IMG/VR virus record: IMGVR_UViG_3300034104_005687
Location: 1-64,000 of that record
DNA length: 64,000 bases
Reading direction: 5' to 3' (one strand)
Shown: piece by piece, positions 1 through 64,000 of the stretch
Layout: every line of letters starts with the position of its first letter
How positions within the stretch are numbered: position 1 is the first letter of the stretch
Notes under the pieces: generated by a model
Database searches by the model: none
What the model was told of the DNA's origin: nothing
Seen by the model: only the letters and a program-made list of their open reading frames with translations
Program-made: the position numbers and the translations under genes

Positions 1-189
1 ACTGCTGAAGCACCTGCTGAAGCTCAGACTATCAAGTTGGCAGATTTGATCAGCAACAGCCGAAGCATCGTAGCACACGACCCTGCTTTCGCCCGGACTT
101 ACTTGGCGGAAAAGAGATTGTTGTTGGCTGTGATGACTCGGGGCGATGCAGGGTTGCATGCCGAAGCCAGTGAATATGTAGGAGAGTAA
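1..189 (+). CDS. 3' end of HD-domain phosphohydrolase (RelA/SpoT-hydrolase or Mesh1-like), truncated by window edge
   Basis: Frame +1 reads ...AEAQTIKLADLISNSRSIVAHDPAFARTYLAEKR...* (TAA 187-189). xxxIKLADxxxN is the C-terminal motif of SpoT/Mesh1-type HD domains. Not in the ORF track (no start in window). Confidence 0.65.
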   Translation, partial: TAEAPAEAQTIKLADLISNSRSIVAHDPAFARTYLAEKRLLLAVMTRGDAGLHAEASEYVGE

Positions 190-190
190 A

Positions 191-388
191 ATGAACACAC
201 GAATTCAAGAACTAATGAAGCGGGCTGGCACCGACACCAGCGGCAAGTGGCTGGGCACAGAACATGCAGAAAAACTAGCCGAGTTGATTGTAGAGGAATG
301 CAACCAGTATGCTCTTAGGAACTGGGAGCATGGTCATCTACTAGGACAAGACTTAAAAATATACTTTGGTTTCGGAGTCGAAGAATGA
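191..388 (+). CDS. Small hypothetical phage protein
   Basis: 65-aa ORF packed directly after the upstream stop; MNxRIxEL start typical of phage small early proteins; ATGA overlap with next gene. Confidence 0.7.
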   Translation: MNTRIQELMKRAGTDTSGKWLGTEHAEKLAELIVEECNQYALRNWEHGHLLGQDLKIYFGFGVEE

Positions 389-561
389 AAGACGAATCGC
401 ACTTACCGGTCTCTGAACAGAGTCTGGTATTTAGACTGCGTAAGAGGGCAGAGATCCGTAGGCAGATTCAGGATCGCAAGAGTGTACAAGAAGGTCGTCC
501 AGACCGCATTGCAGACTTGCTGGAAGAAGCTGCCAACGAGATTGAGTGTTTATCTAAGTAA
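385..561 (+). CDS. Small hypothetical phage protein (58 aa, MKDESHLPVSEQSLVFRLRKRAEIRRQIQDRKSVQEGRPDRIADLLEEAANEIECLSK)
   Basis: Translated by hand (below ORF-track cutoff); ATG overlaps the TGA of 191..388; helical, charged. Confidence 0.75.
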   Translation: MKDESHLPVSEQSLVFRLRKRAEIRRQIQDRKSVQEGRPDRIADLLEEAANEIECLSK

Positions 562-1716
562 AATCTGTTTTACCCTTGCAAGATCAATGTTTTGCAAGGG
601 TAATTCTTTTCCGTCTATTCTGCCGTTGTTCCAGAGTCGAATCGACCGTTCAAAGTTGTTGACCAATTCGTCCACAATTTGATGTTTAAACGTAGTCCAT
701 AAGTGGTCAAAGTTGTGCTCTAGTATTGGCTGCATTTCTTTGTGCATTTCTCGCAGTTCTAAGTCACTCATGGCACACAGTCGACTGGTTTGATCAACAA
801 TGGCCTGCAGTCTCTGATCTGGGTCTTTTATGTTGTCGTAGCTTTCGTCAATCCACTGATCAAAAGTTCGAAATCCATAACTTTTTAAATACGCAAGATT
901 GCCCGGAGCCGCGGCCAGCATGAACGGTCGCTGCGCCACAATGGGTTTGAATATTTTTTCTGTGAGGTGCAGTTTGTCATGATAAAACACTGTTTCGGTC
1001 ACAATGTGCCAAAGCCCCGACTTCCACAGTTCAAACTCTTGGTGCCCAAAGTTGGCACTCAAGCTACCGGTGCTGGTTTCGCAATCCAAGATCAGGGGTT
1101 GATCAAGATGCTGTGCAATCATGTTGCAGGCCTCACTGCTTAGACGAGTGTTGGGGTTGGTCAATTCTTGGCGCCAGGTACCGTATTCGGTGTGCCCGAG
1201 ATGCAGGCTCACATGTCCTTGATCCAGCAAGTTTTGTTCTGCTAGACGTGCCGCAAGGTTTAGTCTATAACTGCGATCGTTGACATGCAATCGATTCAGT
1301 GTGATGTAAGGACGAGTCCAGTCAATATGTTGGTCAAAGTATTGACCATCCTGATACCAGTCAAGGGCAGCAAAGCCGTGAAAAAAGTAATACCAATCTT
1401 GACATTGATGTTCGTGACACAAGTGTTTTTTTAATTTGCTGATTTCGCTGTTGGCCAACATCTTGAAATGTTTTGGAGTAGTCCATTCCATTAGATCAGC
1501 AATTGGCATTGATTGCACAGGCTCTTGATCAAAATAATAACAAGAGTTTACTCCCGAAAATATCTTCCCGTACATGCTTGTATTTTTAAAATACCGTCCA
1601 AGTCGTATATCAACTGGATCAGTTGATCCAAAATTTATGTGCATAGTGTCCTGTAGACCCAGCGGTTTTAACAGATGACTATGCAAAATATAGTAAAAAT
1701 TTTCGATGGAAAACAT
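550..1716 (-). CDS. Putative glycosyltransferase, GT10-like 'TEK-x-FKP' family (paralog 1 of 5)
   Basis: WHIVTETVFYHDKLHLTEKIFKPIVAQRPF...LKSYGFRTFDQWIDESYD; YYFFHGFAALDWY is shared with 15116..16246. Confidence 0.55.
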   Translation of the reverse strand: MFSIENFYYILHSHLLKPLGLQDTMHINFGSTDPVDIRLGRYFKNTSMYGKIFSGVNSCYYFDQEPVQSMPIADLMEWTTPKHFKMLANSEISKLKKHLCHEHQCQDWYYFFHGFAALDWYQDGQYFDQHIDWTRPYITLNRLHVNDRSYRLNLAARLAEQNLLDQGHVSLHLGHTEYGTWRQELTNPNTRLSSEACNMIAQHLDQPLILDCETSTGSLSANFGHQEFELWKSGLWHIVTETVFYHDKLHLTEKIFKPIVAQRPFMLAAAPGNLAYLKSYGFRTFDQWIDESYDNIKDPDQRLQAIVDQTSRLCAMSDLELREMHKEMQPILEHNFDHLWTTFKHQIVDELVNNFERSIRLWNNGRIDGKELPLQNIDLARVKQILLR

Positions 1717-1726
1717 ATGGAGACAG

Positions 1727-1733
1727 TATTTAA
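1727..1733 (-). promoter_or_regulatory. Late-promoter-like TTAAATA upstream of 550..1716
   Basis: TAAATA core 10 nt upstream of the ATG at 1716; T4 late consensus is TATAAATA. Confidence 0.45.
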
Positions 1734-1738
1734 CAACG

Positions 1739-1756
1739 GTAATACTGTAGTATTAC
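1739..1756. repeat. Perfect 8-bp inverted repeat GTAATACT-GT-AGTATTAC (operator-like)
   Basis: Seen directly in the divergent intergenic region. Confidence 0.6.
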
Positions 1757-1761
1757 AAATT

Positions 1762-1788
1762 AAAACCCTGCACTACGTAGGGTTTTTA
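1762..1788. terminator. Hairpin AAAACCCTGC-ACTAC-GTAGGGTTTT, possible bidirectional intrinsic terminator
   Basis: 10-bp stem (one G-U pair) flanked by A and T runs. Confidence 0.5.
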
Positions 1789-1817
1789 TTGACTGAAATT
1801 TTGTATTTTGCTATAAT
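1789..1817 (+). promoter_or_regulatory. Sigma70-type promoter TTGACT-N17-TATAAT
   Basis: Near-consensus -35/-10 with 17-nt spacer; AAGGA and ATG (1848) follow. Confidence 0.85.
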
Positions 1818-1847
1818 ACACACATGTCAACAAAACAAGGAACTGCA

Positions 1848-2000
1848 ATGAGCAAGATGAGCGAACTAGCAATGGATATTGAGTACTTGCTGAACAAGGG
1901 CATGAGCTTTGCAGAAGTTGCTCGAGAACTGGAAATTCCAGTGAGCTTTGTGATTGAAGCCAGCGAAGACTGTGATCCTTTTGCAACAATCAACAGTTGA
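1848..2000 (+). CDS. 50-aa protein, possible helix-turn-helix (MSKMSELAMDIEYLLNKGMSFAEVARELEIPVSFVIEASEDCDPFATINS)
   Basis: Translated by hand; promoter plus SD upstream; GMSFAEVARELEIP resembles an HTH pattern. Confidence 0.7.
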   Translation: MSKMSELAMDIEYLLNKGMSFAEVARELEIPVSFVIEASEDCDPFATINS

Positions 2001-2025
2001 CCAATAAATCCCAATGCCTTATAAT
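1997..2025 (+). promoter_or_regulatory. Sigma70-type promoter TTGACC-N17-TATAAT for the AAA ATPase
   Basis: Exact 17-nt spacer; shares the 13-mer TTGACCAATAAAT with the promoter at 4690. Confidence 0.85.
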
Positions 2026-2067
2026 TAAGGCTTACCAACCCAGTTTTGTGTTTTTTGAAAGGTAATT

Positions 2068-3150
2068 ATGTCCGATACCCGCACCGTCTCTTCTGTTCAA
2101 GCTCGTCGCAGCCTGTTGTCTGCATTCAAAGTCAAACGTCCTGTGTTCCTGTGGGGGCCTCCAGGCATTGGCAAAAGTGAATTGGTCGAAGGCATTACCC
2201 AAGAACTAGGAGGCCTTATGATTGACCTGCGTTTGGGTCAGATGGAGCCCACTGACATTCGCGGTATTCCATTCTACAACAAAGAAAAGAACGTGATGGA
2301 ATATGCCCCTCCTGTGGACTTGCCCGATGCGGCCACAGCGGCTCAGTACCCTATTGTGGTGTTGTTCTTGGACGAAATGAACAGTGCCCCGGCCAGTGTT
2401 CAGAGTGCGGCTTATCAGCTGATTCTGAATCGTCGAGTGGGCAAGTATGTGTTGCCGGACAATGTTGTGATGGTGGCTGCTGGTAACCGTGAAAGCGACA
2501 AAGGTGTTACTTACCGCATGCCTACTCCTCTGGCAAACCGTTTCATCCACCAAGAGATGAAGGTGGACTTTGCTTCGTGGCAAGAGTGGGCTGTCAACAA
2601 CAGCATCCACAAAGACGTTGTGGGTTACTTGAGCTTTGCCAAGCAGGACCTGTATGACTTTGATGCCAAGAGTTCAAGTCGTGCATTTGCTACCCCACGT
2701 AGCTGGAGCTTTGTGAGCCAGTTGTTGGACGACGAGATTGACGACGACACTGTGACCAACTTGATTGCAGGTACTGTGGGCGAAGGTCTTGCTGTGAAAT
2801 TTATGGCACACCGCAAGATTGCAGGTCGTATGCCCAACCCCGTGGACATCTTGAAAGGCAAAGTCAAGGACTTGAATGTCAAAGAAGTCAGTGCCATGTA
2901 CAGCTTGGTGATCTCCATGTGTTACGAGCTCAAAGCACAAGTCGAAGGCAAGACAGTAGACAAAGAGTTCCACGAAATGGCTGACAACTTCTTTGGCTAC
3001 ATGATGAAGAACTTTGAGACTGAACTGGTAGTTATGGGTGCTCGTATTGCACTGACCACATACAACTTGCCATTCCAGCCCACCAAGTTGAAAAACTTTG
3101 ACGAGTTCCATCAGCGTTTCGGCAAGTACATTTTGCAAGCTAGTGCCTAA
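2068..3150 (+). CDS. MoxR/dynein-related AAA+ ATPase
   Basis: Walker A GPPGIGKS, Walker B VLFLDEMN, sensor AAGNR, arginine finger LANRF. Confidence 0.9.
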   Translation: MSDTRTVSSVQARRSLLSAFKVKRPVFLWGPPGIGKSELVEGITQELGGLMIDLRLGQMEPTDIRGIPFYNKEKNVMEYAPPVDLPDAATAAQYPIVVLFLDEMNSAPASVQSAAYQLILNRRVGKYVLPDNVVMVAAGNRESDKGVTYRMPTPLANRFIHQEMKVDFASWQEWAVNNSIHKDVVGYLSFAKQDLYDFDAKSSSRAFATPRSWSFVSQLLDDEIDDDTVTNLIAGTVGEGLAVKFMAHRKIAGRMPNPVDILKGKVKDLNVKEVSAMYSLVISMCYELKAQVEGKTVDKEFHEMADNFFGYMMKNFETELVVMGARIALTTYNLPFQPTKLKNFDEFHQRFGKYILQASA

Positions 3151-3154
3151 AAAG

Positions 3155-3179
3155 AAAGCGGTAGAAATACCGCTTTTTT
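3155..3179 (+). terminator. Intrinsic terminator AAAGCGGTA-GAAA-TACCGCTTT-TTT
   Basis: Perfect 9-bp stem, GNRA loop and T-tract, 4 nt after the ATPase stop. Confidence 0.85.
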
Positions 3180-3182
3180 ATT

Positions 3183-3521
3183 ATGAAGTACAAAGTTACC
3201 AAACTCGACAAGCGATATAGCCAGAAAGAGTATTTTCAATTCATGATTGAATTTTCAAAGTCTCATTGGAAAGGAACCGGTGTACTAGATTTTGATCATG
3301 CTCGGAAATGGTTTAATAAAACATTTGGGTGGAGCCAAGATGTCGAAACTCGTTTGGCCATGATCCGAAGTGGCAGTGCCAATCCGTTACGAGCTGAGCC
3401 CGATGATATTAACCCTTATTGGGCATACTCTGCCAAGTACAACGATTATAGAATCTATGTGGGCACAGACAAAGAACTAAACTGGTTTGTACTAAGTAAT
3501 CCCAATGAAAGTCACAATTAA
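3183..3521 (+). CDS. Hypothetical protein
   Basis: 112-aa ORF, co-oriented and overlapping the next gene. Confidence 0.7.
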   Translation: MKYKVTKLDKRYSQKEYFQFMIEFSKSHWKGTGVLDFDHARKWFNKTFGWSQDVETRLAMIRSGSANPLRAEPDDINPYWAYSAKYNDYRIYVGTDKELNWFVLSNPNESHN

Positions 3522-3801
3522 AAACAACCTGATTGTGTTTCATCGTCCCGGTGAATGGTCTGATGTGTATGCACGGATTCTGCAGGATTATGGCATGGGC
3601 ATGGCTGTGAGACCGCGACTGCGTCGTGAACTGGGCTTTGTGTACAGATATCACCGGGGACTGGTGCCCAACGCAACCCCCCGGAAAGATGGTCCTACCA
3701 TGTACTACGAAGACCAAGTACACCTAGATTTCTACTCGGATTCTGCACAATCTTGGTTTCAGTTAAAGTATCTAAATCTTAATACTCAAGTATTACCTTG
3801 A
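3505..3801 (+). CDS. Hypothetical protein
   Basis: 98-aa ORF overlapping the upstream gene; C-terminal 'QSWFQLKY' echoes 'LNWFVLS' of the preceding ORF and 'IFWTLKW' of 8991..9320. Confidence 0.7.
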   Translation: MKVTIKNNLIVFHRPGEWSDVYARILQDYGMGMAVRPRLRRELGFVYRYHRGLVPNATPRKDGPTMYYEDQVHLDFYSDSAQSWFQLKYLNLNTQVLP

Positions 3802-4007
3802 TATTTGCAAGATCTTGTAGCAAACCCACAGATCACGTGGTTTTTGTCAGACACAGGCGTGCTATCATGTTGATTTATATAGGGTTTTGATATGCTAAAA
3901 TCGCTGTTTTTGCTACTGTGAGCACAATAGCAAGATCTTCGTGAAATATTGCTGTAAAACGCCCAAGATCTCAAAAATGTATACTTTTTGCTACAGATAC
4001 AAAACGG

Positions 4008-4036
4008 TTGACCAAAAATCCCCATTTTGCTATAAT
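4008..4036 (+). promoter_or_regulatory. Sigma70-type promoter TTGACC-N17-TATAAT
   Basis: Consensus spacing; followed by AAGGAG (4055-4060) and ATG 4067. Confidence 0.85.
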
Positions 4037-4066
4037 ATGAACATAGTAAGAAATAAGGAGCCACAA

Positions 4067-4441
4067 ATGACAGCATTTACATCTTGGGAAGACATGACAG
4101 AATTGGAACAGGCCCAGGCTACTTTTTGGGACATCTACAAAGACGCTTATGGCGTTCGTCCCCGTGGTATTGACACCAGTGGCTGGACCCTGGAGACCTT
4201 CCGTAAGGAATTTGACTATCTGGGTCAGCTCATTGAGCGTGAGGACATTGCTCGCAAGGCCGCCGAAGGCAAGGCTGTAGAAGCATTTGATCGCCGTGTT
4301 GCTGAATTGATCAGCATGGGCGCCAAGGACTCGGAAATGGCCATGCGTTGGATCCACGAAGCAGAAGGCACCCAAGGTGACAATGATTACCTTGCTTGGA
4401 CTTTGGGCTTGCCCTATCGATATTTTCGCAAAGCGGCTTAA
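4067..4441 (+). CDS. Hypothetical phage early protein (start moved from ORF-track 3941)
   Basis: AAGGAG SD 6 nt before ATG 4067 and downstream of the promoter; D-x-YKDAYGVRPR motif. Confidence 0.8.
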   Translation: MTAFTSWEDMTELEQAQATFWDIYKDAYGVRPRGIDTSGWTLETFRKEFDYLGQLIEREDIARKAAEGKAVEAFDRRVAELISMGAKDSEMAMRWIHEAEGTQGDNDYLAWTLGLPYRYFRKAA

Positions 4442-4451
4442 GGAGTCAAAT

Positions 4452-4685
4452 ATGTTGGTAGAACACACAAGATCTGGTTACTACAACGAACGCCATGGCG
4501 GTCCTTATGATCGTGGCCAGGCTGACAGCTACTACGGTCGCGAGTACAATCCTCACTACTTTGTGGGAGACTCTTACAACTCGCCCAAGATTGAGTTGGG
4601 TCAGATGACCCCAGCAGAGATCGTGGCCTACACCGCGGGGTATCGCGACAACGAAGCCAACGGCGACAAAAAATCCTGGGATTAA
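4452..4685 (+). CDS. Hypothetical phage protein with RHGGPYDRGxADSYY motif (start moved from 4377)
   Basis: AAGGAG SD at 4440-4445, ATG 4452. Confidence 0.8.
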   Translation: MLVEHTRSGYYNERHGGPYDRGQADSYYGREYNPHYFVGDSYNSPKIELGQMTPAEIVAYTAGYRDNEANGDKKSWD

Positions 4686-4689
4686 CAGT

Positions 4690-4718
4690 TTGACCAATAA
4701 ATTGTCTTCAGCTATAAT
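4690..4718 (+). promoter_or_regulatory. Sigma70-type promoter TTGACC-N17-TATAAT for the VWA/metallopeptidase gene
   Basis: Consensus spacing; AAGGA SD and ATG 4743 follow. Confidence 0.85.
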
Positions 4719-4742
4719 ATACATATTGCAACAAGGACATCT

Positions 4743-6023
4743 ATGACTTCCACTACACAGACCAAAGACGACAAGAAAAAGTTTGCCAATCTACTGGGTC
4801 CAACTGACGCCAAAGTTGATCGAGAGGTTCGCGAAAAACTGATTACTGCTCGAGTGGGTTTACTGCTTCGTGCCAGCTTTTTTGGCAATTTGGCCACCCG
4901 TCTCAAACTGGTCAACGCCGATGAGTGGTGCTCAACAGCGGCCACAGATGGTCGCCACTTCTACTACAACAGCCGTTTCATTCAGATGTTGCGTCCCAGA
5001 GAGATCGAATTTTTGTTTGGACACGAGGTCTTGCATTGCGTTTATGACCACTTTGGACGCCGCGGAGATCGAGACCCGCAGTTGTTCAACATTGCCAATG
5101 ACTTTGCTGTCAACGCAGACTTGATCAAGCACCGTGTGGGAGAAAAGATTACCACAGTGCCTTGCCTGCACGATCCCAAGTATGATGGCATGAGCTCAGA
5201 AGAGATCTATGACATTTTGTACGAAAAAGCAGACAAAATTGACATCGGCGATTTACTGGATAAACTGATCGACGAGCACTTGGACGGTGATGGTGATGCC
5301 GACGGTGATGGTGATGGTGATCAAGAAGGCAAAGGCAAAGGTCGTCCCCAACTCAGTGCCGCAGATCGTCAGGCCATCAAGGACGAGATCAAAGAAGCCA
5401 TGTTGGCTGCCGCTCAGACCACAGACGGTGCAGGTAACATTCCTGCAGGCGTAATGCGCATGATCAAAGAGCTTACAGAACCACAGATGAACTGGCGTGA
5501 ACTGTTGCGTATGAACTTGGAGAGCACTATCAAGAGTGACTACACCTGGATGCGTCCTAGCCGTCGTGGATGGCACATGGATGCAGTGATGCCAGGTCGC
5601 AAAAACGACGAAATGATTGACATTGCTATTGCAATCGACACTTCAGGTTCGATTGGCGAGAAAATGCTCAAAGACTTCTTGGGCGAGATCCAAGGTATCA
5701 TGGACTCGTTCCCAGCATACAAGATTCACATTGTGAGTTTTGACACCGACACTTACAATCCTGTTCAGTACGATAGTGACAACTTGGATTCAATTGTGGA
5801 CTACGAGCCAGCAGGCGGTGGCGGCACAGACTTTGATGCTATCTATCGCTACTTGAAAAATGAGGACATCCAACCACGTCGATTAGTAGTGTTTACAGAC
5901 GGCTATCCGTTTGGCAGCTGGGGCGACGAAAACTACTGTGATGCTACCTGGATCTTGCATGGTACCACCAGCATTGTTCCACCCTGGGGCACTTACGCCT
6001 ACTACGAAGATGCAAAAGACTAA
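4743..6023 (+). CDS. DUF2201-like putative metallopeptidase plus C-terminal VWA domain (MoxR partner)
   Basis: AATDG, HEVLH (HExxH), acidic/Gly linker, MIDAS DTSGS, GGGGTDF and VFTDG. Confidence 0.85.
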   Translation: MTSTTQTKDDKKKFANLLGPTDAKVDREVREKLITARVGLLLRASFFGNLATRLKLVNADEWCSTAATDGRHFYYNSRFIQMLRPREIEFLFGHEVLHCVYDHFGRRGDRDPQLFNIANDFAVNADLIKHRVGEKITTVPCLHDPKYDGMSSEEIYDILYEKADKIDIGDLLDKLIDEHLDGDGDADGDGDGDQEGKGKGRPQLSAADRQAIKDEIKEAMLAAAQTTDGAGNIPAGVMRMIKELTEPQMNWRELLRMNLESTIKSDYTWMRPSRRGWHMDAVMPGRKNDEMIDIAIAIDTSGSIGEKMLKDFLGEIQGIMDSFPAYKIHIVSFDTDTYNPVQYDSDNLDSIVDYEPAGGGGTDFDAIYRYLKNEDIQPRRLVVFTDGYPFGSWGDENYCDATWILHGTTSIVPPWGTYAYYEDAKD

Positions 6024-6032
6024 GGACAGACC

Positions 6033-6254
6033 ATGCCCACAATATATACTGAAGTTGAAGTTGACGTAGAGTTGCATGAGTTTGACACAGATGATCTAAT
6101 TGAAGAGTTAGAAAAACGTGGCAAGGGATTTGAAGTTGCGAGTCGTTCGGGCACTGAATTACTTGATGCTATCTACGAAAAACGTCGATTAGGCAAAGAC
6201 TACCAACGTGAACTAGATGAACTGATCTACGTCGGAATAGGACGGATTGTATGA
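6033..6254 (+). CDS. Hypothetical protein
   Basis: 73-aa ORF with AAGGA SD. Confidence 0.75.
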   Translation: MPTIYTEVEVDVELHEFDTDDLIEELEKRGKGFEVASRSGTELLDAIYEKRRLGKDYQRELDELIYVGIGRIV

Positions 6255-6379
6255 ATGACTTCTTTGCAGCCTTGGGCCCGTTTGTGTATGGTTTTGTGCT
6301 AGGATATTTTTGGCATCCTGTATGGACGATTGCAAAGAAGATTTGGGTTGAAGTTAAACAAGCCCGAAAGGAATGGTAA
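6251..6379 (+). CDS. 42-aa putative membrane protein (MNDFFAALGPFVYGFVLGYFWHPVWTIAKKIWVEVKQARKEW)
   Basis: Translated by hand; ATGA and TAATG overlaps on both sides; one hydrophobic segment and a basic tail. Confidence 0.65.
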   Translation: MNDFFAALGPFVYGFVLGYFWHPVWTIAKKIWVEVKQARKEW

Positions 6380-6582
6380 TGAGCGAAGATAAAAAGTTTG
6401 ATCGATTTGATCTCGAACAAGGTATCATGCAGTGCTGGAACGTGGTAGACGATGTTCGTCTGCTGGTCAAGCGTGGCGCATCTCTAGAGGACTTCGACGG
6501 TGTGGCCAGACTGTATCAACACAAATTTGAAGAACTGTTTGCTCAGTTTGAAAACGGGGTACATGAAAGGAAAATTGTATGA
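6379..6582 (+). CDS. Hypothetical protein
   Basis: ORF track 6373..6582; likely start at the TAATG overlap (6379). Confidence 0.7.
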   Translation: MSEDKKFDRFDLEQGIMQCWNVVDDVRLLVKRGASLEDFDGVARLYQHKFEELFAQFENGVHERKIV

Positions 6583-6755
6583 ACAAATTTAAAACATGGT
6601 ATGTGACACACCAAGATGCTATCACTTGGTTCTTGATTGGCTGGCTTTCGAGTGCAGGGTTGAATGAACTAGCACACAGTAATTATATTTGGGCCGCGGT
6701 GTTGTTTGTGATTGCATTCTTGAACTATGCAGTAAACCGAGTACGATTGTCATGA
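6579..6755 (+). CDS. 58-aa putative two-TM membrane protein
   Basis: Translated by hand: MNKFKTWYVTHQDAITWFLIGWLSSAGLNELAHSNYIWAAVLFVIAFLNYAVNRVRLS; ATGA overlap upstream. Confidence 0.65.
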   Translation: MNKFKTWYVTHQDAITWFLIGWLSSAGLNELAHSNYIWAAVLFVIAFLNYAVNRVRLS

Positions 6756-6756
6756 C

Positions 6757-6996
6757 ATGGGCAGTCAAACTGACTACTTCAATCGCATAGGATACAAGCA
6801 TACCTATGTCATCGGCGATCGTGTTTTTGGACACTGGAATCAGATTCCGTTTGTGGGCAGTGTGGGAAATGACCGCAAGATCAACAACATTGATGGACCT
6901 GAAGTCACAGTTTACTTAGATCTTCCGATCAAGCACAACGGCAAATGGCGGCATGTGATAGTGGTCAAGCACTGTGACATACGGCCTTATCAGTAA
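6757..6996 (+). CDS. Hypothetical protein (small beta-barrel-like)
   Basis: 79-aa ORF directly after the preceding stop. Confidence 0.7.
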   Translation: MGSQTDYFNRIGYKHTYVIGDRVFGHWNQIPFVGSVGNDRKINNIDGPEVTVYLDLPIKHNGKWRHVIVVKHCDIRPYQ

Positions 6997-7049
6997 CATC
7001 AATTTGTCCAAAATACTGCTATAAAATAATTTGTGCCGGTTAATACACC

Positions 7050-7056
7050 TTAAATA
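7050..7056 (+). promoter_or_regulatory. Late-promoter-like TTAAATA
   Basis: TAAATA ends 5 nt before ATG 7062; no SD. Confidence 0.5.
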
Positions 7057-7061
7057 TCTGC

Positions 7062-7256
7062 ATGGAAAATCTACAACTCACTATAGCCGATATGGCTAGC
7101 TTGAAATCACTTCTTGAATTGGCTGCATCACGTGGCACATTCAAGGCAGCCGAAATGAGTCAGGTCGGTATTGTGTATGACAAACTGTCACGATTCTTAG
7201 ACGCCAGCACCGAACAGCTACGTCAACAACAAACATCAGGAGAGCAAAATGCTTAA
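7062..7256 (+). CDS. Hypothetical protein
   Basis: 64-aa helical ORF with ASRGTFKAAEM motif. Confidence 0.75.
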   Translation: MENLQLTIADMASLKSLLELAASRGTFKAAEMSQVGIVYDKLSRFLDASTEQLRQQQTSGEQNA

Positions 7257-7992
7257 ACACATAGGTAGACACGGAGACCGCAAGGTTGCAATTGTATTCA
7301 GACAGATCCCAGGCGAGGACCATATGTGCCTTGTGGTATATCCCGACGTACTTCCCACGCATATTCACAACTCAGTGTTGAGCGTGTTGGAGAGTGCACC
7401 AGGACAAGCAGCCACCACACTGGCAGACGTGTTTCATCGCAACTTGCTGCCCGACGGTCGTCCTATCTTGGAGGCCTTGCATCGCGAAGGCATGCTGAAA
7501 AAGATTGCCACAAATCAAGTGATTGTGACACCCACTGCCACTAGCTCAGTCAAGTTAGACGAACTCAACAGACTGGTCAAAGAAATGGAAAGCGGCGACG
7601 ACGCTCGCAAGCGCATGACCGAACTGGATGCCAACACAGGCATAGTGGATCCTGCTACCAAACGTCAGCAAGAACAAGAATTCAAAAAGCGCAGACTTGA
7701 ACAAGAGGCTGCCAGATCACAGCAAGGCCTGCCACCAGTGCCCGCTGGTTCAGATTCGGCACTGGACGACAAATCACTGGCATCCAACATGTTGGCTCAA
7801 GCCAAGAAAATGGAAATTGAAGCCAAGGGCTTGATTGCTGAAGCTGCCAGAATGAAAAAAGATGCCGAACGTATGCACCCAGGAGTGACAACAAACAGCG
7901 GCGTTGCTCCTGTTGTTCAAGAAGTCAAAGCCGAGCCAGCAGTGCGTCGTGGTCGCAAACCCAAAGTAGCGGCTACCAATGCAGTTCAGTGA
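7249..7992 (+). CDS. Hypothetical protein with coiled-coil C-terminal half
   Basis: 247-aa ORF, GGAG SD, overlaps neighbours. Confidence 0.8.
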   Translation: MLKHIGRHGDRKVAIVFRQIPGEDHMCLVVYPDVLPTHIHNSVLSVLESAPGQAATTLADVFHRNLLPDGRPILEALHREGMLKKIATNQVIVTPTATSSVKLDELNRLVKEMESGDDARKRMTELDANTGIVDPATKRQQEQEFKKRRLEQEAARSQQGLPPVPAGSDSALDDKSLASNMLAQAKKMEIEAKGLIAEAARMKKDAERMHPGVTTNSGVAPVVQEVKAEPAVRRGRKPKVAATNAVQ

Positions 7993-8281
7993 TGAATTTC
8001 TTGACAAGTGGGAACATTTAATCAAGGAAGCGCCCAAGACCGAAGTTCCACTTGAGTGTCTCAAAAAAATTATCATCAAGATGCATGGCAAGCGACAACG
8101 AACCATAAATCTTGATGTGTTACGAAAGCAGGGTCTGGACATTGTAGAAATTGAAGTAGTCCTTACCAGAACCTTGCTGGAACTTGATCAACAAGTCAGA
8201 GATATTGAATTTGTGGTTGACACTGTGCTAGTTGCAGAACTTGTTCAACCCGAGACTGATAAATTATTGAAAAATCTATGA
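7979..8281 (+). CDS. Hypothetical protein
   Basis: 100-aa ORF; ATGA overlap with thyX. Confidence 0.75.
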   Translation: MQFSDEFLDKWEHLIKEAPKTEVPLECLKKIIIKMHGKRQRTINLDVLRKQGLDIVEIEVVLTRTLLELDQQVRDIEFVVDTVLVAELVQPETDKLLKNL

Positions 8282-8970
8282 ATGTTACCCTTGTATCATA
8301 TTCACAGCCAACCGACGCATTTAGAACCCAAGGCATCGATGATGCACAAGAGCTTATTGCCTATTGTGCCCGTGTGTCCAACCCTGCCAACCAGTTCACA
8401 ACCGATACCAGCGAAAGACTTATCCGATACTTGGTCCGACACCAACACTGGAGCCCACTGGAAATGGTGTCAGCCTGTTGCGAAATCGTCACCACCCGCG
8501 ACATTGCCCGACAGATTCTACGTCACAGAAGTTTCAGCTTTCAAGAGTTCTCCCAGCGATATGCTGATCCTACAGCTGAACTCGATGAGGCGTTTGTGCT
8601 ACGTGAGGCACGATTCCAAGACACCAAGAATCGACAGAATAGCGTAGAATTGGACATGGCAGACGAAGCTCAACGGCTGTTGGCCATTGAATGGGAACGT
8701 GCGCAAAAACGTGTGTTGTTCAGTGTCAAACAAGAATATGCATGGGCCATCAAGAACGGCATTGCCAAAGAACAGGCCCGTGCTGTGTTGCCCGAAGGAC
8801 TCACAGTGAGTCGCATGTATATGAACGGTACCTTGCGTAGCTGGATTCATTTTATTGAACTGCGATCAGGCAATGGTACACAAAAAGAGCACATGGAAGT
8901 GGCTCGCGCATGTGCACAAGTTATTGCCAAAATCTTCCCAATGGCTGCCGACTTGGTTGCTAAAGACTAA
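8278..8970 (+). CDS. thyX: FAD-dependent thymidylate synthase
   Basis: Signature RHRSFSFQEFSQRY, plus HWSPLE and ARAVLP motifs. Confidence 0.95.
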   Translation: MNVTLVSYSQPTDAFRTQGIDDAQELIAYCARVSNPANQFTTDTSERLIRYLVRHQHWSPLEMVSACCEIVTTRDIARQILRHRSFSFQEFSQRYADPTAELDEAFVLREARFQDTKNRQNSVELDMADEAQRLLAIEWERAQKRVLFSVKQEYAWAIKNGIAKEQARAVLPEGLTVSRMYMNGTLRSWIHFIELRSGNGTQKEHMEVARACAQVIAKIFPMAADLVAKD

Positions 8971-8985
8971 CACTTGTGCTATACT
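8957..8985 (+). promoter_or_regulatory. Sigma70-type promoter TTGCTA-N17-TATACT (probably leaderless mRNA)
   Basis: -10 ends 5 nt before ATG 8991; no SD. Confidence 0.55.
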
Positions 8986-8990
8986 AGTGT

Positions 8991-9320
8991 ATGGCAATAA
9001 CAACCAATTATCCAGACGAATACAAGCAATGGCAGCCTGAACGGGTTGAACTCATTGGAGACCGAGCTGTAAAGTTTCGTGACGTATGTGTACACGAGAT
9101 CCGCATGGGCGACGTAGAAGATCCGGATTTAATGGTTGCTGAACCAATTTGGAGGTGGCAAGAATCAGATGCTGGTAAGTTTATAATGGAGCATGCCAAG
9201 GATAAACCTTACTGGACTCGTAGCATAGATCCGCACACGTATGGACACATGTACCGCATCATAGCAAGATTAAGTGAGCAGGATCAAATCTTTTGGACAT
9301 TAAAGTGGGGTAACAAATGA
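8991..9320 (+). CDS. Hypothetical protein
   Basis: 109-aa ORF; ATGA overlap with the epimerase gene. Confidence 0.75.
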   Translation: MAITTNYPDEYKQWQPERVELIGDRAVKFRDVCVHEIRMGDVEDPDLMVAEPIWRWQESDAGKFIMEHAKDKPYWTRSIDPHTYGHMYRIIARLSEQDQIFWTLKWGNK

Positions 9321-10285
9321 AAATATTAGTAACAGGCGGACTAGGGTTAATTGGTCACAATGTAGTGCAAAGACTAGAAGCCCGAGATCACGAAGTGATC
9401 ATCACAGACACTCGTACCAACTACGGAATTATTCCACAAGCAGAACTTGATTACTTGATGGGCGAGCGGTTAAAGAAGATATCAGGCAACAACATCTATC
9501 ACATTGACATTACCAATGCCGAAGACTTTGACTGGTTGGTAGGCAAACACAAGCCCGAAGTAATCATTCACATGGCAAGTTTTCCCCGACAGAAAGTTGT
9601 CAATGCTAACCCTGCCTGGGGCAGTCGTGTTATGATGGAAGGGTTGATCAACGTTTGTGAGAGTGCCAAAAAGCACAATGTAGAACGTGTTGTGTACATA
9701 TCTAGTTCAATGGTGTATGGTGATTTTGAAGATCAAGTAGAAGAAGACTACGACTGCCGACCCATTGGACAATATGGCATCTTAAAATTAACTGGAGAAG
9801 ACCTTGTCAAAGACTACCATCGTCGCGGTGCTTTCGATTACGCTGTTATTAGGCCTAGTGCTGTATACGGGCCACTGGATGTGGAAGACAGGGTCGTTGC
9901 AAAATTTATGCTCGGAGCCATGCGAGGTAGCGTTCTCCGAGTTAATGGGGCAGGGGAGACGTTAGACTTTACCTATGTAGATGATGCCGCTGATGGTATT
10001 GTAGCAGCCGCTACTCGTATCATGGCTCGTAACAATACCTACAACATTACTAAATCGCATTCAGTTAGTTTGTTAGAAGCCGCAGAGATGATTGTGAAGA
10101 TTGTGGGCAAGGGTGAGATCGAAACTCGAGACAAAGATGCAGACTTTCCCAGTCGCGGTGCACTGAACATTGATCGTGCCAGGACCATACTAGGCTACGA
10201 TCCCAAAGTTGATGTAGAAGAAGGATTCCAAAAGTATTATGACTGGCTTTCGAATTCCGTTTACTGGTCTCCAAAGACAGTATAA
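9317..10285 (+). CDS. NAD-dependent NDP-sugar epimerase/dehydratase (extended SDR)
   Basis: TGGLGLIG Rossmann motif, YISSSMVYG, YGILK (YxxxK), RPSAVYGP, DFTYVDD. Confidence 0.92.
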   Translation: MKILVTGGLGLIGHNVVQRLEARDHEVIITDTRTNYGIIPQAELDYLMGERLKKISGNNIYHIDITNAEDFDWLVGKHKPEVIIHMASFPRQKVVNANPAWGSRVMMEGLINVCESAKKHNVERVVYISSSMVYGDFEDQVEEDYDCRPIGQYGILKLTGEDLVKDYHRRGAFDYAVIRPSAVYGPLDVEDRVVAKFMLGAMRGSVLRVNGAGETLDFTYVDDAADGIVAAATRIMARNNTYNITKSHSVSLLEAAEMIVKIVGKGEIETRDKDADFPSRGALNIDRARTILGYDPKVDVEEGFQKYYDWLSNSVYWSPKTV

Positions 10286-11342
10286 ACAACTCCGCGAGGA
10301 GATTCTAGACGCAACTGATCAGGTACTGCAATCAGGTCAGCTCATGAACGGCGCCTGGACTCAGAAGTTTGAAAACTGGCTGGCTGTTAGGAACGGTGGC
10401 AAAAATGCTGTGACTTGCCACTCGGGCACACAGGCCTTGGAAATTATAGCCGAATATTGGCGTGGACTAGAACTAACCAATAAGTCGCCAAGAGTGTTGA
10501 TCCCTAGCTTGACGTTTGTGGCCACGGCCAATGCGTTCTTGCGAGCTGGTTGGGACGTACACTTTGTAGACGTGGATGTCAACGGGTTGCTTGACCCTGA
10601 TAAAATCCCCCAAGACCTTGATTATCAAGCCATAGTGTTGGTTGGTTTGTATGGCGCTGCTATTTCCCACGCTCATTCTGTAAAGGCCTGGACACATTGG
10701 TTACACAACAATGTCACAGTGATTGAAGATGCTGCACAACATTGGTTAGGCAACAATAGCCAACGAGTCGGCGAAGGCAGCGCCATCAGTTTTGACCCCA
10801 TGAAGAACTTGGCCTGTTATGGCAACGGTGGTGCAGTGGTCACAGACAACCAGGATCTAGCAGACTTTGCACGAGCCTGGCGCAATCACAACAAAGGTGA
10901 CTACAAGGCCGAACGTGGTGGCAGCAACAGTCGCATGAGCGAACTGGATTGTGCACACATGATGGTCAAAACACAGTACATTGATCAATGGCAAGCTCGT
11001 CGTCGCCGGATTGCTGCCTACATGTGTGAACGATTTGCAAATACCAGCATACGCTGTTTGATCAACGAACACAATGAGCACAATCATGCGTTTCACAAGT
11101 TTGTGATTGATGTTGATCAGCGCAATCGACTGCAAGAGAAACTGTGGAACGCCAGTATTGACACACGAATACACTATGAGCAACCCTTGCACGATAACTC
11201 TGTGTTGAGACAATTCCCCGGGCCCAACATGATGAGTGTAGCCACTGCACTGAGCCAGCGTGTGTTGAGTTTGCCTATCTATCCTGAGTTGTCAGACTTA
11301 GATGTGGAATATGTCACTGATCAGGTGTTAAAGAACGTTTGA
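10239..11342 (+). CDS. DegT/DnrJ/EryC1/StrS PLP-dependent sugar aminotransferase
   Basis: HSGTQAL, TFVATANA, IEDAAQH, SFDPMKNL (catalytic Lys), GNGG, LSLPIYP. Confidence 0.93.
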   Translation: MTGFRIPFTGLQRQYKQLREEILDATDQVLQSGQLMNGAWTQKFENWLAVRNGGKNAVTCHSGTQALEIIAEYWRGLELTNKSPRVLIPSLTFVATANAFLRAGWDVHFVDVDVNGLLDPDKIPQDLDYQAIVLVGLYGAAISHAHSVKAWTHWLHNNVTVIEDAAQHWLGNNSQRVGEGSAISFDPMKNLACYGNGGAVVTDNQDLADFARAWRNHNKGDYKAERGGSNSRMSELDCAHMMVKTQYIDQWQARRRRIAAYMCERFANTSIRCLINEHNEHNHAFHKFVIDVDQRNRLQEKLWNASIDTRIHYEQPLHDNSVLRQFPGPNMMSVATALSQRVLSLPIYPELSDLDVEYVTDQVLKNV

Positions 11343-14300
11343 CAAACGCATAGCTTGCGAGCCAATCCCACTCGTAGCTCTTGCGGAGCTCAGTGGGATC
11401 ACCTTTGACCTCTTCATAGTACTCCACAGCATCCTGTGCGCCTTTATGACTCCAATGTCCATTGGCAATGGTGCCGGAGTCTTCTTTTAACCAGACATTG
11501 AGTCTGTATTCATTTTCCACGTTGGGTAAACTTGCACGTAGTTTAAGTGCTTCACGGAAAGCTGTGCGCCAGGCCATCCAAGGCGATTCAGCATAGTTGG
11601 CTGTGCCACTGAGAATAGGTACAACTTCGTGCGCCTGATCTAGCGTAAAGTCCAGGCCAACACCTGTGTTCTCCAACGCCAACTTCTTGTTGTAGGCAAT
11701 CATGGCTTGGTGACCATACACCAATCCATTGACAGGATTGCCAGCATGAAAGATATAGTGCTTGGGCTGTTGCATACGATCTGGCTGCCAGGTCCAATCA
11801 AACTTGGCGTCAACTTCTAACTTGGCAAACACAGCAAAGAACCAAGGTGTGGTACTGGCTCGTGCTGCCGCATGATAAGCTGCCACACGACCTTTTACTC
11901 CTGATACCATATGTACTTTGTTGGTATGTGATGAGTTGGCTAGATACATCTGCATTTGCAAATAATTAGATGCAGAATTGGGTTCGCCATTGCTGATAAA
12001 CACAATGTCCAGTGGCTGATCGCCATGACGTTTACGTTGTGTCTTGTCAATATGTGCATAATCGTACAGTTGCGTTTTAACATCACCTCGAGCTACTTTT
12101 GGCACAATCACTGCACTGGCACCTGTGCTCAACGGCACAATAGTTTTGACTTCTTGACGCCAAAGAGGAACGGTGGGCATTGTGATAGGCACACCATTTG
12201 TGGTGAACAATGCCAAGGGTCCGGCCCAATCTACATTCTTGACTGCATCCACATGCGAATCAGCAGTGTGTTCAATCACAGGCATGGATCTACGTGGTAC
12301 ACTCCGGCGGGATACATAGTTCACACTATACCATTCCAGCAAAGCTTTCTTTTCGGCACGTTCGGCAAAGGTAGGTACATGCATGTAGAATGTGTCCCCA
12401 AACTTTTGTTCATTGCTGGGGAATACATGCAACATTGTACTTTGCCAGATCTCTGGGTGCCATGAAAAGTCAAAGCCAGTGTAATCGCAAATTGAACTGC
12501 ATATCCACACATGCTCGTATTGCCCCACAAGGCTCCGGGCCAAACGTATTAGTGTATCTCTGTAGTTGTCAAAGTAACGTACTTTTTTAACTACATCTGG
12601 AATTTGCCCTGCGTTGCCATCCAGGTGATCAATTTCAAATATAGGTGCAGCTTCTTGCTTGACTTCTGCCCTCATCATGTCCACATACTTGAACTCAGTG
12701 GCACCAGGCATGCGATACTGCGGTCCTCCAGTCTTTTGATGCTGTGTGGCAAATTGATAGATGTAGGCTGGTTCGCCTGGGTCTGGCTGCCAACTGAAGT
12801 CCATATCAGTAGTGTTCACATATTCAGGAATGGTCCAATTGGTCATATTCGTCAACAAGTTAGCAACCGGTCCTGTCATGTACTTGCGCTCAGTGGCACT
12901 GGGCATGTGATATTCTACAGTGGGCATTTTCTCTGCTGGCCACCACTGGTTACCAAACACATAGATGTAGGGTGGTGATCCAGGTTCGGGTCTCCAGGTA
13001 TAATCCCATTCACAGTCTATGACGGTGTGCCAGTGATTATCGTGTTGAGGCAACAACTGTGCAGGGATATCCATGTACTTGAGTTCTGTAGCACCCAGCA
13101 TGTGATATTCTACAGTGGGCATTACTTCTGCTGAATAGTACTGATTACCAAACACATAGTTATAAGGTGGTGATCCTGGATCGGGTTCCCACGACCAATC
13201 AAAGCTCGCAGGATAGTGTTGTGTAAACCGTGTATGATCCCCACGACGTTGTGCTCGCGGATGATCCATGTATTTGATTTGTGTAGCACCTGTTACTGCA
13301 TACTGTAATGCGGGACGTTGTTCAGGCGTGAGCCACTGATTACCAAACACATACGTATAAGGAGGATCTGTGGGATTGGGCCGCCAGGAGTAATCAAACG
13401 ATTCAATGTCATCCAACAATTCCCAAGCAGCCACGTCTTGTGCTAGTGTAGCAACAATATCATCTACATACTTGATTTCAGTGCCGCCGGCATTGTACAC
13501 TACTGTGGGTTCTAGTACAGCCGAGTTCCATTGGTTACCGAACACATAGGTCATTGGTGGATCAAAAGGATTTGGTTCCCACGAATAGTCAAATTCACTG
13601 ACCGCTAGGTTATGTCCGAACAGGCGTGGTTGCGGCAGTCTGCGTGTGCGTCTATCCATGTACTTGACTTCGATGGCGCCCGGAACAACATACTTGACAC
13701 TGGCTTTGAACTCTGGCTGATTCCATTGATTACCGAACACGTAAATATAGGGTGGATCTTTAGGATTAGGAACCCAGGTCCAGTCCCACCTACTATTATC
13801 AACATCCTCGCATAACTCCCAGTTGGCCATGTTGTCACCTAGTTGAGCAACCACATTGTCAACAAATTTTTCCTGTGTTGCACCAGACATTTCGTAAACC
13901 ACAGTGGGCATTTCTATACCTGGCCAATGTTGATTGCCAAACACATAATTGTAAGGCGGTTCTGTATTGTCAGGATGCCAGGAGTAATCAAATCCTTGTA
14001 TAATTTCTAAATTCTTAAACAACTGTTTATTAGGTAATCTGCGATGCAATATTTCTACATACTTGCGTTCTACAGCACCAGGTACTACATAACAAGCACC
14101 GCCATTGGGTTGCCACTGAGTAGCAAATTCATATATGTAAGGGTTGTCTCCTGGATCAGGCCGCCAAGAATAATCCACGCTTAACGGATCAACATAATCT
14201 GGTACTTGCCAGTTGGTCTTGTCCGCAAGTATCCTGGCAGTCATGTCCATGTATTTGCGTTCAGTAGCACCGGTGACGTGATACTCAACTGTGGCCATTT

Positions 14301-15117
14301 TCTCTGCACTCCACCACTGATTACCAAACACGTAAATGTAAGGCGGATCTCCAGGATCTGGTTCCCAGGCCCAATCAAACTCACAAGGATACAAACAACA
14401 AAATTTACTTTTGTCTGGTAGTCGTTGTGTACGAATATTGTGCATGTACTTTTTTACAGTTGCACCGGGCACATGATACTCTACACTAGAACGAGATTCT
14501 GCTGGCCAATGTTGATTGCCAAACACATAAATCATTGGAGGATCAAATGGATTTGGGTGCCAGTTAAACACAGGATCATGTTCATCTACGTTATCATGTG
14601 TCTGCCAGTCTTTGCGATCCGACTGTGTACGAGCAACAAACACATCCATGTATTTGCGTTCTGTTGCTCCGGGCACACGGTATTCTGGGCCACCTACTCT
14701 ATCCCAATCCCATTCTACAGGAAACTCATATATGTACGGAGGATCTGTGGGATTAGGTGCCCATGTATAGTTTATACTAGCAGGATCAATCCATTTGGGT
14801 ATGTGCCAGTAGCTGATATCAGGCAGTCTGTGTACGGTGCGCTCGCTGTGATAATTTGTTTCAGTATATCCAGCTTTGGGAATAAGATAAACACCTGCAT
14901 CAATTTGATATTGATCTAACCATGCATGTCGCTGATGTGCTTGCCATGGTGGTGGCTCATAAAGCCAATCCCAGTCTGAGTAGTCTGCTAAGTAGTTTGC
15001 TATCCAAAAATACCTTGTGCGACTCAGTTGTTGCGCATGCTGAATAGATTCAACTGCTCGTTCATGAGCAAACAAATTGGGCTTGTGTCCCGATGCAAAA
15101 TAAAATACGTCAAACAT
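11314..15117 (-). CDS. 1267-aa protein: 11 tandem ~65-aa Trp/Pro/Tyr repeats plus C-terminal GT-A-like domain
   Basis: Repeat core (F/W)DxSWxPxPxDPPYxYVFGNQ...VxYxxPGATExKY. C-terminus DIVFISNGEP...VKGRVAAYHAAA...NPVNGLVYG...AWRTAFRE aligns by eye with 32501..33424. Confidence 0.8.
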   Translation of the reverse strand: MFDVFYFASGHKPNLFAHERAVESIQHAQQLSRTRYFWIANYLADYSDWDWLYEPPPWQAHQRHAWLDQYQIDAGVYLIPKAGYTETNYHSERTVHRLPDISYWHIPKWIDPASINYTWAPNPTDPPYIYEFPVEWDWDRVGGPEYRVPGATERKYMDVFVARTQSDRKDWQTHDNVDEHDPVFNWHPNPFDPPMIYVFGNQHWPAESRSSVEYHVPGATVKKYMHNIRTQRLPDKSKFCCLYPCEFDWAWEPDPGDPPYIYVFGNQWWSAEKMATVEYHVTGATERKYMDMTARILADKTNWQVPDYVDPLSVDYSWRPDPGDNPYIYEFATQWQPNGGACYVVPGAVERKYVEILHRRLPNKQLFKNLEIIQGFDYSWHPDNTEPPYNYVFGNQHWPGIEMPTVVYEMSGATQEKFVDNVVAQLGDNMANWELCEDVDNSRWDWTWVPNPKDPPYIYVFGNQWNQPEFKASVKYVVPGAIEVKYMDRRTRRLPQPRLFGHNLAVSEFDYSWEPNPFDPPMTYVFGNQWNSAVLEPTVVYNAGGTEIKYVDDIVATLAQDVAAWELLDDIESFDYSWRPNPTDPPYTYVFGNQWLTPEQRPALQYAVTGATQIKYMDHPRAQRRGDHTRFTQHYPASFDWSWEPDPGSPPYNYVFGNQYYSAEVMPTVEYHMLGATELKYMDIPAQLLPQHDNHWHTVIDCEWDYTWRPEPGSPPYIYVFGNQWWPAEKMPTVEYHMPSATERKYMTGPVANLLTNMTNWTIPEYVNTTDMDFSWQPDPGEPAYIYQFATQHQKTGGPQYRMPGATEFKYVDMMRAEVKQEAAPIFEIDHLDGNAGQIPDVVKKVRYFDNYRDTLIRLARSLVGQYEHVWICSSICDYTGFDFSWHPEIWQSTMLHVFPSNEQKFGDTFYMHVPTFAERAEKKALLEWYSVNYVSRRSVPRRSMPVIEHTADSHVDAVKNVDWAGPLALFTTNGVPITMPTVPLWRQEVKTIVPLSTGASAVIVPKVARGDVKTQLYDYAHIDKTQRKRHGDQPLDIVFISNGEPNSASNYLQMQMYLANSSHTNKVHMVSGVKGRVAAYHAAARASTTPWFFAVFAKLEVDAKFDWTWQPDRMQQPKHYIFHAGNPVNGLVYGHQAMIAYNKKLALENTGVGLDFTLDQAHEVVPILSGTANYAESPWMAWRTAFREALKLRASLPNVENEYRLNVWLKEDSGTIANGHWSHKGAQDAVEYYEEVKGDPTELRKSYEWDWLASYAFVKRSLTPDQ
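12670..14830 (-). repeat. Coding tandem repeat array, 11 units of ~65 aa (~195 nt)
   Basis: 11 WxPx(P/N)x(D/E/S)(P/N)(P/A) cores counted in the translation; boundaries approximate. Confidence 0.85.
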
Positions 15118-16246
15118 GCTTAGAATAGATGAAATTTACAACAATACATTTTGGCCTTGGTTAAAAGCCAACCGCCCAGGCTTTAGGGCTTTCTTCTGCG
15201 AACCATTTGGCAGAAGTGATGCAGACAGCGTTATGAACTACGGTAGAGATGATGTACACGAACACAATTATATATTCTTTTTTGACCAAGAGCCAATACA
15301 TTTGAACATACACACAAATACTTTTTTCAAAGTGCACGACTATAATTTAGATATCACACATGACCGATCGTTGTCAAAAAAACAGCATGAATATAAAGTC
15401 CAAGACGCTGGGTATCTGCTTACCAGCGAGTACAACAGTGAGAACGTAGATCTAGTGTGCAAAAAGTTTGAATGGAAACCATTGTACTACTTTTTTCACG
15501 GATGGGCAGCACTGGATTGGTATCGAGGATACGACAAGACATTTTTGATTACGCCCCTTGCACAACGACAGATCACAAAAACATTTATTGCGCCCAATCG
15601 TATTGTGGCTGGAGAACGAAAACACAGACTGGAAATGCTGTACCACATATTCAAAAACAACATGACCAACAATCATGTCAGTTGCCCTGCTGTGTGTCCA
15701 GCTGAAAACATTTCTATACTGGAAGCTGTCAAACCATTGATCACAAAGTACACTGACATTGAATCAGTATTTACTGCACAGTCTTTGCCTATTAACTTTG
15801 AGGGAGAAACTGACCATCCCATGCATAGCTGCTGGCTTAGTTTGTTTGATCAGTGTGCAGAAAGCTTGCTGTATTTGGTGACAGAAACTGTGGCCACTGG
15901 TCGTAGACATCACTTAACAGAAAAAACTTTCAAGCCCATTGCCCTGGGCATGCCTTTTGTGATTGTGGGCACACGCGGAAGTTTGGAATACTTACGTAGC
16001 TATGGGTTCCGCACGTTCGAAGGCATATGGGACGAAAGCTATGATGACGCAGAAGACGATGTGCGTATCCAACGCATTGCCAGTTTGTTGCGTAGCCTTG
16101 ATGAGCTATCGCCAGAGGGCAAACAAGACCTGTTTGTTCAGTGCCAAGAAGTAATTGAACACAACTGGAATCACTTCTATGGTGGCGGCTTTGAAGCTGT
16201 GCTGTGGAAAGAACTCAATGAGATGCTGAATGAAATTGAACTTTAA
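15116..16246 (+). CDS. Putative GT10-like glycosyltransferase, TEK-x-FKP family (paralog 2)
   Basis: LYLVTETVATGRRHHLTEKTFKPIALGMPF...GFRTFEGIWDESYD. Confidence 0.55.
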   Translation: MLRIDEIYNNTFWPWLKANRPGFRAFFCEPFGRSDADSVMNYGRDDVHEHNYIFFFDQEPIHLNIHTNTFFKVHDYNLDITHDRSLSKKQHEYKVQDAGYLLTSEYNSENVDLVCKKFEWKPLYYFFHGWAALDWYRGYDKTFLITPLAQRQITKTFIAPNRIVAGERKHRLEMLYHIFKNNMTNNHVSCPAVCPAENISILEAVKPLITKYTDIESVFTAQSLPINFEGETDHPMHSCWLSLFDQCAESLLYLVTETVATGRRHHLTEKTFKPIALGMPFVIVGTRGSLEYLRSYGFRTFEGIWDESYDDAEDDVRIQRIASLLRSLDELSPEGKQDLFVQCQEVIEHNWNHFYGGGFEAVLWKELNEMLNEIEL

Positions 16247-17420
16247 CTTTGTAGCTGATCAAGTGCTCAAGGGCAGAATATACCCTGCACTTGCACAGCA
16301 TCAGGCAAGACCATACACACAGTCCTGGCGAGAGTTTGGTAAACATTTTCCCTATACTATCCCGTTACGACTGCAGGAATACTGCAATCAACACGGGGTT
16401 GATATCAACATATACAATATACACGACTCTTATCCTGACAACACCTTTTACCCTGTGGGAATAGGATTTTTTGATTTTGGCATAGATTACTTTACTTTGC
16501 TGCCCACAGCAGTATTTCAGGCAGTGTACTACGGCAAAATTCGGGTGTTGTTTTACTATCACGAAGGCGACAATCCGCGGCGTATCAAACAACGGCTAGA
16601 TACCCTGGCTGCACAATTGAAATTGCCGCCTGACTGTTATGTGTTTGTGAGTTCCAACAGTGCTGCTGAACACATACCAGGGTTTGTGGTGTTCAATGAT
16701 TTTGAATTATGGTATTATCAGCGCAACATAGAAACTGATCCATTGCCAGTGCACAGTGATCATCGTACCAAAGAATTTACATGTCTCAGCAGACTGCACA
16801 AGTGGTGGCGAGCCACTGTCATGGCAGATTTGCATCGCAGCGGCATGTTAGATAACAGCTATTGGAGCTACTGTGAATCAGCCACAGGGGCCGACACTGA
16901 CTGCCCAATAGAAGTTGATATGATTGCACGGCTAAGACATGATCGCACAAAATTTCTCAAAGATGCTCCCTATTTCAGTGACGAACTATCTGACAGCGAT
17001 CGTAACAATCACGCTGTAATGGAACCCAAATACTACGCAGACAGTTATTGTCAGATTGTGTTGGAAAGTCAATTTGACGTGGATCAAAGCGGCGGTGCGT
17101 TTGTGACTGAAAAAACTTTCAAGCCCATCAAACACGGTCAGTTGTTTTTTGTAGCAGGTGGTGTAGGCAGTCTTCAAGTACTGCGAGATCTGGGTTATAG
17201 AACATTTGATCACTTGTTGGACAACAGCTATGACACCATAACCAATCATACTCAACGATGGAAACAACTACAACAAAGTATTACAGCAGCTCAACCCAGA
17301 TTGCCTGAGTTATTTGCTGCGGCTCGGGAAGATATAGAACACAACCAACAATTATTTGTGGCCAACAAGAGCCAACGCCTAAATAGCTTACTTGAGAAAA
17401 TAAATGAACAACACCGTTAA
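16230..17420 (+). CDS. Putative GT10-like glycosyltransferase, TEK-x-FKP family (paralog 3)
   Basis: CQIVLESQF...FVTEKTFKPIKHGQLF...GYRTFDHLLDNSYD. Confidence 0.55.
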   Translation: MKLNFNFVADQVLKGRIYPALAQHQARPYTQSWREFGKHFPYTIPLRLQEYCNQHGVDINIYNIHDSYPDNTFYPVGIGFFDFGIDYFTLLPTAVFQAVYYGKIRVLFYYHEGDNPRRIKQRLDTLAAQLKLPPDCYVFVSSNSAAEHIPGFVVFNDFELWYYQRNIETDPLPVHSDHRTKEFTCLSRLHKWWRATVMADLHRSGMLDNSYWSYCESATGADTDCPIEVDMIARLRHDRTKFLKDAPYFSDELSDSDRNNHAVMEPKYYADSYCQIVLESQFDVDQSGGAFVTEKTFKPIKHGQLFFVAGGVGSLQVLRDLGYRTFDHLLDNSYDTITNHTQRWKQLQQSITAAQPRLPELFAAAREDIEHNQQLFVANKSQRLNSLLEKINEQHR

Positions 17421-18432
17421 TTCCTACACATCATGGCAACCACTAGAAGAAGTCATTGTGGGCCGTGCCTACACACCAGACTATTTTGACTTCATTGACA
17501 ATCCACAGGTGCGCAATCAGTTGCAGCAAATCCTAGCTGAGACAGAAGAAGATCTTGACAATCTTTGCCGCACCATCGAACGGTACGGTGCCACTGTACA
17601 TCGACCAGACTTGCCTGGCAAGGACAACTTTGTTTGGCATCAAACCGAAGGAGGAGGTGCTCCGCTGCCGCCATTGACACCTCGCGATTGGCAGATTACG
17701 CTGGGCAACAAATTGTTACGTGTGCTCAACATGGAAGAGCTAGACACAATTTGCAGTAGGTACGGCGATCAAGTGGTCAACCCTCACACCAGTCGGTGGG
17801 ATTCGGATTGCATTCTCAATGGTGCCAGTGCTAGTTGCATTGTACGTGTGGGTCGAGATGTGTTCTTTGACAACTCAGACTTCCTACGACCCGATCAAAC
17901 TCGTTGGATTGTGGACAATGTGTTGGGTCCCGAATATCGCATACACGAAGCAGTCACAGACGGACACGGTGATGCTGTCTTTGCCATTCTTAAACCTGGT
18001 GTAATTCTCAGCAGCAAACACGACGTGAATCTAGATCTTGGCAGAGATTTCCCAGGATGGGATGTGTGCAAGATTTGGGACAGTTCAATCTGGGCAGCAA
18101 TGGAAGTGGGCAAGTTCAAATACGAGCAAAGCCCTGGTGCATGGTATGTACAAGGTCAAACTCCTACACTAGAGTTTACCAAGTTTGTGGACACTTACTT
18201 GAACAAGTGGACTGGCTTTGTGGCCGAAACAGTGTTTGATGTCAACTGTCTTGTGCTAGATGAACAAAATGTGATCTTCAGTGCCTACAACAAAGAAGTG
18301 TTTGACTACTGTAAAAAGCATCGTATCAATCCCATTATCTCAGAATTGCGACACAGCTACTTCTGGGACGGCGGCATCAGTTGCTGTACACAGGATATTC
18401 GACGACGTGGTGGGCTTGAAAATTACTTATAA
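17404..18432 (+). CDS. Amidinotransferase (glycine / inosamine-phosphate amidinotransferase family, pentein fold)
   Basis: VNSYTSWQPLEEVIVG, TPRD; apparent triad Asp (NSDF), His (HGDAV), Cys (DGGISCCT); FDVNCLV. Confidence 0.85.
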   Translation: MNNTVNSYTSWQPLEEVIVGRAYTPDYFDFIDNPQVRNQLQQILAETEEDLDNLCRTIERYGATVHRPDLPGKDNFVWHQTEGGGAPLPPLTPRDWQITLGNKLLRVLNMEELDTICSRYGDQVVNPHTSRWDSDCILNGASASCIVRVGRDVFFDNSDFLRPDQTRWIVDNVLGPEYRIHEAVTDGHGDAVFAILKPGVILSSKHDVNLDLGRDFPGWDVCKIWDSSIWAAMEVGKFKYEQSPGAWYVQGQTPTLEFTKFVDTYLNKWTGFVAETVFDVNCLVLDEQNVIFSAYNKEVFDYCKKHRINPIISELRHSYFWDGGISCCTQDIRRRGGLENYL

Positions 18433-19002
18433 CTTGGTATATTCGCCCAAGGTAATGTAACAACAAATTCGTTGCACTGATTCAGGAACCTCACGTTCCA
18501 TATCGTGCCATAATAATTTTTTAACACCGCCACATGTGTGAGAATTAAACATCAGGTATCCGGTGTTTGTAACACTGGGGAATCGATGCACAACATCACT
18601 GTCTGAATTGGTGTTGAAAAATGTTGTACCTATCGTGGTATCATTGTTGGGCAAAAGGTATATTTGCATAGCCGATGGCAGTGTACCATCACAGTGCATA
18701 CCAGGTCTAAAGCCGGGTTCGTCTATCCACCAGCTCAGACTCCAGTACTTTTCATCTACAAACCTTACTCCACATGCTTGTTCAATTTGTGGACGTAGAG
18801 TTTTGCGTGCATAATCTTCCACATCGAAGAAAAACGGTAGGTCAGGTCCGCAAAACATCTTGCGCTTGCTTCTTCCTATCTCCAATCGTTGATATGACAT
18901 TGTGTTCCAGGAACATGATATTATCTGTGACAAAATATTGCTAGGAAATACCTCTGCAACAGAGTACAAATAGCCACAAGAATCAACTGATTGAATCAAC
19001 AT
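18427..19002 (-). CDS. 2OG-Fe(II) oxygenase-like protein
   Basis: HCD (HxD), MQIYL, GTTF, GYLMFN, distal WH and R. Likely start at the TAATG overlap (19002; ORF track 19011). Confidence 0.65.
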   Translation of the reverse strand: MLIQSVDSCGYLYSVAEVFPSNILSQIISCSWNTMSYQRLEIGRSKRKMFCGPDLPFFFDVEDYARKTLRPQIEQACGVRFVDEKYWSLSWWIDEPGFRPGMHCDGTLPSAMQIYLLPNNDTTIGTTFFNTNSDSDVVHRFPSVTNTGYLMFNSHTCGGVKKLLWHDMEREVPESVQRICCYITLGEYTKL

Positions 19003-20489
19003 TAGCTGCAAACCTTTACACCATACAACGTTTCAAATCTGTCTGCGTCTTTGCGATCGTTGACCATAGGTTCCCCACGTATGTTAAGGCTAGTGTTTAA
19101 CAACATCGGACACCCAGTCATTACATACCACTTTTCCAGTAGCTGTCTTATACCGGATCCGTCATTGGGTACAGTCTGTACACGACTAGTGCCGTCAGCA
19201 TGAATGATAGCAGGAAATAGGTCAGGATGCCTGCAACGAGCGATGACTTGCATATACCTACTGTTACCGAAGCCACGAGGCATATCAAAGTACATATCAG
19301 CCAGTTCCTCCAAAATAACCGGCGCAAAGGGTCTAAATTGTTGTCTACGTTTGATTCCATTTACTTGATTCTTTATATCAGGGCCGCGAGGATCGGCCAA
19401 CAAACTACGATTTCCTAGTGCTCGTGGACCAAACTCAGCACGGCCGCTGGCAACACCAACGATGCGAGAGGACACAAGCTCGTCTAGAATCTCATTCACA
19501 GGGTAGGCACCGCCAATATTGTGACCCAGAAAAGCATTGTGCCAATTGATCCTACCGCCATGAGCCAATGCGGCAGCACCCAGACTGCTGCCGGCATCAC
19601 CGGGACAAGGCATAATCCAAATGTTGTCAAATAGTTCACCTAGCCTCCTGTTGGCACTACAGTTTAGCGCAACTCCACCTGCGTACACAAGATTGCGACT
19701 CCACCCAAATCCTTTGGCACGAGCCATCACATTCATGATTAGGTCCTCCACAAGATCCTGGGCACCTGCTGCAATATCTACATCGCCTATGTGACTGAGA
19801 TATTTGTGAGTTAGTCCTGTGTGCAAGTTATCACGAAAACGAACTTTCCAGGCATCCTCCACAAGATCCTGCTTCATAAGTTCACCAAAGCCACGTTCGC
19901 CATAAGCGGCCATGCCCATTAGTATGTATTCTTCGTCTAGTGGGCGTAGGCCAACGCGGCCAGTAGCTGCAGAGTAGAAGAGTCCAATTGAATGCGGGTA
20001 CCGTTGACTCCAAAGTTTGCGATAAGTTGCTTGATTGTTTCGATCATATTCAGCTGCCCATATTGTTACAGTATCAAATTCACCAATAGCATCTATTACA
20101 ACTACAGTGGCACGATCAAACGGGCTGGTTTGAAAACCTCCGGCTGCATGGCTTTGATGATGATTGTGCGTGCTGATGTGTGCCGGCAGTTGAATTTTGT
20201 GGTCAAGTTGATCATTGATGATTTGCCGAGCACTCAATTTGTTCCATTCTATGCCCTGGCCTGAATACAGTTGTCTCAATTGTTTTAGCCACGGTCGTTC
20301 ATAGTATGCAACATGATCAATGGCACCGCCATGTGCTATTGCGTCTTGAATCAATTCAAGACACAGATTTTCGTCATTTTTTTTCTTGCTGTAGCGTTCA
20401 CTGTGGCCAGCAAAAAGAATATCGCCCTGCGGAGATATTACTGTGGCTGCTGCATCATGAAAGCCGGCTGCTATTCCCAGTATGTTCAT
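19002..20489 (-). CDS. O-carbamoyltransferase (NodU/CmcH/TobZ family)
   Basis: HHQSHAA, VIDAIGE, GGVALNC, GDAGSSLGAA, EFGPRALGNRS, FRPFAP, DGTSRVQTV, LNTSLN. Confidence 0.93.
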   Translation of the reverse strand: MNILGIAAGFHDAAATVISPQGDILFAGHSERYSKKKNDENLCLELIQDAIAHGGAIDHVAYYERPWLKQLRQLYSGQGIEWNKLSARQIINDQLDHKIQLPAHISTHNHHQSHAAGGFQTSPFDRATVVVIDAIGEFDTVTIWAAEYDRNNQATYRKLWSQRYPHSIGLFYSAATGRVGLRPLDEEYILMGMAAYGERGFGELMKQDLVEDAWKVRFRDNLHTGLTHKYLSHIGDVDIAAGAQDLVEDLIMNVMARAKGFGWSRNLVYAGGVALNCSANRRLGELFDNIWIMPCPGDAGSSLGAAALAHGGRINWHNAFLGHNIGGAYPVNEILDELVSSRIVGVASGRAEFGPRALGNRSLLADPRGPDIKNQVNGIKRRQQFRPFAPVILEELADMYFDMPRGFGNSRYMQVIARCRHPDLFPAIIHADGTSRVQTVPNDGSGIRQLLEKWYVMTGCPMLLNTSLNIRGEPMVNDRKDADRFETLYGVKVCS

Positions 20490-20587
20490 TTGTAGATAAA
20501 TGGATCTCGTTTGCGGAGCTCTTTGAGCTTTTTACGATAACGAATTTCCAGGGTGATTCGTGCCCATAATCTCTTGATCCAGTTCAT
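20486..20587 (-). CDS. 33-aa basic peptide MNWIKRLWARITLEIRYRKKLKELRKRDPFIYK
   Basis: Translated by hand; ATGA overlaps at both ends fill the gap exactly. Confidence 0.7.
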   Translation of the reverse strand: MNWIKRLWARITLEIRYRKKLKELRKRDPFIYK

Positions 20588-21627
20588 TTCAATTCCTTTA
20601 TTTGCTGTTCAGCATAGTCTGGATCGCTCCAGTTGTATGTGTATGTAGCTGAAATATTGCCAATTTGAATTTTATACACATCCAGGTGTTGAGCCAGCTG
20701 TGCCCAAATTTGTTCATAGTCTGTGGTACCAAAACTCTTGATCAAATTGACCTGAGCCACTTTGGGATGCCCTATGGTCAAACTTTTGTCTTCGGGGTCA
20801 AATCCGTTTTGTGTTAGCCAGGTTCTGAACTCTGCCAGTTGTTTTTGTTGCCAATAGTACGCACCCGGATCACGTGCCCATTCAATATCAAAGTCCCCAG
20901 CGGCTTGTGTTTGTGCTCGCAGTGAAGTTGTGGTCAACTCGCTGAGCCGCGAATCTCGACCTTCGTCGTTGAACACTTCCCAATGTGCTTTGCCCACAGC
21001 TTTGTTGACTCCCACATACACTCCGCCTAACTGTCGATTAATTGTTTCAATGCCAAACAGTTCGTAGTCTTCGGGCCCTAATTCAAATCGGGGTGCTCGC
21101 AGCCAACACATCAATTGACTGGGACGACGCCACTCAGGTGCTTGAATCACTTTACGCATGCTGAGCACCAGGCTTTCCAGTTCATGACACAAGAGATTTA
21201 GTTGTCGAATGTGCCAGCGAGTAACATCATCTGCTGCGGTATAGTACGGACTCATGGCTCCTGACACACCTTGTAGATCTTCAAAGTAGCGGTGCAACCA
21301 ATTCATGCGTTCATGATTGATGTCTAGGTCTGACTGTATCACTGATTCCACATTGTAATCAGGGCACACAATGTGATAGCCTAGGTTGGCTTGATTCACG
21401 GCTGTGATGCTGCGATTGATCTCTCCACAAATGTATTCAGCTGTGCGTTCGCTCTCAGTCCACCCCAGCCAACAGTAGTTCTTTTCCAAATGATATTGAT
21501 TCTGCACTAGATGCTGCAAGGCGGCGTGCCATTTACGTCCAAGACTGGTGTCAGGAACATCAATATACACTGGCAAAGTGCTGCCGGTGCGTGAGCTGCG
21601 TAATGTTATTGTGATTTGGTCAAGCAA
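20584..21627 (-). CDS. Hypothetical protein (LHRYFE / CHELE motifs)
   Basis: 347-aa ORF coupled to neighbours by overlaps. Confidence 0.8.
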   Translation of the reverse strand: MLDQITITLRSSRTGSTLPVYIDVPDTSLGRKWHAALQHLVQNQYHLEKNYCWLGWTESERTAEYICGEINRSITAVNQANLGYHIVCPDYNVESVIQSDLDINHERMNWLHRYFEDLQGVSGAMSPYYTAADDVTRWHIRQLNLLCHELESLVLSMRKVIQAPEWRRPSQLMCWLRAPRFELGPEDYELFGIETINRQLGGVYVGVNKAVGKAHWEVFNDEGRDSRLSELTTTSLRAQTQAAGDFDIEWARDPGAYYWQQKQLAEFRTWLTQNGFDPEDKSLTIGHPKVAQVNLIKSFGTTDYEQIWAQLAQHLDVYKIQIGNISATYTYNWSDPDYAEQQIKELK

Positions 21628-22912
21628 TTTGATCCCACCATTTCTTTATTTCAGGTCTCGCACTCAATATTGTGGCCATGTCTGTGGGCGCTGTGCGAAT
21701 ACTTTCTAATTTTAACACACGAGCCTTGCCTTGAGCAAGAGCAGACTGATAAGTGTCAGGCCATTGTTGTTCAAAAGTAGGTCTTGATTTTAACTGCGTT
21801 AGCACATCTCTCATGCTGGTTGCTGTGCATTTTGCAATCAATTCATCCAACCAAGGGTCCAGCAAATGTCGTGGCAAGGCCAAAGGACTCATCACAATGT
21901 CTGGAGAAAAGCTGAACATTACCTTGCTCAACAATTCTACATCATACTGCTGTGCCAATGCCTGTATGGCATCTACTTCAAACATACCTGGTAGAGTAAG
22001 TGTAAAGTCCAGTCTCATTTGTCTACGGTTTTGTTGATGTTGGCGTCCTGCTTCGAAGTTTCTGCAGAAAATATTGTAGTCGAGGCCTGTTCTAATGTAT
22101 TCACCAATTGCTCCAGTGCCGTCAATGCTTGCGCAAATTTGCCAATCTTGTATATGATCCAAAATATCGCTGTAAAGATTGCACCCGCGATAATCAATTC
22201 TGCTAAGGTTAGTGTTGTATCTAGCGTAAACATTTTTTCCATCCCCTAGTTCCACAATTCTTTTCATGTAGCGCCAATGCTGTTCATACATTAGAGGTTC
22301 GCCGCCAACCCAGTATATTTCTTCTACTCGGTGTTGCTCTACAGCATCACTGAATTCTTGTTCAATCTGCTGATCTTGAAACTGCGAGATTTGTTGTCGT
22401 ACACTGGGAGTCATCCAGTTGTTTTTAGAATTTGCCCAATCAACCATGTTGTGAGTTTTTTGTTCTGTTTCCCAGGATGACGACAACATGTCTCCGCAAG
22501 TTCTACACTTAAAGTTACATAGGTTACTGAACCTATAATCCCAGCTAACAGGTTGCATTGTGGTGGCTCCACTGGCATCAGTTGTGGCATATACTTCTGA
22601 TATTTTGTGCCCAAACAGATGACCAAAGTAGTCTCTGTACACGCTGGTGTTTAACAATTTTGAATTACAAACATCGCACTCGGGTAATGTTTCGCCGGCC
22701 ATCATTCGTCGACGTACACTCCGCATGTGTTCGCTGTTCCAGTGTTGCTCCAGTGTGGCAGGAATATACTGACCTGTGCCTGAACTAGTATCTATATATT
22801 GTTCAAAGTTCTGTGCAGGTTCACGACTAGCGCAACACAATCGTCGTTCAGTTTGCGGGCTAAGATATGTGTGAGTCCAAGGTGCAAGACAAAGAGTATC
22901 AGGTTTTTTCAT
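21620..22912 (-). CDS. Radical SAM protein with N-terminal Twitch/SPASM-like Cys motifs (rSAM 1)
   Basis: CLAPW...RLCC...CDVC, then NLCNFKCRTC (CxxxCxxC) and VGGEP. Confidence 0.92.
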   Translation of the reverse strand: MKKPDTLCLAPWTHTYLSPQTERRLCCASREPAQNFEQYIDTSSGTGQYIPATLEQHWNSEHMRSVRRRMMAGETLPECDVCNSKLLNTSVYRDYFGHLFGHKISEVYATTDASGATTMQPVSWDYRFSNLCNFKCRTCGDMLSSSWETEQKTHNMVDWANSKNNWMTPSVRQQISQFQDQQIEQEFSDAVEQHRVEEIYWVGGEPLMYEQHWRYMKRIVELGDGKNVYARYNTNLSRIDYRGCNLYSDILDHIQDWQICASIDGTGAIGEYIRTGLDYNIFCRNFEAGRQHQQNRRQMRLDFTLTLPGMFEVDAIQALAQQYDVELLSKVMFSFSPDIVMSPLALPRHLLDPWLDELIAKCTATSMRDVLTQLKSRPTFEQQWPDTYQSALAQGKARVLKLESIRTAPTDMATILSARPEIKKWWDQIA

Positions 22913-23864
22913 AAATTTGTTGGCATATCCAAGTATATAACTGTTCTAACCCGTGTTCTAAATTATCTGGTGGCTCCCACCCTAACACTTGTTGCACCAA
23001 AGTATTATCACTGGTACGGCCCATAACTCCAAGAGGACCGTCGATGTTGCGTATGCTCACAGACTTGTTGGCCAACTTGCTAATCAAAAATACCAGCTGG
23101 TTAATAGTGATCATTCGTTGACTACCAATGTTGATAGGTTGTGTGTAATTGCTGTCCATTAATCGATGAATACCTTCTATACACTCGTCAATGTAAAGAA
23201 AACTGCGTGTTTGTGTACCTGGACCCCAAACGTCAACAATGCCTTGATCTTCGCATTGTAGAACTTTGCGACACAGCGCAGCAGGGGATTTTTCTCTACC
23301 CCCGGTCCAAGCGGATTCAGCACCAAATACATTGTGCAGCCTGGCAATTCGAACATCGATACTGTGGTTACGAGCAAAGGTTGCATACAAACGTTCACTG
23401 AACAATTTTTCCCAGCCGTATTCAGAATCAGGTTCTGCCGGATATGCGCTGGCCTCGCTCATTACAGGATTGTCAGGATCTTGTTGATTGTAAGCAGGAT
23501 AAATGCATGCACTGGAACTGTAAAATATTTTTTTAATCTTCTTAAACACCATTTCGTGCAAGATATTCAAATTAATAATTGCCGAGTTGTGCATGATCTC
23601 AGCGTCATTGTTGCCAGTAAAGATATATCCTGCGCCGCCCATGTCTGCTGCCAACTGATATATTTCATCTATGTCCCGTGTAATCAATCTTGTGACTTGG
23701 CGTTGGTTGCGAAGATCCACAATATGGAATTCATTGGCATCAGTTTGACTAAACTCTGGACGATGTAGGTCAGCGCCTACAACATAGTGTCCTTGTGCTC
23801 TCAAACTCCGAACCAAGTGTGCACCAATAAATCCGCCTGCACCACAGACCAATACTTTTTTCAT
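22899..23864 (-). CDS. GDP-mannose 3,5-epimerase-like NAD-dependent epimerase
   Basis: GAGGFIG, QLAADMGGAGYI, FYSSSACIYP, YPAEPDSEYGWEKL, WTGGREKSPAALCRK; these are GME-family motifs. Confidence 0.85.
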   Translation of the reverse strand: MKKVLVCGAGGFIGAHLVRSLRAQGHYVVGADLHRPEFSQTDANEFHIVDLRNQRQVTRLITRDIDEIYQLAADMGGAGYIFTGNNDAEIMHNSAIINLNILHEMVFKKIKKIFYSSSACIYPAYNQQDPDNPVMSEASAYPAEPDSEYGWEKLFSERLYATFARNHSIDVRIARLHNVFGAESAWTGGREKSPAALCRKVLQCEDQGIVDVWGPGTQTRSFLYIDECIEGIHRLMDSNYTQPINIGSQRMITINQLVFLISKLANKSVSIRNIDGPLGVMGRTSDNTLVQQVLGWEPPDNLEHGLEQLYTWICQQIYEKT

Positions 23865-24466
23865 TCAGTTGCTTTCGTATAATATTCAGCCACATGTTTG
23901 TGTACATCGCTATCAACTATGTGGTAATAAGGGCGATAGCTTCTAGTTCTAGCATAATCCCAAAGATTTATTTTGCTACGATACTGGTCAAACTGTTCAA
24001 AGTATATATTTGTACTACCAAAACTAGAATGTTCAAAGCCGCCTTGGTCGAATAAAAATGGAATACTGCTCTGTACTAACTTATGAAGAGTATTCTCGAT
24101 TATGCACTTGTTCTCATACACAGCTAACTCGAGATCAAAAAATTCTGTGTAGTATTGTTTGAGAATTTTCAATTGAGTTGAATCAAAAGGTGTGGTTGTT
24201 TGATTGGCTGTGTGATAACTAAAAGGTACTACTGCACCGTTGTGTCTTGTTTGACTGCGTGTGCATGCAGTGCCCTGAACTATTATATAATCTGCAGATT
24301 CTGCAATGGCCTGATCAACTTGCATGGATATCATTAAATTTGTTGCAGACACACAGGCCAAGTTTGTCACTGAGTGCTGCTGAGCCAAATAATCTACCCA
24401 GCACGGACCGTATTCAGGATCACTGACACAGAAACTATCGCCGCAAATGTAAACTCTTTTTTTCAT
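23861..24466 (-). CDS. SGNH/GDSL-like hydrolase or acyltransferase
   Basis: Block I ICGDSF near the N-terminus, VTNLA, and a C-terminal His (YHIVDSDVH). Confidence 0.45.
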   Translation of the reverse strand: MKKRVYICGDSFCVSDPEYGPCWVDYLAQQHSVTNLACVSATNLMISMQVDQAIAESADYIIVQGTACTRSQTRHNGAVVPFSYHTANQTTTPFDSTQLKILKQYYTEFFDLELAVYENKCIIENTLHKLVQSSIPFLFDQGGFEHSSFGSTNIYFEQFDQYRSKINLWDYARTRSYRPYYHIVDSDVHKHVAEYYTKATE

Positions 24467-25467
24467 CCTAGAAACTTTTGCAAATCTCCAATGATTTCTT
24501 TTTCAAAGCGTTGTAAAACTTGATCGCGATCAAAGAATCTAGCATGATTATGCTGTAATTTTTGTTCAGTGTACGAATCAATACCAATATTGCCACTGCG
24601 GAACCTGGCAACATTATCTAGTATCAACTCAGTTACAACATTGTGTCTGCCTTGGTCTGATTCAACTAAGTCGTAGCTTTCGTCCCAAAGATTGTCAAAG
24701 GTCTCAAATCCTTCTCTGCGCAAGTATTCAAGTGTGCCAAGACTGCCGTATACAACCATAGGATGATAAAACATGCCTGGCTTAAAAAGTTTTTCACTGA
24801 CCTCTGTGCGGTAGTTGGGAACCGTTGGACAGGCAATCCAGGGGTCTGACCTCATGTAGCTTTCTACAACCACGCTGAAAAATGTAGAGTTGTACCACAT
24901 GGGGTTGATATAAAATTCCCAAAAAATACTATTGTCGATAGTATGATCTTTGTCACCGGGCACAAATATGTCTTTTTCAACATAGCTCCACAGGGCCTGA
25001 TCCAATACTGGTCGCAGTTTTTCCTGTGCTTGATCTCTGTGCCAGCGTGTTTTGTGCATAGGCATAAAAAATGCATGCGTATAGTTTCGCTGCGGAACAT
25101 AGTTATGATAGCCTTGCTCCATAAAACGTATGCACTCTCGATACCAAACCCAGTTACCGTTTCGCAAAATCAGTCTACCGTTTTTTACAGTGCTAGGTGT
25201 GTCAACATCGCTGTCCCATAAATGATCTACTACTACACGAAAGCCTGCTTGTTCAAACGGTGTAAACCATCCTGTTGAGTTGCGTGTTTCAACTTCTTCA
25301 ACATGTGTGATCAATATCACTGTGTCACATGGATTGTAGGTCTTGGCAGCATCATAAACTTCTATGTTGTACCATGGCTCTACAATACGCTGAATATCCC
25401 CGCTTATAAAACAAGGATGGTTGCCTTGTTGATAAATGAAACGAATTTTACTCATACCGGTAATCAA
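24463..25467 (-). CDS. Putative GT10-like glycosyltransferase, TEK-x-FKP family (paralog 4)
   Basis: FSVVVESY...EVSEKLFKPGMFYHPM...GFETFDNLWDESYD. Confidence 0.55.
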   Translation of the reverse strand: MITGMSKIRFIYQQGNHPCFISGDIQRIVEPWYNIEVYDAAKTYNPCDTVILITHVEEVETRNSTGWFTPFEQAGFRVVVDHLWDSDVDTPSTVKNGRLILRNGNWVWYRECIRFMEQGYHNYVPQRNYTHAFFMPMHKTRWHRDQAQEKLRPVLDQALWSYVEKDIFVPGDKDHTIDNSIFWEFYINPMWYNSTFFSVVVESYMRSDPWIACPTVPNYRTEVSEKLFKPGMFYHPMVVYGSLGTLEYLRREGFETFDNLWDESYDLVESDQGRHNVVTELILDNVARFRSGNIGIDSYTEQKLQHNHARFFDRDQVLQRFEKEIIGDLQKFLG

Positions 25468-26659
25468 TTATCTCAGCAAGTTCGGGTGCAACTGTGGCCA
25501 AGTTTTGTTGGCGCTTACGATCTAGGTCACGCACTTTCATACGCAACATGAATCCATCAGTTGATGCACCACGACGCATGAAGTCACAAATTCGATCAAA
25601 TTCGTCACGCCATTGAGACGGAATGCTGGCAGATTCTAAGTGCAATATGATGTCGTTCTTGGCTGATTCTGGCAGGGTTGCAATACTGAAATACCAGGCG
25701 TCATGCATCATGTTCCAGTACACAAAGTCAAATCCTTGACCAGCAATCCAATTAGCCAGCTGATCAATATATCGAACATTGAACACATTTACAGTACTGC
25801 AACACTGTAGTCGGATGTTGGGATAGTCTTTCCTTAGTAAACGGAAACGATCAATATTGAATACTACGTCTGACCATACAGCGTTTGAACGCTGATATTC
25901 AAATCTTGCGCCTAGGTCATCAATTGAAAATGCTATTTCCACAGTTTTAAAATGCTTCCAAATTTCAATAGCTTGCTCTGGATATTGTGTGCCATTGGTA
26001 TTGTAGTGTATTTCAACTTGATGCGCGATGCCACGATCCACAATACCTTGCAGCATGGCAAAATGTTGTTCAATCATGAATGGTTCGCCGCCAGTGAACT
26101 CAATATAACGAATGTCTGTTAAATGCTGGTCGATCTGATTCCAGAACTGCAGATTTTCTTTGGGCCAGGCGCCGGCACGCAACATTTGATATGCATAGGT
26201 ACTTTTCTTTTCTTCAGGAGGTGCATCGTTGATCTCTTCGGTAGCAAACTGACTTGAACTCCAAGATCCACATATGCGACATTTTAGGTTGCAGATATTG
26301 CCCAGCTTGAGATCCAGAAACATCAAAGGTTTGGCATCTTCGGTCCAGGTCTGATTGCCAATTATATGCTTGAGCCGATCCAGTGTGTGCATACGTTTGC
26401 TAGTACGGCCAGATCGTTCTTCGTTCCAGCACTTTCTACAAGTTTGCGGTTTTTCGCCTGCAAGAAATTGTTGTCGCAATTCACGCATGCCACCACTGTT
26501 CTGAATATTGCCAAAGTCTGCTGTAAGCAAATTGAACTTTTTGCCAGCATCATCCACAAGTTCGTCGTCGGCTAGACAACAAGGTCTCACAGTACCAACA
26601 GGGCTGGCTTCTAGACTAATCCAGGGCAGCACACAGAATGTAGGGTGTGGTATGTTCAT
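25448..26659 (-). CDS. Radical SAM protein with N-terminal Twitch/SPASM-like motifs (rSAM 2)
   Basis: CVLPW...RPCC...CRKC; NICNLKCRIC; FTGGEP. Confidence 0.92.
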   Translation of the reverse strand: MNIPHPTFCVLPWISLEASPVGTVRPCCLADDELVDDAGKKFNLLTADFGNIQNSGGMRELRQQFLAGEKPQTCRKCWNEERSGRTSKRMHTLDRLKHIIGNQTWTEDAKPLMFLDLKLGNICNLKCRICGSWSSSQFATEEINDAPPEEKKSTYAYQMLRAGAWPKENLQFWNQIDQHLTDIRYIEFTGGEPFMIEQHFAMLQGIVDRGIAHQVEIHYNTNGTQYPEQAIEIWKHFKTVEIAFSIDDLGARFEYQRSNAVWSDVVFNIDRFRLLRKDYPNIRLQCCSTVNVFNVRYIDQLANWIAGQGFDFVYWNMMHDAWYFSIATLPESAKNDIILHLESASIPSQWRDEFDRICDFMRRGASTDGFMLRMKVRDLDRKRQQNLATVAPELAEIIDYRYE

Positions 26660-27915
26660 TTTAATGCTCGCAATTCAGGAATTATGTTCATAATGTTTTC
26701 ATTTCTAATAGAATCTAGCTCATAGGTCTTGCGCCAAAATGTGTCTAGTAGGTGTGTGTTGTCAGTCTGCATCATGAAATTAATTGCACTCTCAAATCCC
26801 ACTGTGGCTCTGGACAATTGATCTTGTGGCCTCAGCCATTCAATATGCTGTTCAAATTTGTGCTTAATCTGTTGTTTATACTCAGTAGTAGCAATGTCTA
26901 TTCTGTAGTGTACTGGATCTTGCAAGATATTTACATTTAAGTCTTGCGCTCGTAATAGGCCTTGCTCAACCCAGTCACGATGAAAATCTGGCAGGTGCAG
27001 GGCGTTCATGATGCTTAGAGTGGGGCTGATATAGAAGTCTACTTCGGGGCATATTCTCATCATGTCTCGGCGATTCTGTTCTACCACTGCCCAGTCTGTG
27101 CCTTTGCGTATGTATTCACCTCTAGCACCAGATGCGTCTAGGCTAGCACCAACTGCTACTGATTTGAACTGGCTCCAATACTCAAACACTGATCGGCCTT
27201 TGAGGTCGGTGTGGGTAAAGTTGGTGTTGTAGATCAGTCGCACATCAAATCGCTTTCTGCGTACCAGTTCGTCAAGAATACGATAGTGTTCCTCCATCAG
27301 CAAGGGCTCGCCACCAGCAAAGTAAATCTGTTCCACGTAGTCAAGATGAGGCTCTAGTTGTGACCACATGTCTGTTTCTGTGCGCCCAGCATAGTTCAGC
27401 ACTGTGTTGCGGTCTTTCCAGTCACCGCCGGCCAGCTTGGCCTGATCCTGATACCATTGGCTGCTAAAGATGTGTCCACAGCTACGACATTTCAAATTGC
27501 ACAGGTTGCTGAATCTAATATCCCAGTAAGTCATTTCAAAAGGATTTGACTCTAGCTTTTTGATGTGATGTCCGTGATGCTTGTTGGCGCTTTTACGACC
27601 ACTAAAGAATCCTGATGCTTCTTGTTCATAACAACGACCGCAAGCAGCGTTGGAGGTTTCACTCAGCATGTCTTTGCGCAACTGTGCCATGGGCTGATCA
27701 CGCCATATTTCTTCAAGAGTATTGGTACGACAATTGCCTACTTGGCCCACGCCCATTTCAGCATGACAACAAGGATATGCTTCACCTGTGGGATATGCAT
27801 GCAGGTGAATCCAAGGATAGATGCAAAAGGTCTTGGAATCTTGTAGCAAGAATTCTTCACGGTCGGTAAGGTCCACTGGCTTTACCAAGTCTGATGAGTT
27901 GTAGTTATAGGTCAT
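26656..27915 (-). CDS. Radical SAM protein with N-terminal Twitch/SPASM-like motifs (rSAM 3)
   Basis: CIYPW...YPCC...CGRC; NLCNLKCRSC; FAGGEP. Confidence 0.92.
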   Translation of the reverse strand: MTYNYNSSDLVKPVDLTDREEFLLQDSKTFCIYPWIHLHAYPTGEAYPCCHAEMGVGQVGNCRTNTLEEIWRDQPMAQLRKDMLSETSNAACGRCYEQEASGFFSGRKSANKHHGHHIKKLESNPFEMTYWDIRFSNLCNLKCRSCGHIFSSQWYQDQAKLAGGDWKDRNTVLNYAGRTETDMWSQLEPHLDYVEQIYFAGGEPLLMEEHYRILDELVRRKRFDVRLIYNTNFTHTDLKGRSVFEYWSQFKSVAVGASLDASGARGEYIRKGTDWAVVEQNRRDMMRICPEVDFYISPTLSIMNALHLPDFHRDWVEQGLLRAQDLNVNILQDPVHYRIDIATTEYKQQIKHKFEQHIEWLRPQDQLSRATVGFESAINFMMQTDNTHLLDTFWRKTYELDSIRNENIMNIIPELRALK

Positions 27916-29252
27916 AGTGTGTTGTACCAGTTGGTAATATCAGCCCTGATACCAAATGTTTCGGCAAAGTTCTTGTTGCGGCGGCGGTCGTACTGTGAGA
28001 AAAACTCATGAAAGTCGTTGAGCAAGCGAGGCATGTCAAATGCTTCTGAATGCGGAGTTTCAACTACATCCAAGTAATCGATTAACCTCTGCAAGTGATC
28101 CAGTTCATGTTCATGAAACAAGGGATTGTGCTGATTGCGGTAGTGTAGTTCTTTTAGTTCTGCAGCAAATCTAGCACGTAGGTCATGTGGCATTACCAGC
28201 GCACTTTGAAAACTGGGAAATCTCAAAATATTCAAGGTGTAACTTACTGCGTCACGCCCGTGGCGTTGCTTTAATTCTAGTAGATAACGCAAATGGTCAG
28301 ACAAGCTGGGCAGGCACAGTGCATTGATTGTGCCCATAAAGTGCAGGGTGCGTACACGCCTACTGGCCAAGATCTTTTCTACATTTGCCTGCCAGGCTGT
28401 GTAATCTAGGCCATCACGTATGTATTCAGCTTGGACACCCACGGCTTCCTGACTGGTATAGATATCTACATCCAGTCCTTGTATTGAATCCAACAGTCGG
28501 TCTACATCTACATCTGCACCTAGATTTGAGTTGATGGCCAGGCGTGTGTTGCTTCGCCCTGGATTGTTGCGAAACCAGTCAATCAGCTTCCAGGTATGGC
28601 CGCTCATTAAGGGCTCTCCACCAGTGATTCTTAACTCTTGTAGGGTGCTATGCAGATCTGATTCCCACCATGCAAAAAAAGCTTCAACATACGGATTGGT
28701 CTCCCCGAAACGATACAGTTGAGCACTTGAGTGCTCATGTGTAAAGTGATTACGACCGTCAGACACAAGGCCCATATAGGGTCCGTTATTCCTAATATCT
28801 TTAACCCATGTTGAGCTAAAAGCAGGATTGCAGTAACTACAAGCAAACTGGCAGGTCCGATCAAAAGCAATTTCAAGAGTTCGCAAATCAACATCTTGGT
28901 CAACTGGAGTTTCATATGCTTCCTTTAATGCAGCAATGGGGTAAATCTTTGACTTGTACACACGGTCGCTGACAGCATCACGACCCATGTCTTCAATTTT
29001 CCAGCAGTATTCGCAACCTGCAGGACGTTCACCTGCAATCATTTTGGCACGATCAGCTTTCTTTTGCGGTGTATTGTGCAGCAGCTTAGGGTTGGTTGTG
29101 ACTTTATCAATGTCCACCAAATGAGCTGGCGGGTGGTGGCAGCTGGTGCTCATGCCGCTACCAAGCCAAATGGTAGCATTAAACCACTTTGCGCCACAAA
29201 AACTAGGGCTCAGTGTGTCCAGTACTTGCTGGCGAAATTCAAGATCGTTCAT
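27912..29252 (-). CDS. Radical SAM protein with N-terminal Cys/His motifs (rSAM 4)
   Basis: CGAKW...SCHH...CEYC; RTCQFACSYC; ITGGEP. Confidence 0.92.
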   Translation of the reverse strand: MNDLEFRQQVLDTLSPSFCGAKWFNATIWLGSGMSTSCHHPPAHLVDIDKVTTNPKLLHNTPQKKADRAKMIAGERPAGCEYCWKIEDMGRDAVSDRVYKSKIYPIAALKEAYETPVDQDVDLRTLEIAFDRTCQFACSYCNPAFSSTWVKDIRNNGPYMGLVSDGRNHFTHEHSSAQLYRFGETNPYVEAFFAWWESDLHSTLQELRITGGEPLMSGHTWKLIDWFRNNPGRSNTRLAINSNLGADVDVDRLLDSIQGLDVDIYTSQEAVGVQAEYIRDGLDYTAWQANVEKILASRRVRTLHFMGTINALCLPSLSDHLRYLLELKQRHGRDAVSYTLNILRFPSFQSALVMPHDLRARFAAELKELHYRNQHNPLFHEHELDHLQRLIDYLDVVETPHSEAFDMPRLLNDFHEFFSQYDRRRNKNFAETFGIRADITNWYNTL

Positions 29253-30345
29253 TTAGATAATTTAGTAGATTTTGTGGCAGTAGAGCACGTTGCTCACGAT
29301 TGTACTCCACAAGATGTTGCTGATTGTATTTACAGATGTCGCGGCTGGCCTTCCAGAAATCCCCAGAGCCCGAGTAACTTATGGCACGTACTGTATCTAT
29401 TATACGCTCACTCCTGGCTTGTGGACAATCAATTTGGTCGTAGCTTTCGTCTAACAATGTGTGAAATGTTTGAAATCCTGCGTTGCGTAGATCTCGCAAA
29501 TAGCCCTGATTGGCTGCAACCACAAATGGGTGTGCCATCAGAATAGGCTTGTAGATCTTTTCTGTACGAAATGTGTGCGGATAATCAAAAATGGTTTCTG
29601 TTACCAAACTGAACCAGGTGTCTGTGTAGCAACGATGATTCACAATAGCATCGCCCCAGGTGTTGTTGAACAGTTGATGTTTGACAAAGCCTGCGTCAGG
29701 GACTGCGTTTAACTGCGGCACAGCACGATCTATTTCGTATTCAGGCGGCAACAAACGTATAGGTTCTGTTTTGCCTGTGTCCAACGCAGACGTAAATGCC
29801 ATTTCGACTTGACTGCCCAAATTGGTCCACAGTGCATGTGACAACATGCCTTGTGCTCTTAGATGATCCATTAGGTACTTGCGGTGTGGTCGCAATCGTC
29901 CGTTAAGGAACAAAAATTCATAAGGACGATGTTCTTTGTATTCCAAGGCACCTTCAATCTGTGCTGCCTTGTTTTCTGTGTACTCCACTATGTTAGAGAA
30001 GTAGCAATCTGTTTTGCAATAACGCCACCCTGGTTCTAAGTCGCCAGAGGTCAACAAACCAATGCGACCATCGCGCACATGGTCAGCGATACGCAATCGT
30101 CGGAGTTGCAGCAACACAGTTTCAGATCCTTCAGCAGGATTTGAAAACACAATGCTCCCTGGATACTGAGTAGCCCACTCTGTGATTTCTGTCCAGTGCT
30201 GTTTCAACAGCACACGGCCCACAATGTACACAGTGTTGGGATCTAACTCAGCAGGCCATTGCCAGAATTCTTCGTCAGAATAGGGCTTCAACAAGTCATA
30301 GACTTCGGCCCAGGTGTCTACTGCAATCTTATGTGACCCTAGCAT
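29239..30345 (-). CDS. Putative GT10-like glycosyltransferase, TEK-x-(F/Y)KP family (paralog 5; start moved from 30501)
   Basis: WFSLVTETIF...FRTEKIYKPILMAHPF...GFQTFHTLLDESYD; ATG 30345 overlaps the end of rSAM 5. Confidence 0.55.
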   Translation of the reverse strand: MLGSHKIAVDTWAEVYDLLKPYSDEEFWQWPAELDPNTVYIVGRVLLKQHWTEITEWATQYPGSIVFSNPAEGSETVLLQLRRLRIADHVRDGRIGLLTSGDLEPGWRYCKTDCYFSNIVEYTENKAAQIEGALEYKEHRPYEFLFLNGRLRPHRKYLMDHLRAQGMLSHALWTNLGSQVEMAFTSALDTGKTEPIRLLPPEYEIDRAVPQLNAVPDAGFVKHQLFNNTWGDAIVNHRCYTDTWFSLVTETIFDYPHTFRTEKIYKPILMAHPFVVAANQGYLRDLRNAGFQTFHTLLDESYDQIDCPQARSERIIDTVRAISYSGSGDFWKASRDICKYNQQHLVEYNREQRALLPQNLLNYLNERS

Positions 30346-31729
30346 AGTATTCACATTCGTGCCACCAGGTGGCCATTTCAGGAAACATTTTCTTAAAGTC
30401 TGTGCCTCTGCGACGATCGTGCTCTGAGAAAAAACGATGGAAATCTGCTTTGGCCACAGTGTGATCTTGTCCTTGGCCTGTTCGCATCCAGGCAATGTCA
30501 CGTTCTAGACGCTGTACTTCATAGTCCTTGAATCCGTGCAGGGGATTGGCTTCTGTGGTCATGTTGGCCAGCATGAAGTCACGTGACTTTTCTAGTTGTA
30601 CTGCATAACTTTCAGGCAACAGTTGCAGACTCTGCCACGCAGGTTCTCTAAGAACAGGTGTATCGAACCACACACGCTGATAGGTTGTGCTGTGAGTGCG
30701 TCTAAGTTGCAGGATCCATTCCATGTAGTCTTGAAATCCAGTGACACTCAAGTTGTTCATTGTGATAATAAACGTTAGACTGTTGCGAGTGGGCACTTCT
30801 GTCAAGAAACGATTCACATTGCGTACCACTCGATCAGCACTCATACCGTGTCTAATATACTCGGCCTGTGCACCACGTCCTGAGTCCAGGCTCACGTACT
30901 GCATGAAGTGTTCAATGTTGGGTGTGCATAGTTGTTTGGCATAGCCTAGATACTTTTCAAACAATGCATCTTCCACTGAGAAGTTTGATGTTACGTTTAG
31001 ATGCAACTTGGGACTAGGATTTGCCAACACATAATCAAACACTCGATAGGTATTTTTGTCCATCAAGGGCTCGCCGCCAGTCATGCGGAAATGTTCTAGC
31101 TTAGGATACAGTGTGGGCCACCATGACCAAAACGCTTCAACATATGGATTAGCCTCCCGAACTGGGATAGGTTTGCGATTACCGGTAAAGTGAGTAGGAT
31201 CGTTATGGGTAGTACTAGTCGGATATCCTCCCAACCTATCAACTTCATCAGCCCATGAGCTACTAAATTGAGGGCTACAGTAACTACACTTGAGATTACA
31301 AGCGTGATTAAAGTTAACTTCCACGTAACTGGGTACGATATCATCTTCTGTTCCTGTTGAATTACGAATCTGTTCAAAGTCTACTGCGGCCCAGGGCTCT
31401 CCTGACCGATAGTGTCTATCCGACAGTTTGTCGTTGGCTTCCATGTTCCAGCAGTACTGACACTCTGAGGGCTTTTCACCACGCAGCATCATCACACGCT
31501 GAGCCTTTTTGTGATCAGTGTTATGTAGGCCGCCGGGCCGAGCCAGATCAGCTTTGGTGATCTTGTGCAAGGGAGGATGATAACATGAGTTGTTGAGACC
31601 TGTAGGCAAGTGAAAACTCACTTGCTTCCATTTGGCCAAGCACAGTGCAGGACCAAGATCCTGTTTCATTTGTTCAGCTGAGTTTAAGAACCTGCTTTTG
31701 TTGTCTACGGTTTCGTCGCCTTTATTCAT
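30329..31729 (-). CDS. Radical SAM protein with N-terminal Cys/His motifs (rSAM 5; start moved from 31831)
   Basis: CLAKW...SCYH...CQYC; HACNLKCSYC; MTGGEP. ATG 31729 overlaps the upstream gene's end. Confidence 0.92.
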   Translation of the reverse strand: MNKGDETVDNKSRFLNSAEQMKQDLGPALCLAKWKQVSFHLPTGLNNSCYHPPLHKITKADLARPGGLHNTDHKKAQRVMMLRGEKPSECQYCWNMEANDKLSDRHYRSGEPWAAVDFEQIRNSTGTEDDIVPSYVEVNFNHACNLKCSYCSPQFSSSWADEVDRLGGYPTSTTHNDPTHFTGNRKPIPVREANPYVEAFWSWWPTLYPKLEHFRMTGGEPLMDKNTYRVFDYVLANPSPKLHLNVTSNFSVEDALFEKYLGYAKQLCTPNIEHFMQYVSLDSGRGAQAEYIRHGMSADRVVRNVNRFLTEVPTRNSLTFIITMNNLSVTGFQDYMEWILQLRRTHSTTYQRVWFDTPVLREPAWQSLQLLPESYAVQLEKSRDFMLANMTTEANPLHGFKDYEVQRLERDIAWMRTGQGQDHTVAKADFHRFFSEHDRRRGTDFKKMFPEMATWWHECEYYARVT

Positions 31730-32423
31730 TGTAAACTGCTTTCCATACCATATCAAATATATCACTGCGATAAAGATCAAGTTCTTGTGCCATAAAAACA
31801 CAAAAATCATCCTGATCTTGATCAATATCAATCACATGTTCTGCCTGCGAAAAATCCATTGGCCAGTTGTTGTAATAATTTTTGTGCCAAGAAATAATCT
31901 CGTAAGCAGAATTTATTTTATCCAAACACTCTTGAGCTATGGATTCTAATAGGTCCGGCACATCAATATTTTGGTTAATTACTTTTGAATAGTCTGCTTG
32001 TACTTCGCCTAGAATATGTGCAGGCAACTGATCCAGTTGTTCTGTGCAATTGATTTCGGGCCAGGCAGGATCTTTGATGGCCTGATAGTGCAACAATCTT
32101 GAAACGTCGTTTTGAATTTGTAGATCTACAAATCTTTTGTGTCCGTGCAGAATCCACTCTCTTCTTAAACTAGACTGCAAATCAGATTTGATAAAGGTTA
32201 TTGATTGCCCTGGAAAAACTTTGGCAATTTGTTGACTGTTCATGCAGTGTGTTAACGTGTGATCTAACGGATTTGATAGAACAGTGTCTAATAGATATCT
32301 GTGCTGAAATACCTGATCGCGATTTGTGTTGTCGTAACTGATGTTAAATTTGTCCCAGGAGTTTCCTAAAAGACGCTGCAGATATCGGTTGCCGCCAGCA
32401 CCGGGACAAAAAGCAATTATCAT
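31722..32423 (-). CDS. Hypothetical protein; weak sulfotransferase/P-loop-like N-terminus
   Basis: MIIAFCPGAGGNRY start resembles a 5'-phosphosulfate-binding loop. ORF solid, function weak. Confidence 0.6.
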   Translation of the reverse strand: MIIAFCPGAGGNRYLQRLLGNSWDKFNISYDNTNRDQVFQHRYLLDTVLSNPLDHTLTHCMNSQQIAKVFPGQSITFIKSDLQSSLRREWILHGHKRFVDLQIQNDVSRLLHYQAIKDPAWPEINCTEQLDQLPAHILGEVQADYSKVINQNIDVPDLLESIAQECLDKINSAYEIISWHKNYYNNWPMDFSQAEHVIDIDQDQDDFCVFMAQELDLYRSDIFDMVWKAVYNE

Positions 32424-32500
32424 TTGTGACCTTTGAGGTTAAGAGTAAGTATTGGAATATTCATTACGATCCAAAAACGCATCAAGCATTAGACAAAAAA

Positions 32501-33424
32501 TTACCAACCTTCTTGCTTGCGGATTACATCAATTTCTCGAATCATGATGCCTTGATTGTGCCAATTTGATCTATAGTGATGTTTAAAAAATGAACTTTGT
32601 TCAGCCTCTAATATAGCCATTGGCAAATCTAATTGTGTACCAAGTTCAGGTCCCAACTGGTTGGCCAATATACGCGGCTGCGAATCTTTGACTGTGTCCC
32701 ATAATTTTGCTAATGCATCAAAGTCTTGTACTTGAGTATGGTCCCAGTTTGTGAGCATGGTCATGTATGTTCCTTGCCGTGCTCCTGCAATTGCCCATTC
32801 TCCATTTTCGACATCACTGCCTACATTGTGCCAGATTGTGAGATTGTCAAGATTGCGCAGTACCTGAGTTTTGAATTCTTCCACAGTGGGCTTGCGTCCA
32901 CGTTGTAGGCTCATTTTGACGCCTTCGCGAAACCCTGCACGCCAGGCTTGAAAAGGTGATCCATTAGGGTATGTTTTGCTGTAGCAGTCGTGCATGGCCC
33001 AATACGCAGGGTCAAAGCAAAACTCTACTTGTGTTTCTGTTCTACCGTCGGTGGCTTCATGCGTCTGCATGGCCGCAACAAAAGTCTTGGTCCACGAACT
33101 GAGTCCTCCGTTGCCATACATCAGTCCATTGATATGATTACGTGCTCGCCATCTAAACACAGCTTGTTCATAATCAGGTGTAGGAAAATGTAGCGTTTGA
33201 TTAAAAAAGCTTGCATTGGGAAGATTGTCTCCATCAATGAGAATAAATCTTTCAGTGCCAGATGCCAAGGCTGCGGCCTTGTGCGCTGCATCGCTGCCCT
33301 TGACACCGTCTACCCGTTTGGCCCAGGGCACCATGTTCTTGATTTTGACCCAAAATTCTTCGCGTTGAGGTTCATCATAGGTTAGAAAAATGCAGTCTAG
33401 ATCTGCTATGTCAATTTGTTTCAT
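32501..33424 (-). CDS. GT-A fold glycosyltransferase-like protein
   Basis: [29 protein letters not shown] (DxD), [18 protein letters not shown]. Confidence 0.65.
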
Positions 33425-33731
33425 AAGTTTGTTTGCTCCAGCATTGGTGTGGTTGTTGATCAGACACTACTACAGCAACATCACAAGGATGACATGGCGT
33501 TCCTGTTTCGGCATGCTCCAGTCGTGCAGTAGTTTGCCAAGTCAGTTCTACTAGTTTGCCACCGCGCACTCGCACATTGGTGGCGCTGCGGGCAAAAGTG
33601 TCTGCGTCAATTTCTATGTATGTACCTGGCACATCTTCCATGCTGTAGAATAACGGAACACCTTGACTGTCATGATACAGTCGAAAGAACACAGGCACTG
33701 GGTCAGCAAAATTCATTTGATATTCAATCAT
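33411..33731 (-). CDS. Hypothetical protein (start moved from 33764)
   Basis: ATGA overlap with the upstream stop at 33728-33731. Confidence 0.7.
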
Positions 33732-34495
33732 GATCGTTGTGCCCTGTAATGTACTGCTCCCCATTGTGCCACAGTGTTGATACGAACAGGATCCATTTCA
33801 AATGTTAGTTCTTTCATCCAGTCCTCTGTAGTAGTGTTGGCATGATGTCGCTTCATGTGTACAATTTGTGGGTAAGTTGCAAATGGCATGGTCACCTGTT
33901 CTGTGCCTATCACTGCGGCAGCCATGGCATACACAAGATCAGTGCTGGGAACGTCTTCGGGATACTTTAGTAATTTTTTGAACTCTGTCCAGTTTGCAAA
34001 TATCTCCCGTACTAGATCAAAAAACGTCTGGGCAGTTTTGCTTAGACGCCAATAGGTTATGGCATTGTACACATCTGGCAGTTGATTTTGATCAAAGCAA
34101 TGTCGATAATTGCGAGCACCACTGATCTCACCAAGCCAGTTTCTACAACCAGTGCTGATCACAACATCACGATGTCTAAACATAGTCCACCAGTGATCAA
34201 TTGGAGTGGCAATCAGCATGTCTGCTTCCAGTTTGATAGTTTCACGAAACGGGGTTTGACGGAAAACCATCCAATCGTTGGCCCAAGGATTTTCAGTGTT
34301 GATGTCATCAACCACGTGTGTGTAAGCAAACAATGCTGAGTCAGCGGCATAGGGCTCGTTGGTCAGCAAACAGATACGTGCCGCGGGATTGTGTTTCAAC
34401 AGTGTCTTTGCCAACGCCCGAGCACAATCCACATAGTCAGTTTTGCCTACATTCCAAGCAGGAATGATATAGCCTTGTTCTTCAATGGGACGCAA
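33728..34495 (-). CDS. GT-A (GT8-like) nucleotide-diphospho-sugar transferase
   Basis: GYIIPA...YVDCARALA...[13 protein letters not shown]; paralogous to the adjacent gene. Confidence 0.6.
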
Positions 34496-35285
34496 TTATT
34501 TTCTCCAAGTGCTGTTTGCCCATGGCATGAAAGTCTGTACCTTGCCAAGTCACCCATCTTGGGCTGTTGTCTGAATCATTGTAGTTGACCTGGTACATGC
34601 TGTCGTCTAGCTTGACAAGTTCTGTGTCAGGCAGCACACTGAGCAAAGGCCAAGGTATTTCTGTGACCTGACCAGTGTGACCTGACACAATGCCCAAAGC
34701 AATGCTGAGTGCAAAATCGTTGCGATAGGTCAACTTGTCAATACCATACAAGTCTCGATAGTGTTGCCAGTTGTTTCGTATCATTTGCATGCAGTCAAAT
34801 ATGTATTGTGCAGTGTTGCTGCGACGAAACATCATTACCGTGGCCCACCACATGGGCATGCTGTGTTGACCAAAAACATTGAGTCCTGGTATGGGAAGGC
34901 CCGTGGCCATGTTGACAGCAGTTCTGTGACACATAAAGTCTGTGTCACTTTGCAGTACACGGCGCAACTCTGATCCGGCTACAACATAGTCAGCATCCAA
35001 CACCAGAGTCTGGTCCCAGGGGGTCAAAGAGTAAGAGTCAACTCGACCTGCATTGTGCCAAGACACAGTTGCTGCGTAATCCTCAAACCAACGTGTGCCT
35101 CCTGTTTGCGGTGCCACGTTAATGACTCGATCAAACGCTCTATTTCTTTCATGGTCCACACAGTCTGTGACAATGGCAACCGGTATGTCAAGGTGTCGGC
35201 GAATGTTTCTAGCACTCCACTCAGCCATAGCAAGGTAGTTGGTTTGTTCATTGTTGAACGCAAAAATAAGTGCGCCAGTGGTCAT
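34482..35285 (-). CDS. GT-A (GT8-like) nucleotide-diphospho-sugar transferase (start moved from 35342)
   Basis: GALIFA...YLAMAEWSA...TPWDQTLVLDADY (DxD), WWATVMMF, RNDFALSIA; ATGA overlap at 35282-35285. Confidence 0.65.
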   Translation of the reverse strand: MTTGALIFAFNNEQTNYLAMAEWSARNIRRHLDIPVAIVTDCVDHERNRAFDRVINVAPQTGGTRWFEDYAATVSWHNAGRVDSYSLTPWDQTLVLDADYVVAGSELRRVLQSDTDFMCHRTAVNMATGLPIPGLNVFGQHSMPMWWATVMMFRRSNTAQYIFDCMQMIRNNWQHYRDLYGIDKLTYRNDFALSIALGIVSGHTGQVTEIPWPLLSVLPDTELVKLDDSMYQVNYNDSDNSPRWVTWQGTDFHAMGKQHLEKIIASH

Positions 35286-35590
35286 CGTTTTTTGTTGTTT
35301 GCGTCGTGTTCCACTAGCCAAGCATTCATTTGCTCTTGCCAACGTTGTTGTACGGCCATTTCGAGATCTCCAACATTGATCCGGATTGGATTTTCATACA
35401 AGTCAAGAATAACTGCTGATTCTCTGTCAGGACAGACTGATAACATAGTCAGTAGTTCTGGTCCAGCACGCCACATACCACCTGCGTAAGCAAATAACAT
35501 ACGTGCTTCGTATTTTTCTTTTAGTAGTCGACGTGCTGTTTGATGATCAAAACGGGCTCGCGAATGTGCAATCAAGGCTTCAGTATCCAT
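35282..35590 (-). CDS. Hypothetical protein, first gene of the long minus-strand modification operon
   Basis: 102-aa ORF directly downstream of a sigma70-type promoter. Confidence 0.75.
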   Translation of the reverse strand: MDTEALIAHSRARFDHQTARRLLKEKYEARMLFAYAGGMWRAGPELLTMLSVCPDRESAVILDLYENPIRINVGDLEMAVQQRWQEQMNAWLVEHDANNKKR

Positions 35591-35595
35591 AACAT

Positions 35596-35624
35596 ATTAT
35601 AAGGGAATTTTAGAGAAAAGTAAA
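35596..35624 (-). promoter_or_regulatory. Sigma70-type promoter TTTACT-N17-TATAAT (probably leaderless mRNA)
   Basis: 17-nt spacer; -10 ends 5 nt before ATG 35590; -35 overlaps the terminator hairpin arm. Confidence 0.7.
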
Positions 35625-35642
35625 GGGGCAACAGCCCCTTTT
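35622..35642 (-). terminator. Hairpin AAAGGGGC-(4 nt)-GCCCCTTT ending the structural transcript
   Basis: Perfect 8-bp stem 2 nt after the stop of 35645..36610, followed on the minus strand by ACTTTTCT. Confidence 0.75.
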
Positions 35643-35644
35643 GG

Positions 35645-36610
35645 TTAAGCAGTTGTGGCAGCTACAGTTGGTGTGCCCCAGCTTGCAGTCAGGTACGTGG
35701 TGCTGGGAGGGAAGTAGGTGCAGATTGTGGTAGGTGCTGTGCCAGCCGTTGCGCCTGAACTTGCTGTACCGCCAGAAATTGGATCACCGTCACTGGCTGA
35801 CCAAAGTGTAGTAAATGTCAGTATAGTCGATGCTGCATTTAGGGCCACCTGAACACGAATAAAGTTGTTGGTGTAAGGTGCTGTGTCAGCTGCTTGTTGA
35901 TAGATTGTTGTGGCAGCAGCGCCTGCTGTTAAATCATAAAAACCAGTAGTAGTGGCCAATGTTGTGGGAGTACCTGTGCCGCCAATTTTTGTGGTGCCAG
36001 TGTATGCTGCACCAGCAATGGTTTGGCTAAAGGCGCCTCCGGTGAAAAAGATATCTCCGCACAAAGTATTGGCTAGGTCGTTCCATTCTGGGTCGCCAGT
36101 CTGACCTGTGGCAGTTTTGCTGAAATCCAATTTGATGCGGCCGCCTGCATTGAAGAAATATCGTGCCGCAGCAGCACTGGCAAACGTCACAGTGTTAGTA
36201 AATGTAATAGTCCAGGTTGCACCCGATGTGGCTGCTGTTTTGCTGTTGGTACCAGTCCATGCTGTGTATTGACTGCCGCTGGCTGCTGCGTTGCCACGGT
36301 TGTTGTAGCAGTTGGTAATGTCTGTGTTGACTGCTGCCAATACTGCAATAAGTGTGCCAGCAGTGGGTGCAGTTCTTGCTGTGATTGTGGTACCTTGATG
36401 ATTGGCCATAGAAGCAACAGTGTTGACCAAACTAGCCCATTGTGCTGCGGTAACTGTGCCTGCTGCACTCACAGTGGTCAAGTCAGTTTGACCGTACCCT
36501 GCTGATGTAACACCTGTTCCCCAGGTAGCGTTGATGTTGGCTCCTGCCGTGGTGCTAACAAACCCGTTGTAGTCCGTAGCTTGAATTAAACCGCCTACTG
36601 AATATGCCAT
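35645..36610 (-). CDS. Virion structural protein (tail-fibre/baseplate-associated, Thr/Ala/Gly-rich)
   Basis: Low-complexity beta-rich composition; RYFFNAGGRIK motif; lies in the structural operon. Confidence 0.65.
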   Translation of the reverse strand: MAYSVGGLIQATDYNGFVSTTAGANINATWGTGVTSAGYGQTDLTTVSAAGTVTAAQWASLVNTVASMANHQGTTITARTAPTAGTLIAVLAAVNTDITNCYNNRGNAAASGSQYTAWTGTNSKTAATSGATWTITFTNTVTFASAAAARYFFNAGGRIKLDFSKTATGQTGDPEWNDLANTLCGDIFFTGGAFSQTIAGAAYTGTTKIGGTGTPTTLATTTGFYDLTAGAAATTIYQQAADTAPYTNNFIRVQVALNAASTILTFTTLWSASDGDPISGGTASSGATAGTAPTTICTYFPPSTTYLTASWGTPTVAATTA

Positions 36611-36623
36611 TCTTTTGTCCTAA

Positions 36624-38408
36624 TTATTTGATCGTAACAATAGCTTCTATTGTACCTTGATCGGGATCCAGTTTGTCAACCAGTGCTCGTCCAATCACGT
36701 TGAATGCTGTTGCTTCTCCTGCTTGAGCTGATCTAGCAACACCGTTGCCAGCACTGACCAATCTGTCGCCTTTGCGTACAGACCCGATTACTTGAACAGG
36801 TACTCGACCAGTCATGGCCACCGCAGGGTGAGTGATGTCATCACCGGCACCTCCGTTCATGGTGTATGCAGGCCGTGTACTTATGACACCGAACACTGTT
36901 TCAGTGAGATCGTTTTTGGCTCTAGTAATTTCTTTGGAGCCACCTAGTTCAACCACTGTGCCTGGAGCCAACAGTTCGTCAGCTTCAAATCGTTCTGCAA
37001 CGTCAGCGTACAGTGCTGTGGTAGCTGTGGCAAACACGCGGTTAAAGTAGTTAGAGCTTGAACCAATGTTGCCCACAGCATTGGCTCCTGTTTTTTCAAT
37101 GGCCGCCACACTGACGTTGCCAGAAAAGAATGTGGTACCAGTAGTAAAAACAACCACGTTGCTGGTGCCTCCAATTGTGACGTTGGCATTGCCTCCGCTG
37201 GCGCCAATTTGCACTGAACTGGTACCGTTTTGAATCTGAGTCACGCTGACCGCAGCACTGAGTCCAGTGAGCTGACTGCCGTTACCAATAAAGAAAGATC
37301 CAGAGGTGATGTTGCCAGCAGCACTGATTGTGGTGCCTGCAGTAATCACGTTGCTGGTGCTGATGTTGTTGCCTGTGACGTTGCCTGTGGCACTGACTGT
37401 GGCACCTGTGACCAATGCTGCACCGTTGATGTTGCCACCGTTGATGTTGCCTGTGGCACTGACCAAGCCTGCAGTGTTGATGTTGGCACCTGAGGCGTTG
37501 CCAGTGACTACCAATGTGGTACCCACTGTAGCAGCGTTGGACACAGCAAATACGCCTGTGCCTAATGCACTGGCCACGTTGAAAATAGTGCCGCCCACAT
37601 TGCTTTGAATAACCAAGTTGGCGCCGCTGATTGAACTGCGTACTAGGCCGTCGTTGGTGCTTTGTGTCATGCTGATAGCATTGGTTGCACCAACTGTTAG
37701 GCCTGAATTGTTGAGAACATTGAGTGTGCCGGTAGTGGACGTATTGGCGTTGGTACGCATAAACGACGAACTTGGCAAGCTGTTTAGGTTACTGGCATTG
37801 TTGGCTGTGCCAGCAAAAATAGCACTGTTGGTTGTGGTCAGTGTGATGCCAGGATAAATTATAGGAAAGGTAGATAACAAGCTGGACTGTGGCACAAATT
37901 GCGCACCGTCATATGCAATAGCCACACGGTTGTTGTTGACATAGATACTGGTAATAAACTTGGTAGCACCTACGCTGTCTGCGATAGTTTCAGGAATTGC
38001 ACCTGATGTGCCTTGACTGCTGGAGAATGCTGGCCCAACCACAATAAATGCAGCGCCAGTCCATACTTTCAACTGTGCATTGGTTGTGTCGTACCACAAG
38101 TCGCCTGTGACGTTGGAGGTAGGAGCAGTTGAAGAACTGGTGGCGGCGCTGATTGTTTTGAATATCGTGCCGTTGTATACTTTTAGCAAACTGTTGGTTT
38201 TGTCCCACCAAAGCTGACCAGTCAACGGTGCGCCGGGAGCAGTGGTATTGGATCCACTTTCCAACAAGTGAATGTAGTTTTCGTTGAGAAAATCACCGTA
38301 TCCAGCGTAGTTTTTGCCCACTAGGGTCATTGAGCTGTTGGTATTGATTGTACCATCAGCTATTGTTGCAAAAACCGTACCATCAGTGAGAGTAATTGTA
38401 TATGCCAT
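36624..38408 (-). CDS. Tail fibre-like protein with C-terminal intramolecular-chaperone (peptidase G2-like) domain
   Basis: N-terminal LVGKNYAGYG..NENYIHLLE, GQLWWD/GDLWYD; SATGNxxGGN repeats; C-terminal ALYADVAERF...VFGVIS...VAMTGRVPVQV.GDRLVS. Confidence 0.7.
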   Translation of the reverse strand: MAYTITLTDGTVFATIADGTINTNSSMTLVGKNYAGYGDFLNENYIHLLESGSNTTAPGAPLTGQLWWDKTNSLLKVYNGTIFKTISAATSSSTAPTSNVTGDLWYDTTNAQLKVWTGAAFIVVGPAFSSSQGTSGAIPETIADSVGATKFITSIYVNNNRVAIAYDGAQFVPQSSLLSTFPIIYPGITLTTTNSAIFAGTANNASNLNSLPSSSFMRTNANTSTTGTLNVLNNSGLTVGATNAISMTQSTNDGLVRSSISGANLVIQSNVGGTIFNVASALGTGVFAVSNAATVGTTLVVTGNASGANINTAGLVSATGNINGGNINGAALVTGATVSATGNVTGNNISTSNVITAGTTISAAGNITSGSFFIGNGSQLTGLSAAVSVTQIQNGTSSVQIGASGGNANVTIGGTSNVVVFTTGTTFFSGNVSVAAIEKTGANAVGNIGSSSNYFNRVFATATTALYADVAERFEADELLAPGTVVELGGSKEITRAKNDLTETVFGVISTRPAYTMNGGAGDDITHPAVAMTGRVPVQVIGSVRKGDRLVSAGNGVARSAQAGEATAFNVIGRALVDKLDPDQGTIEAIVTIK

Positions 38409-38434
38409 GTCAGTAACCTGTTCCTATTTCCTTA

Positions 38435-38442
38435 TATTTATA
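38435..38442 (-). promoter_or_regulatory. T4-type late promoter TATAAATA
   Basis: Exact consensus overlapping the upstream stop, followed by AAGGA and the fibre gene. Confidence 0.7.
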
Positions 38443-39043
38443 CAGCATTGATGTTGCTCAATGTCTGAATACGTAACGTGTAATCAATTTGAATCTGTCG
38501 GTTCAAGCTCTTTTGGACCGGGTGAAAAATCACATGCGTGATCAATCGCAAGTTGTCAGCTGAGCCATTCCATGCTTTGAGTCCCAGTTCGTCAAACACA
38601 AATTCGCCGTTGAAATTGGTTGAATTGTCAAACGCCTGCTGTTGTGCAGGCTCGCCGTAGTCCAACAAGCATTGTACCAAAATATCAGTGTACACATTGC
38701 CTGCTGTGTGCAGCACAGTCATTTTGTTGTTGGCAGGATCTGTGTCAGCAGCCGAGTTGTCGTTGACCACTTTTGCATAGGTTTGATTGTACAAGTCAGC
38801 ATTTTGACCCACGGTATTAGGGGGCAAATAGGTAATAACACCTGTGGGGTCCACAGAACTTCCGCCATTGCCAAATGCCATTTCGTAGATGTAGCCTATG
38901 TTACGATCGCTGAGAGTTTGTGCCATGGCAATACTGATGTTTTCGTAGTGAATAGCATTGTGATCGTTGTAGTAAATTTCACCGCTGTCGGGGTCATGAA
39001 TCTTGACATGCCCTGTGATTTTGGCCAATCCTGGAGTGATCAT
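38438..39043 (-). CDS. Conserved structural/hypothetical protein
   Basis: 201 aa; NAIHYENISIA, FDELGL, THVIFHPVQKSLNR motifs; in the structural operon. Confidence 0.75.
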   Translation of the reverse strand: MITPGLAKITGHVKIHDPDSGEIYYNDHNAIHYENISIAMAQTLSDRNIGYIYEMAFGNGGSSVDPTGVITYLPPNTVGQNADLYNQTYAKVVNDNSAADTDPANNKMTVLHTAGNVYTDILVQCLLDYGEPAQQQAFDNSTNFNGEFVFDELGLKAWNGSADNLRLITHVIFHPVQKSLNRQIQIDYTLRIQTLSNINAV

Positions 39044-39186
39044 GCTCGTCCCTCCACAAATACCTGTTTGGTAATTGGATCAAAAATACGCATGTGTGCT
39101 TGCACACTTATGGTACCTTGCTCGTTGGGACGAGATTTTTCTGGCTGAGCAGTTGCGGCTGGCTTTGTTGATTCAGTGTTTGACAT
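39040..39186 (-). CDS. 48-aa protein MSNTESTKPAATAQPEKSRPNEQGTISVQAHMRIFDPITKQVFVEGRA
   Basis: Translated by hand; preceded by GATAAATA; ATGA overlap with the next gene. Confidence 0.7.
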   Translation of the reverse strand: MSNTESTKPAATAQPEKSRPNEQGTISVQAHMRIFDPITKQVFVEGRA

Positions 39187-39193
39187 GGTTCTT

Positions 39194-39201
39194 TATTTAT
39201 C
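39194..39201 (-). promoter_or_regulatory. Late-promoter-like GATAAATA
   Basis: In the 19-nt gap after the giant gene, 7 nt before ATG 39186. Confidence 0.6.
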
Positions 39202-39205
39202 CACA

Positions 39206-42200
39206 TTAATTTCCACACAAAAACCTTGCGGCAATAGTGGTGCTTTCTTGCAGTGCAACCCCGTCAGATGCTGTTGTCACAGTGCCTGTGCCGCTGGCCG
39301 GACCTGTGCAGGTAAACAGCACGCCAGGAGTGTTTTCCAATGAGCCAACTGCAACAAAATTAGTGGTACCCACAAAGTCTATAAAGTAGCTTTCTCCAGC
39401 AATCATTGCAGATGCTGAAATCACAGGACCAGTGTTGTACCAAGATTTGCCACGACGTTGCAGCACAGTGATTTCTACTCCAGCAGGTGGTGCTAACACA
39501 GGATCCACAGGATCGTTGGTTGTGTAAAAATCAATTACCAATTCGCTCAGCGATGCCACAAAGAACGGGTATTGCGATGGTGTTAAGTCTCCAAATTTGT
39601 TTACACCCACTGGGTACTGTCTGACACCGGCTACGTAGACTTCGATCAGATCATTGATGTAGCCAGTGCTGGAGTCTTTGGGATCAATCACATTGATATC
39701 AAAATCAGTTACTCTGAATACTGTAGTGCTGCCGTCAGCCACAAATGTCTGACTAACCACATAATCTTGATATTGTTGTGCCAACAAATTGCCACCGGTG
39801 ATATCATACACTTCGGCATCAACAGCATGGTCAGCAGCAGCAGTGCCAGCTGTGCCACGACGCAGACCTCTGAGTGTGTTCAGTGCTATATCTCGTTCAC
39901 GATACATAATGCGTTCGCCATCTATTGTGACCACACCCAAACGTCCTGCTGGCAAATTGGGTGCAGTCAGTGCTGACGCATTGGCAACATACACTATGTC
40001 TGCAGATGCTGACAATGCCTGTGTTAGCACAGTGGTGGTAGCGTCGGTAATTCGGTAAGTTGCTTGTACACCGCGCATGTCTTGGAAAATACGGAAAGCC
40101 ACAGCTTCTGGCACGACGCTGTCAGTGAACTGAGTGATTACCATGGTATCTGATAGCTCAATAGGGCCAGTGGCCAAAATCAAGTAGTTGTTTTCAACGG
40201 TGAAATCTTGACCTTCAAACAATCTTGTGCCATTGAGTGTGACCCACAATCTTCCAGCAACAACGTTTTCGCGCTGTAACAAGAAGTCGTTTCTGTTGAG
40301 GCCCACGCCCACAGAGTAGTCAAATGTTCCCGGGCCTCCAGTGATCGAACCATCGTCAAATACGGTGCTGTCAAATCCTTCAGACACCACAATACTGGTA
40401 ACCACTGGTCCCACAAATACCTGTGTCAGTATTTCTTGCTGAGCAGTATCGTTCCAGGTAGTTACTGCAATTACATCACCTAGGGTAGGATTAAAAGACA
40501 ACTGCAATGTGCTGTCTGCTACGTTATAGGCTGCCAAAGTAGTGACCACAATCAGTATTACATCGTCGGGAGTAGGAGCAGTGTTGAACACCACTTGACG
40601 TCCAGGCGTATTGCTGCCAGTCCAGTTGGTAACACTGTAAGAGCCAACAATGGCACCCACACTCTGCACCTGCAGTTCGTTGTTGACCCAAACTTGAACA
40701 TCAGTTGGTGCATTGATTGAGCTTTGAACAAAACTTTCTCCCAGTCGTTGTGGCAATCCAAAGCTGGTAGAACTTCCGTCGCCGTGCCATTCAATACCAG
40801 CAGGTGGATTCAATCTCAGACCGTTGCGTGTCACAATCATGTTGACTGTGTTGGTGCCTTGCAGGCTGTTGTCCAGGGTAATAGTGCCGGTGTCAATAAT
40901 GTTTTGATCAACAAAAATGTACTGTCGTTGTGGTGTACTCCAGCTGTAGTTGTTGGGGGTTGTGGTACCAAATACCACAATAGCTACGCCATCAGTAGCA
41001 AGTGGTTCTGTGGCCAAGGTCACTTGACTCAACAGTGTAGGCACAAAACTTTCCCAGTACGCAGTATCAGTGATTGCAATACCAATTGGTACCGCTTGCA
41101 CAGCTCGATAGTATGTGCCTGCAGAGTTTACCACGGTGTTTAGAGTGTATGTGCCAGTAATGCTCCAGGCTGCGGACTCAATGTAAGGAATCCATGTTGG
41201 TGTACCCGAAATTTCACCGTTGACAAATACTGCAACAGCAGTGATTTCGCTGGTGTTGACTGGCACAATCACAATACTGTCATTGATTTGGTCGCCAACA
41301 TAATTCACACGGTACAACTGACTGCCGCCACCTAGTTCATACACTGCAATGTTTACAATATCGCCGTTGTCAAATCCAGCGTTGGGAATTATGTCAATGT
41401 TGCGATCGTCCCAATTGACAAAATAGTCAACATCCAGAACTGCATCACGGCCAGTGGTTTGGTTGCTGACCAGAACCTGTACAGGGTGATCAGTTTGGTC
41501 AGCCCAGCTTAGTCTGAAATCAGTGACTGCATTGTACACATAGTTTACTGTGCTAATTTCAAATCCGTGACCATTGGACTGCCAGTCAGACCCTGGACGA
41601 GTGTAGATACGCATGTCCAGTGTGTCAAATTCGCTGCCGTTGACCAGTTCTTCAGGTGCATGGCCTTCGTAAGGGCCAATAAATTCGCCGCCGTCAACAT
41701 TGACGTCAATAGGACGAGTTCCCAAGGCAGCATCATCAAATGTGCTTTGATAATCAGCATCAACTATGGCATTGCCGCCAAAATAGTCGCCCCATACTTG
41801 AACACCAGGATATTCAATTCCGTCTATCAGCAACGGTAGTTCTAGGCCAGGAGAGTTGATACCAGCAACATAATATCCCATGGTACGATCTACACCGCTG
41901 AGGTCTTTTGCTGCCACTGGTTGCCAGTTGTCTAGATCAAAAGTTGGATCCGACACCGCAGTGCTGTCTGGGCTTGCGGCACGCCATACACGATTGTCAT
42001 ATCTAACCAAGGTACCGTCTAGATATGTGGCACCGGGTATCCAAGTTTGAACTTGGGTCTGATACTGATACCGGTCATACTTGATTGTGGTTTTGAACGA
42101 GCGTACCAAATTGTAGTCGTTGACAGTGTTTGATATTGTTGGTGTGTTGTACAGCTGGCCTCTTCCTGACCCGCTCAACACTGCGTATGCACGAGCACTG

Positions 42201-45200
42201 ACTCCGTTGCCACCAAAGAATGTTATTGTAGGTTGCGATCTGTAGCCTGATCCAGACGAAGTCAGGTTGATTGCAACCACGCGGCCTGCACTGTTGATCA
42301 CTGCTGCTGCGGTTGCTGCGATTGCTGCATCGCCGGTGATTGTGACTTCAGGTGCTTCGGTATAGCCCGAGCCGCCATCGACCACTGTGATAGAATCAAT
42401 GCTTACCAAATAGTTGTTGTACCACTGATTGTAAGGAAATTGTGCCCAAATTGTGTCAGTAGCGGCTGCGTCGCTTAGTACATTGCTGACTTGAGCTGCA
42501 CTTTGTGCATAAGGCAACAGTATTGGACTGGTAAACTGCGGAATTTCAAGACTGGTGTTGAAATATGCAGGAACATCAAAATCAGCAATATCGCCTAGGT
42601 AGGTGTCTGAACCAAAATATTTTAAGTTAAACTCTCTGATCTGTACATGATAAGGTTTGACTTCTTGAATGTAATCCAGCACAAATTCTTGATTGTCTCT
42701 GCTGTAATTCTGGAACGGCAACAGTTCACGAAGTTTGTGATCAACATCAACCAAACTGGTCTTGACCAGCCACTCAGGTGCTGCAAATTCGCTCAACACA
42801 AAGTTAAACATCAAAATCAGTGCACGATTGCGCTCAATGGCCAACTCGTCGATCAGCAATTCTTCGTTGATGGCCTGAATAATTTTTCTTGATTCGATGC
42901 TGGGTTCTTGATCGTAATACTGAGCATCGAACACTTCTGAATCAAACCCAAAACGTCCAATTTCGTAGTCCCACACTTCGTTGCTCACACTGATTGTACC
43001 GTCTTCGAGTCCTACTCGTTCCCACCCAAGGTCGGTCAGCAGGTAAATTTCGAATTTTCCTTGAGCGTTGGCAGTTACTTTTACAGAGCTGCCAACAGGA
43101 ACGTCAATGGTGCCAAGGCTGCTAAAAGTAGGAACTTCTGCAATGGGTTTGATGCTGAAATTGTATCCAGGTCTGTACCAGTTGATATAGTCCCAGTAAT
43201 CGGGGGTGTTGAAGTTCTGTACTTTGACCAACACCAGTTCACGAACTCCCAGGTTGTTGCCAGTGGTGGATTCTACTTGATAAATGGTCCAGAGACCTTG
43301 ATTGTCAGCATCAGACAGAACCAAATATCTATAATCCAGTGGTACTGCATAGATATTTTGAAATCCAAGAATTTCAAGGTTAGCCACTTCCATGTTCCAT
43401 TGGCTTGTGCCTGCCAGCGGGATAGGATCAGCACTGTTCAGCAGATTGAAACTTCTGATTTCAGAAATTGGATACTGTGCCAACACGCTGTTGACTTTGT
43501 TGATATAGTTCTGCAATGCTGCAAATCGATCCACAAACATGCTTTGACGAGGACGGAATTGCACACCATAGCGTTCAGCTGGGCTTAGATTTATGTCAGG
43601 AACTTGATTACCAGCGGTGTCAACGCCACACAGGCTGTCTTGAAACTTTCTGTACAATCCATCGCTTAAGAACCCGTCGCTGCGATCCTGCGGAATTAGT
43701 TCGTATTCAACGTGTACATTGTCGTTGGTAAGTTGTCTGTCAAACTCAATATGCAGCACAGTGTCTTGTGCTTCAATTAGAGTTTCGCAGTTGTAGATAG
43801 CAACCGTGTTGGCATCAATTGGCGCAAGATATGCAATACCTGTGGCTCGAGGATTTTCAATGTATCTAGCCACTGTGTCTATGCTCAGCGTTTTGCCTTG
43901 CTGTGTTGCCACTGTGCTGATACCGCGCACCCAGAAATAGTATCTAGTGTCAAACACATTTTGACGGCTTAAAGAAGTATTGACCACAAAACTCAATGTG
44001 TTCAACGGAGTTCCTGGACCAGTATAGTCAGCGGGTGCCACTGTGCTTTCAATCCATTGATAAACATCTACAGTACTGCCAGGGAAGATTTGTCCCCATC
44101 GACGGCTAGCGTACACAATGTCGTCTTGGGCAGGATCAATAAATCTCACGTTGCTGACGTTCCACCACACTTGGCCCACATGAATTGGACCCCATACTGA
44201 TCCGCGATTGTTTTGTGGACCAGCATTGTAGCCTGCTGGGTCAACAGCACCAATGTAATCAATGTTTTGCTGTGCGGCGCCCAGTATTTTGCCTTGCAAG
44301 GGATTGAAAAAATCCAAGAACTCGGTAGTGGCTGAAGTAACTTGATCGTACAAGAACACAGAATTCAACAGTCGGATATCCACAGTAGGTTGTTGAATTC
44401 GCTTGACTGCCCATGTGGGAGAACGAGTTGGATTACTCCAAACATACGCACGTCCAAAGTTTGACAACGACGAGTCTTCAATATCGTCTCCGGGTGCAGA
44501 CATCCACAAGATACCCGAGTTGTAGTTTACAGCAGTCCCAAAATTGTCACCATACACCAACGACGGTATTTCAATCTGAGTACCAAATATAAATTTACCT
44601 GGATTGGTCACAGACGGGGCCGATGACGCCAAATAGTCATAGGTGTAAACAGCACCACTCTGAGGTACGCCACTGAAAAACTCTGTGGCGCCTGCGTCCC
44701 AGTCTGTGGTGTTGTTGTCCCACACAGCAATGATGTATGTGGTACCAGTGGGTGCTCCGACCACCAGTGATGTAGCAGAGTCGTCGATGCTGATGCTGTA
44801 ACCAAACTGTGCAAAGTTTTGTGGATAAGGGCTTTGTATAGCCTGTGTGTACACAAATGTGTCAAACCCAATGTCGTCAAACGCAGTTCCAATACTGCCT
44901 GGCGCAACTTGTAGTTTGTTGCCAACAGGTGCTGCATTTGTGTTGGCAACACTGATTGTTATTTTGCCATCTGAGGTCACAGAGGCTGTGGTGTTGGGCA
45001 CAATGTTGCTAATTGCTGTGGCCAACCCGGCCAAGTTGGCTCCTGCTCCTGCTGGCACAGCAACATCAATGTTGTTGACACGCAGTGTATTGCCTGCAGT
45101 GAGTGTGGGATTGGACACAGTAGATGTGATTGTGCCGTAAACTCTGGCCTGGTTGACTTGTCGTTCAACTATGCCGCCTTTGTAAATTTGCAAACTGCTT

Positions 45201-48200
45201 TGTGGTGCACCCACATACAAGCTACAGTTGTAAGAACAAATATCCACGCTTTGCCCAAAATTTGAAAACTCTTCAATGACGTTTTGTGCAACTTGTTGTA
45301 CCAATGCAAACTGGTTGGTTTCTATCTCAACAATGTCGCCGGCGCTTAGAGGCTGATTCACAATCACACTGTTACCGTCCACTCCAAAAGTAAACGTGTC
45401 TCCAGGATAACTGTAAGTTTCGTTGATCAAAAACTGATTGTTGACCACAACACTTATTGGCTCAACTGGGCTACCTTCTACATCAAACACAATGTCGCTG
45501 CCGCCTTGATAGATAAAGCGTTGAACATTTCTGTCAAAAACGTAGACCAATCCTGCCTGCACTTTGCCAGCAGCAGTCACAGTTGGTGTACCAATCAGTA
45601 CTTGTCTACCGTCTGTGGTGCAACTCACACTGGTTCCAAAGCCAGCATCTGATGCTAGGCCTGCAACTGTCAATGCGCCTACGTACTGCCAGAAACCTTT
45701 GGCTCGCACAACTACCACATCTGCAGAGCCCGGAGCAGTGGTGAATGTAATTCTTTTGGTGGTGCTGTTGAATGTGTAATCAATGTTGGGACGTTGCAGC
45801 ACTGTGTTGATTTCAACACTAAAACTGTCGATTGTGCTGTCTGACAGACTTACTTGATACAAATATGGTGCCAAATCAAACTGAACTGTGCTGCCGTTGG
45901 TTGTCAACTGTAGCAGCGAAATGCGGGTGATTGCAATCAACACATTGTCAGCAGGAGGGGTTGTAAATGTTACTGAAGTAAATCCAACACTGGCTGTTCC
46001 AGTACCAGTACCAGGGCCTGTGGCAGTAAATGTTACTCCCACAGTGTTTGATGCGGCACCAATCAATGTAAAATTAGTTGATCCTACAGACACAATGGTG
46101 TACTGTGTCCCAACAGTGAAGAATCCTGCTGGTACCACTGTGGAGTCCACAGTGTAATCAGTGTTTAACTGCTGGATTGCTCCGTCCAAGGTAACACGTA
46201 ATTGAGTGTCAAACGCAATTCTAATTGCGTTACCAATAGAGAATGTTTCGGTGGCGCCGTTGCCGCGAGCAGTGACTGTTTGATCTTGCCAATCAACTCG
46301 TCCATATGCATACACTCTATTGACTGCAGGCGCACCAACATACATCCAACGCTCGTCTTGGCTCATGGCCACACTGTAGCCAAACTTGCCTTGATCTGCA
46401 CTGACGCTGCCAGGAGTGGTCAATAGTTGCCAGTTGCTGTAAGGGTTAGAACCTGGAGTGTAGGTAGCCTGATCTCGATAGATTACAGCGGCATATCCAT
46501 TGTTGGCTTGGCTAGCAGACCCCAAACTGTAGGGAGCACCAGCAACTGCCCAGTTGGTGCTGCCAAAGTCCACAGAGAATCCATAACCGCGTGCTGCTGG
46601 CACACCTGAGCCTGCGCTGGTTTGTACATCCAGCGTGAGTATAGCATCTGCGTCAGTGACTGGACTCACTGGCTGATAAGTGCTGCTGAAGTCTTTGACA
46701 TACACATACACTGCTCCTCGAGTGTAAGGATTGGTGCCAGTAAGGTAGTTGGGACTGCCAACTATGGCTGCAAACTGATTGGTAGCCTGACTGATTGCTC
46801 GACCGTATTCTTCTCGTGCATCCAAAACCTTTGGAGCCAGTTCAGTGACTTGATCGAATACTACATCTTTTTCTAGCACTTCCCATAGATTGTTGCCATT
46901 GTTGTCTACCCAAACAGTCAAAGTATTGTCTATGGTGTTGGCATAAGGCAAGTCAACTACATCACTGGCCTGTGCCACACGCAAACTTTTGAGCGTGAAT
47001 CCTATACCGTTGCCATTGGCCACTGTGCGGTTGCCCGCAAACTGGAATGCAATGGTTACTTCTGTCAATCCAGGCACAGTCAACACATCGTATACACCGT
47101 CAACTTCGCTGTCAAAGTACTTGATAATCAGTTTGTCGCCCACGGCCAATCCGTGTTGCTGGCTAAACACCACTCGACTGGTAAAATCCAAATTGTCGCA
47201 AACATGACTTATGATGCCTGGCACAGCGTTGCATTGATACACATTCCAATCATAGTTGTTGACTTTGGCCGCCCATATAGTGGCACCGTCAACAACTTTT
47301 TCAATGTTGGCTGCAATGTTGGCAGAGTCATTGATGTCAAACACTGTGATGTCAACGTCGTCTAGGTTCACATAACCTGCACCAGGCAGCCCTATATCAG
47401 TTGGCAATTCAGTAGTGGTTGGCAAATAGTCCGGCGATGTCAGTTTGAAACTCTGTCTCCACACATTACCTAAAAATATCTGTTGATCAGCTATACTGGG
47501 TTCTTGAGGATTTGTAACTTGAATCAAACTTGGGCTGGCACTCAGCAATGCACGGTTCAGTCGTAGCTCTACATAACTGCGATTTGCGTTGGCGCCGTAC
47601 ACTGCACGCTGAACTGCCCAGTTTTCATAAATGTCGTACTCAGCACTTTCCTTGCCCAAGTCAGCCTGTTTGAACAGTTCAGCACTGAGAATGGTTCCTT
47701 TGCTGCCCAAGAATTGACGATACACATTGATCTGGCTGACATCATCAAGGTTCAATGCTGCCATGTATTCACGTGGTCTAAAACCAATCAGTCCATAGCT
47801 AAACAAGTCGTTTTCGGCATCAAGGTTGGCTGTGTTGATGTTGTAGCTGTTTTCCAACTGGTCAGCTTTGTTGGCCAAGTTAGGCAACAGGCCTTGTTCA
47901 ATCTGTTCATACTCGCTTTGCAACCAATCACTGAAATTGAAAATTGCACTGGGTTGAACAATGGTTGCTGCGCTCCAGAATCGATTCTTGTAACGAACAA
48001 TTTCGCCCTTGCTGTAGGTTCTTGCGCCAGTCCATTCTTCCACATTGTCTTGATTGAGAATAAAACCTTGAGCATCTACACTGCCGTTCCAGTCGCTGCT
48101 GTTGGTCATTACCAAGTTGAGGCGGCTCTGGCGAGCTCCGGTGGTCGGGTCATAGATCAAATCACCAAACACACTGACGTTGTCCAACACAATCATGTGC

Positions 48201-51200
48201 TCGTAGGAAGTGTACTTGAGCTCAACAAAGCTAAGAGTTTGATCCACCAACGGTTGTACAGTGAATGTGTTGTCAATTCTGACCACATTTACATTTCGAG
48301 TTGGCAGTTCCTGACGGTTTTGATCCAACAGCACATTTTCGCTGGTTTGTGCTTGAATGCTGTCAACCACTGCTTGATCACGACTCACACTGAGTTTGGT
48401 CGCCAATGGGTTGAGGTTGATAATGGCATCTTCATTCCACCCTTGCTGGCTCCAGTACAGGAATTCTTGAGACATTTGAGCCCAGGTCAGCACATAACCA
48501 TTGTCAATGTTGTCAAATACCAAGCCCTGTGTTTCGTAATACTTGCCCAAGCTCAACAAAAAGTCAACCACACTGGTAGTGTTGTTGAAAATATATCCGT
48601 AGGGTATCTGCACCACAGTGTTTGAATATGCAGTAGGCACACGCACAGTTGCACCTGCTACGCTGATGGTTTGCAATTGTCCATTTGGTCGGCTTTGTAG
48701 CACACTGAAATATGGTTGCACGGTACTGTAGCCAAACACAGCATACCCTCCGGGTACTTGCTGTATCAGCACAGAACTGTAACTCACACGCTCAAACGGC
48801 TGGTTTTTGTACAATACCAGATTGTAACTTTCGTCAGGAATCAAGAAAGTTGTGTTGGTAGAATTTGGGCTAGACTTTTCTGTAAAGACCTTGATGTATT
48901 GCTTGTCTGAAAAACTAGCCAGCCTATAACTCAGTCTTACATCTAAACTAGCCAAGTTGGCAGTCAAATCTTCAGTAGAGTCTAGGCCACTTTGTCGGTT
49001 GTAGTCCACAATCCAGTTGATGTAACTGGCTTTGCTGACGCCGTCGCCGTAGACTTCAATACCATTGGCGTCCAGTCGGTAGCGATTGTTGTACAAATAT
49101 TGATCTTGTGCAATGTTGTAACGATACAGATCTCGGTCAGCAAACAGTGCAAAAAATTCAGCAGACCTAGTAAGGGCCAGCAGTCTCATCACTGCAAACG
49201 GATAATCTGAGCTGTTGTACCAGGATGCTTGCACTGGACCGCCATCAGCAAGACTCCAGCTCTTGCGGAACTGGCTGTCGTTGTAAGTACCAACCACAGA
49301 GTTAAAAGGACTCAGCAAGTTTCCTTCCTCACCAGTGGGGACAACGTCAGTCAGCCCTGGGCGTGCATACCGTGGATCAAAGTAAGGGGCCACAGGATCA
49401 CGAATATAACCTGCTTCAAGGTCGTCCCATAGAACCAAGTTGCCCGAAGTATAAGGGGCTGGACCGTAGGTGTCGTCCCACCACAGTGGTTTTACAGATA
49501 GCCCCAACATTTCCCATGGGGTCAGTTGTGGTTGCTGGGTGTCGTAATAGTATTGGTATATGCCGCGCCAGGCGCCAGGCAAGTCTTCACCATCGAGTTT
49601 GCTTTGTGCTGTGCTGTAGTTCCAAGTAAACTGATTAGACACACTGTAGTCTTGAGTGGTGTAATCAAGTTTGTTCCAGGCTACATAGCTCAAAAACTGC
49701 TGATTCAAAATAGTGTCTACATCGCTGACAGAATATCCTGTGTCACGGAACTGTCCAGGAATTACATCAGCAGTAGACAGCGGAATAGGATTGCCATCCA
49801 TCTTGATGTTGTTGAAAATTCTTGTTTCGAATTCCAACAACACATCGTCCCGAATGTCGCCAAACACTGGTGTAATTGATCCGTCATGACCGACTATCAC
49901 TGACTGTGGACCTGATGTGGCCTGTATAGTGATTGTTTCAGGACGCCAAACTGGATACAATCCCATTTTAGTAGGAGTATTGGGCACAAAACTTCCGTAG
50001 GTAGCAGTGTACTCACGAATGGTCAATTGATCTCCCAGAGTCAATGCAGTTAACACTGTGATTCGAGGTCCGTCGCTGGCCACAACATAGTCTAGATTTC
50101 GTGTCAAGATTTCGCTATTGAGGTACACGTTCATACCTAAGTAGTTGGAGCTAGAGTAATTGTAAACTTGTACTGTGTCAAATACATCTGTGGTTGTGAA
50201 GCTCACTGTGTAATTGGTGTCAGTGTACACAGCGCCTGATGGCAACATGTCAGTCCAATAGAATGGCTGTGTATCTACTTTTCCTGCAGTCAAAGTTTCA
50301 ATGGCTTCGTCTAATATCTGGGCAGGAGTTTCAAACTGTATCAGCTGCTGAGTCACATTGTTGAGAATCAAGTTTTTTATCTTGATATATTCACGACTGT
50401 TGTAGACCAACGAATTAAAAATATTGTATTCTTCGCTGCGCATGAAATAGCCCAGCATGGTCATTGGAGAACTCTGTTGAAGAATTATCAGGCCGTAGGG
50501 CACCAGGTTGCCAAGGTCTCGAGTGTTGTTGGAGCCTGATATAGATCCAGCAAATGCAGGCAAATTTTCGCAGATAGACTGATAGTGTTGACGAACAGTG
50601 CCCAGTGTATAAGTTGGGCTGTTGCTGTTCAACGGGTTGTTTTCCAGGTTGATAGGTACTTGATAAAACCCTGTTTTGCTGATCTGCTGACTCAGTGCTG
50701 ACACTTCAATTACATCGTCGGGCGAATAGATCTTAGACAACACAATGGTAGTGGTGTTGTTGGTGCGTGTATAAGTGTAATCGCCAGGCAACACAAACTG
50801 CGATCCCACATATATTTTCAACACAGGCACTGTGGTAACGTCATCTACTCTGACATCAATCAGCAAAGGTTGTCCAGAGTAGGTAAATTTAAATTGTTGA
50901 TAAATCTGACTGGTGGTAGCAGCATTTTGCCAACCAATCAATGACTGATACTCTGTACGAGACGAATACTCACGCACAAACCCATCACTGACTGATTGTG
51001 TTGTACTCACACTGCCGAGAGTGTACACAAATGTGTCTGTGTAAAGATTGTTGTCAAAAACAATGTCTCCCACATTGGCAATATTTAGATATTTGAGAGG
51101 TATTTTTAGCACAGCGTCAAGAATACCAGTGTCTCCTACAGCATAGCTAAACAATTTACTGCCCACAAAGTTTGAGCTTGGATATACTGCACGGTTACCA

Positions 51201-53908
51201 AAGCTTATGCCGTTGGAGTCGTATACATCAAACAACGGTGCTTGTTGTATCGCAGTCTTTTGTTGTGCCTTTGTCCAGGTTATACCATCGTACCAGTAAG
51301 TGTCCCCTTGCAAGGTTTGTCCTTGCAGCACCAATGTGCTTTGATTCACTGCCACATTGCCGTCGCTGGCCAATGTCAAATTGATGATTGGCTGTGCCAT
51401 CAGTGGCAGCACTGTGTCAGGAGTAATAAACTCAACCACATAAATTTTGTTTCTTACTTGGTTGTCTTCGTCGGCAGCAAAAATTACTCGAGTGCCATTG
51501 ACAAAATTATAGCCATCCACAGAATAACTAGTAGCACCTTGTATATTACTCAGTGCATCAGTTTCGTCAAAATCAATAATGTCCACTGGCTGTTTGCCTT
51601 CTGTACCCATGTTGAACAGTTTTAGGTCAGGTCTAAACTGAATAATAGCACGTTTGGCTCTGTAATTGTTGTCCAATGTGGCCACTGTACCGTTGTACTG
51701 TGATGTGGCGTTGATCACATCGATATGGAACCAACGGTTTGATCGGCTCCATGCGTTAAGGTCACGACTGCTGCGATCAATAGTAAGATAGTCAGGTTCT
51801 TCAGGCACAGGCAAGCTGCTGTCGTTGCTGGCTTCAACATATGGCTCGGGAGTAACAAAGTCAGTGACTGGCAACAAGCGAATACCGGTGCCTACTCCGT
51901 CTACATAATATTCTTTGTAGACCACAGCTATTGCTGAAAATTCAGCGGATGTAGTGGTCAGTGTAACTGGCATTCCGCCCGGAGTTGTAGACACTGTGAA
52001 TTCAAACAAGTTGACCACGCTGCTTACATAGTAAGTCACACCGCTGATTAGGCCACCAGTGGGATCAATGAACACCACTTCCAACCCAGGGTACAGATCT
52101 GCTGTGCTGTAAACTGTGATGGTGTTGGTGCCCGCTGTGGTGTTGGTGCACAAGAACTCAGTAGTACCAGATTTGTAGCTAGCAGGACGAACATCTCCAC
52201 GGAACACCACTTTGAGTCCATTGGTAAATTCCACACCGTTGGGCGAAGTATAGTTGGTCGCGCCAAGAATGTTGTTGATAAACAACGTAGATTCCTCAGG
52301 CTGCTCTAACAATGTGATACGACCAAATATTTCTGGATCAGTGCCATCTTGATAGTACAGTGTGTTTAGATTGGCTGTCAACAATGGGATTTGTGAGATT
52401 TCGCCAATGTTGGTTTTGTACCAATTGGTATTGCTGTAGGTCGTTCCAAATCTTACCGAAAACTTTTGAAGCGGTTCAATGTTTATGAGTTTGGTCAAGT
52501 TCAAGTAAATGAGCCCGTTGTCGACCACGTAGTTGATTTGCCAAATCTGACGACGGTCCTGCACTGGTACCACGTTGGCTTGAGCATACAGTGTAGTGTC
52601 GTAGCTGCCTGGCAAACCGTTGTTGGCCGATCCTGCAGTCAATGGATCAAAGAAACTGGTTCGTTCCCAAGCGTCGTCAGACTCGTTGTTGGTCAAGAAC
52701 ACAATGTTGCGGCCAGCTAGGCTGGTAATGCCATCAATACCGCCGTATTGTGCCACAAACAGGTCCAGTCTGGCATTGTTGATCTGACTAAATTCTAGCT
52801 CAGTTACCAAGTCAACTGGCTGACTTGTAGGGTCAAGATTGTAATAAAACTCTTGTGCTGTGCGTGTGGGCACATCAAAGGTGACTATGCCAAGATCTTC
52901 ACCGTTGTTGCTGACTCCAAACACATCTCTGCTGCTGATGTTGGGAGTAGTAGGAATCTTTCCCAAAATGCCAGGATTGGTTTGAATCCAGAATCCTGGT
53001 CCTGTTCCGGGCACAGCATCAACAACTGTGATCTGGCCGCCCATGTTCACAATGTTCTGACTGATATAGTACAAGGTGTTGGGTGCGTCTTGTGGCACAA
53101 CAAATGTAACAAGACCGTCGGCGCTGCCATTGCGGCTGACTCCAGCGTTGTATGCATTACCTGTGCCTGTGGTAGGTGTTGTTTTGATCCAGAATGGATA
53201 CACCCCTTGTGTGTTGAGGTTGAACACATAGGTATTGCCGCGCACCAATGTCAGTGCAGGATTGTTTTCAAAGTCAATTACATATGCTGCTGTGCCCTGA
53301 TTACCCACACGATAGTTCACAGTTTCTTTGTTGTTTTGAGCAACCTGAAATGTGTAACTGCCGCCACGTACCAACTCGATGTTGGGATTGTTGCCAGTCA
53401 ATCCCGAAAATGTGTATACTCCATTTTCACGGTTGACCACATAGTTGTCGGTGGTAGGAACTGTGGATGCTGCGACCTCTACTGCATCAGGCCCGTTGGG
53501 CAACCAGTAATACTGGCTGAAGTTCACAAACGAGTCAAAATCAATAAACGGATCCCAGGTGTAGTAGGCGCTTTGATACAGTCGATCTGGTCGGGTGCTG
53601 TTGCCGCCCTGCAAAGCAATGGCATCATTGATACCTGGGTAGGTAATGGCGTTTTGAATGTTGTCGGTGTCAGGTTGCAGATTGATCACTGTTGGTTCAA
53701 GCTGATAATCACTGCGAGTTTTACTAGGCTCAACTACATATCGATCGTTGGGGTTTACACCTGGTCCAACTGTTCTACCAATGTAACCTTGTGTTTTTTT
53801 GAACTTGGGCTCTTGAATCAGTTGATCAAGAGTTGCTGCCAAAAACTGCTTGTTGGCATCTGTTCTAAAAATTTCCGGTAGAAAGTCTACTGATCTTACT
53901 CGGGCCAT
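39206..53908 (-). CDS. Giant 4900-aa virion/baseplate protein with FG-GAP-like propeller and Ig-like repeats
   Basis: Uninterrupted 14.7-kb ORF coupled (TAATG) to the gp6-like gene; 7 FGxSV...VGAP blades; many V(Y/F)VNG...DY units. Confidence 0.85.
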   Translation of the reverse strand: MARVRSVDFLPEIFRTDANKQFLAATLDQLIQEPKFKKTQGYIGRTVGPGVNPNDRYVVEPSKTRSDYQLEPTVINLQPDTDNIQNAITYPGINDAIALQGGNSTRPDRLYQSAYYTWDPFIDFDSFVNFSQYYWLPNGPDAVEVAASTVPTTDNYVVNRENGVYTFSGLTGNNPNIELVRGGSYTFQVAQNNKETVNYRVGNQGTAAYVIDFENNPALTLVRGNTYVFNLNTQGVYPFWIKTTPTTGTGNAYNAGVSRNGSADGLVTFVVPQDAPNTLYYISQNIVNMGGQITVVDAVPGTGPGFWIQTNPGILGKIPTTPNISSRDVFGVSNNGEDLGIVTFDVPTRTAQEFYYNLDPTSQPVDLVTELEFSQINNARLDLFVAQYGGIDGITSLAGRNIVFLTNNESDDAWERTSFFDPLTAGSANNGLPGSYDTTLYAQANVVPVQDRRQIWQINYVVDNGLIYLNLTKLINIEPLQKFSVRFGTTYSNTNWYKTNIGEISQIPLLTANLNTLYYQDGTDPEIFGRITLLEQPEESTLFINNILGATNYTSPNGVEFTNGLKVVFRGDVRPASYKSGTTEFLCTNTTAGTNTITVYSTADLYPGLEVVFIDPTGGLISGVTYYVSSVVNLFEFTVSTTPGGMPVTLTTTSAEFSAIAVVYKEYYVDGVGTGIRLLPVTDFVTPEPYVEASNDSSLPVPEEPDYLTIDRSSRDLNAWSRSNRWFHIDVINATSQYNGTVATLDNNYRAKRAIIQFRPDLKLFNMGTEGKQPVDIIDFDETDALSNIQGATSYSVDGYNFVNGTRVIFAADEDNQVRNKIYVVEFITPDTVLPLMAQPIINLTLASDGNVAVNQSTLVLQGQTLQGDTYWYDGITWTKAQQKTAIQQAPLFDVYDSNGISFGNRAVYPSSNFVGSKLFSYAVGDTGILDAVLKIPLKYLNIANVGDIVFDNNLYTDTFVYTLGSVSTTQSVSDGFVREYSSRTEYQSLIGWQNAATTSQIYQQFKFTYSGQPLLIDVRVDDVTTVPVLKIYVGSQFVLPGDYTYTRTNNTTTIVLSKIYSPDDVIEVSALSQQISKTGFYQVPINLENNPLNSNSPTYTLGTVRQHYQSICENLPAFAGSISGSNNTRDLGNLVPYGLIILQQSSPMTMLGYFMRSEEYNIFNSLVYNSREYIKIKNLILNNVTQQLIQFETPAQILDEAIETLTAGKVDTQPFYWTDMLPSGAVYTDTNYTVSFTTTDVFDTVQVYNYSSSNYLGMNVYLNSEILTRNLDYVVASDGPRITVLTALTLGDQLTIREYTATYGSFVPNTPTKMGLYPVWRPETITIQATSGPQSVIVGHDGSITPVFGDIRDDVLLEFETRIFNNIKMDGNPIPLSTADVIPGQFRDTGYSVSDVDTILNQQFLSYVAWNKLDYTTQDYSVSNQFTWNYSTAQSKLDGEDLPGAWRGIYQYYYDTQQPQLTPWEMLGLSVKPLWWDDTYGPAPYTSGNLVLWDDLEAGYIRDPVAPYFDPRYARPGLTDVVPTGEEGNLLSPFNSVVGTYNDSQFRKSWSLADGGPVQASWYNSSDYPFAVMRLLALTRSAEFFALFADRDLYRYNIAQDQYLYNNRYRLDANGIEVYGDGVSKASYINWIVDYNRQSGLDSTEDLTANLASLDVRLSYRLASFSDKQYIKVFTEKSSPNSTNTTFLIPDESYNLVLYKNQPFERVSYSSVLIQQVPGGYAVFGYSTVQPYFSVLQSRPNGQLQTISVAGATVRVPTAYSNTVVQIPYGYIFNNTTSVVDFLLSLGKYYETQGLVFDNIDNGYVLTWAQMSQEFLYWSQQGWNEDAIINLNPLATKLSVSRDQAVVDSIQAQTSENVLLDQNRQELPTRNVNVVRIDNTFTVQPLVDQTLSFVELKYTSYEHMIVLDNVSVFGDLIYDPTTGARQSRLNLVMTNSSDWNGSVDAQGFILNQDNVEEWTGARTYSKGEIVRYKNRFWSAATIVQPSAIFNFSDWLQSEYEQIEQGLLPNLANKADQLENSYNINTANLDAENDLFSYGLIGFRPREYMAALNLDDVSQINVYRQFLGSKGTILSAELFKQADLGKESAEYDIYENWAVQRAVYGANANRSYVELRLNRALLSASPSLIQVTNPQEPSIADQQIFLGNVWRQSFKLTSPDYLPTTTELPTDIGLPGAGYVNLDDVDITVFDINDSANIAANIEKVVDGATIWAAKVNNYDWNVYQCNAVPGIISHVCDNLDFTSRVVFSQQHGLAVGDKLIIKYFDSEVDGVYDVLTVPGLTEVTIAFQFAGNRTVANGNGIGFTLKSLRVAQASDVVDLPYANTIDNTLTVWVDNNGNNLWEVLEKDVVFDQVTELAPKVLDAREEYGRAISQATNQFAAIVGSPNYLTGTNPYTRGAVYVYVKDFSSTYQPVSPVTDADAILTLDVQTSAGSGVPAARGYGFSVDFGSTNWAVAGAPYSLGSASQANNGYAAVIYRDQATYTPGSNPYSNWQLLTTPGSVSADQGKFGYSVAMSQDERWMYVGAPAVNRVYAYGRVDWQDQTVTARGNGATETFSIGNAIRIAFDTQLRVTLDGAIQQLNTDYTVDSTVVPAGFFTVGTQYTIVSVGSTNFTLIGAASNTVGVTFTATGPGTGTGTASVGFTSVTFTTPPADNVLIAITRISLLQLTTNGSTVQFDLAPYLYQVSLSDSTIDSFSVEINTVLQRPNIDYTFNSTTKRITFTTAPGSADVVVVRAKGFWQYVGALTVAGLASDAGFGTSVSCTTDGRQVLIGTPTVTAAGKVQAGLVYVFDRNVQRFIYQGGSDIVFDVEGSPVEPISVVVNNQFLINETYSYPGDTFTFGVDGNSVIVNQPLSAGDIVEIETNQFALVQQVAQNVIEEFSNFGQSVDICSYNCSLYVGAPQSSLQIYKGGIVERQVNQARVYGTITSTVSNPTLTAGNTLRVNNIDVAVPAGAGANLAGLATAISNIVPNTTASVTSDGKITISVANTNAAPVGNKLQVAPGSIGTAFDDIGFDTFVYTQAIQSPYPQNFAQFGYSISIDDSATSLVVGAPTGTTYIIAVWDNNTTDWDAGATEFFSGVPQSGAVYTYDYLASSAPSVTNPGKFIFGTQIEIPSLVYGDNFGTAVNYNSGILWMSAPGDDIEDSSLSNFGRAYVWSNPTRSPTWAVKRIQQPTVDIRLLNSVFLYDQVTSATTEFLDFFNPLQGKILGAAQQNIDYIGAVDPAGYNAGPQNNRGSVWGPIHVGQVWWNVSNVRFIDPAQDDIVYASRRWGQIFPGSTVDVYQWIESTVAPADYTGPGTPLNTLSFVVNTSLSRQNVFDTRYYFWVRGISTVATQQGKTLSIDTVARYIENPRATGIAYLAPIDANTVAIYNCETLIEAQDTVLHIEFDRQLTNDNVHVEYELIPQDRSDGFLSDGLYRKFQDSLCGVDTAGNQVPDINLSPAERYGVQFRPRQSMFVDRFAALQNYINKVNSVLAQYPISEIRSFNLLNSADPIPLAGTSQWNMEVANLEILGFQNIYAVPLDYRYLVLSDADNQGLWTIYQVESTTGNNLGVRELVLVKVQNFNTPDYWDYINWYRPGYNFSIKPIAEVPTFSSLGTIDVPVGSSVKVTANAQGKFEIYLLTDLGWERVGLEDGTISVSNEVWDYEIGRFGFDSEVFDAQYYDQEPSIESRKIIQAINEELLIDELAIERNRALILMFNFVLSEFAAPEWLVKTSLVDVDHKLRELLPFQNYSRDNQEFVLDYIQEVKPYHVQIREFNLKYFGSDTYLGDIADFDVPAYFNTSLEIPQFTSPILLPYAQSAAQVSNVLSDAAATDTIWAQFPYNQWYNNYLVSIDSITVVDGGSGYTEAPEVTITGDAAIAATAAAVINSAGRVVAINLTSSGSGYRSQPTITFFGGNGVSARAYAVLSGSGRGQLYNTPTISNTVNDYNLVRSFKTTIKYDRYQYQTQVQTWIPGATYLDGTLVRYDNRVWRAASPDSTAVSDPTFDLDNWQPVAAKDLSGVDRTMGYYVAGINSPGLELPLLIDGIEYPGVQVWGDYFGGNAIVDADYQSTFDDAALGTRPIDVNVDGGEFIGPYEGHAPEELVNGSEFDTLDMRIYTRPGSDWQSNGHGFEISTVNYVYNAVTDFRLSWADQTDHPVQVLVSNQTTGRDAVLDVDYFVNWDDRNIDIIPNAGFDNGDIVNIAVYELGGGSQLYRVNYVGDQINDSIVIVPVNTSEITAVAVFVNGEISGTPTWIPYIESAAWSITGTYTLNTVVNSAGTYYRAVQAVPIGIAITDTAYWESFVPTLLSQVTLATEPLATDGVAIVVFGTTTPNNYSWSTPQRQYIFVDQNIIDTGTITLDNSLQGTNTVNMIVTRNGLRLNPPAGIEWHGDGSSTSFGLPQRLGESFVQSSINAPTDVQVWVNNELQVQSVGAIVGSYSVTNWTGSNTPGRQVVFNTAPTPDDVILIVVTTLAAYNVADSTLQLSFNPTLGDVIAVTTWNDTAQQEILTQVFVGPVVTSIVVSEGFDSTVFDDGSITGGPGTFDYSVGVGLNRNDFLLQRENVVAGRLWVTLNGTRLFEGQDFTVENNYLILATGPIELSDTMVITQFTDSVVPEAVAFRIFQDMRGVQATYRITDATTTVLTQALSASADIVYVANASALTAPNLPAGRLGVVTIDGERIMYRERDIALNTLRGLRRGTAGTAAADHAVDAEVYDITGGNLLAQQYQDYVVSQTFVADGSTTVFRVTDFDINVIDPKDSSTGYINDLIEVYVAGVRQYPVGVNKFGDLTPSQYPFFVASLSELVIDFYTTNDPVDPVLAPPAGVEITVLQRRGKSWYNTGPVISASAMIAGESYFIDFVGTTNFVAVGSLENTPGVLFTCTGPASGTGTVTTASDGVALQESTTIAARFLCGN

Positions 53909-56900
53909 TAAATTACTCCACTGCCTGGCGCGGTGCGCAAGTTGGTACTTGTCAACGCTTCAATTACATCAATATTGTCAATGGTAGCACCATTGGCAAA
54001 AATTTCATTTGGTTGTGATCTTATTTCGTACAAATCACCAAAACTCTTTTGAGGATTCAACGGCACCAGGACCACACTACTAATTATGGTTCCTAAAGTT
54101 CGGTGCAAATATGCAGCCAATTCTGAGAAGTAGAACGTGTCACCAAAGTTCCACTTGTCGATGCTGAAGTATTCATTCATCTGAGCCAGAACCGCACTCT
54201 TGATTTCTGATGTGCTGGCAGTTGAATTCTGTGCACGAATTACTTTGATAGTTGCTCGCAATTCAGCGGCTGCCTTGGCTCCAAACAACGGTTTGAACGT
54301 CACAGAGTTCAACACAATGTTGTCTGAAATCATTTTGTAGTTTTGCAATCCTTGGTATGCAGTATTGAGCTCATCAATAGTGGGCTGTTGAGGTTCTGTC
54401 ACAGTGCCTGTGGTATCACGCAACCAGTTTTGATAAGCAGTGTAATATGCCTGTGTGACCACATACAAGTCAATGATGTTGGTAGTGCCTGGATCAATCC
54501 GGTTGGTCAGCGGTGAGTTGTGACGATACTGATAGTATAGTCCTTGTCTACCTGAACGTGCAATCCATTCATCTTGTTGAAATTCTGTGAGTTCACGCAC
54601 ACCAGTCACAGTGATTGACAAACTGTAAAAAGTGTTTTCGCTGTAGGCATAAAACACTTGACCCGGACTCCATTCTGTTTTGGCCAGTTCTATTTCGTCC
54701 AGTGTGCCGTACTGACTGATGACTCGGCCACTGTCTACCAACAAGTATCTTTGTAGATTGTCAAAGTCCACAGTGCGTTCCAAGAATATCCAAGGTGAAG
54801 TGGTGTTGGCTGTGACTGGCACAGTGCCCACTATCTCTTTGAAGAAATCAGGATTGTCAGGTACACCGTCAAGGTCGCTGTCACGGTAGCTGACCAGCAC
54901 CTGAAAGTCGTCTACATAACCGTCAGACTCTACTGGCTGACCAATGATGGTCATGGGTATGTCGCTTTGTAGGGGTATTCCCAGTGTGTTGCCTGGCTGG
55001 CTGTTCATGGCCAGCACGTTGATAAAATCTTTGATCACTGTGCCAGTGCGACTGTCGAACACCTGTTGATCTTCGTAAAAGAAGAAACGTGTCTGCAGCA
55101 CTGATCCAAACGAATATGCAAGTCCGCGGAAAGTAATGGTGTAGTTTTGATTTTCAACCACAAACTGCACCATCCAGCTGGCATCGCCGCCGGGCACTGG
55201 TTGTCCTGCATTGGCCTGACTCCACGGTGCATCCTGATCAAGGTACGTTGATGGTATTAGATACCAAGTGTAGGGTGTTCCTGTAACTGATCCATTGTTG
55301 TCATACCCCAGGCCAAAATTACGGAACAACACAATTTGTTCTGCCATCTGTTGTTCGATGCTCAAGGGCAAATCTGTCACGAACAACGAAATAATAGTGT
55401 CTACAATGGCACCAGTTGGCACAAAGTTGTTGAGCACAATTGGCCCTGATCCGTTGGTGAGATTGCCCAGACCTGAATTGGTTCCGTCACCAATGACCTG
55501 CACTGGGCTGGCCCATATTTCAGTTTTTTGTTCTGTGCGAGTAGGGATACCAGTTTGCAATCGGTTGTTGCGATCAAAATACTGTCCTGCTGGAGCCACA
55601 AACTTGATCAAGCTGCCATTGACAGCGTAGCGGAACACTGTGCCAGATTCGGACCCTACTGCTACGGGTGTACCTGTGGCAGTTTTGAAATAGCCGGTGG
55701 TTTCGTTGGCCAGTGTGGTACTTTGATTCCATATTGTGTTGCCAGTCACAGTGGTAGCCACGGTTGTTACTGATCTGCCCACTGTAGTGGTCAACGGAAA
55801 CACACCACCGTTGGCCACGGTGCTTACAGTAAAAGTTCGTGCGGTCAGATTCCAGCTGCCTGGTCTGACATAATAGGTTACTCCGCCAATCAGTCCGCCA
55901 AAAACTGCACCGTCATCGGCTGTGCCAAACACCACAGGCATGTTGTCAAACACATATTGATCAAACAAAGCTGCAGTGGCAGAGCTGACTGTAACAGAAT
56001 TGACAGTTGCAGTAGTCCCTGTACACACAACTTCAATAGTGTTGGCTGCTTCACGGGGGAAGTTTGCGTAATAAAACTGTTTGACTGTGGCTTCTGTCAA
56101 TGCTGGTTGTACTTGATTATTGATAACATCTGCAATTTCATTGCGGTTGGTCCAGGAGAACAAAATTGTAGGAAGAATATTTTGTTCCCACAGTCCGCCA
56201 TCGCTGCCAAATGTGTTGGTGCTAGAATATTTGCCAGTGTTGTCTACCAGATCCAGATATCGACTGGTACCAATGCTGGAACGATTCAGAGCCTTGCTCT
56301 TGATAATGCTGTTGTACTGAGTGAACGGAAACAGGTTGTAGTCTTCGCCGTTGACCATACGGTTTTGTGTGTAATAACGAGCAGGAGCACGCTGCTTAAT
56401 GGCAGCAATAGGTTCACGAGCCTGAGCGTTGGTCACAGGGCGTGTGATACCACAGGTGAATGTGATGGTCTGCAGATTTCCGTTGCGGTCAGTGTAACTG
56501 ATGGGAATCACAACGTTTTGCATTTCTTCAGGATTGATAATGTACTGCAATCCATTTGAGCTGCGAACATATGCACGGAATGTTCCTACAGGAATTTCTG
56601 AGAACACGCCATCGCCAAACACCACAGTTATTTGATCGTTGGCACGGCTAGTAGTTGAATAAATTGGACGCAGAGTGGTAACTTGTTCAGCTGCTGCGGT
56701 GTATACGTTTTCAACATAGGTCCATTCGCGAGCAATACTGCCTACGTTGTCCAGTTGGAAAATCCAACGATCTTCGTTGTTGATACCTTCAATATTGATA
56801 TCTACTGTGCGATTGGCGATGCGTTCAGCCAAGTTGAAGTCTTGACTTTGTAAAATACCTTGCTTGAACAAAAAGAAATAGCCAGTGTTGTCTGAATTGA

Positions 56901-57639
56901 AGCCCAGTTGGTCATTGCGGTACAACACGTTGAAACTGGTGCCTGACACAGGACTGGGTTCATAGATTACATCAGTACCTACTGTGCTGGATGTAACAGC
57001 TTCAAAAGGCATGTTGATGCCGTCTACAGTGGCCGAGTATGGCACCACTGGCAAAAATCCTGGTACCAGGTTAATGGCGTATTCATCTGTACGTACACCC
57101 AGTATGGTTTGACGATTGCCTGGACGACCCACACGCTGGCTGTCCACTAGACTGGCGTTCACAATAGCAGTGAACTGTTCTTGCCAGTCAGGGTTTGTGG
57201 GGTCAGCCCAGTTCACAGTAACGTTGCTTAGGTTTACGCCGTTGTAGTCTACTACATTTTCTGTGGTAGTCACATTGAACACTTTCAGCAGACCTTGTGC
57301 TGCTGTGTTGCGTTTGGCAGTGTAGCTGACCAAGTCGGCCAATCGTACCACACTGTCACGACGTTCAGCAGTGTCTAGATAGTTTTCTCGAGTGTTTAGA
57401 TCTGTACGAAATGCCAGCGCCTGACCCATGAACGCAATAACGTCCAGCAGCGCAATAAACTCTGAACTTTCAATGTAGTCATTGAATGATTCAGGATAGT
57501 AAAGACGAATATAATCAATGAAACTCTTGCGCAGCGTTTCAAAGTCATAGCTTTGAAAGTCTGCTTCGCGATAAGTTTGATAGATCTGTTTCCAGTCTTC
57601 AACTCCAAATATAGCTGTTTGTCTAGTAGTCTGTGCCAT
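53908..57639 (-). CDS. Baseplate wedge subunit (T4 gp6-like; start moved from 57648)
   Basis: DFETLRKSFIDYIR..YPESFNDY..SSEFIALLDVIAF...ENYLDTAERRDSVVRLA..VSY; RMVNGEDY. Confidence 0.85.
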   Translation of the reverse strand: MAQTTRQTAIFGVEDWKQIYQTYREADFQSYDFETLRKSFIDYIRLYYPESFNDYIESSEFIALLDVIAFMGQALAFRTDLNTRENYLDTAERRDSVVRLADLVSYTAKRNTAAQGLLKVFNVTTTENVVDYNGVNLSNVTVNWADPTNPDWQEQFTAIVNASLVDSQRVGRPGNRQTILGVRTDEYAINLVPGFLPVVPYSATVDGINMPFEAVTSSTVGTDVIYEPSPVSGTSFNVLYRNDQLGFNSDNTGYFFLFKQGILQSQDFNLAERIANRTVDINIEGINNEDRWIFQLDNVGSIAREWTYVENVYTAAAEQVTTLRPIYSTTSRANDQITVVFGDGVFSEIPVGTFRAYVRSSNGLQYIINPEEMQNVVIPISYTDRNGNLQTITFTCGITRPVTNAQAREPIAAIKQRAPARYYTQNRMVNGEDYNLFPFTQYNSIIKSKALNRSSIGTSRYLDLVDNTGKYSSTNTFGSDGGLWEQNILPTILFSWTNRNEIADVINNQVQPALTEATVKQFYYANFPREAANTIEVVCTGTTATVNSVTVSSATAALFDQYVFDNMPVVFGTADDGAVFGGLIGGVTYYVRPGSWNLTARTFTVSTVANGGVFPLTTTVGRSVTTVATTVTGNTIWNQSTTLANETTGYFKTATGTPVAVGSESGTVFRYAVNGSLIKFVAPAGQYFDRNNRLQTGIPTRTEQKTEIWASPVQVIGDGTNSGLGNLTNGSGPIVLNNFVPTGAIVDTIISLFVTDLPLSIEQQMAEQIVLFRNFGLGYDNNGSVTGTPYTWYLIPSTYLDQDAPWSQANAGQPVPGGDASWMVQFVVENQNYTITFRGLAYSFGSVLQTRFFFYEDQQVFDSRTGTVIKDFINVLAMNSQPGNTLGIPLQSDIPMTIIGQPVESDGYVDDFQVLVSYRDSDLDGVPDNPDFFKEIVGTVPVTANTTSPWIFLERTVDFDNLQRYLLVDSGRVISQYGTLDEIELAKTEWSPGQVFYAYSENTFYSLSITVTGVRELTEFQQDEWIARSGRQGLYYQYRHNSPLTNRIDPGTTNIIDLYVVTQAYYTAYQNWLRDTTGTVTEPQQPTIDELNTAYQGLQNYKMISDNIVLNSVTFKPLFGAKAAAELRATIKVIRAQNSTASTSEIKSAVLAQMNEYFSIDKWNFGDTFYFSELAAYLHRTLGTIISSVVLVPLNPQKSFGDLYEIRSQPNEIFANGATIDNIDVIEALTSTNLRTAPGSGVI

Positions 57640-57657
57640 TCCGTGCAACCTTTGTAT

Positions 57658-57689
57658 TATTTATCGCCGAAAAAAACGGCGTACTTATA
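57658..57689 (-). promoter_or_regulatory. Tandem late-promoter-like motifs TATAAGTA and GATAAATA bracketing hairpin CGCCG-T7-CGGCG
   Basis: Seen directly between the gp25-like stop and the gp6-like start. Confidence 0.55.
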
Positions 57690-58059
57690 CGTAGGAAGCA
57701 GAACGCTGTTGAAGGTCAAAAAAGATGCTGAGTATTTCGGCGTTGGTACTGGGTACTACAGCAATCTCTAACTGTATCAATATGCCGTTTTGCTGCGGAA
57801 ATATTTGAATATCTGTGACCTGTATTCTGGGATCACCTGCAGCCACACGCTCAACTTCTCTGCGAATATTGTTGGCCAATTCTTCAATTTGGTTTTCAAA
57901 CACAAAGTCCCACATTGCGGTACCGTAACCAGGACGGCCAGGTAGTTCACCTTGACGTATGTTAAAGGCGTTTAACAGGTCACGCTGAATCAGAGCAAAT
58001 TCAGTTAGTGTGAACTTTTTGAACTGGTTGATGGTGTTGAAGCCAATAAATGTAGTCAT
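57685..58059 (-). CDS. Baseplate wedge subunit (T4 gp25-like)
   Basis: LIQRDLLNAFNIRQGELPGRPGYGT..WDFVFE...DPRIQV. Confidence 0.88.
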   Translation of the reverse strand: MTTFIGFNTINQFKKFTLTEFALIQRDLLNAFNIRQGELPGRPGYGTAMWDFVFENQIEELANNIRREVERVAAGDPRIQVTDIQIFPQQNGILIQLEIAVVPSTNAEILSIFFDLQQRSASYV

Positions 58060-58064
58060 GGCAA

Positions 58065-58071
58065 TATTTAG
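58065..58071 (-). promoter_or_regulatory. Late-promoter-like CTAAATA
   Basis: TAAATA 5 nt before ATG 58059; no SD. Confidence 0.55.
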
Positions 58072-58077
58072 CCTAGA

Positions 58078-59484
58078 TTATGCAGCAGATTCTGCAACAA
58101 CTTCCTTGAAGCCTTTGATAGCTTTTTCAAAAATAGCAATTGCTCTAGCAATATCAGCTCTGCTGGTTTCAATCTGAGCCAATTGTGGTGGAGTAAAGTT
58201 CAATTGGGCTTTGATCAAGTTGGCTTCGCGCAACAGTGACAACAGTACCCCATCAGACGCATTCAAGTCGCTGACCAGTTGTTCCAGCTGTCTGATAGTA
58301 GGAGACAGATTGTTTTCATCAGCGGTTCTGGTCAACGCAAGTCCACGTTTCAAAAAGCCTGGGTATTTTGATTGCTCGGCACTGACTGCATCGCCAAATT
58401 TAACAATATCTACTTTAGGAGCACTGTTATAATTGACTGCAGGCACTTTGGCATTGCCTATTACTCGGCTGCCAGCAGCGTTGAGTGTTTCACGATTCAC
58501 TGTGTCGCTGGCTGGAACAGGTACAATTTCTTGTTTTAACGAGTTTGTGATGTTTTGATTGGCAAAGTCCACTGCAAATGCACCATCACGTGCAACTTTG
58601 TCAAATTGTCCTTTGACGTCAGGTGGCACTGGCAAACCCTTGGCCCAATCTGCAGCAGCCGGTAGATTTTTGGCAGCATTCAACGCTGTGCCCACCAGTG
58701 CAGTGGGAGTCAGAGTGTTGACTGGAACTCCTACTTGTTTGAGTCCTTCTACACCTTTGGACATCAAGCTTTGCTGTATGCTGTTTTGTTTGACTTCAGA
58801 TCCCAACAAATCTGTTAGAGACTTTATACCATCCTTGCCAGTGAACACTGTGGGGCTTTTGAGCACGTCAGTCAGTTTGTTGGCACCGCTTTGTAAATAT
58901 TGTGCTGCTACCCCTGGTTTTAGTATGCCAGCTGATTCTAGTTGGGCGCCATCAAAGCCAAATTTTCCCACGCCTGCTGTGTTTGATACAACGTCGGCTG
59001 CTTGTCCTACCAACTTTGAGGCCTGTGCCATGCCTGCTCGAACATCCACTGATGTCAGATTGCCAATAGGCAATAACGCCGAAGCTTGTTTTGCAAAATC
59101 AGCTGGGTTGATACCGTTGGTTACTGGTATGGTTTTCACAATGTTTGTGACGTTGGTCACAGCCGCACGGGCCACAGAAGTTGCCTGTCCCACCGCTTGT
59201 GAAATTTGCCCTGACACTTGTCCTACTGCATTGTTTAGCACCGCGCCGTTGACGATGCTGGTACTGCCTGTCAGCGACTGTGCCAATTGAGAAGCTGCGC
59301 CAGGCAATCCAGCAGCAGCTTGTTTTGCTGAGTTCAACACATCGCCTGGGTTGAATCCCACAAAACTGCCAGCAGCAGCTTGTTGATCAAATATAGATCG
59401 TGCCTGTGCTTCAGTAAAACCGTCAGGTCCTTTGATGCTAAAGGACTTGGCAGACCCTGGGAGAGTAAAAGTAAATGATGCCAT
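58078..59484 (-). CDS. Tail/baseplate-associated hypothetical protein (start moved from 59499)
   Basis: Ala-rich helical protein; central GKFGF..QLESAGILKPG...FTGKDGI; sits between the gp5- and gp25-like genes. Confidence 0.7.
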   Translation of the reverse strand: MASFTFTLPGSAKSFSIKGPDGFTEAQARSIFDQQAAAGSFVGFNPGDVLNSAKQAAAGLPGAASQLAQSLTGSTSIVNGAVLNNAVGQVSGQISQAVGQATSVARAAVTNVTNIVKTIPVTNGINPADFAKQASALLPIGNLTSVDVRAGMAQASKLVGQAADVVSNTAGVGKFGFDGAQLESAGILKPGVAAQYLQSGANKLTDVLKSPTVFTGKDGIKSLTDLLGSEVKQNSIQQSLMSKGVEGLKQVGVPVNTLTPTALVGTALNAAKNLPAAADWAKGLPVPPDVKGQFDKVARDGAFAVDFANQNITNSLKQEIVPVPASDTVNRETLNAAGSRVIGNAKVPAVNYNSAPKVDIVKFGDAVSAEQSKYPGFLKRGLALTRTADENNLSPTIRQLEQLVSDLNASDGVLLSLLREANLIKAQLNFTPPQLAQIETSRADIARAIAIFEKAIKGFKEVVAESAA

Positions 59485-59485
59485 A

Positions 59486-60991
59486 TCAGTTTGCCACAAT
59501 CTCTACACCGGCAGGAACAGGCGGTGCGCCCGGAGGAGGAGCTGGTGTTCCTTCTTCAAACACAACTTCAACGTCTACACCCTTGTTGTGATATGGATAA
59601 GGTTCATGGGTAGGTGCTCGTCCCACAATGCTTTCTAATTTTTCTTTTTCAACTTGCCAGCCTTTGAGGTTGTCAAAAGTGGTATCATCAAGTTTGGTTT
59701 TTTGCAAGGGTCGTGGCGCTTCCACAGTAGCAGCAGCAGGACCGTTGAGATCAATGCCCCCGGCTTTGAATACCAAACTGTCGCCACCGCCCCAAGATCC
59801 ACCTTGACTGTTGAGAGTCAACGTGCCATCAGCTTTGATGCCAATGGTGGCCTTGCTGTACAGTTTTAGATCTGCTTGTGCTGTAATTGTGGTGTTGACC
59901 ACTGCTTCCATGGTGATGCTGGCATTGGCTTTGACTTTGAAATCTCTCCCAGCATACATGTTGATGTCGCGGTCAGCATGCAAATTAATATCGCCCTGTG
60001 TGCGTATGTTTACAGAATTTGTGCTGAATACATCAACTGTGCCTTCTACGCCTAACTCAATCCAGGTTTGTCCATTGGCATGAATGATGTACAGGAAGTT
60101 TCCTGTGTCATTCATGGTGATCTGATGCCCTTTGGCTGTGCGCAGACGGAACATTTGATTGTTGCCGTCTATATCGCCATCGTCCATGACCAGGGTATGG
60201 CCGCCCATGCGTCCAATTACGCCTATGTCAGCTGGCTTGACTTCTCCTGCATTGAGTTTTTGTCTGATATCTGCAGGTGTTAGTCCGCCTTGATAAATTG
60301 CAGTGCCTGGAGTACTGATACCAAACACAGCAGATGGTGATTCTCGTTGGCTGCTGCTGCGCACAGGGCCGCGTTCAATGTCGTTGTTGAGACCTTGTTG
60401 AAACATAGAGCTTGCTACAACACCATGAACTGGTTTGGCTTGGTCATAGAACCTTCCAGCATTGTCCAACTGCTTGTTGCTGGTGTTGATTTCAGTCACC
60501 GGCAACAGCGGCGAATCAGCAAAGTAGCTTTCTTGATTCTTGTTTCCCACCACATAGTTGGCTGCTGCGCCAATAGCCGGCACCATGTGATTCACACCAT
60601 TTTCAGGAATCACCCCCACATAGTAACCGCCTTCGGTTCTATCGCCGTTGACAAAAAAGCACAGCACTTTGACACCAATGTCTGGAGGTGTAAACCACAT
60701 GCCGTAGCTGTTTTGATTGCCAGGGTATTCGCCTGTGCCAGTGTTGGGTGTTTTGCCTTCAGGTGTGGCGCCATAAAACGGCGGCAGGTATCGAACTCGA
60801 GTCCATTTGTTTGCGTTGTTGATATCTCCAGAGCCGAATGCTTCAATATATACCTGCAGCCGTCCTGACCGTGCAGGGTCAATGTTGTTCATGACTGTGC
60901 CAATAAACGGCCCTGATTCCGCAGGAACACCGCCACGATCTAACTTGTAGTTTGACGGCCGACCTCGACTGCGTTCACTTTCTTGTGCCAT
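59486..60991 (-). CDS. Baseplate hub/central spike (T4 gp5/VgrG-like, OB-fold plus beta-helix)
   Basis: GTVMNNIDPARSGRLQVYI, YGMWFTPPDIGVKVLC, RLRTAKGHQI, beta-helix repeats, C-terminal PTHEPYPYH. Confidence 0.85.
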   Translation of the reverse strand: MAQESERSRGRPSNYKLDRGGVPAESGPFIGTVMNNIDPARSGRLQVYIEAFGSGDINNANKWTRVRYLPPFYGATPEGKTPNTGTGEYPGNQNSYGMWFTPPDIGVKVLCFFVNGDRTEGGYYVGVIPENGVNHMVPAIGAAANYVVGNKNQESYFADSPLLPVTEINTSNKQLDNAGRFYDQAKPVHGVVASSMFQQGLNNDIERGPVRSSSQRESPSAVFGISTPGTAIYQGGLTPADIRQKLNAGEVKPADIGVIGRMGGHTLVMDDGDIDGNNQMFRLRTAKGHQITMNDTGNFLYIIHANGQTWIELGVEGTVDVFSTNSVNIRTQGDINLHADRDINMYAGRDFKVKANASITMEAVVNTTITAQADLKLYSKATIGIKADGTLTLNSQGGSWGGGDSLVFKAGGIDLNGPAAATVEAPRPLQKTKLDDTTFDNLKGWQVEKEKLESIVGRAPTHEPYPYHNKGVDVEVVFEEGTPAPPPGAPPVPAGVEIVAN

Positions 60992-61000
60992 TGTTTGTCC

Positions 61001-63502
61001 TTAATAATCTCTTGCGCCTGGTTGCGACGCACTGGGTACAGCTCCGGGTGCTGCAGAGGATGGATTGAGTCTACTATTAGCAGGTGTTTCAATTGGTTGT
61101 CCATTACTACTTACCGGTAGTGGGGGCAACAATCTAGAAACTGGGTTGTTTGCGTTGGGTGCTACAGCAGGAAACTGCCCCGAACTCACTGGGGTAACAG
61201 CAAGGGTTGGTGTTGGCTCCAACCTTGCACTAGGAGATGCCGAACTGGACAATACTGCTGCAGGGTTGTCGGCTTTTCTTGGATCTGCTTGGTCGTTGGC
61301 AGCATTTGGACGATTTGTTTCTGTATCACTTTGATCAGGTTCACTGCCTGTTGCATTACCTGCAGCTGGTCCAGGCACACGATATCGGTACAGTACACCT
61401 TTGATTTTTTGCTGGAATCGTCCTTTGGTAAATTCACTAACAATACCTATAGCTCGATAGATCACGCTTTGACGAGGCTCTCGATCTCCAAAGATATTCT
61501 GTGTTCTTGCATACGGGTCTGCAAGCCCGTTGTTGAGATCATAGTCTTCAGGACGTTGCCACACTATTTCAAACAGCACATCCTGTGTGTCGTAGTTGAT
61601 GGTACCATCACTGGTAAACGGACTATAGTCAACCGCAGTTGGGTTTAGTTCGCCCACAGCAGATCCCTGCTGTATCCAAGCAGGATCTCCAATAATGGTT
61701 ATTTCTCCTTGTCCGTTGTCTGCTGGATTGTACAAGTATTCAGCTGCGTTGGCTGCCAGTTCGTTGGCTTTGCCAGCGGCACCTTGTGCTGATTCTGTAC
61801 TACGAGGTGGAAAATCCACAAACGGCAATTCTCTCTGGCTGGCTGCAAAGTTTGCTCTACTGCGAGCCAATACTGAATTGTCGGCTGAACTGCCGGTCAC
61901 AGTTTGTACATACAGTTTGTTGAAGTTGGCTCTGTAGTCCAGTACCGCAGTGTTCTCACCTGTGAACCAGTAGGGATAACTTTTTACTACACCTCTAAAT
62001 TTGGGCACTGGAAAATACTGACTTTGAAAATCTTGCGGCGTGAAAGGTATAATGGTGTATCTGACTCGATATGCAAAATCATTGCGTTTGGGATCGTAGT
62101 CCAGCTGCTGCACACTCATGGCAATGTGATACCAGGAAAAAGATGTAGTGGTGGCTGTGCTACCAGCTTCTGATCTATCGTCATCGCCTTCGGCAATCAC
62201 TGTGGTGGCCTGGTTGGTGATGTAGTCGGAATTTCTTATGGCTATGTCAATGGCCTGCAACATCTGCATGCCAGCGGTGATGCCTTGATTTCTGCTGTTG
62301 GGATTGACTGCTCCTTTGTCTGGGCTTAGACCGCTGGGATCCTGCTGTGGCGCAGGACCCATGTCAGTGGCTCCTTTGTTGACAGTAGATCCAGGTTTGA
62401 ACAGCGTAGCGTCTCTGATTTTTTCAGCACCGTTGGCAAACACAATTTCATATTCGTCAGCAACATCGGCTCTGCCATCTTTGACCAGTTGTTGTTGATA
62501 GGCATTCATGACACCAACCAGACCAGTTCTCAATGCAGATTTTTGTTGTGCCGCTGATGCATTGGGTGGAGGTGTACCTGCCTGTGCCAATCTAGTGGTC
62601 TCAGCGTTAGACTGGTTTGGATCAGACCTTGCACCAGCAGGAGCACTACCACTGACATTGTTGTCTGCTACGCTGCCTACCAGCAATTCGCCCACAGTCT
62701 GCCCATTGAGTTCATAATCAGCAGTGATGGTGCCGCGTCGTGTGCTGCCGGCCACAATCTGTCCAATAGGCTGACAATCAAACTCATAGCTGACCAGTCT
62801 GGAACTTACTTCCCATTTGATGTCTTTGATTCGGAAAGGAATATATTTTTCAACTATAGCCCTAGAGTCTGACTGTTTGGAGGCCTGGTCAGTAGAAGCC
62901 ACTGCTTGCAGTTTGCCAGTTTTATCATACCCATAAAAACGAATCACCATGAGATAGCACACTGCTGCGTAGTTTATGGCTCCGTTGCGGGTTTTGGGCT
63001 GTAGATCTTGTACAGCTTTGTATATGCAGTCTATCAGGGTAATGTTGGACGGTTCAACCACAGTGAACTTCAACTGGGTTGAACCGTGCGCGGCCATGGT
63101 ACCTTTTCCCAAAGGAATGTTTTCCAGGGTAATGGTATCTATATAAAAGTCATTGGGAAAAAATGGATTGCGTCCTGCATCTGGTGCACCAGCGCCTGCT
63201 GCAGACCCTTGGGGTCCTCCTATGTTGTTGGGTGCACCTCCGCTTTGAAACATCAAATTGTAGCCCGTAATTGATTTTTTTCCTGTGCGTTGAAATGCAG
63301 TAAGCTGAGCCGGAGTCAACATGTAGACCGAAGCCTGATAGCTAGTAGTTTCAAAGCCGTCCAGTATGTTGGGCTGTGGTACAATGGGTTTGTCCGCCGC
63401 AGTCTTTGCTGGGCGCGAGGTAGTAATTACTATTTCGCCAAGGTTGGCTACGTCTGACGTTTGCGGGTTGTCGTCATTGGCTTGATTGTCTGCTACTGAC
63501 AT
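61001..63502 (-). CDS. Baseplate hub protein (gp27-like)
   Basis: Position upstream of gp5; FTVVEP..ITLID, KSYPYWFTGEN.VLD, ITIIGDPAWI. Confidence 0.65.
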   Translation of the reverse strand: MSVADNQANDDNPQTSDVANLGEIVITTSRPAKTAADKPIVPQPNILDGFETTSYQASVYMLTPAQLTAFQRTGKKSITGYNLMFQSGGAPNNIGGPQGSAAGAGAPDAGRNPFFPNDFYIDTITLENIPLGKGTMAAHGSTQLKFTVVEPSNITLIDCIYKAVQDLQPKTRNGAINYAAVCYLMVIRFYGYDKTGKLQAVASTDQASKQSDSRAIVEKYIPFRIKDIKWEVSSRLVSYEFDCQPIGQIVAGSTRRGTITADYELNGQTVGELLVGSVADNNVSGSAPAGARSDPNQSNAETTRLAQAGTPPPNASAAQQKSALRTGLVGVMNAYQQQLVKDGRADVADEYEIVFANGAEKIRDATLFKPGSTVNKGATDMGPAPQQDPSGLSPDKGAVNPNSRNQGITAGMQMLQAIDIAIRNSDYITNQATTVIAEGDDDRSEAGSTATTTSFSWYHIAMSVQQLDYDPKRNDFAYRVRYTIIPFTPQDFQSQYFPVPKFRGVVKSYPYWFTGENTAVLDYRANFNKLYVQTVTGSSADNSVLARSRANFAASQRELPFVDFPPRSTESAQGAAGKANELAANAAEYLYNPADNGQGEITIIGDPAWIQQGSAVGELNPTAVDYSPFTSDGTINYDTQDVLFEIVWQRPEDYDLNNGLADPYARTQNIFGDREPRQSVIYRAIGIVSEFTKGRFQQKIKGVLYRYRVPGPAAGNATGSEPDQSDTETNRPNAANDQADPRKADNPAAVLSSSASPSARLEPTPTLAVTPVSSGQFPAVAPNANNPVSRLLPPLPVSSNGQPIETPANSRLNPSSAAPGAVPSASQPGARDY

Positions 63503-63505
63503 TGT

Positions 63506-63805
63506 TTAGTACCCCAAGACCGATTTCAGTGTGCTTTCTTTGGGCAAGTAAATTTCTTTGCCCACAGTAAAATCCAAAGGAGGCTTGGTCAGCGTATTGG
63601 GATTTCGTTGATAAAACACCCACCACAGTGTGGGTGTGCCATACAGGTCATAGGCCAACAAGTCGGGTCTGTACTGATATGTCAAGTTTATGACAGTTTT
63701 TAAGTCATCACTTTCTTTGGGTATGGGACGATCCACCATGACGTCAAGAAAAAACTGACTGTATGGAGTTGTGTAATAGGGACTGGTTGAGTCGTAGTTG
63801 GCCAT
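63506..63805 (-). CDS. Baseplate wedge protein (gp53/LysM-like)
   Basis: YQYRPDLLAYDLYG...LWWVF. Confidence 0.8.
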   Translation of the reverse strand: MANYDSTSPYYTTPYSQFFLDVMVDRPIPKESDDLKTVINLTYQYRPDLLAYDLYGTPTLWWVFYQRNPNTLTKPPLDFTVGKEIYLPKESTLKSVLGY

Positions 63806-64000
63806 TACCAGAATCCTTTCTTCAATAAGTTGCCATTGCTGAATTCTTTGACGCTGAACTGTTTGCTGACTTGTGACCTGGTCTGTATGGGCAGTAAGGT
63901 AATGTTCATGTCAATTTTGGTTGGTACATATGTGGCTTGATTCAAGCCGTAGACTGTTGCACGAGTCTGTCCCAGATCTCCTCGAGTGCCTGGCACAGCA
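63805..64000 (-). CDS. 3' end of tail-tube/baseplate junction-like protein, truncated by window edge
   Basis: VPTKIDMNITLLPIQTRSQVSKQFS; TAATG overlap with the gp53-like gene. Confidence 0.5.
   Translation of the reverse strand, partial: AVPGTRGDLGQTRATVYGLNQATYVPTKIDMNITLLPIQTRSQVSKQFSVKEFSNGNLLKKGFW

What the first reader, a model, noticed from the sequence alone, without database searches (positions are those of the whole stretch)
21620..31729. Five radical SAM enzymes with the auxiliary Cys domain N-terminal, in two subtypes
Each has C-x-x-(P/K)-W, then CC (rSAM 1-3) or C-x-H (rSAM 4-5), then CxxC, all before the CxxxCxxC core (seen). Characterised SPASM/Twitch enzymes (BtrN, anSME, MoaA) carry this domain C-terminally (established), so this looks like a permuted architecture. 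Three are adjacent and they alternate with GT-like genes, suggesting stepwise sugar tailoring (oxidation, epimerisation, deoxygenation). Oxygen-sensitive Fe-S enzymes beside an O2-dependent oxygenase are also notable (inference).
Basis: partly seen in the sequence, partly recalled or inferred. Interest (0 to 1): 0.7.

Follow-up and report, generated by a model that had tools for sequence, protein, structure and literature searches.

The report
N-terminal-twitch radical SAM genes, phage glycan operon
Five related iron-sulfur radical enzymes sit among sugar-transferring genes beside the tail genes of a 349-kb lake-water phage; their unusual domain order is real but already catalogued as a large protein family that I found no characterised member of, and they most likely tailor sugars of a phage-made glycan.

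Summary
Five minus-strand ORFs (21620-22912, 25448-26659, 26656-27915, 27912-29252, 30329-31732) each carry four N-terminal Cys ahead of the CxxxCxxC core. The architecture is not new. All five score 277-389 bits (cut-off 170) on NCBIfam NF033640, 'N_Twi_rSAM'. I found no characterised member of this family in the paper library or among solved structures. A profile of the N-terminal domain alone finds only BtrN's C-terminal twitch domain in the PDB, with all four Cys in register. The window opens a 349-kb T4-like jumbo phage from lake water. That phage has nine NF033640 genes, 16 radical SAM genes in all, and two Fe-S carrier genes. The neighbours are glycosyltransferases: GT-B fold (Z 12.3 to GT10 fucosyltransferase) and glycogenin-like GT8. 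With them sit nucleotide-sugar reductases, a DegT aminotransferase, a carbamoyltransferase, an amidinotransferase-like protein and a 2OG oxygenase-like protein. All lie in one packed block downstream of baseplate and fibre genes. The same module recurs in unrelated phage contigs and, in minimal form, in cultured Ralstonia phage RsoM2USA. Radical tailoring of a phage glycan is the best reading, but it is inferred.

The parts
21620..22912 (-). rSAM1, N-terminal-twitch radical SAM, P-W/CC clade
   Evidence: NF033640 285 bits, cut-off 170. Motifs CLAPW, CC, CDVC, CNFKCRTC. Clade placement from the family tree.
25448..26659 (-). rSAM2, N-terminal-twitch radical SAM, P-W/CC clade
   Evidence: NF033640 336 bits. 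Pfam SPASM at residues 9-78.
26656..27915 (-). rSAM3, N-terminal-twitch radical SAM, P-W/CC clade; the protein that was modelled
   Evidence: NF033640 389 bits. AF2 model pLDDT 95.6, pTM 0.93. Core residues 127-384 match anSME at Z 13.3 and BlsE at Z 13.1. Full-length AFDB matches reach TM 0.86.
27912..29252 (-). rSAM4, N-terminal-twitch radical SAM, K-W/CxH clade
   Evidence: NF033640 277 bits. Motifs CGAKW, CHH, CEYC, CQFACSYC. Clade placement from the tree.
30329..31732 (-). rSAM5, N-terminal-twitch radical SAM, K-W/CxH clade; member of the conserved core module
   Evidence: NF033640 305 bits. 35% identical (E 2e-83) to RsoM2USA_349, which lies in a colinear module.
24463..25467 (-). GT-B-fold glycosyltransferase-like protein; one of at least 9 paralogs in the genome
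   Evidence: AF2 pLDDT 92.6. VIA-align Z 12.3 over the full length to H. pylori alpha1,3-fucosyltransferase, and all top 50 matches are GT-B enzymes. No Pfam family, and PF00852 does not hit.
29239..30501 (-). Second GT-B-like paralog between rSAM5 and rSAM4; the true start is probably the ATG near 30345
   Evidence: BLASTP to 24463-25467: E 1e-14, 32% identity over the C-terminal half. Shares the invariant E, EK, G and YD columns of the paralog family.
22899..23864 (-). NAD-dependent nucleotide-sugar epimerase/reductase (SDR)
   Evidence: Pfam Epimerase E 1e-39. Best NCBIfam match is GDP-L-fucose synthase, 114 bits, below its cut-off.
23861..24466 (-). 201-aa protein with an N-terminal GDS motif; possibly an SGNH-type esterase or acyltransferase
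   Evidence: Motif read from the sequence only. No family hit.
20584..21627 (-). 347-aa protein of unknown function directly downstream of rSAM1
   Evidence: A homologue (E 2e-54) sits directly upstream of another rSAM array in L027. No family hit.
19002..20489 (-). Carbamoyltransferase (NodU/CmcH type)
   Evidence: Pfam Carbam_trans_N and Carbam_trans_C, E 1e-38 and 5e-46. A homologue (E 5e-193) follows the rSAM array in L023.
18427..19011 (-).
   Evidence: Atlas feature score 0.95 and structure TM 0.72-0.78 to PF13640 clusters. An HxD motif is visible in the sequence. No Pfam hit.
17404..18432 (+). Amidinotransferase-like protein
   Evidence: Atlas score 0.90-0.92 to ADI / inosamine-phosphate amidinotransferase clusters. 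30% identical (E 2e-22) to the 'glycine amidinotransferase' of cyanophage S-SCSM2R. C-terminal GGISCCTQD motif.
15116..17420 (+). Two further GT-B-like paralogs (15116-16246 and 16230-17420)
   Evidence: They fall in the same all-vs-all BLAST family as 24463-25467 and align with it.
31722..32423 (-). 233-aa protein of unknown function just upstream of rSAM5
   Evidence: No family hit.
32501..33424 (-). Conserved partner protein of the rSAM arrays (DGDN and NGLxYGNGG motifs); function unknown
   Evidence: Homologues lie next to rSAMs in L023 (E 5e-129), L017 (E 2e-50) and RsoM2USA (E 1e-67). No PDB or Pfam match.
33728..35342 (-). Two GT8-like (glycogenin-like) glycosyltransferases (33728-34495 and 34482-35342)
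   Evidence: The family profile hits only glycogenin in the PDB, E 6e-6, across the DxD region. Colinear homologues occur in L023 and RsoM2USA.
9317..11342 (+). SDR nucleotide-sugar dehydratase/epimerase (9317-10285) and DegT-family aminotransferase (10239-11342)
   Evidence: Pfam E 7e-43 and 6e-67. The same pair flanks the rSAM array in L023.
11314..15117 (-). 1267-aa protein with about 12 W-x-P-x-P-x-DPPY-type repeats and a C-terminal domain like 32501-33424
   Evidence: Sequence. Paralogy to 32501-33424. A homologue (E 1e-165) is present in L023.
35645..38408 (-). Thr/Ala/Gly-rich 321-aa protein and a 594-aa fibre-like virion structural protein just upstream; candidate glycan acceptors (inference)
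   Evidence: Composition T 21%, A 18%, G 10%. phrog_14394 virion structural protein. The 594-aa protein has ten paralogs in the genome.

Best explanation
The five genes are paralogous members of the curated N-terminal-twitch radical SAM family (NF033640). I found no characterised member of that family.

Each enzyme most likely binds two [4Fe-4S] clusters. The CxxxCxxC cluster cleaves SAM to the 5'-deoxyadenosyl radical. The second cluster is held by four invariant N-terminal Cys: the C of C-x-x-P/K-W, the first C of CC or CxH, and the CxxC. These correspond one-to-one to the auxiliary-cluster region of BtrN.

The genes lie in a tightly packed, co-directional block of a freshwater T4-like jumbo phage. 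That block runs from baseplate and fibre genes into a set of glycosyltransferases and sugar-nucleotide and amino-sugar tailoring genes.

I infer that the radical SAM enzymes abstract hydrogen from sugar carbons, acting on nucleotide-sugars or on the growing glycan between glycosyltransferase steps. The auxiliary cluster would serve as electron acceptor or relay, giving BtrN-like oxidation to a ketone, or epimerisation or deoxygenation.

The different ancient paralogs would then perform different steps. The product would be a heavily tailored glycan, most probably displayed on virion fibre or baseplate proteins.

Shown: family membership, domain homology and order, conserved ligand set, fold, gene neighbourhood and its recurrence, and purifying selection. 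Inferred: cluster binding, sugar substrate, reaction type and glycan target.
For: Family and architecture:
- NF033640 at 277-389 bits for all five.
- The N-terminal profile hits only the BtrN twitch domain, E 1e-4, with four Cys in register.
- The four Cys, the core CxxxCxxC and GGE(P) are invariant across 21-29%-identical paralogs.
- AF2 model pLDDT 95.6. Its core is closest to anSME, BlsE, CteB and SkfB at Z 12-13.

Real, constrained genes:
- dN/dS is about 0.1 where synonymous divergence could be estimated (rSAM3 and rSAM4). Synonymous sites are saturated for the other pairs, while amino-acid identity to orthologues stays at 67-84%.
- Near-identical DNA is held in at least 20 lake-water metagenome runs.

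Glycan context in the window:
- GT-B-like paralogs and GT8-like proteins.
- Two SDRs, DegT and a carbamoyltransferase.
- An amidinotransferase-like protein.

Recurrence elsewhere:
- L017 has 8 rSAM genes alternating with 4 GT2 genes, plus one rSAM-GT2 fusion protein.
- L023 has 8 rSAM genes with the same flanking carbamoyltransferase, DegT, SDR, GT8-like and 32501-like genes in the same order.
- A cellular MAG locus combines N_Twi rSAM with GT2, GT4, GDSL and B12-rSAM genes.
- Cultured phage RsoM2USA has a colinear minimal module.

Virion link:
- The block 18427-63805 is co-directional with gaps of 162 bp or less. It starts with baseplate hub and wedge genes, a 4900-aa structural protein and fibre-like Thr-rich proteins.
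- Published notes place radical SAM cassettes in the host-recognition cluster of pelagimyophages (PMC7029224).

Fe-S investment: 16 radical SAM genes and two A-type Fe-S carrier genes in the genome.
Against: - I found no biochemically characterised member of NF033640: no paper in the searched library mentions it, and no solved structure has this domain order.
- Some family members sit in contexts or fusions that point to proteins or peptides rather than sugars. Examples are Sel1 and TPR fusions, a subtilase fusion, and a ThiF plus methyltransferase neighbourhood.
- Four other NF033640 genes of this phage lie away from sugar genes. Two of them sit next to the terminase gene and a YadA-like fibre gene.
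- Cluster geometry could not be measured. Model coordinates are not exposed, and the ligand co-fold was not run.
- Several neighbour assignments rest on fold or look-alike evidence only. Pfam finds nothing for the GT-like, oxygenase-like and amidinotransferase-like proteins.
- No glycan, acceptor protein or expression data exist. No RNA run was found.
Confidence: 0.5

Rival explanations
1. The enzymes modify proteins or peptides rather than sugars. They could install crosslinks or epimerise residues in the phage's own structural proteins (fibres, the 4900-aa protein), as SPASM/twitch maturases do on RiPPs and, in one recent report, on whole proteins.
For: - The structural cores closest to the model include the peptide-modifying enzymes anSME, CteB, SkfB and SuiB.
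- Some family members are fused to Sel1 or TPR repeats or to a subtilase.
- One cellular locus pairs two members with ThiF and a methyltransferase.
- Four paralogs of this phage lie among structural or packaging genes without sugar genes.
- A 2026 paper reports protein thioether crosslinks made by a SPASM enzyme (PMC13692751, listed).
Against: - There is no room for a precursor-peptide gene. Genes overlap or are separated by less than 100 bp within the rSAM block.
- No recognition-element domain was reported by Pfam or NCBIfam.
- The recurrent partners are glycosyltransferases and sugar-nucleotide enzymes, including a direct GT2 fusion.
Confidence: 0.15
2. The locus makes a diffusible aminoglycoside- or aminocyclitol-like small molecule rather than a surface glycan. 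The steps would be a BtrN-like radical dehydrogenase, a DegT-type aminotransferase, an amidinotransferase, a carbamoyltransferase and glycosyltransferases.
For: - The parts list parallels the known logic of butirosin, streptomycin and tobramycin pathways (established knowledge of BtrN/BtrS, StrB1 and TobZ).
- The only PDB relative of the N-terminal domain is BtrN.
- The amidinotransferase-like gene resembles inosamine-phosphate amidinotransferases.
- Authors of cyanophage S-SCSM2R called the same trio 'antibiotic synthesis genes' (PMC12801897).
Against: - No inositol-phosphate or 2-deoxy-scyllo-inosose synthase, resistance gene or export gene was seen among the ORFs scanned.
- At least nine GT-B-like and two GT8-like transferases, placed inside a tail-gene block, fit a polymer or protein glycan better.
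- In S-SCSM2R the amidinotransferase sits beside KdsA and KdsB, which are LPS-sugar genes.
Confidence: 0.1
3. The glycan pathway is real, but its target is the infected cell's envelope (LPS, capsule or S-layer) rather than the virion. Remodelling could block superinfection or protect the cell, as auxiliary metabolic genes do.
For: - LPS-related genes are common in marine T4-like phages, and radical SAM cassettes accompany them in pelagimyophages (PMC7029224).
- The S-SCSM2R amidinotransferase lies beside KdsA and KdsB.
- The cellular MAG locus looks like a cell-surface polysaccharide cluster.
Against: - No flippase, polymerase, ligase or undecaprenyl-phosphate transferase was found among the scanned ORFs.
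- The genes are embedded co-directionally in the baseplate and fibre block.
- GT8-like glycogenin relatives are protein-glycosylating enzymes (plus established knowledge of glycogenin).
Confidence: 0.12
4. The enzymes and transferases hypermodify phage DNA or nucleotides, for example by building tailored sugars on bases, as T4 glucosyltransferases do.
For: - The GT-like model matches T4 beta-glucosyltransferase at Z 10.3.
- The radical SAM proteins give weak viperin and MoaA (nucleotide-acting) matches.
- Several invariant Arg residues could bind phosphates.
Against: - No thymidylate-synthase-family gene (the family that includes dCMP and dUMP hydroxymethylases) is present in the 97%-complete genome.
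- T4 BGT ranks below the GT10 fucosyltransferases and is one of many GT-B hits.
- The viperin and MoaA scores are far below their cut-offs.
Confidence: 0.06

Closest known systems
NCBIfam NF033640 (N_Twi_rSAM, 'twitch domain-containing radical SAM protein')
   Same: All five proteins match end to end above the curated cut-off. They share the four N-terminal Cys, the CxxxCxxC core and the same length class. AlphaFold DB clusters have the same full-length fold at TM up to 0.86.
   Different: Nothing structural. The family model is of type 'subfamily' and its name gives no function. Here the members occur as nine paralogs in one phage, from both deep clades.
BtrN (2-deoxy-scyllo-inosamine dehydrogenase, butirosin pathway; PDB 4M7S/4M7T)
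   Same: BtrN is the only solved protein whose sequence matches the N-terminal domain, at residues 164-242, E 1e-4. The four Cys and the G-x-V-x-P-C hairpin motif are in register. It acts on an amino-sugar-like substrate ahead of a DegT-type aminotransferase (established knowledge).
   Different: In BtrN the twitch domain follows the barrel; here it precedes it. Overall sequence similarity is confined to that domain and to the SAM-binding motifs. BtrN has a single-copy pathway role and is not part of paralog arrays.
anSME (SPASM) and BlsE (twitch-type cytosylglucuronate decarboxylase)
   Same: These are the best structural matches to the barrel, residues 127-384 of the model, at Z 13.3 and 13.1. 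BlsE acts on a sugar nucleoside.
   Different: Their auxiliary domains are C-terminal, and anSME binds two auxiliary clusters. The N-terminal 126 residues of the model are not covered by any alignment.
Radical SAM cassettes in T4-like environmental phages (Nishimura 2017, PMC5332604; Zaragoza-Solas 2020, PMC7029224)
   Same: These are T4-like phages with many radical SAM genes together with A-type Fe-S carrier genes: 12 rSAM genes in one 183-kb genome. Radical SAM cassettes are also reported in the hypervariable host-recognition cluster near tail fibres.
   Different: Those papers only note the genes. The family, the domain order, the subtypes and the link to glycosyltransferases were not analysed there. 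This phage is from fresh water and is about 349 kb.
GT10 alpha1,3-fucosyltransferase (H. pylori FucT, PDB 2NZW), for the neighbouring GT-like genes
   Same: GT-B fold over the whole length, Z 12.3. A conserved acidic residue and a (T/S)EK...KP-like motif sit in the C-terminal half. The resemblance of that motif to GT10 is from memory.
   Different: Pfam PF00852 does not match and identity is about 10%. The family has no Pfam model at all.

Membership tests
NF033640 N_Twi_rSAM | Whole-protein score at or above the curated cut-off (170 bits), with near full-length coverage of the 398-position profile | tested here: met
   285, 336, 389, 277 and 305 bits, with profile coverage from positions 1-3 to 386-397. 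The genome search agrees.
NF033640 N_Twi_rSAM | A twitch-like Cys domain located N-terminal to the radical SAM core | tested here: met
   Pfam SPASM at residues 8-96 of rSAM1-3. The N-terminal profile hits the BtrN twitch domain with four Cys aligned. The Cys are invariant in the paralog alignment.
Radical SAM superfamily | CxxxCxxC cluster motif, GGE SAM-binding motif and a partial TIM barrel | tested here: met
   C139/C143/C146 and G201-G202-E203 are invariant. The model core matches radical SAM structures at Z 10-13.
Radical SAM superfamily | Reductive cleavage of SAM to 5'-deoxyadenosine | not testable with these tools
   Needs anaerobic biochemistry.
SPASM/twitch subgroup as described for solved enzymes (Grell, Goldman & Drennan 2015) | Auxiliary-cluster domain is a C-terminal extension of the barrel | tested here: not met
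   The homologous domain lies at residues ~30-100, before the CxxxCxxC at ~139. The RadicalSAM.org paper notes such N-terminal Cys sets in Megacluster-1-1 without structures (PMC9477430).
SPASM/twitch subgroup as described for solved enzymes (Grell, Goldman & Drennan 2015) | One auxiliary [4Fe-4S] cluster bound by the domain's Cys (twitch) rather than two (SPASM) | tested here: inconclusive
   Only four conserved Cys are present, enough for one cluster and in register with the BtrN twitch region. Geometry could not be measured, and the ligand co-fold was not run.
RiPP radical SAM maturases | Adjacent precursor peptide gene and a peptide-recognition (RRE) domain | tested here: not met
   No RRE-type family appears in the Pfam or NCBIfam hits. 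Genes overlap or are separated by less than 100 bp, so no small precursor ORF fits in the rSAM block.
GT10 fucosyltransferases (neighbouring GT-like genes) | Match to Pfam PF00852 | tested here: not met
   There is no hit to any of the nine paralogs. The only weak hit in the genome lies elsewhere.
GT-B fold glycosyltransferases (neighbouring GT-like genes) | Two-Rossmann-domain GT-B fold | tested here: met
   Model pLDDT 92.6. All of the top 50 VIA-align matches are GT-B enzymes, at Z 8.6-12.3 over the full length.
GT8 (33728-34495 and 34482-35342) | Sequence homology to GT8 enzymes, including the DxD motif | tested here: met
   The family profile hits only glycogenin-1 and glycogenin-2 in the PDB, E 6e-6, across the N-terminal 117 positions including the D-x-D. 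Pfam itself does not reach them.

The most novel reading that the evidence does not exclude
Phages, and some bacteria, run an 'alternating' glycan assembly line. In it, orphan N-terminal-twitch radical SAM enzymes act on sugar residues between successive glycosyltransferase steps. The two deep clades (P-W/CC and K-W/CxH) would carry out different radical reactions. The product would be a radically tailored glycan on virion fibres that shapes host recognition. This would give the first function to a family of more than 7,000 sequence clusters. It would also reveal a new class of glycan-modifying radical SAM chemistry that can be tested in the cultured phage RsoM2USA.
Probability: 0.3. Interest if true: 0.8.

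Novelty: new member of a known kind. Interest (0 to 1): 0.55.

Why it matters
The N-terminal-twitch family is very large: 7,430 clusters at 50% identity with E <= 1e-30. I found no characterised member and no solved structure of it.

This locus and its relatives give the clearest contextual clue to its function that I could find. The genes form arrays interleaved with glycosyltransferases, in one case fused to one, and they are flanked by the same amino-sugar tailoring genes in unrelated phages.

If the enzymes tailor a virion glycan, several things would follow:
- Phage glycobiology would gain radical chemistry.
- The many Fe-S carrier and radical SAM genes carried by environmental T4-like phages would have an explanation.
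- There would be a mechanism for diversifying host-recognition surfaces.

The colinear minimal module in cultured Ralstonia phage RsoM2USA makes the question testable at the bench.

Tried and rejected
- Megablast of the locus against 50,697 phage records found nothing.
- The search for related loci with the paralog alignment failed for lack of a conserved stretch.
- 'Relatives' cannot be drawn for a virus record, so no taxon-wide census of NF033640 was possible.
- The single-protein scan of genome contigs found only two contigs of a MAG labelled Haliscomenobacter. These look like related phages.
- Complex prediction with SAM and two 4Fe-4S ligands was not folded. It is no evidence either way.
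- Pfam at E <= 10 gave nothing for ten neighbour ORFs. PHROGs gave nothing for seven of them, and NCBIfam nothing for eight.
- PF00852 (GT10) does not reach the GT-like family.
- PhyH is absent. PF13640 finds only a weak hit at 326 kb and not the window's oxygenase-like ORF.
- The profile of the 32501-33424 family has no PDB relative.
- The T4 late-promoter octamer TATAAATA occurs once (38435-38442, minus strand), which is what chance gives.
- No RNA run holds the locus, so expression was not examined. I did not lay reads.
- Literature searches for 'N-terminal twitch', 'N-terminal SPASM', 'NF033640' and 'N_Twi_rSAM' returned no paper.

Full report
**Observation.**
- rSAM1, 21620-22912
- rSAM2, 25448-26659
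- rSAM3, 26656-27915
- rSAM4, 27912-29252
- rSAM5, 30329-31732

Each translation shows C-x-x-(P/K)-W, then CC (rSAM1-3) or C-x-H (rSAM4-5), then CxxC, all ahead of CxxxCxxC. I aligned these five with three further paralogs from the same genome. Identity to rSAM3 is only 21-29%. Even so, the columns C31, W35, C49, C92, C95, C139, C143, C146 and GGEP are invariant.

**What the proteins are.** All five match NCBIfam NF033640, 'N_Twi_rSAM, twitch domain-containing radical SAM protein'. Scores are 277-389 bits against a cut-off of 170, over almost the whole profile.
- Pfam places its SPASM model on residues ~8-96 of rSAM1-3.
- NCBIfam models of StsB, NirJ2, AhbD and the ACGX enzyme match this N-terminal stretch with their C-terminal SPASM regions.
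- A profile of the N-terminal 110-125 residues alone (20 sequences) finds exactly one protein in the PDB. That protein is BtrN, at residues 164-242, which is its C-terminal twitch domain. E is 1e-4, and the four Cys and the G-x-V-x-P-C hairpin motif are in register.

It is also already the defining feature of a curated family. Only the first Cys of the 'CC' aligns with a BtrN Cys; the residue after it is F in BtrN.

**Fold.** An AlphaFold2 model of rSAM3, built with 103 family sequences, is very confident: pLDDT 95.6, pTM 0.93.
- Its barrel (residues 127-384) is closest to anSME (Z 13.3), BlsE (13.1), CteB (12.6), SkfB (12.1), viperin and MoaA (Foldseek).
- No solved structure covers the N-terminal domain together with the barrel.
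- AlphaFold DB fold clusters do contain full-length matches, with TM up to 0.86. One is named 'Twitch domain-containing radical SAM protein'.
- I could not measure the Cys geometry. Coordinates are not exposed, and a co-fold with 4Fe-4S and SAM was not run by the tool.

**Family size and subtypes.** A profile search of 1.84 billion representatives gives 7,430 clusters at E <= 1e-30. Many of the best hits are tandem double or triple fusions of the unit.
- Among 168 domains in the best 150 proteins, P-W goes with CC in 103 and K-W goes with C-x-H in 45.
- A FastTree tree of 103 sequences splits into two clades at 99% local support that follow this motif. The label changes far fewer times than in shuffles.
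- rSAM4, rSAM5 and a sixth copy at 150 kb fall in the K-W/CxH clade. rSAM1-3 and two further copies (at 137-140 kb) fall in the P-W/CC clade.
- Each paralog has its own closer relative in other metagenomes. The paralogs are therefore old lineages, not recent duplicates.

**The genome.** The window is the first 64 kb of a 349,369-bp viral record, 97% complete by CheckV.
- It encodes a T4-type baseplate wedge, a baseplate hub and a T4-type terminase.
- The rSAM2-rSAM4 stretch (25448-29252) is held at 0.77-1.00 of its sampled words in at least 20 lake-water metagenome runs.
- Proteins 85-92% identical to rSAM3 are encoded on contigs of up to ~350-365 kb.
- The genome carries nine genes above the NF033640 cut-off.
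- It also carries four B12-class radical SAM genes, one of them KedN5-like, and three others with C-terminal Cys-rich tails. That makes 16 radical SAM genes.
- It has two A-type Fe-S carrier genes. Nishimura et al. saw the same combination in a marine T4-like genome with 12 radical SAM genes (PMC5332604).

**Neighbours in the window.** The ORFs between the radical SAM genes have no Pfam, NCBIfam or PHROG match. The evidence for each comes from other methods.
- *24463-25467 and 29239-30501.* They are paralogs within a genome family of at least nine.
- *Fold of 24463-25467.* Its model has pLDDT 92.6 and matches H. pylori alpha1,3-fucosyltransferase at Z 12.3 over the full length. All 50 best matches are GT-B glycosyltransferases. 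Pfam GT10 itself does not match.
- *33728-34495 and 34482-35342.* These form a family whose profile hits only glycogenin (GT8) in the PDB, E 6e-6, across the DxD.
- *22899-23864.* An SDR, closest to GDP-fucose synthase.
- *9317-10285 and 10239-11342.* A second SDR and a DegT aminotransferase.
- *19002-20489.* A NodU/CmcH-type carbamoyltransferase.
- *17404-18432.* Amidinotransferase-like, and 30% identical to the annotated enzyme of cyanophage S-SCSM2R.
- *18427-19011.* 2OG-Fe(II)-oxygenase-like.

The minus-strand block 18427-63805 is packed, with gaps of 162 bp or less and many 4-20-bp overlaps. It runs from baseplate genes through a 4900-aa virion protein and fibre-like Thr/Ala/Gly-rich proteins into the transferase and radical SAM genes.

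**Recurrence elsewhere.**
- *L017.* A metagenome contig with eight radical SAM genes alternating with four GT2 genes, and one protein that fuses the two.
- *L023.* A divergent phage contig that has, in the same order as the window, both GT8-like genes, the 32501-like gene and eight consecutive radical SAM genes. After these come the carbamoyltransferase, the repeat protein, DegT and the SDR.
- *Vibrio phages K566 and K567.* Each has four copies clustered together.
- *Ralstonia phage RsoM2USA.* This cultured phage has a colinear minimal module: structural protein, 35282-like, two GT8-like, 32501-like, one K-W/CxH radical SAM (35% identical to rSAM5, E 2e-83), and a second 32501-like gene.
- *A cellular MAG locus.* It combines a Sel1-fused member with GT2, GT4, GDSL, TPR and B12-radical-SAM genes.
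- *Counter-examples.* Not every context is glycan-like. One cellular locus pairs two members with ThiF and a methyltransferase, and one protein is fused to a subtilase.

**Selection.** Against the orthologues in two related contigs (binned into a MAG labelled Haliscomenobacter), the radical SAM proteins are 67-84% identical. dN is 0.13-0.28, and synonymous sites are saturated or nearly so. dN/dS is about 0.1 where it can be computed. The glycosyltransferase-like genes at the same positions are only 34-42% identical.

**Mechanism.** I commit to the following, as inference. Each enzyme binds the SAM cluster plus one auxiliary [4Fe-4S] on the four N-terminal Cys. It generates the 5'-deoxyadenosyl radical and abstracts hydrogen from a sugar carbon of a nucleotide-sugar or of the glycan being built by the interleaved transferases.

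The fully Cys-ligated auxiliary cluster would then take an electron, giving oxidation to a ketone as in BtrN. That could feed the DegT aminotransferase and then the amidino- and carbamoyl-transferases. Alternatively the cluster would support epimerisation or deoxygenation.

The extra Cys (CC clade) or His (CxH clade) next to the ligand may distinguish two reaction types. The B12-class enzymes would add C-methyl groups.

The position inside the tail and fibre block points to virion proteins as acceptors. So do the protein-glycosylating character of glycogenin-like GT8 enzymes and the published notes on radical SAM cassettes in pelagimyophage host-recognition clusters (PMC7029224). I give the sugar-tailoring reading about 0.5 and the virion target about 0.3.

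**Rivals.**
- *Protein or peptide modification.* Supported by the peptide-modifying nearest structures and by the Sel1, TPR and subtilase fusions. Weakened by the absence of any precursor gene or recognition domain.
- *An aminoglycoside-like small molecule.* The parts list resembles butirosin and streptomycin logic, and the S-SCSM2R authors called similar genes 'antibiotic synthesis genes' (PMC12801897). However, no cyclitol synthase or export gene is seen, and there are eleven-plus transferases.
- *Remodelling of the host envelope.* No flippase, polymerase or ligase was found.
- *DNA hypermodification.* No thymidylate-synthase-family hydroxymethylase is present in the genome.

**Novelty and score.** The architecture, the family and the occurrence of radical SAM cassettes in T4-like phages are all already on record. 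These are therefore new members of a known kind. I found no report of three things:
- the tight, recurrent coupling to glycosyltransferases;
- the two-clade structure of the family;
- the tractable RsoM2USA module.

Literature searches for the family names returned nothing. The RadicalSAM.org paper only remarks that some Megacluster-1-1 members have conserved Cys N-terminal to the barrel (PMC9477430). Interest is moderate, at 0.55: a very large orphan enzyme family now has a concrete, testable functional hypothesis.

Noticed in passing
whole genome G000 (window is G000:C1:1-64000); copies at 137609-138751, 138742-139890, 150267-151520 and 221592-222722, outside the window: The 349-kb phage carries nine NF033640 genes and 16 radical SAM superfamily genes in all. 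These include four B12-class enzymes, one of them KedN5-like. It also has two A-type Fe-S carrier genes (180906-181208 and 242401-242700). That is an unusually heavy Fe-S investment for a virus.
   Followed up: partly
window 11314-15117 (-): A 1267-aa protein built of about 12 repeats of a W-x-P-x-P-x-D-P-P-Y-I-Y-x-F-G-N-Q...V-E-Y-H-V-x-G-A-T-E-x-K-Y-M unit. Its C-terminal domain is homologous to the 307-aa partner protein at 32501-33424. No family hit; a homologue is present in L023.
   Followed up: partly
G000:C1:312284-312844 (outside the window): Two DegT-family fragments, one of them interrupted by two TGA stops, lie between an SDR gene (311383-312327) and a GT-B-like paralog (312901-313917). 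This looks like a decayed second copy of the SDR-DegT-GT module.
   Followed up: no
window 24463-25467 and 29239-30501 versus L018 and L019: The glycosyltransferase-like genes at syntenic positions are only 34-42% identical between related phages, while the flanking radical SAM genes are 67-84% identical. The transferases diversify, or are swapped, much faster than the radical enzymes.
   Followed up: partly
L018, L019 (NZ_JBBAKG010000001.1 and NZ_JBBAKG010000003.1): A 6.9-Mb MAG labelled Haliscomenobacter sp. EUL_031 contains two contigs (183 kb and 148 kb), each with an orthologous five-rSAM cluster. They are probably two related jumbo phages binned with a bacterium. This is either a binning artefact or a hint to the host.
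   Followed up: partly
L028 (Ralstonia phage RsoM2USA, MG752970.1, 217327-221946): A cultured jumbo phage has a colinear minimal version of the module: two GT8-like genes, a 32501-like gene, one K-W/CxH radical SAM and a second 32501-like gene. All are annotated 'hypothetical protein'.
   Followed up: partly
window 17404-19011; L029 (Synechococcus phage S-SCSM2R, 213353-216336): The amidinotransferase-like gene and a 2OG-Fe(II) oxygenase-like gene are neighbours both here and in a cultured cyanophage. In the cyanophage they sit beside KdsA and KdsB.
   Followed up: partly
proteins P0121-P0152 and others: Many metagenomic proteins of 800-1200 aa are tandem double or triple fusions of the whole N-twitch radical SAM unit. 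Others carry about 130-245 extra N-terminal residues, Sel1 or TPR repeats, a subtilase domain or a GT2 domain.
   Followed up: partly
window 2068-3150 (+) and 4743-6023 (+): A MoxR-type AAA+ ATPase gene, followed about 1.6 kb downstream by a DUF2201 metallopeptidase-like / VWA protein gene. These lie upstream of the glycan region.
   Followed up: no
window 8278-8970 (+): A ThyX (flavin-dependent thymidylate synthase) gene lies next to the SDR-DegT pair. No ThyA-family gene is present anywhere in the genome.
   Followed up: partly
window 39206-53908 (-): A 4900-aa virion structural protein (phrog_10938) lies directly downstream of the baseplate wedge gene. It has two shorter paralogs elsewhere in the genome.
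   Followed up: no
window 38435-38442 (-): The only TATAAATA (T4 late-promoter octamer) in the window lies 27-34 nt upstream of the fibre-like gene 36624-38408. One occurrence is what chance gives.
   Followed up: yes
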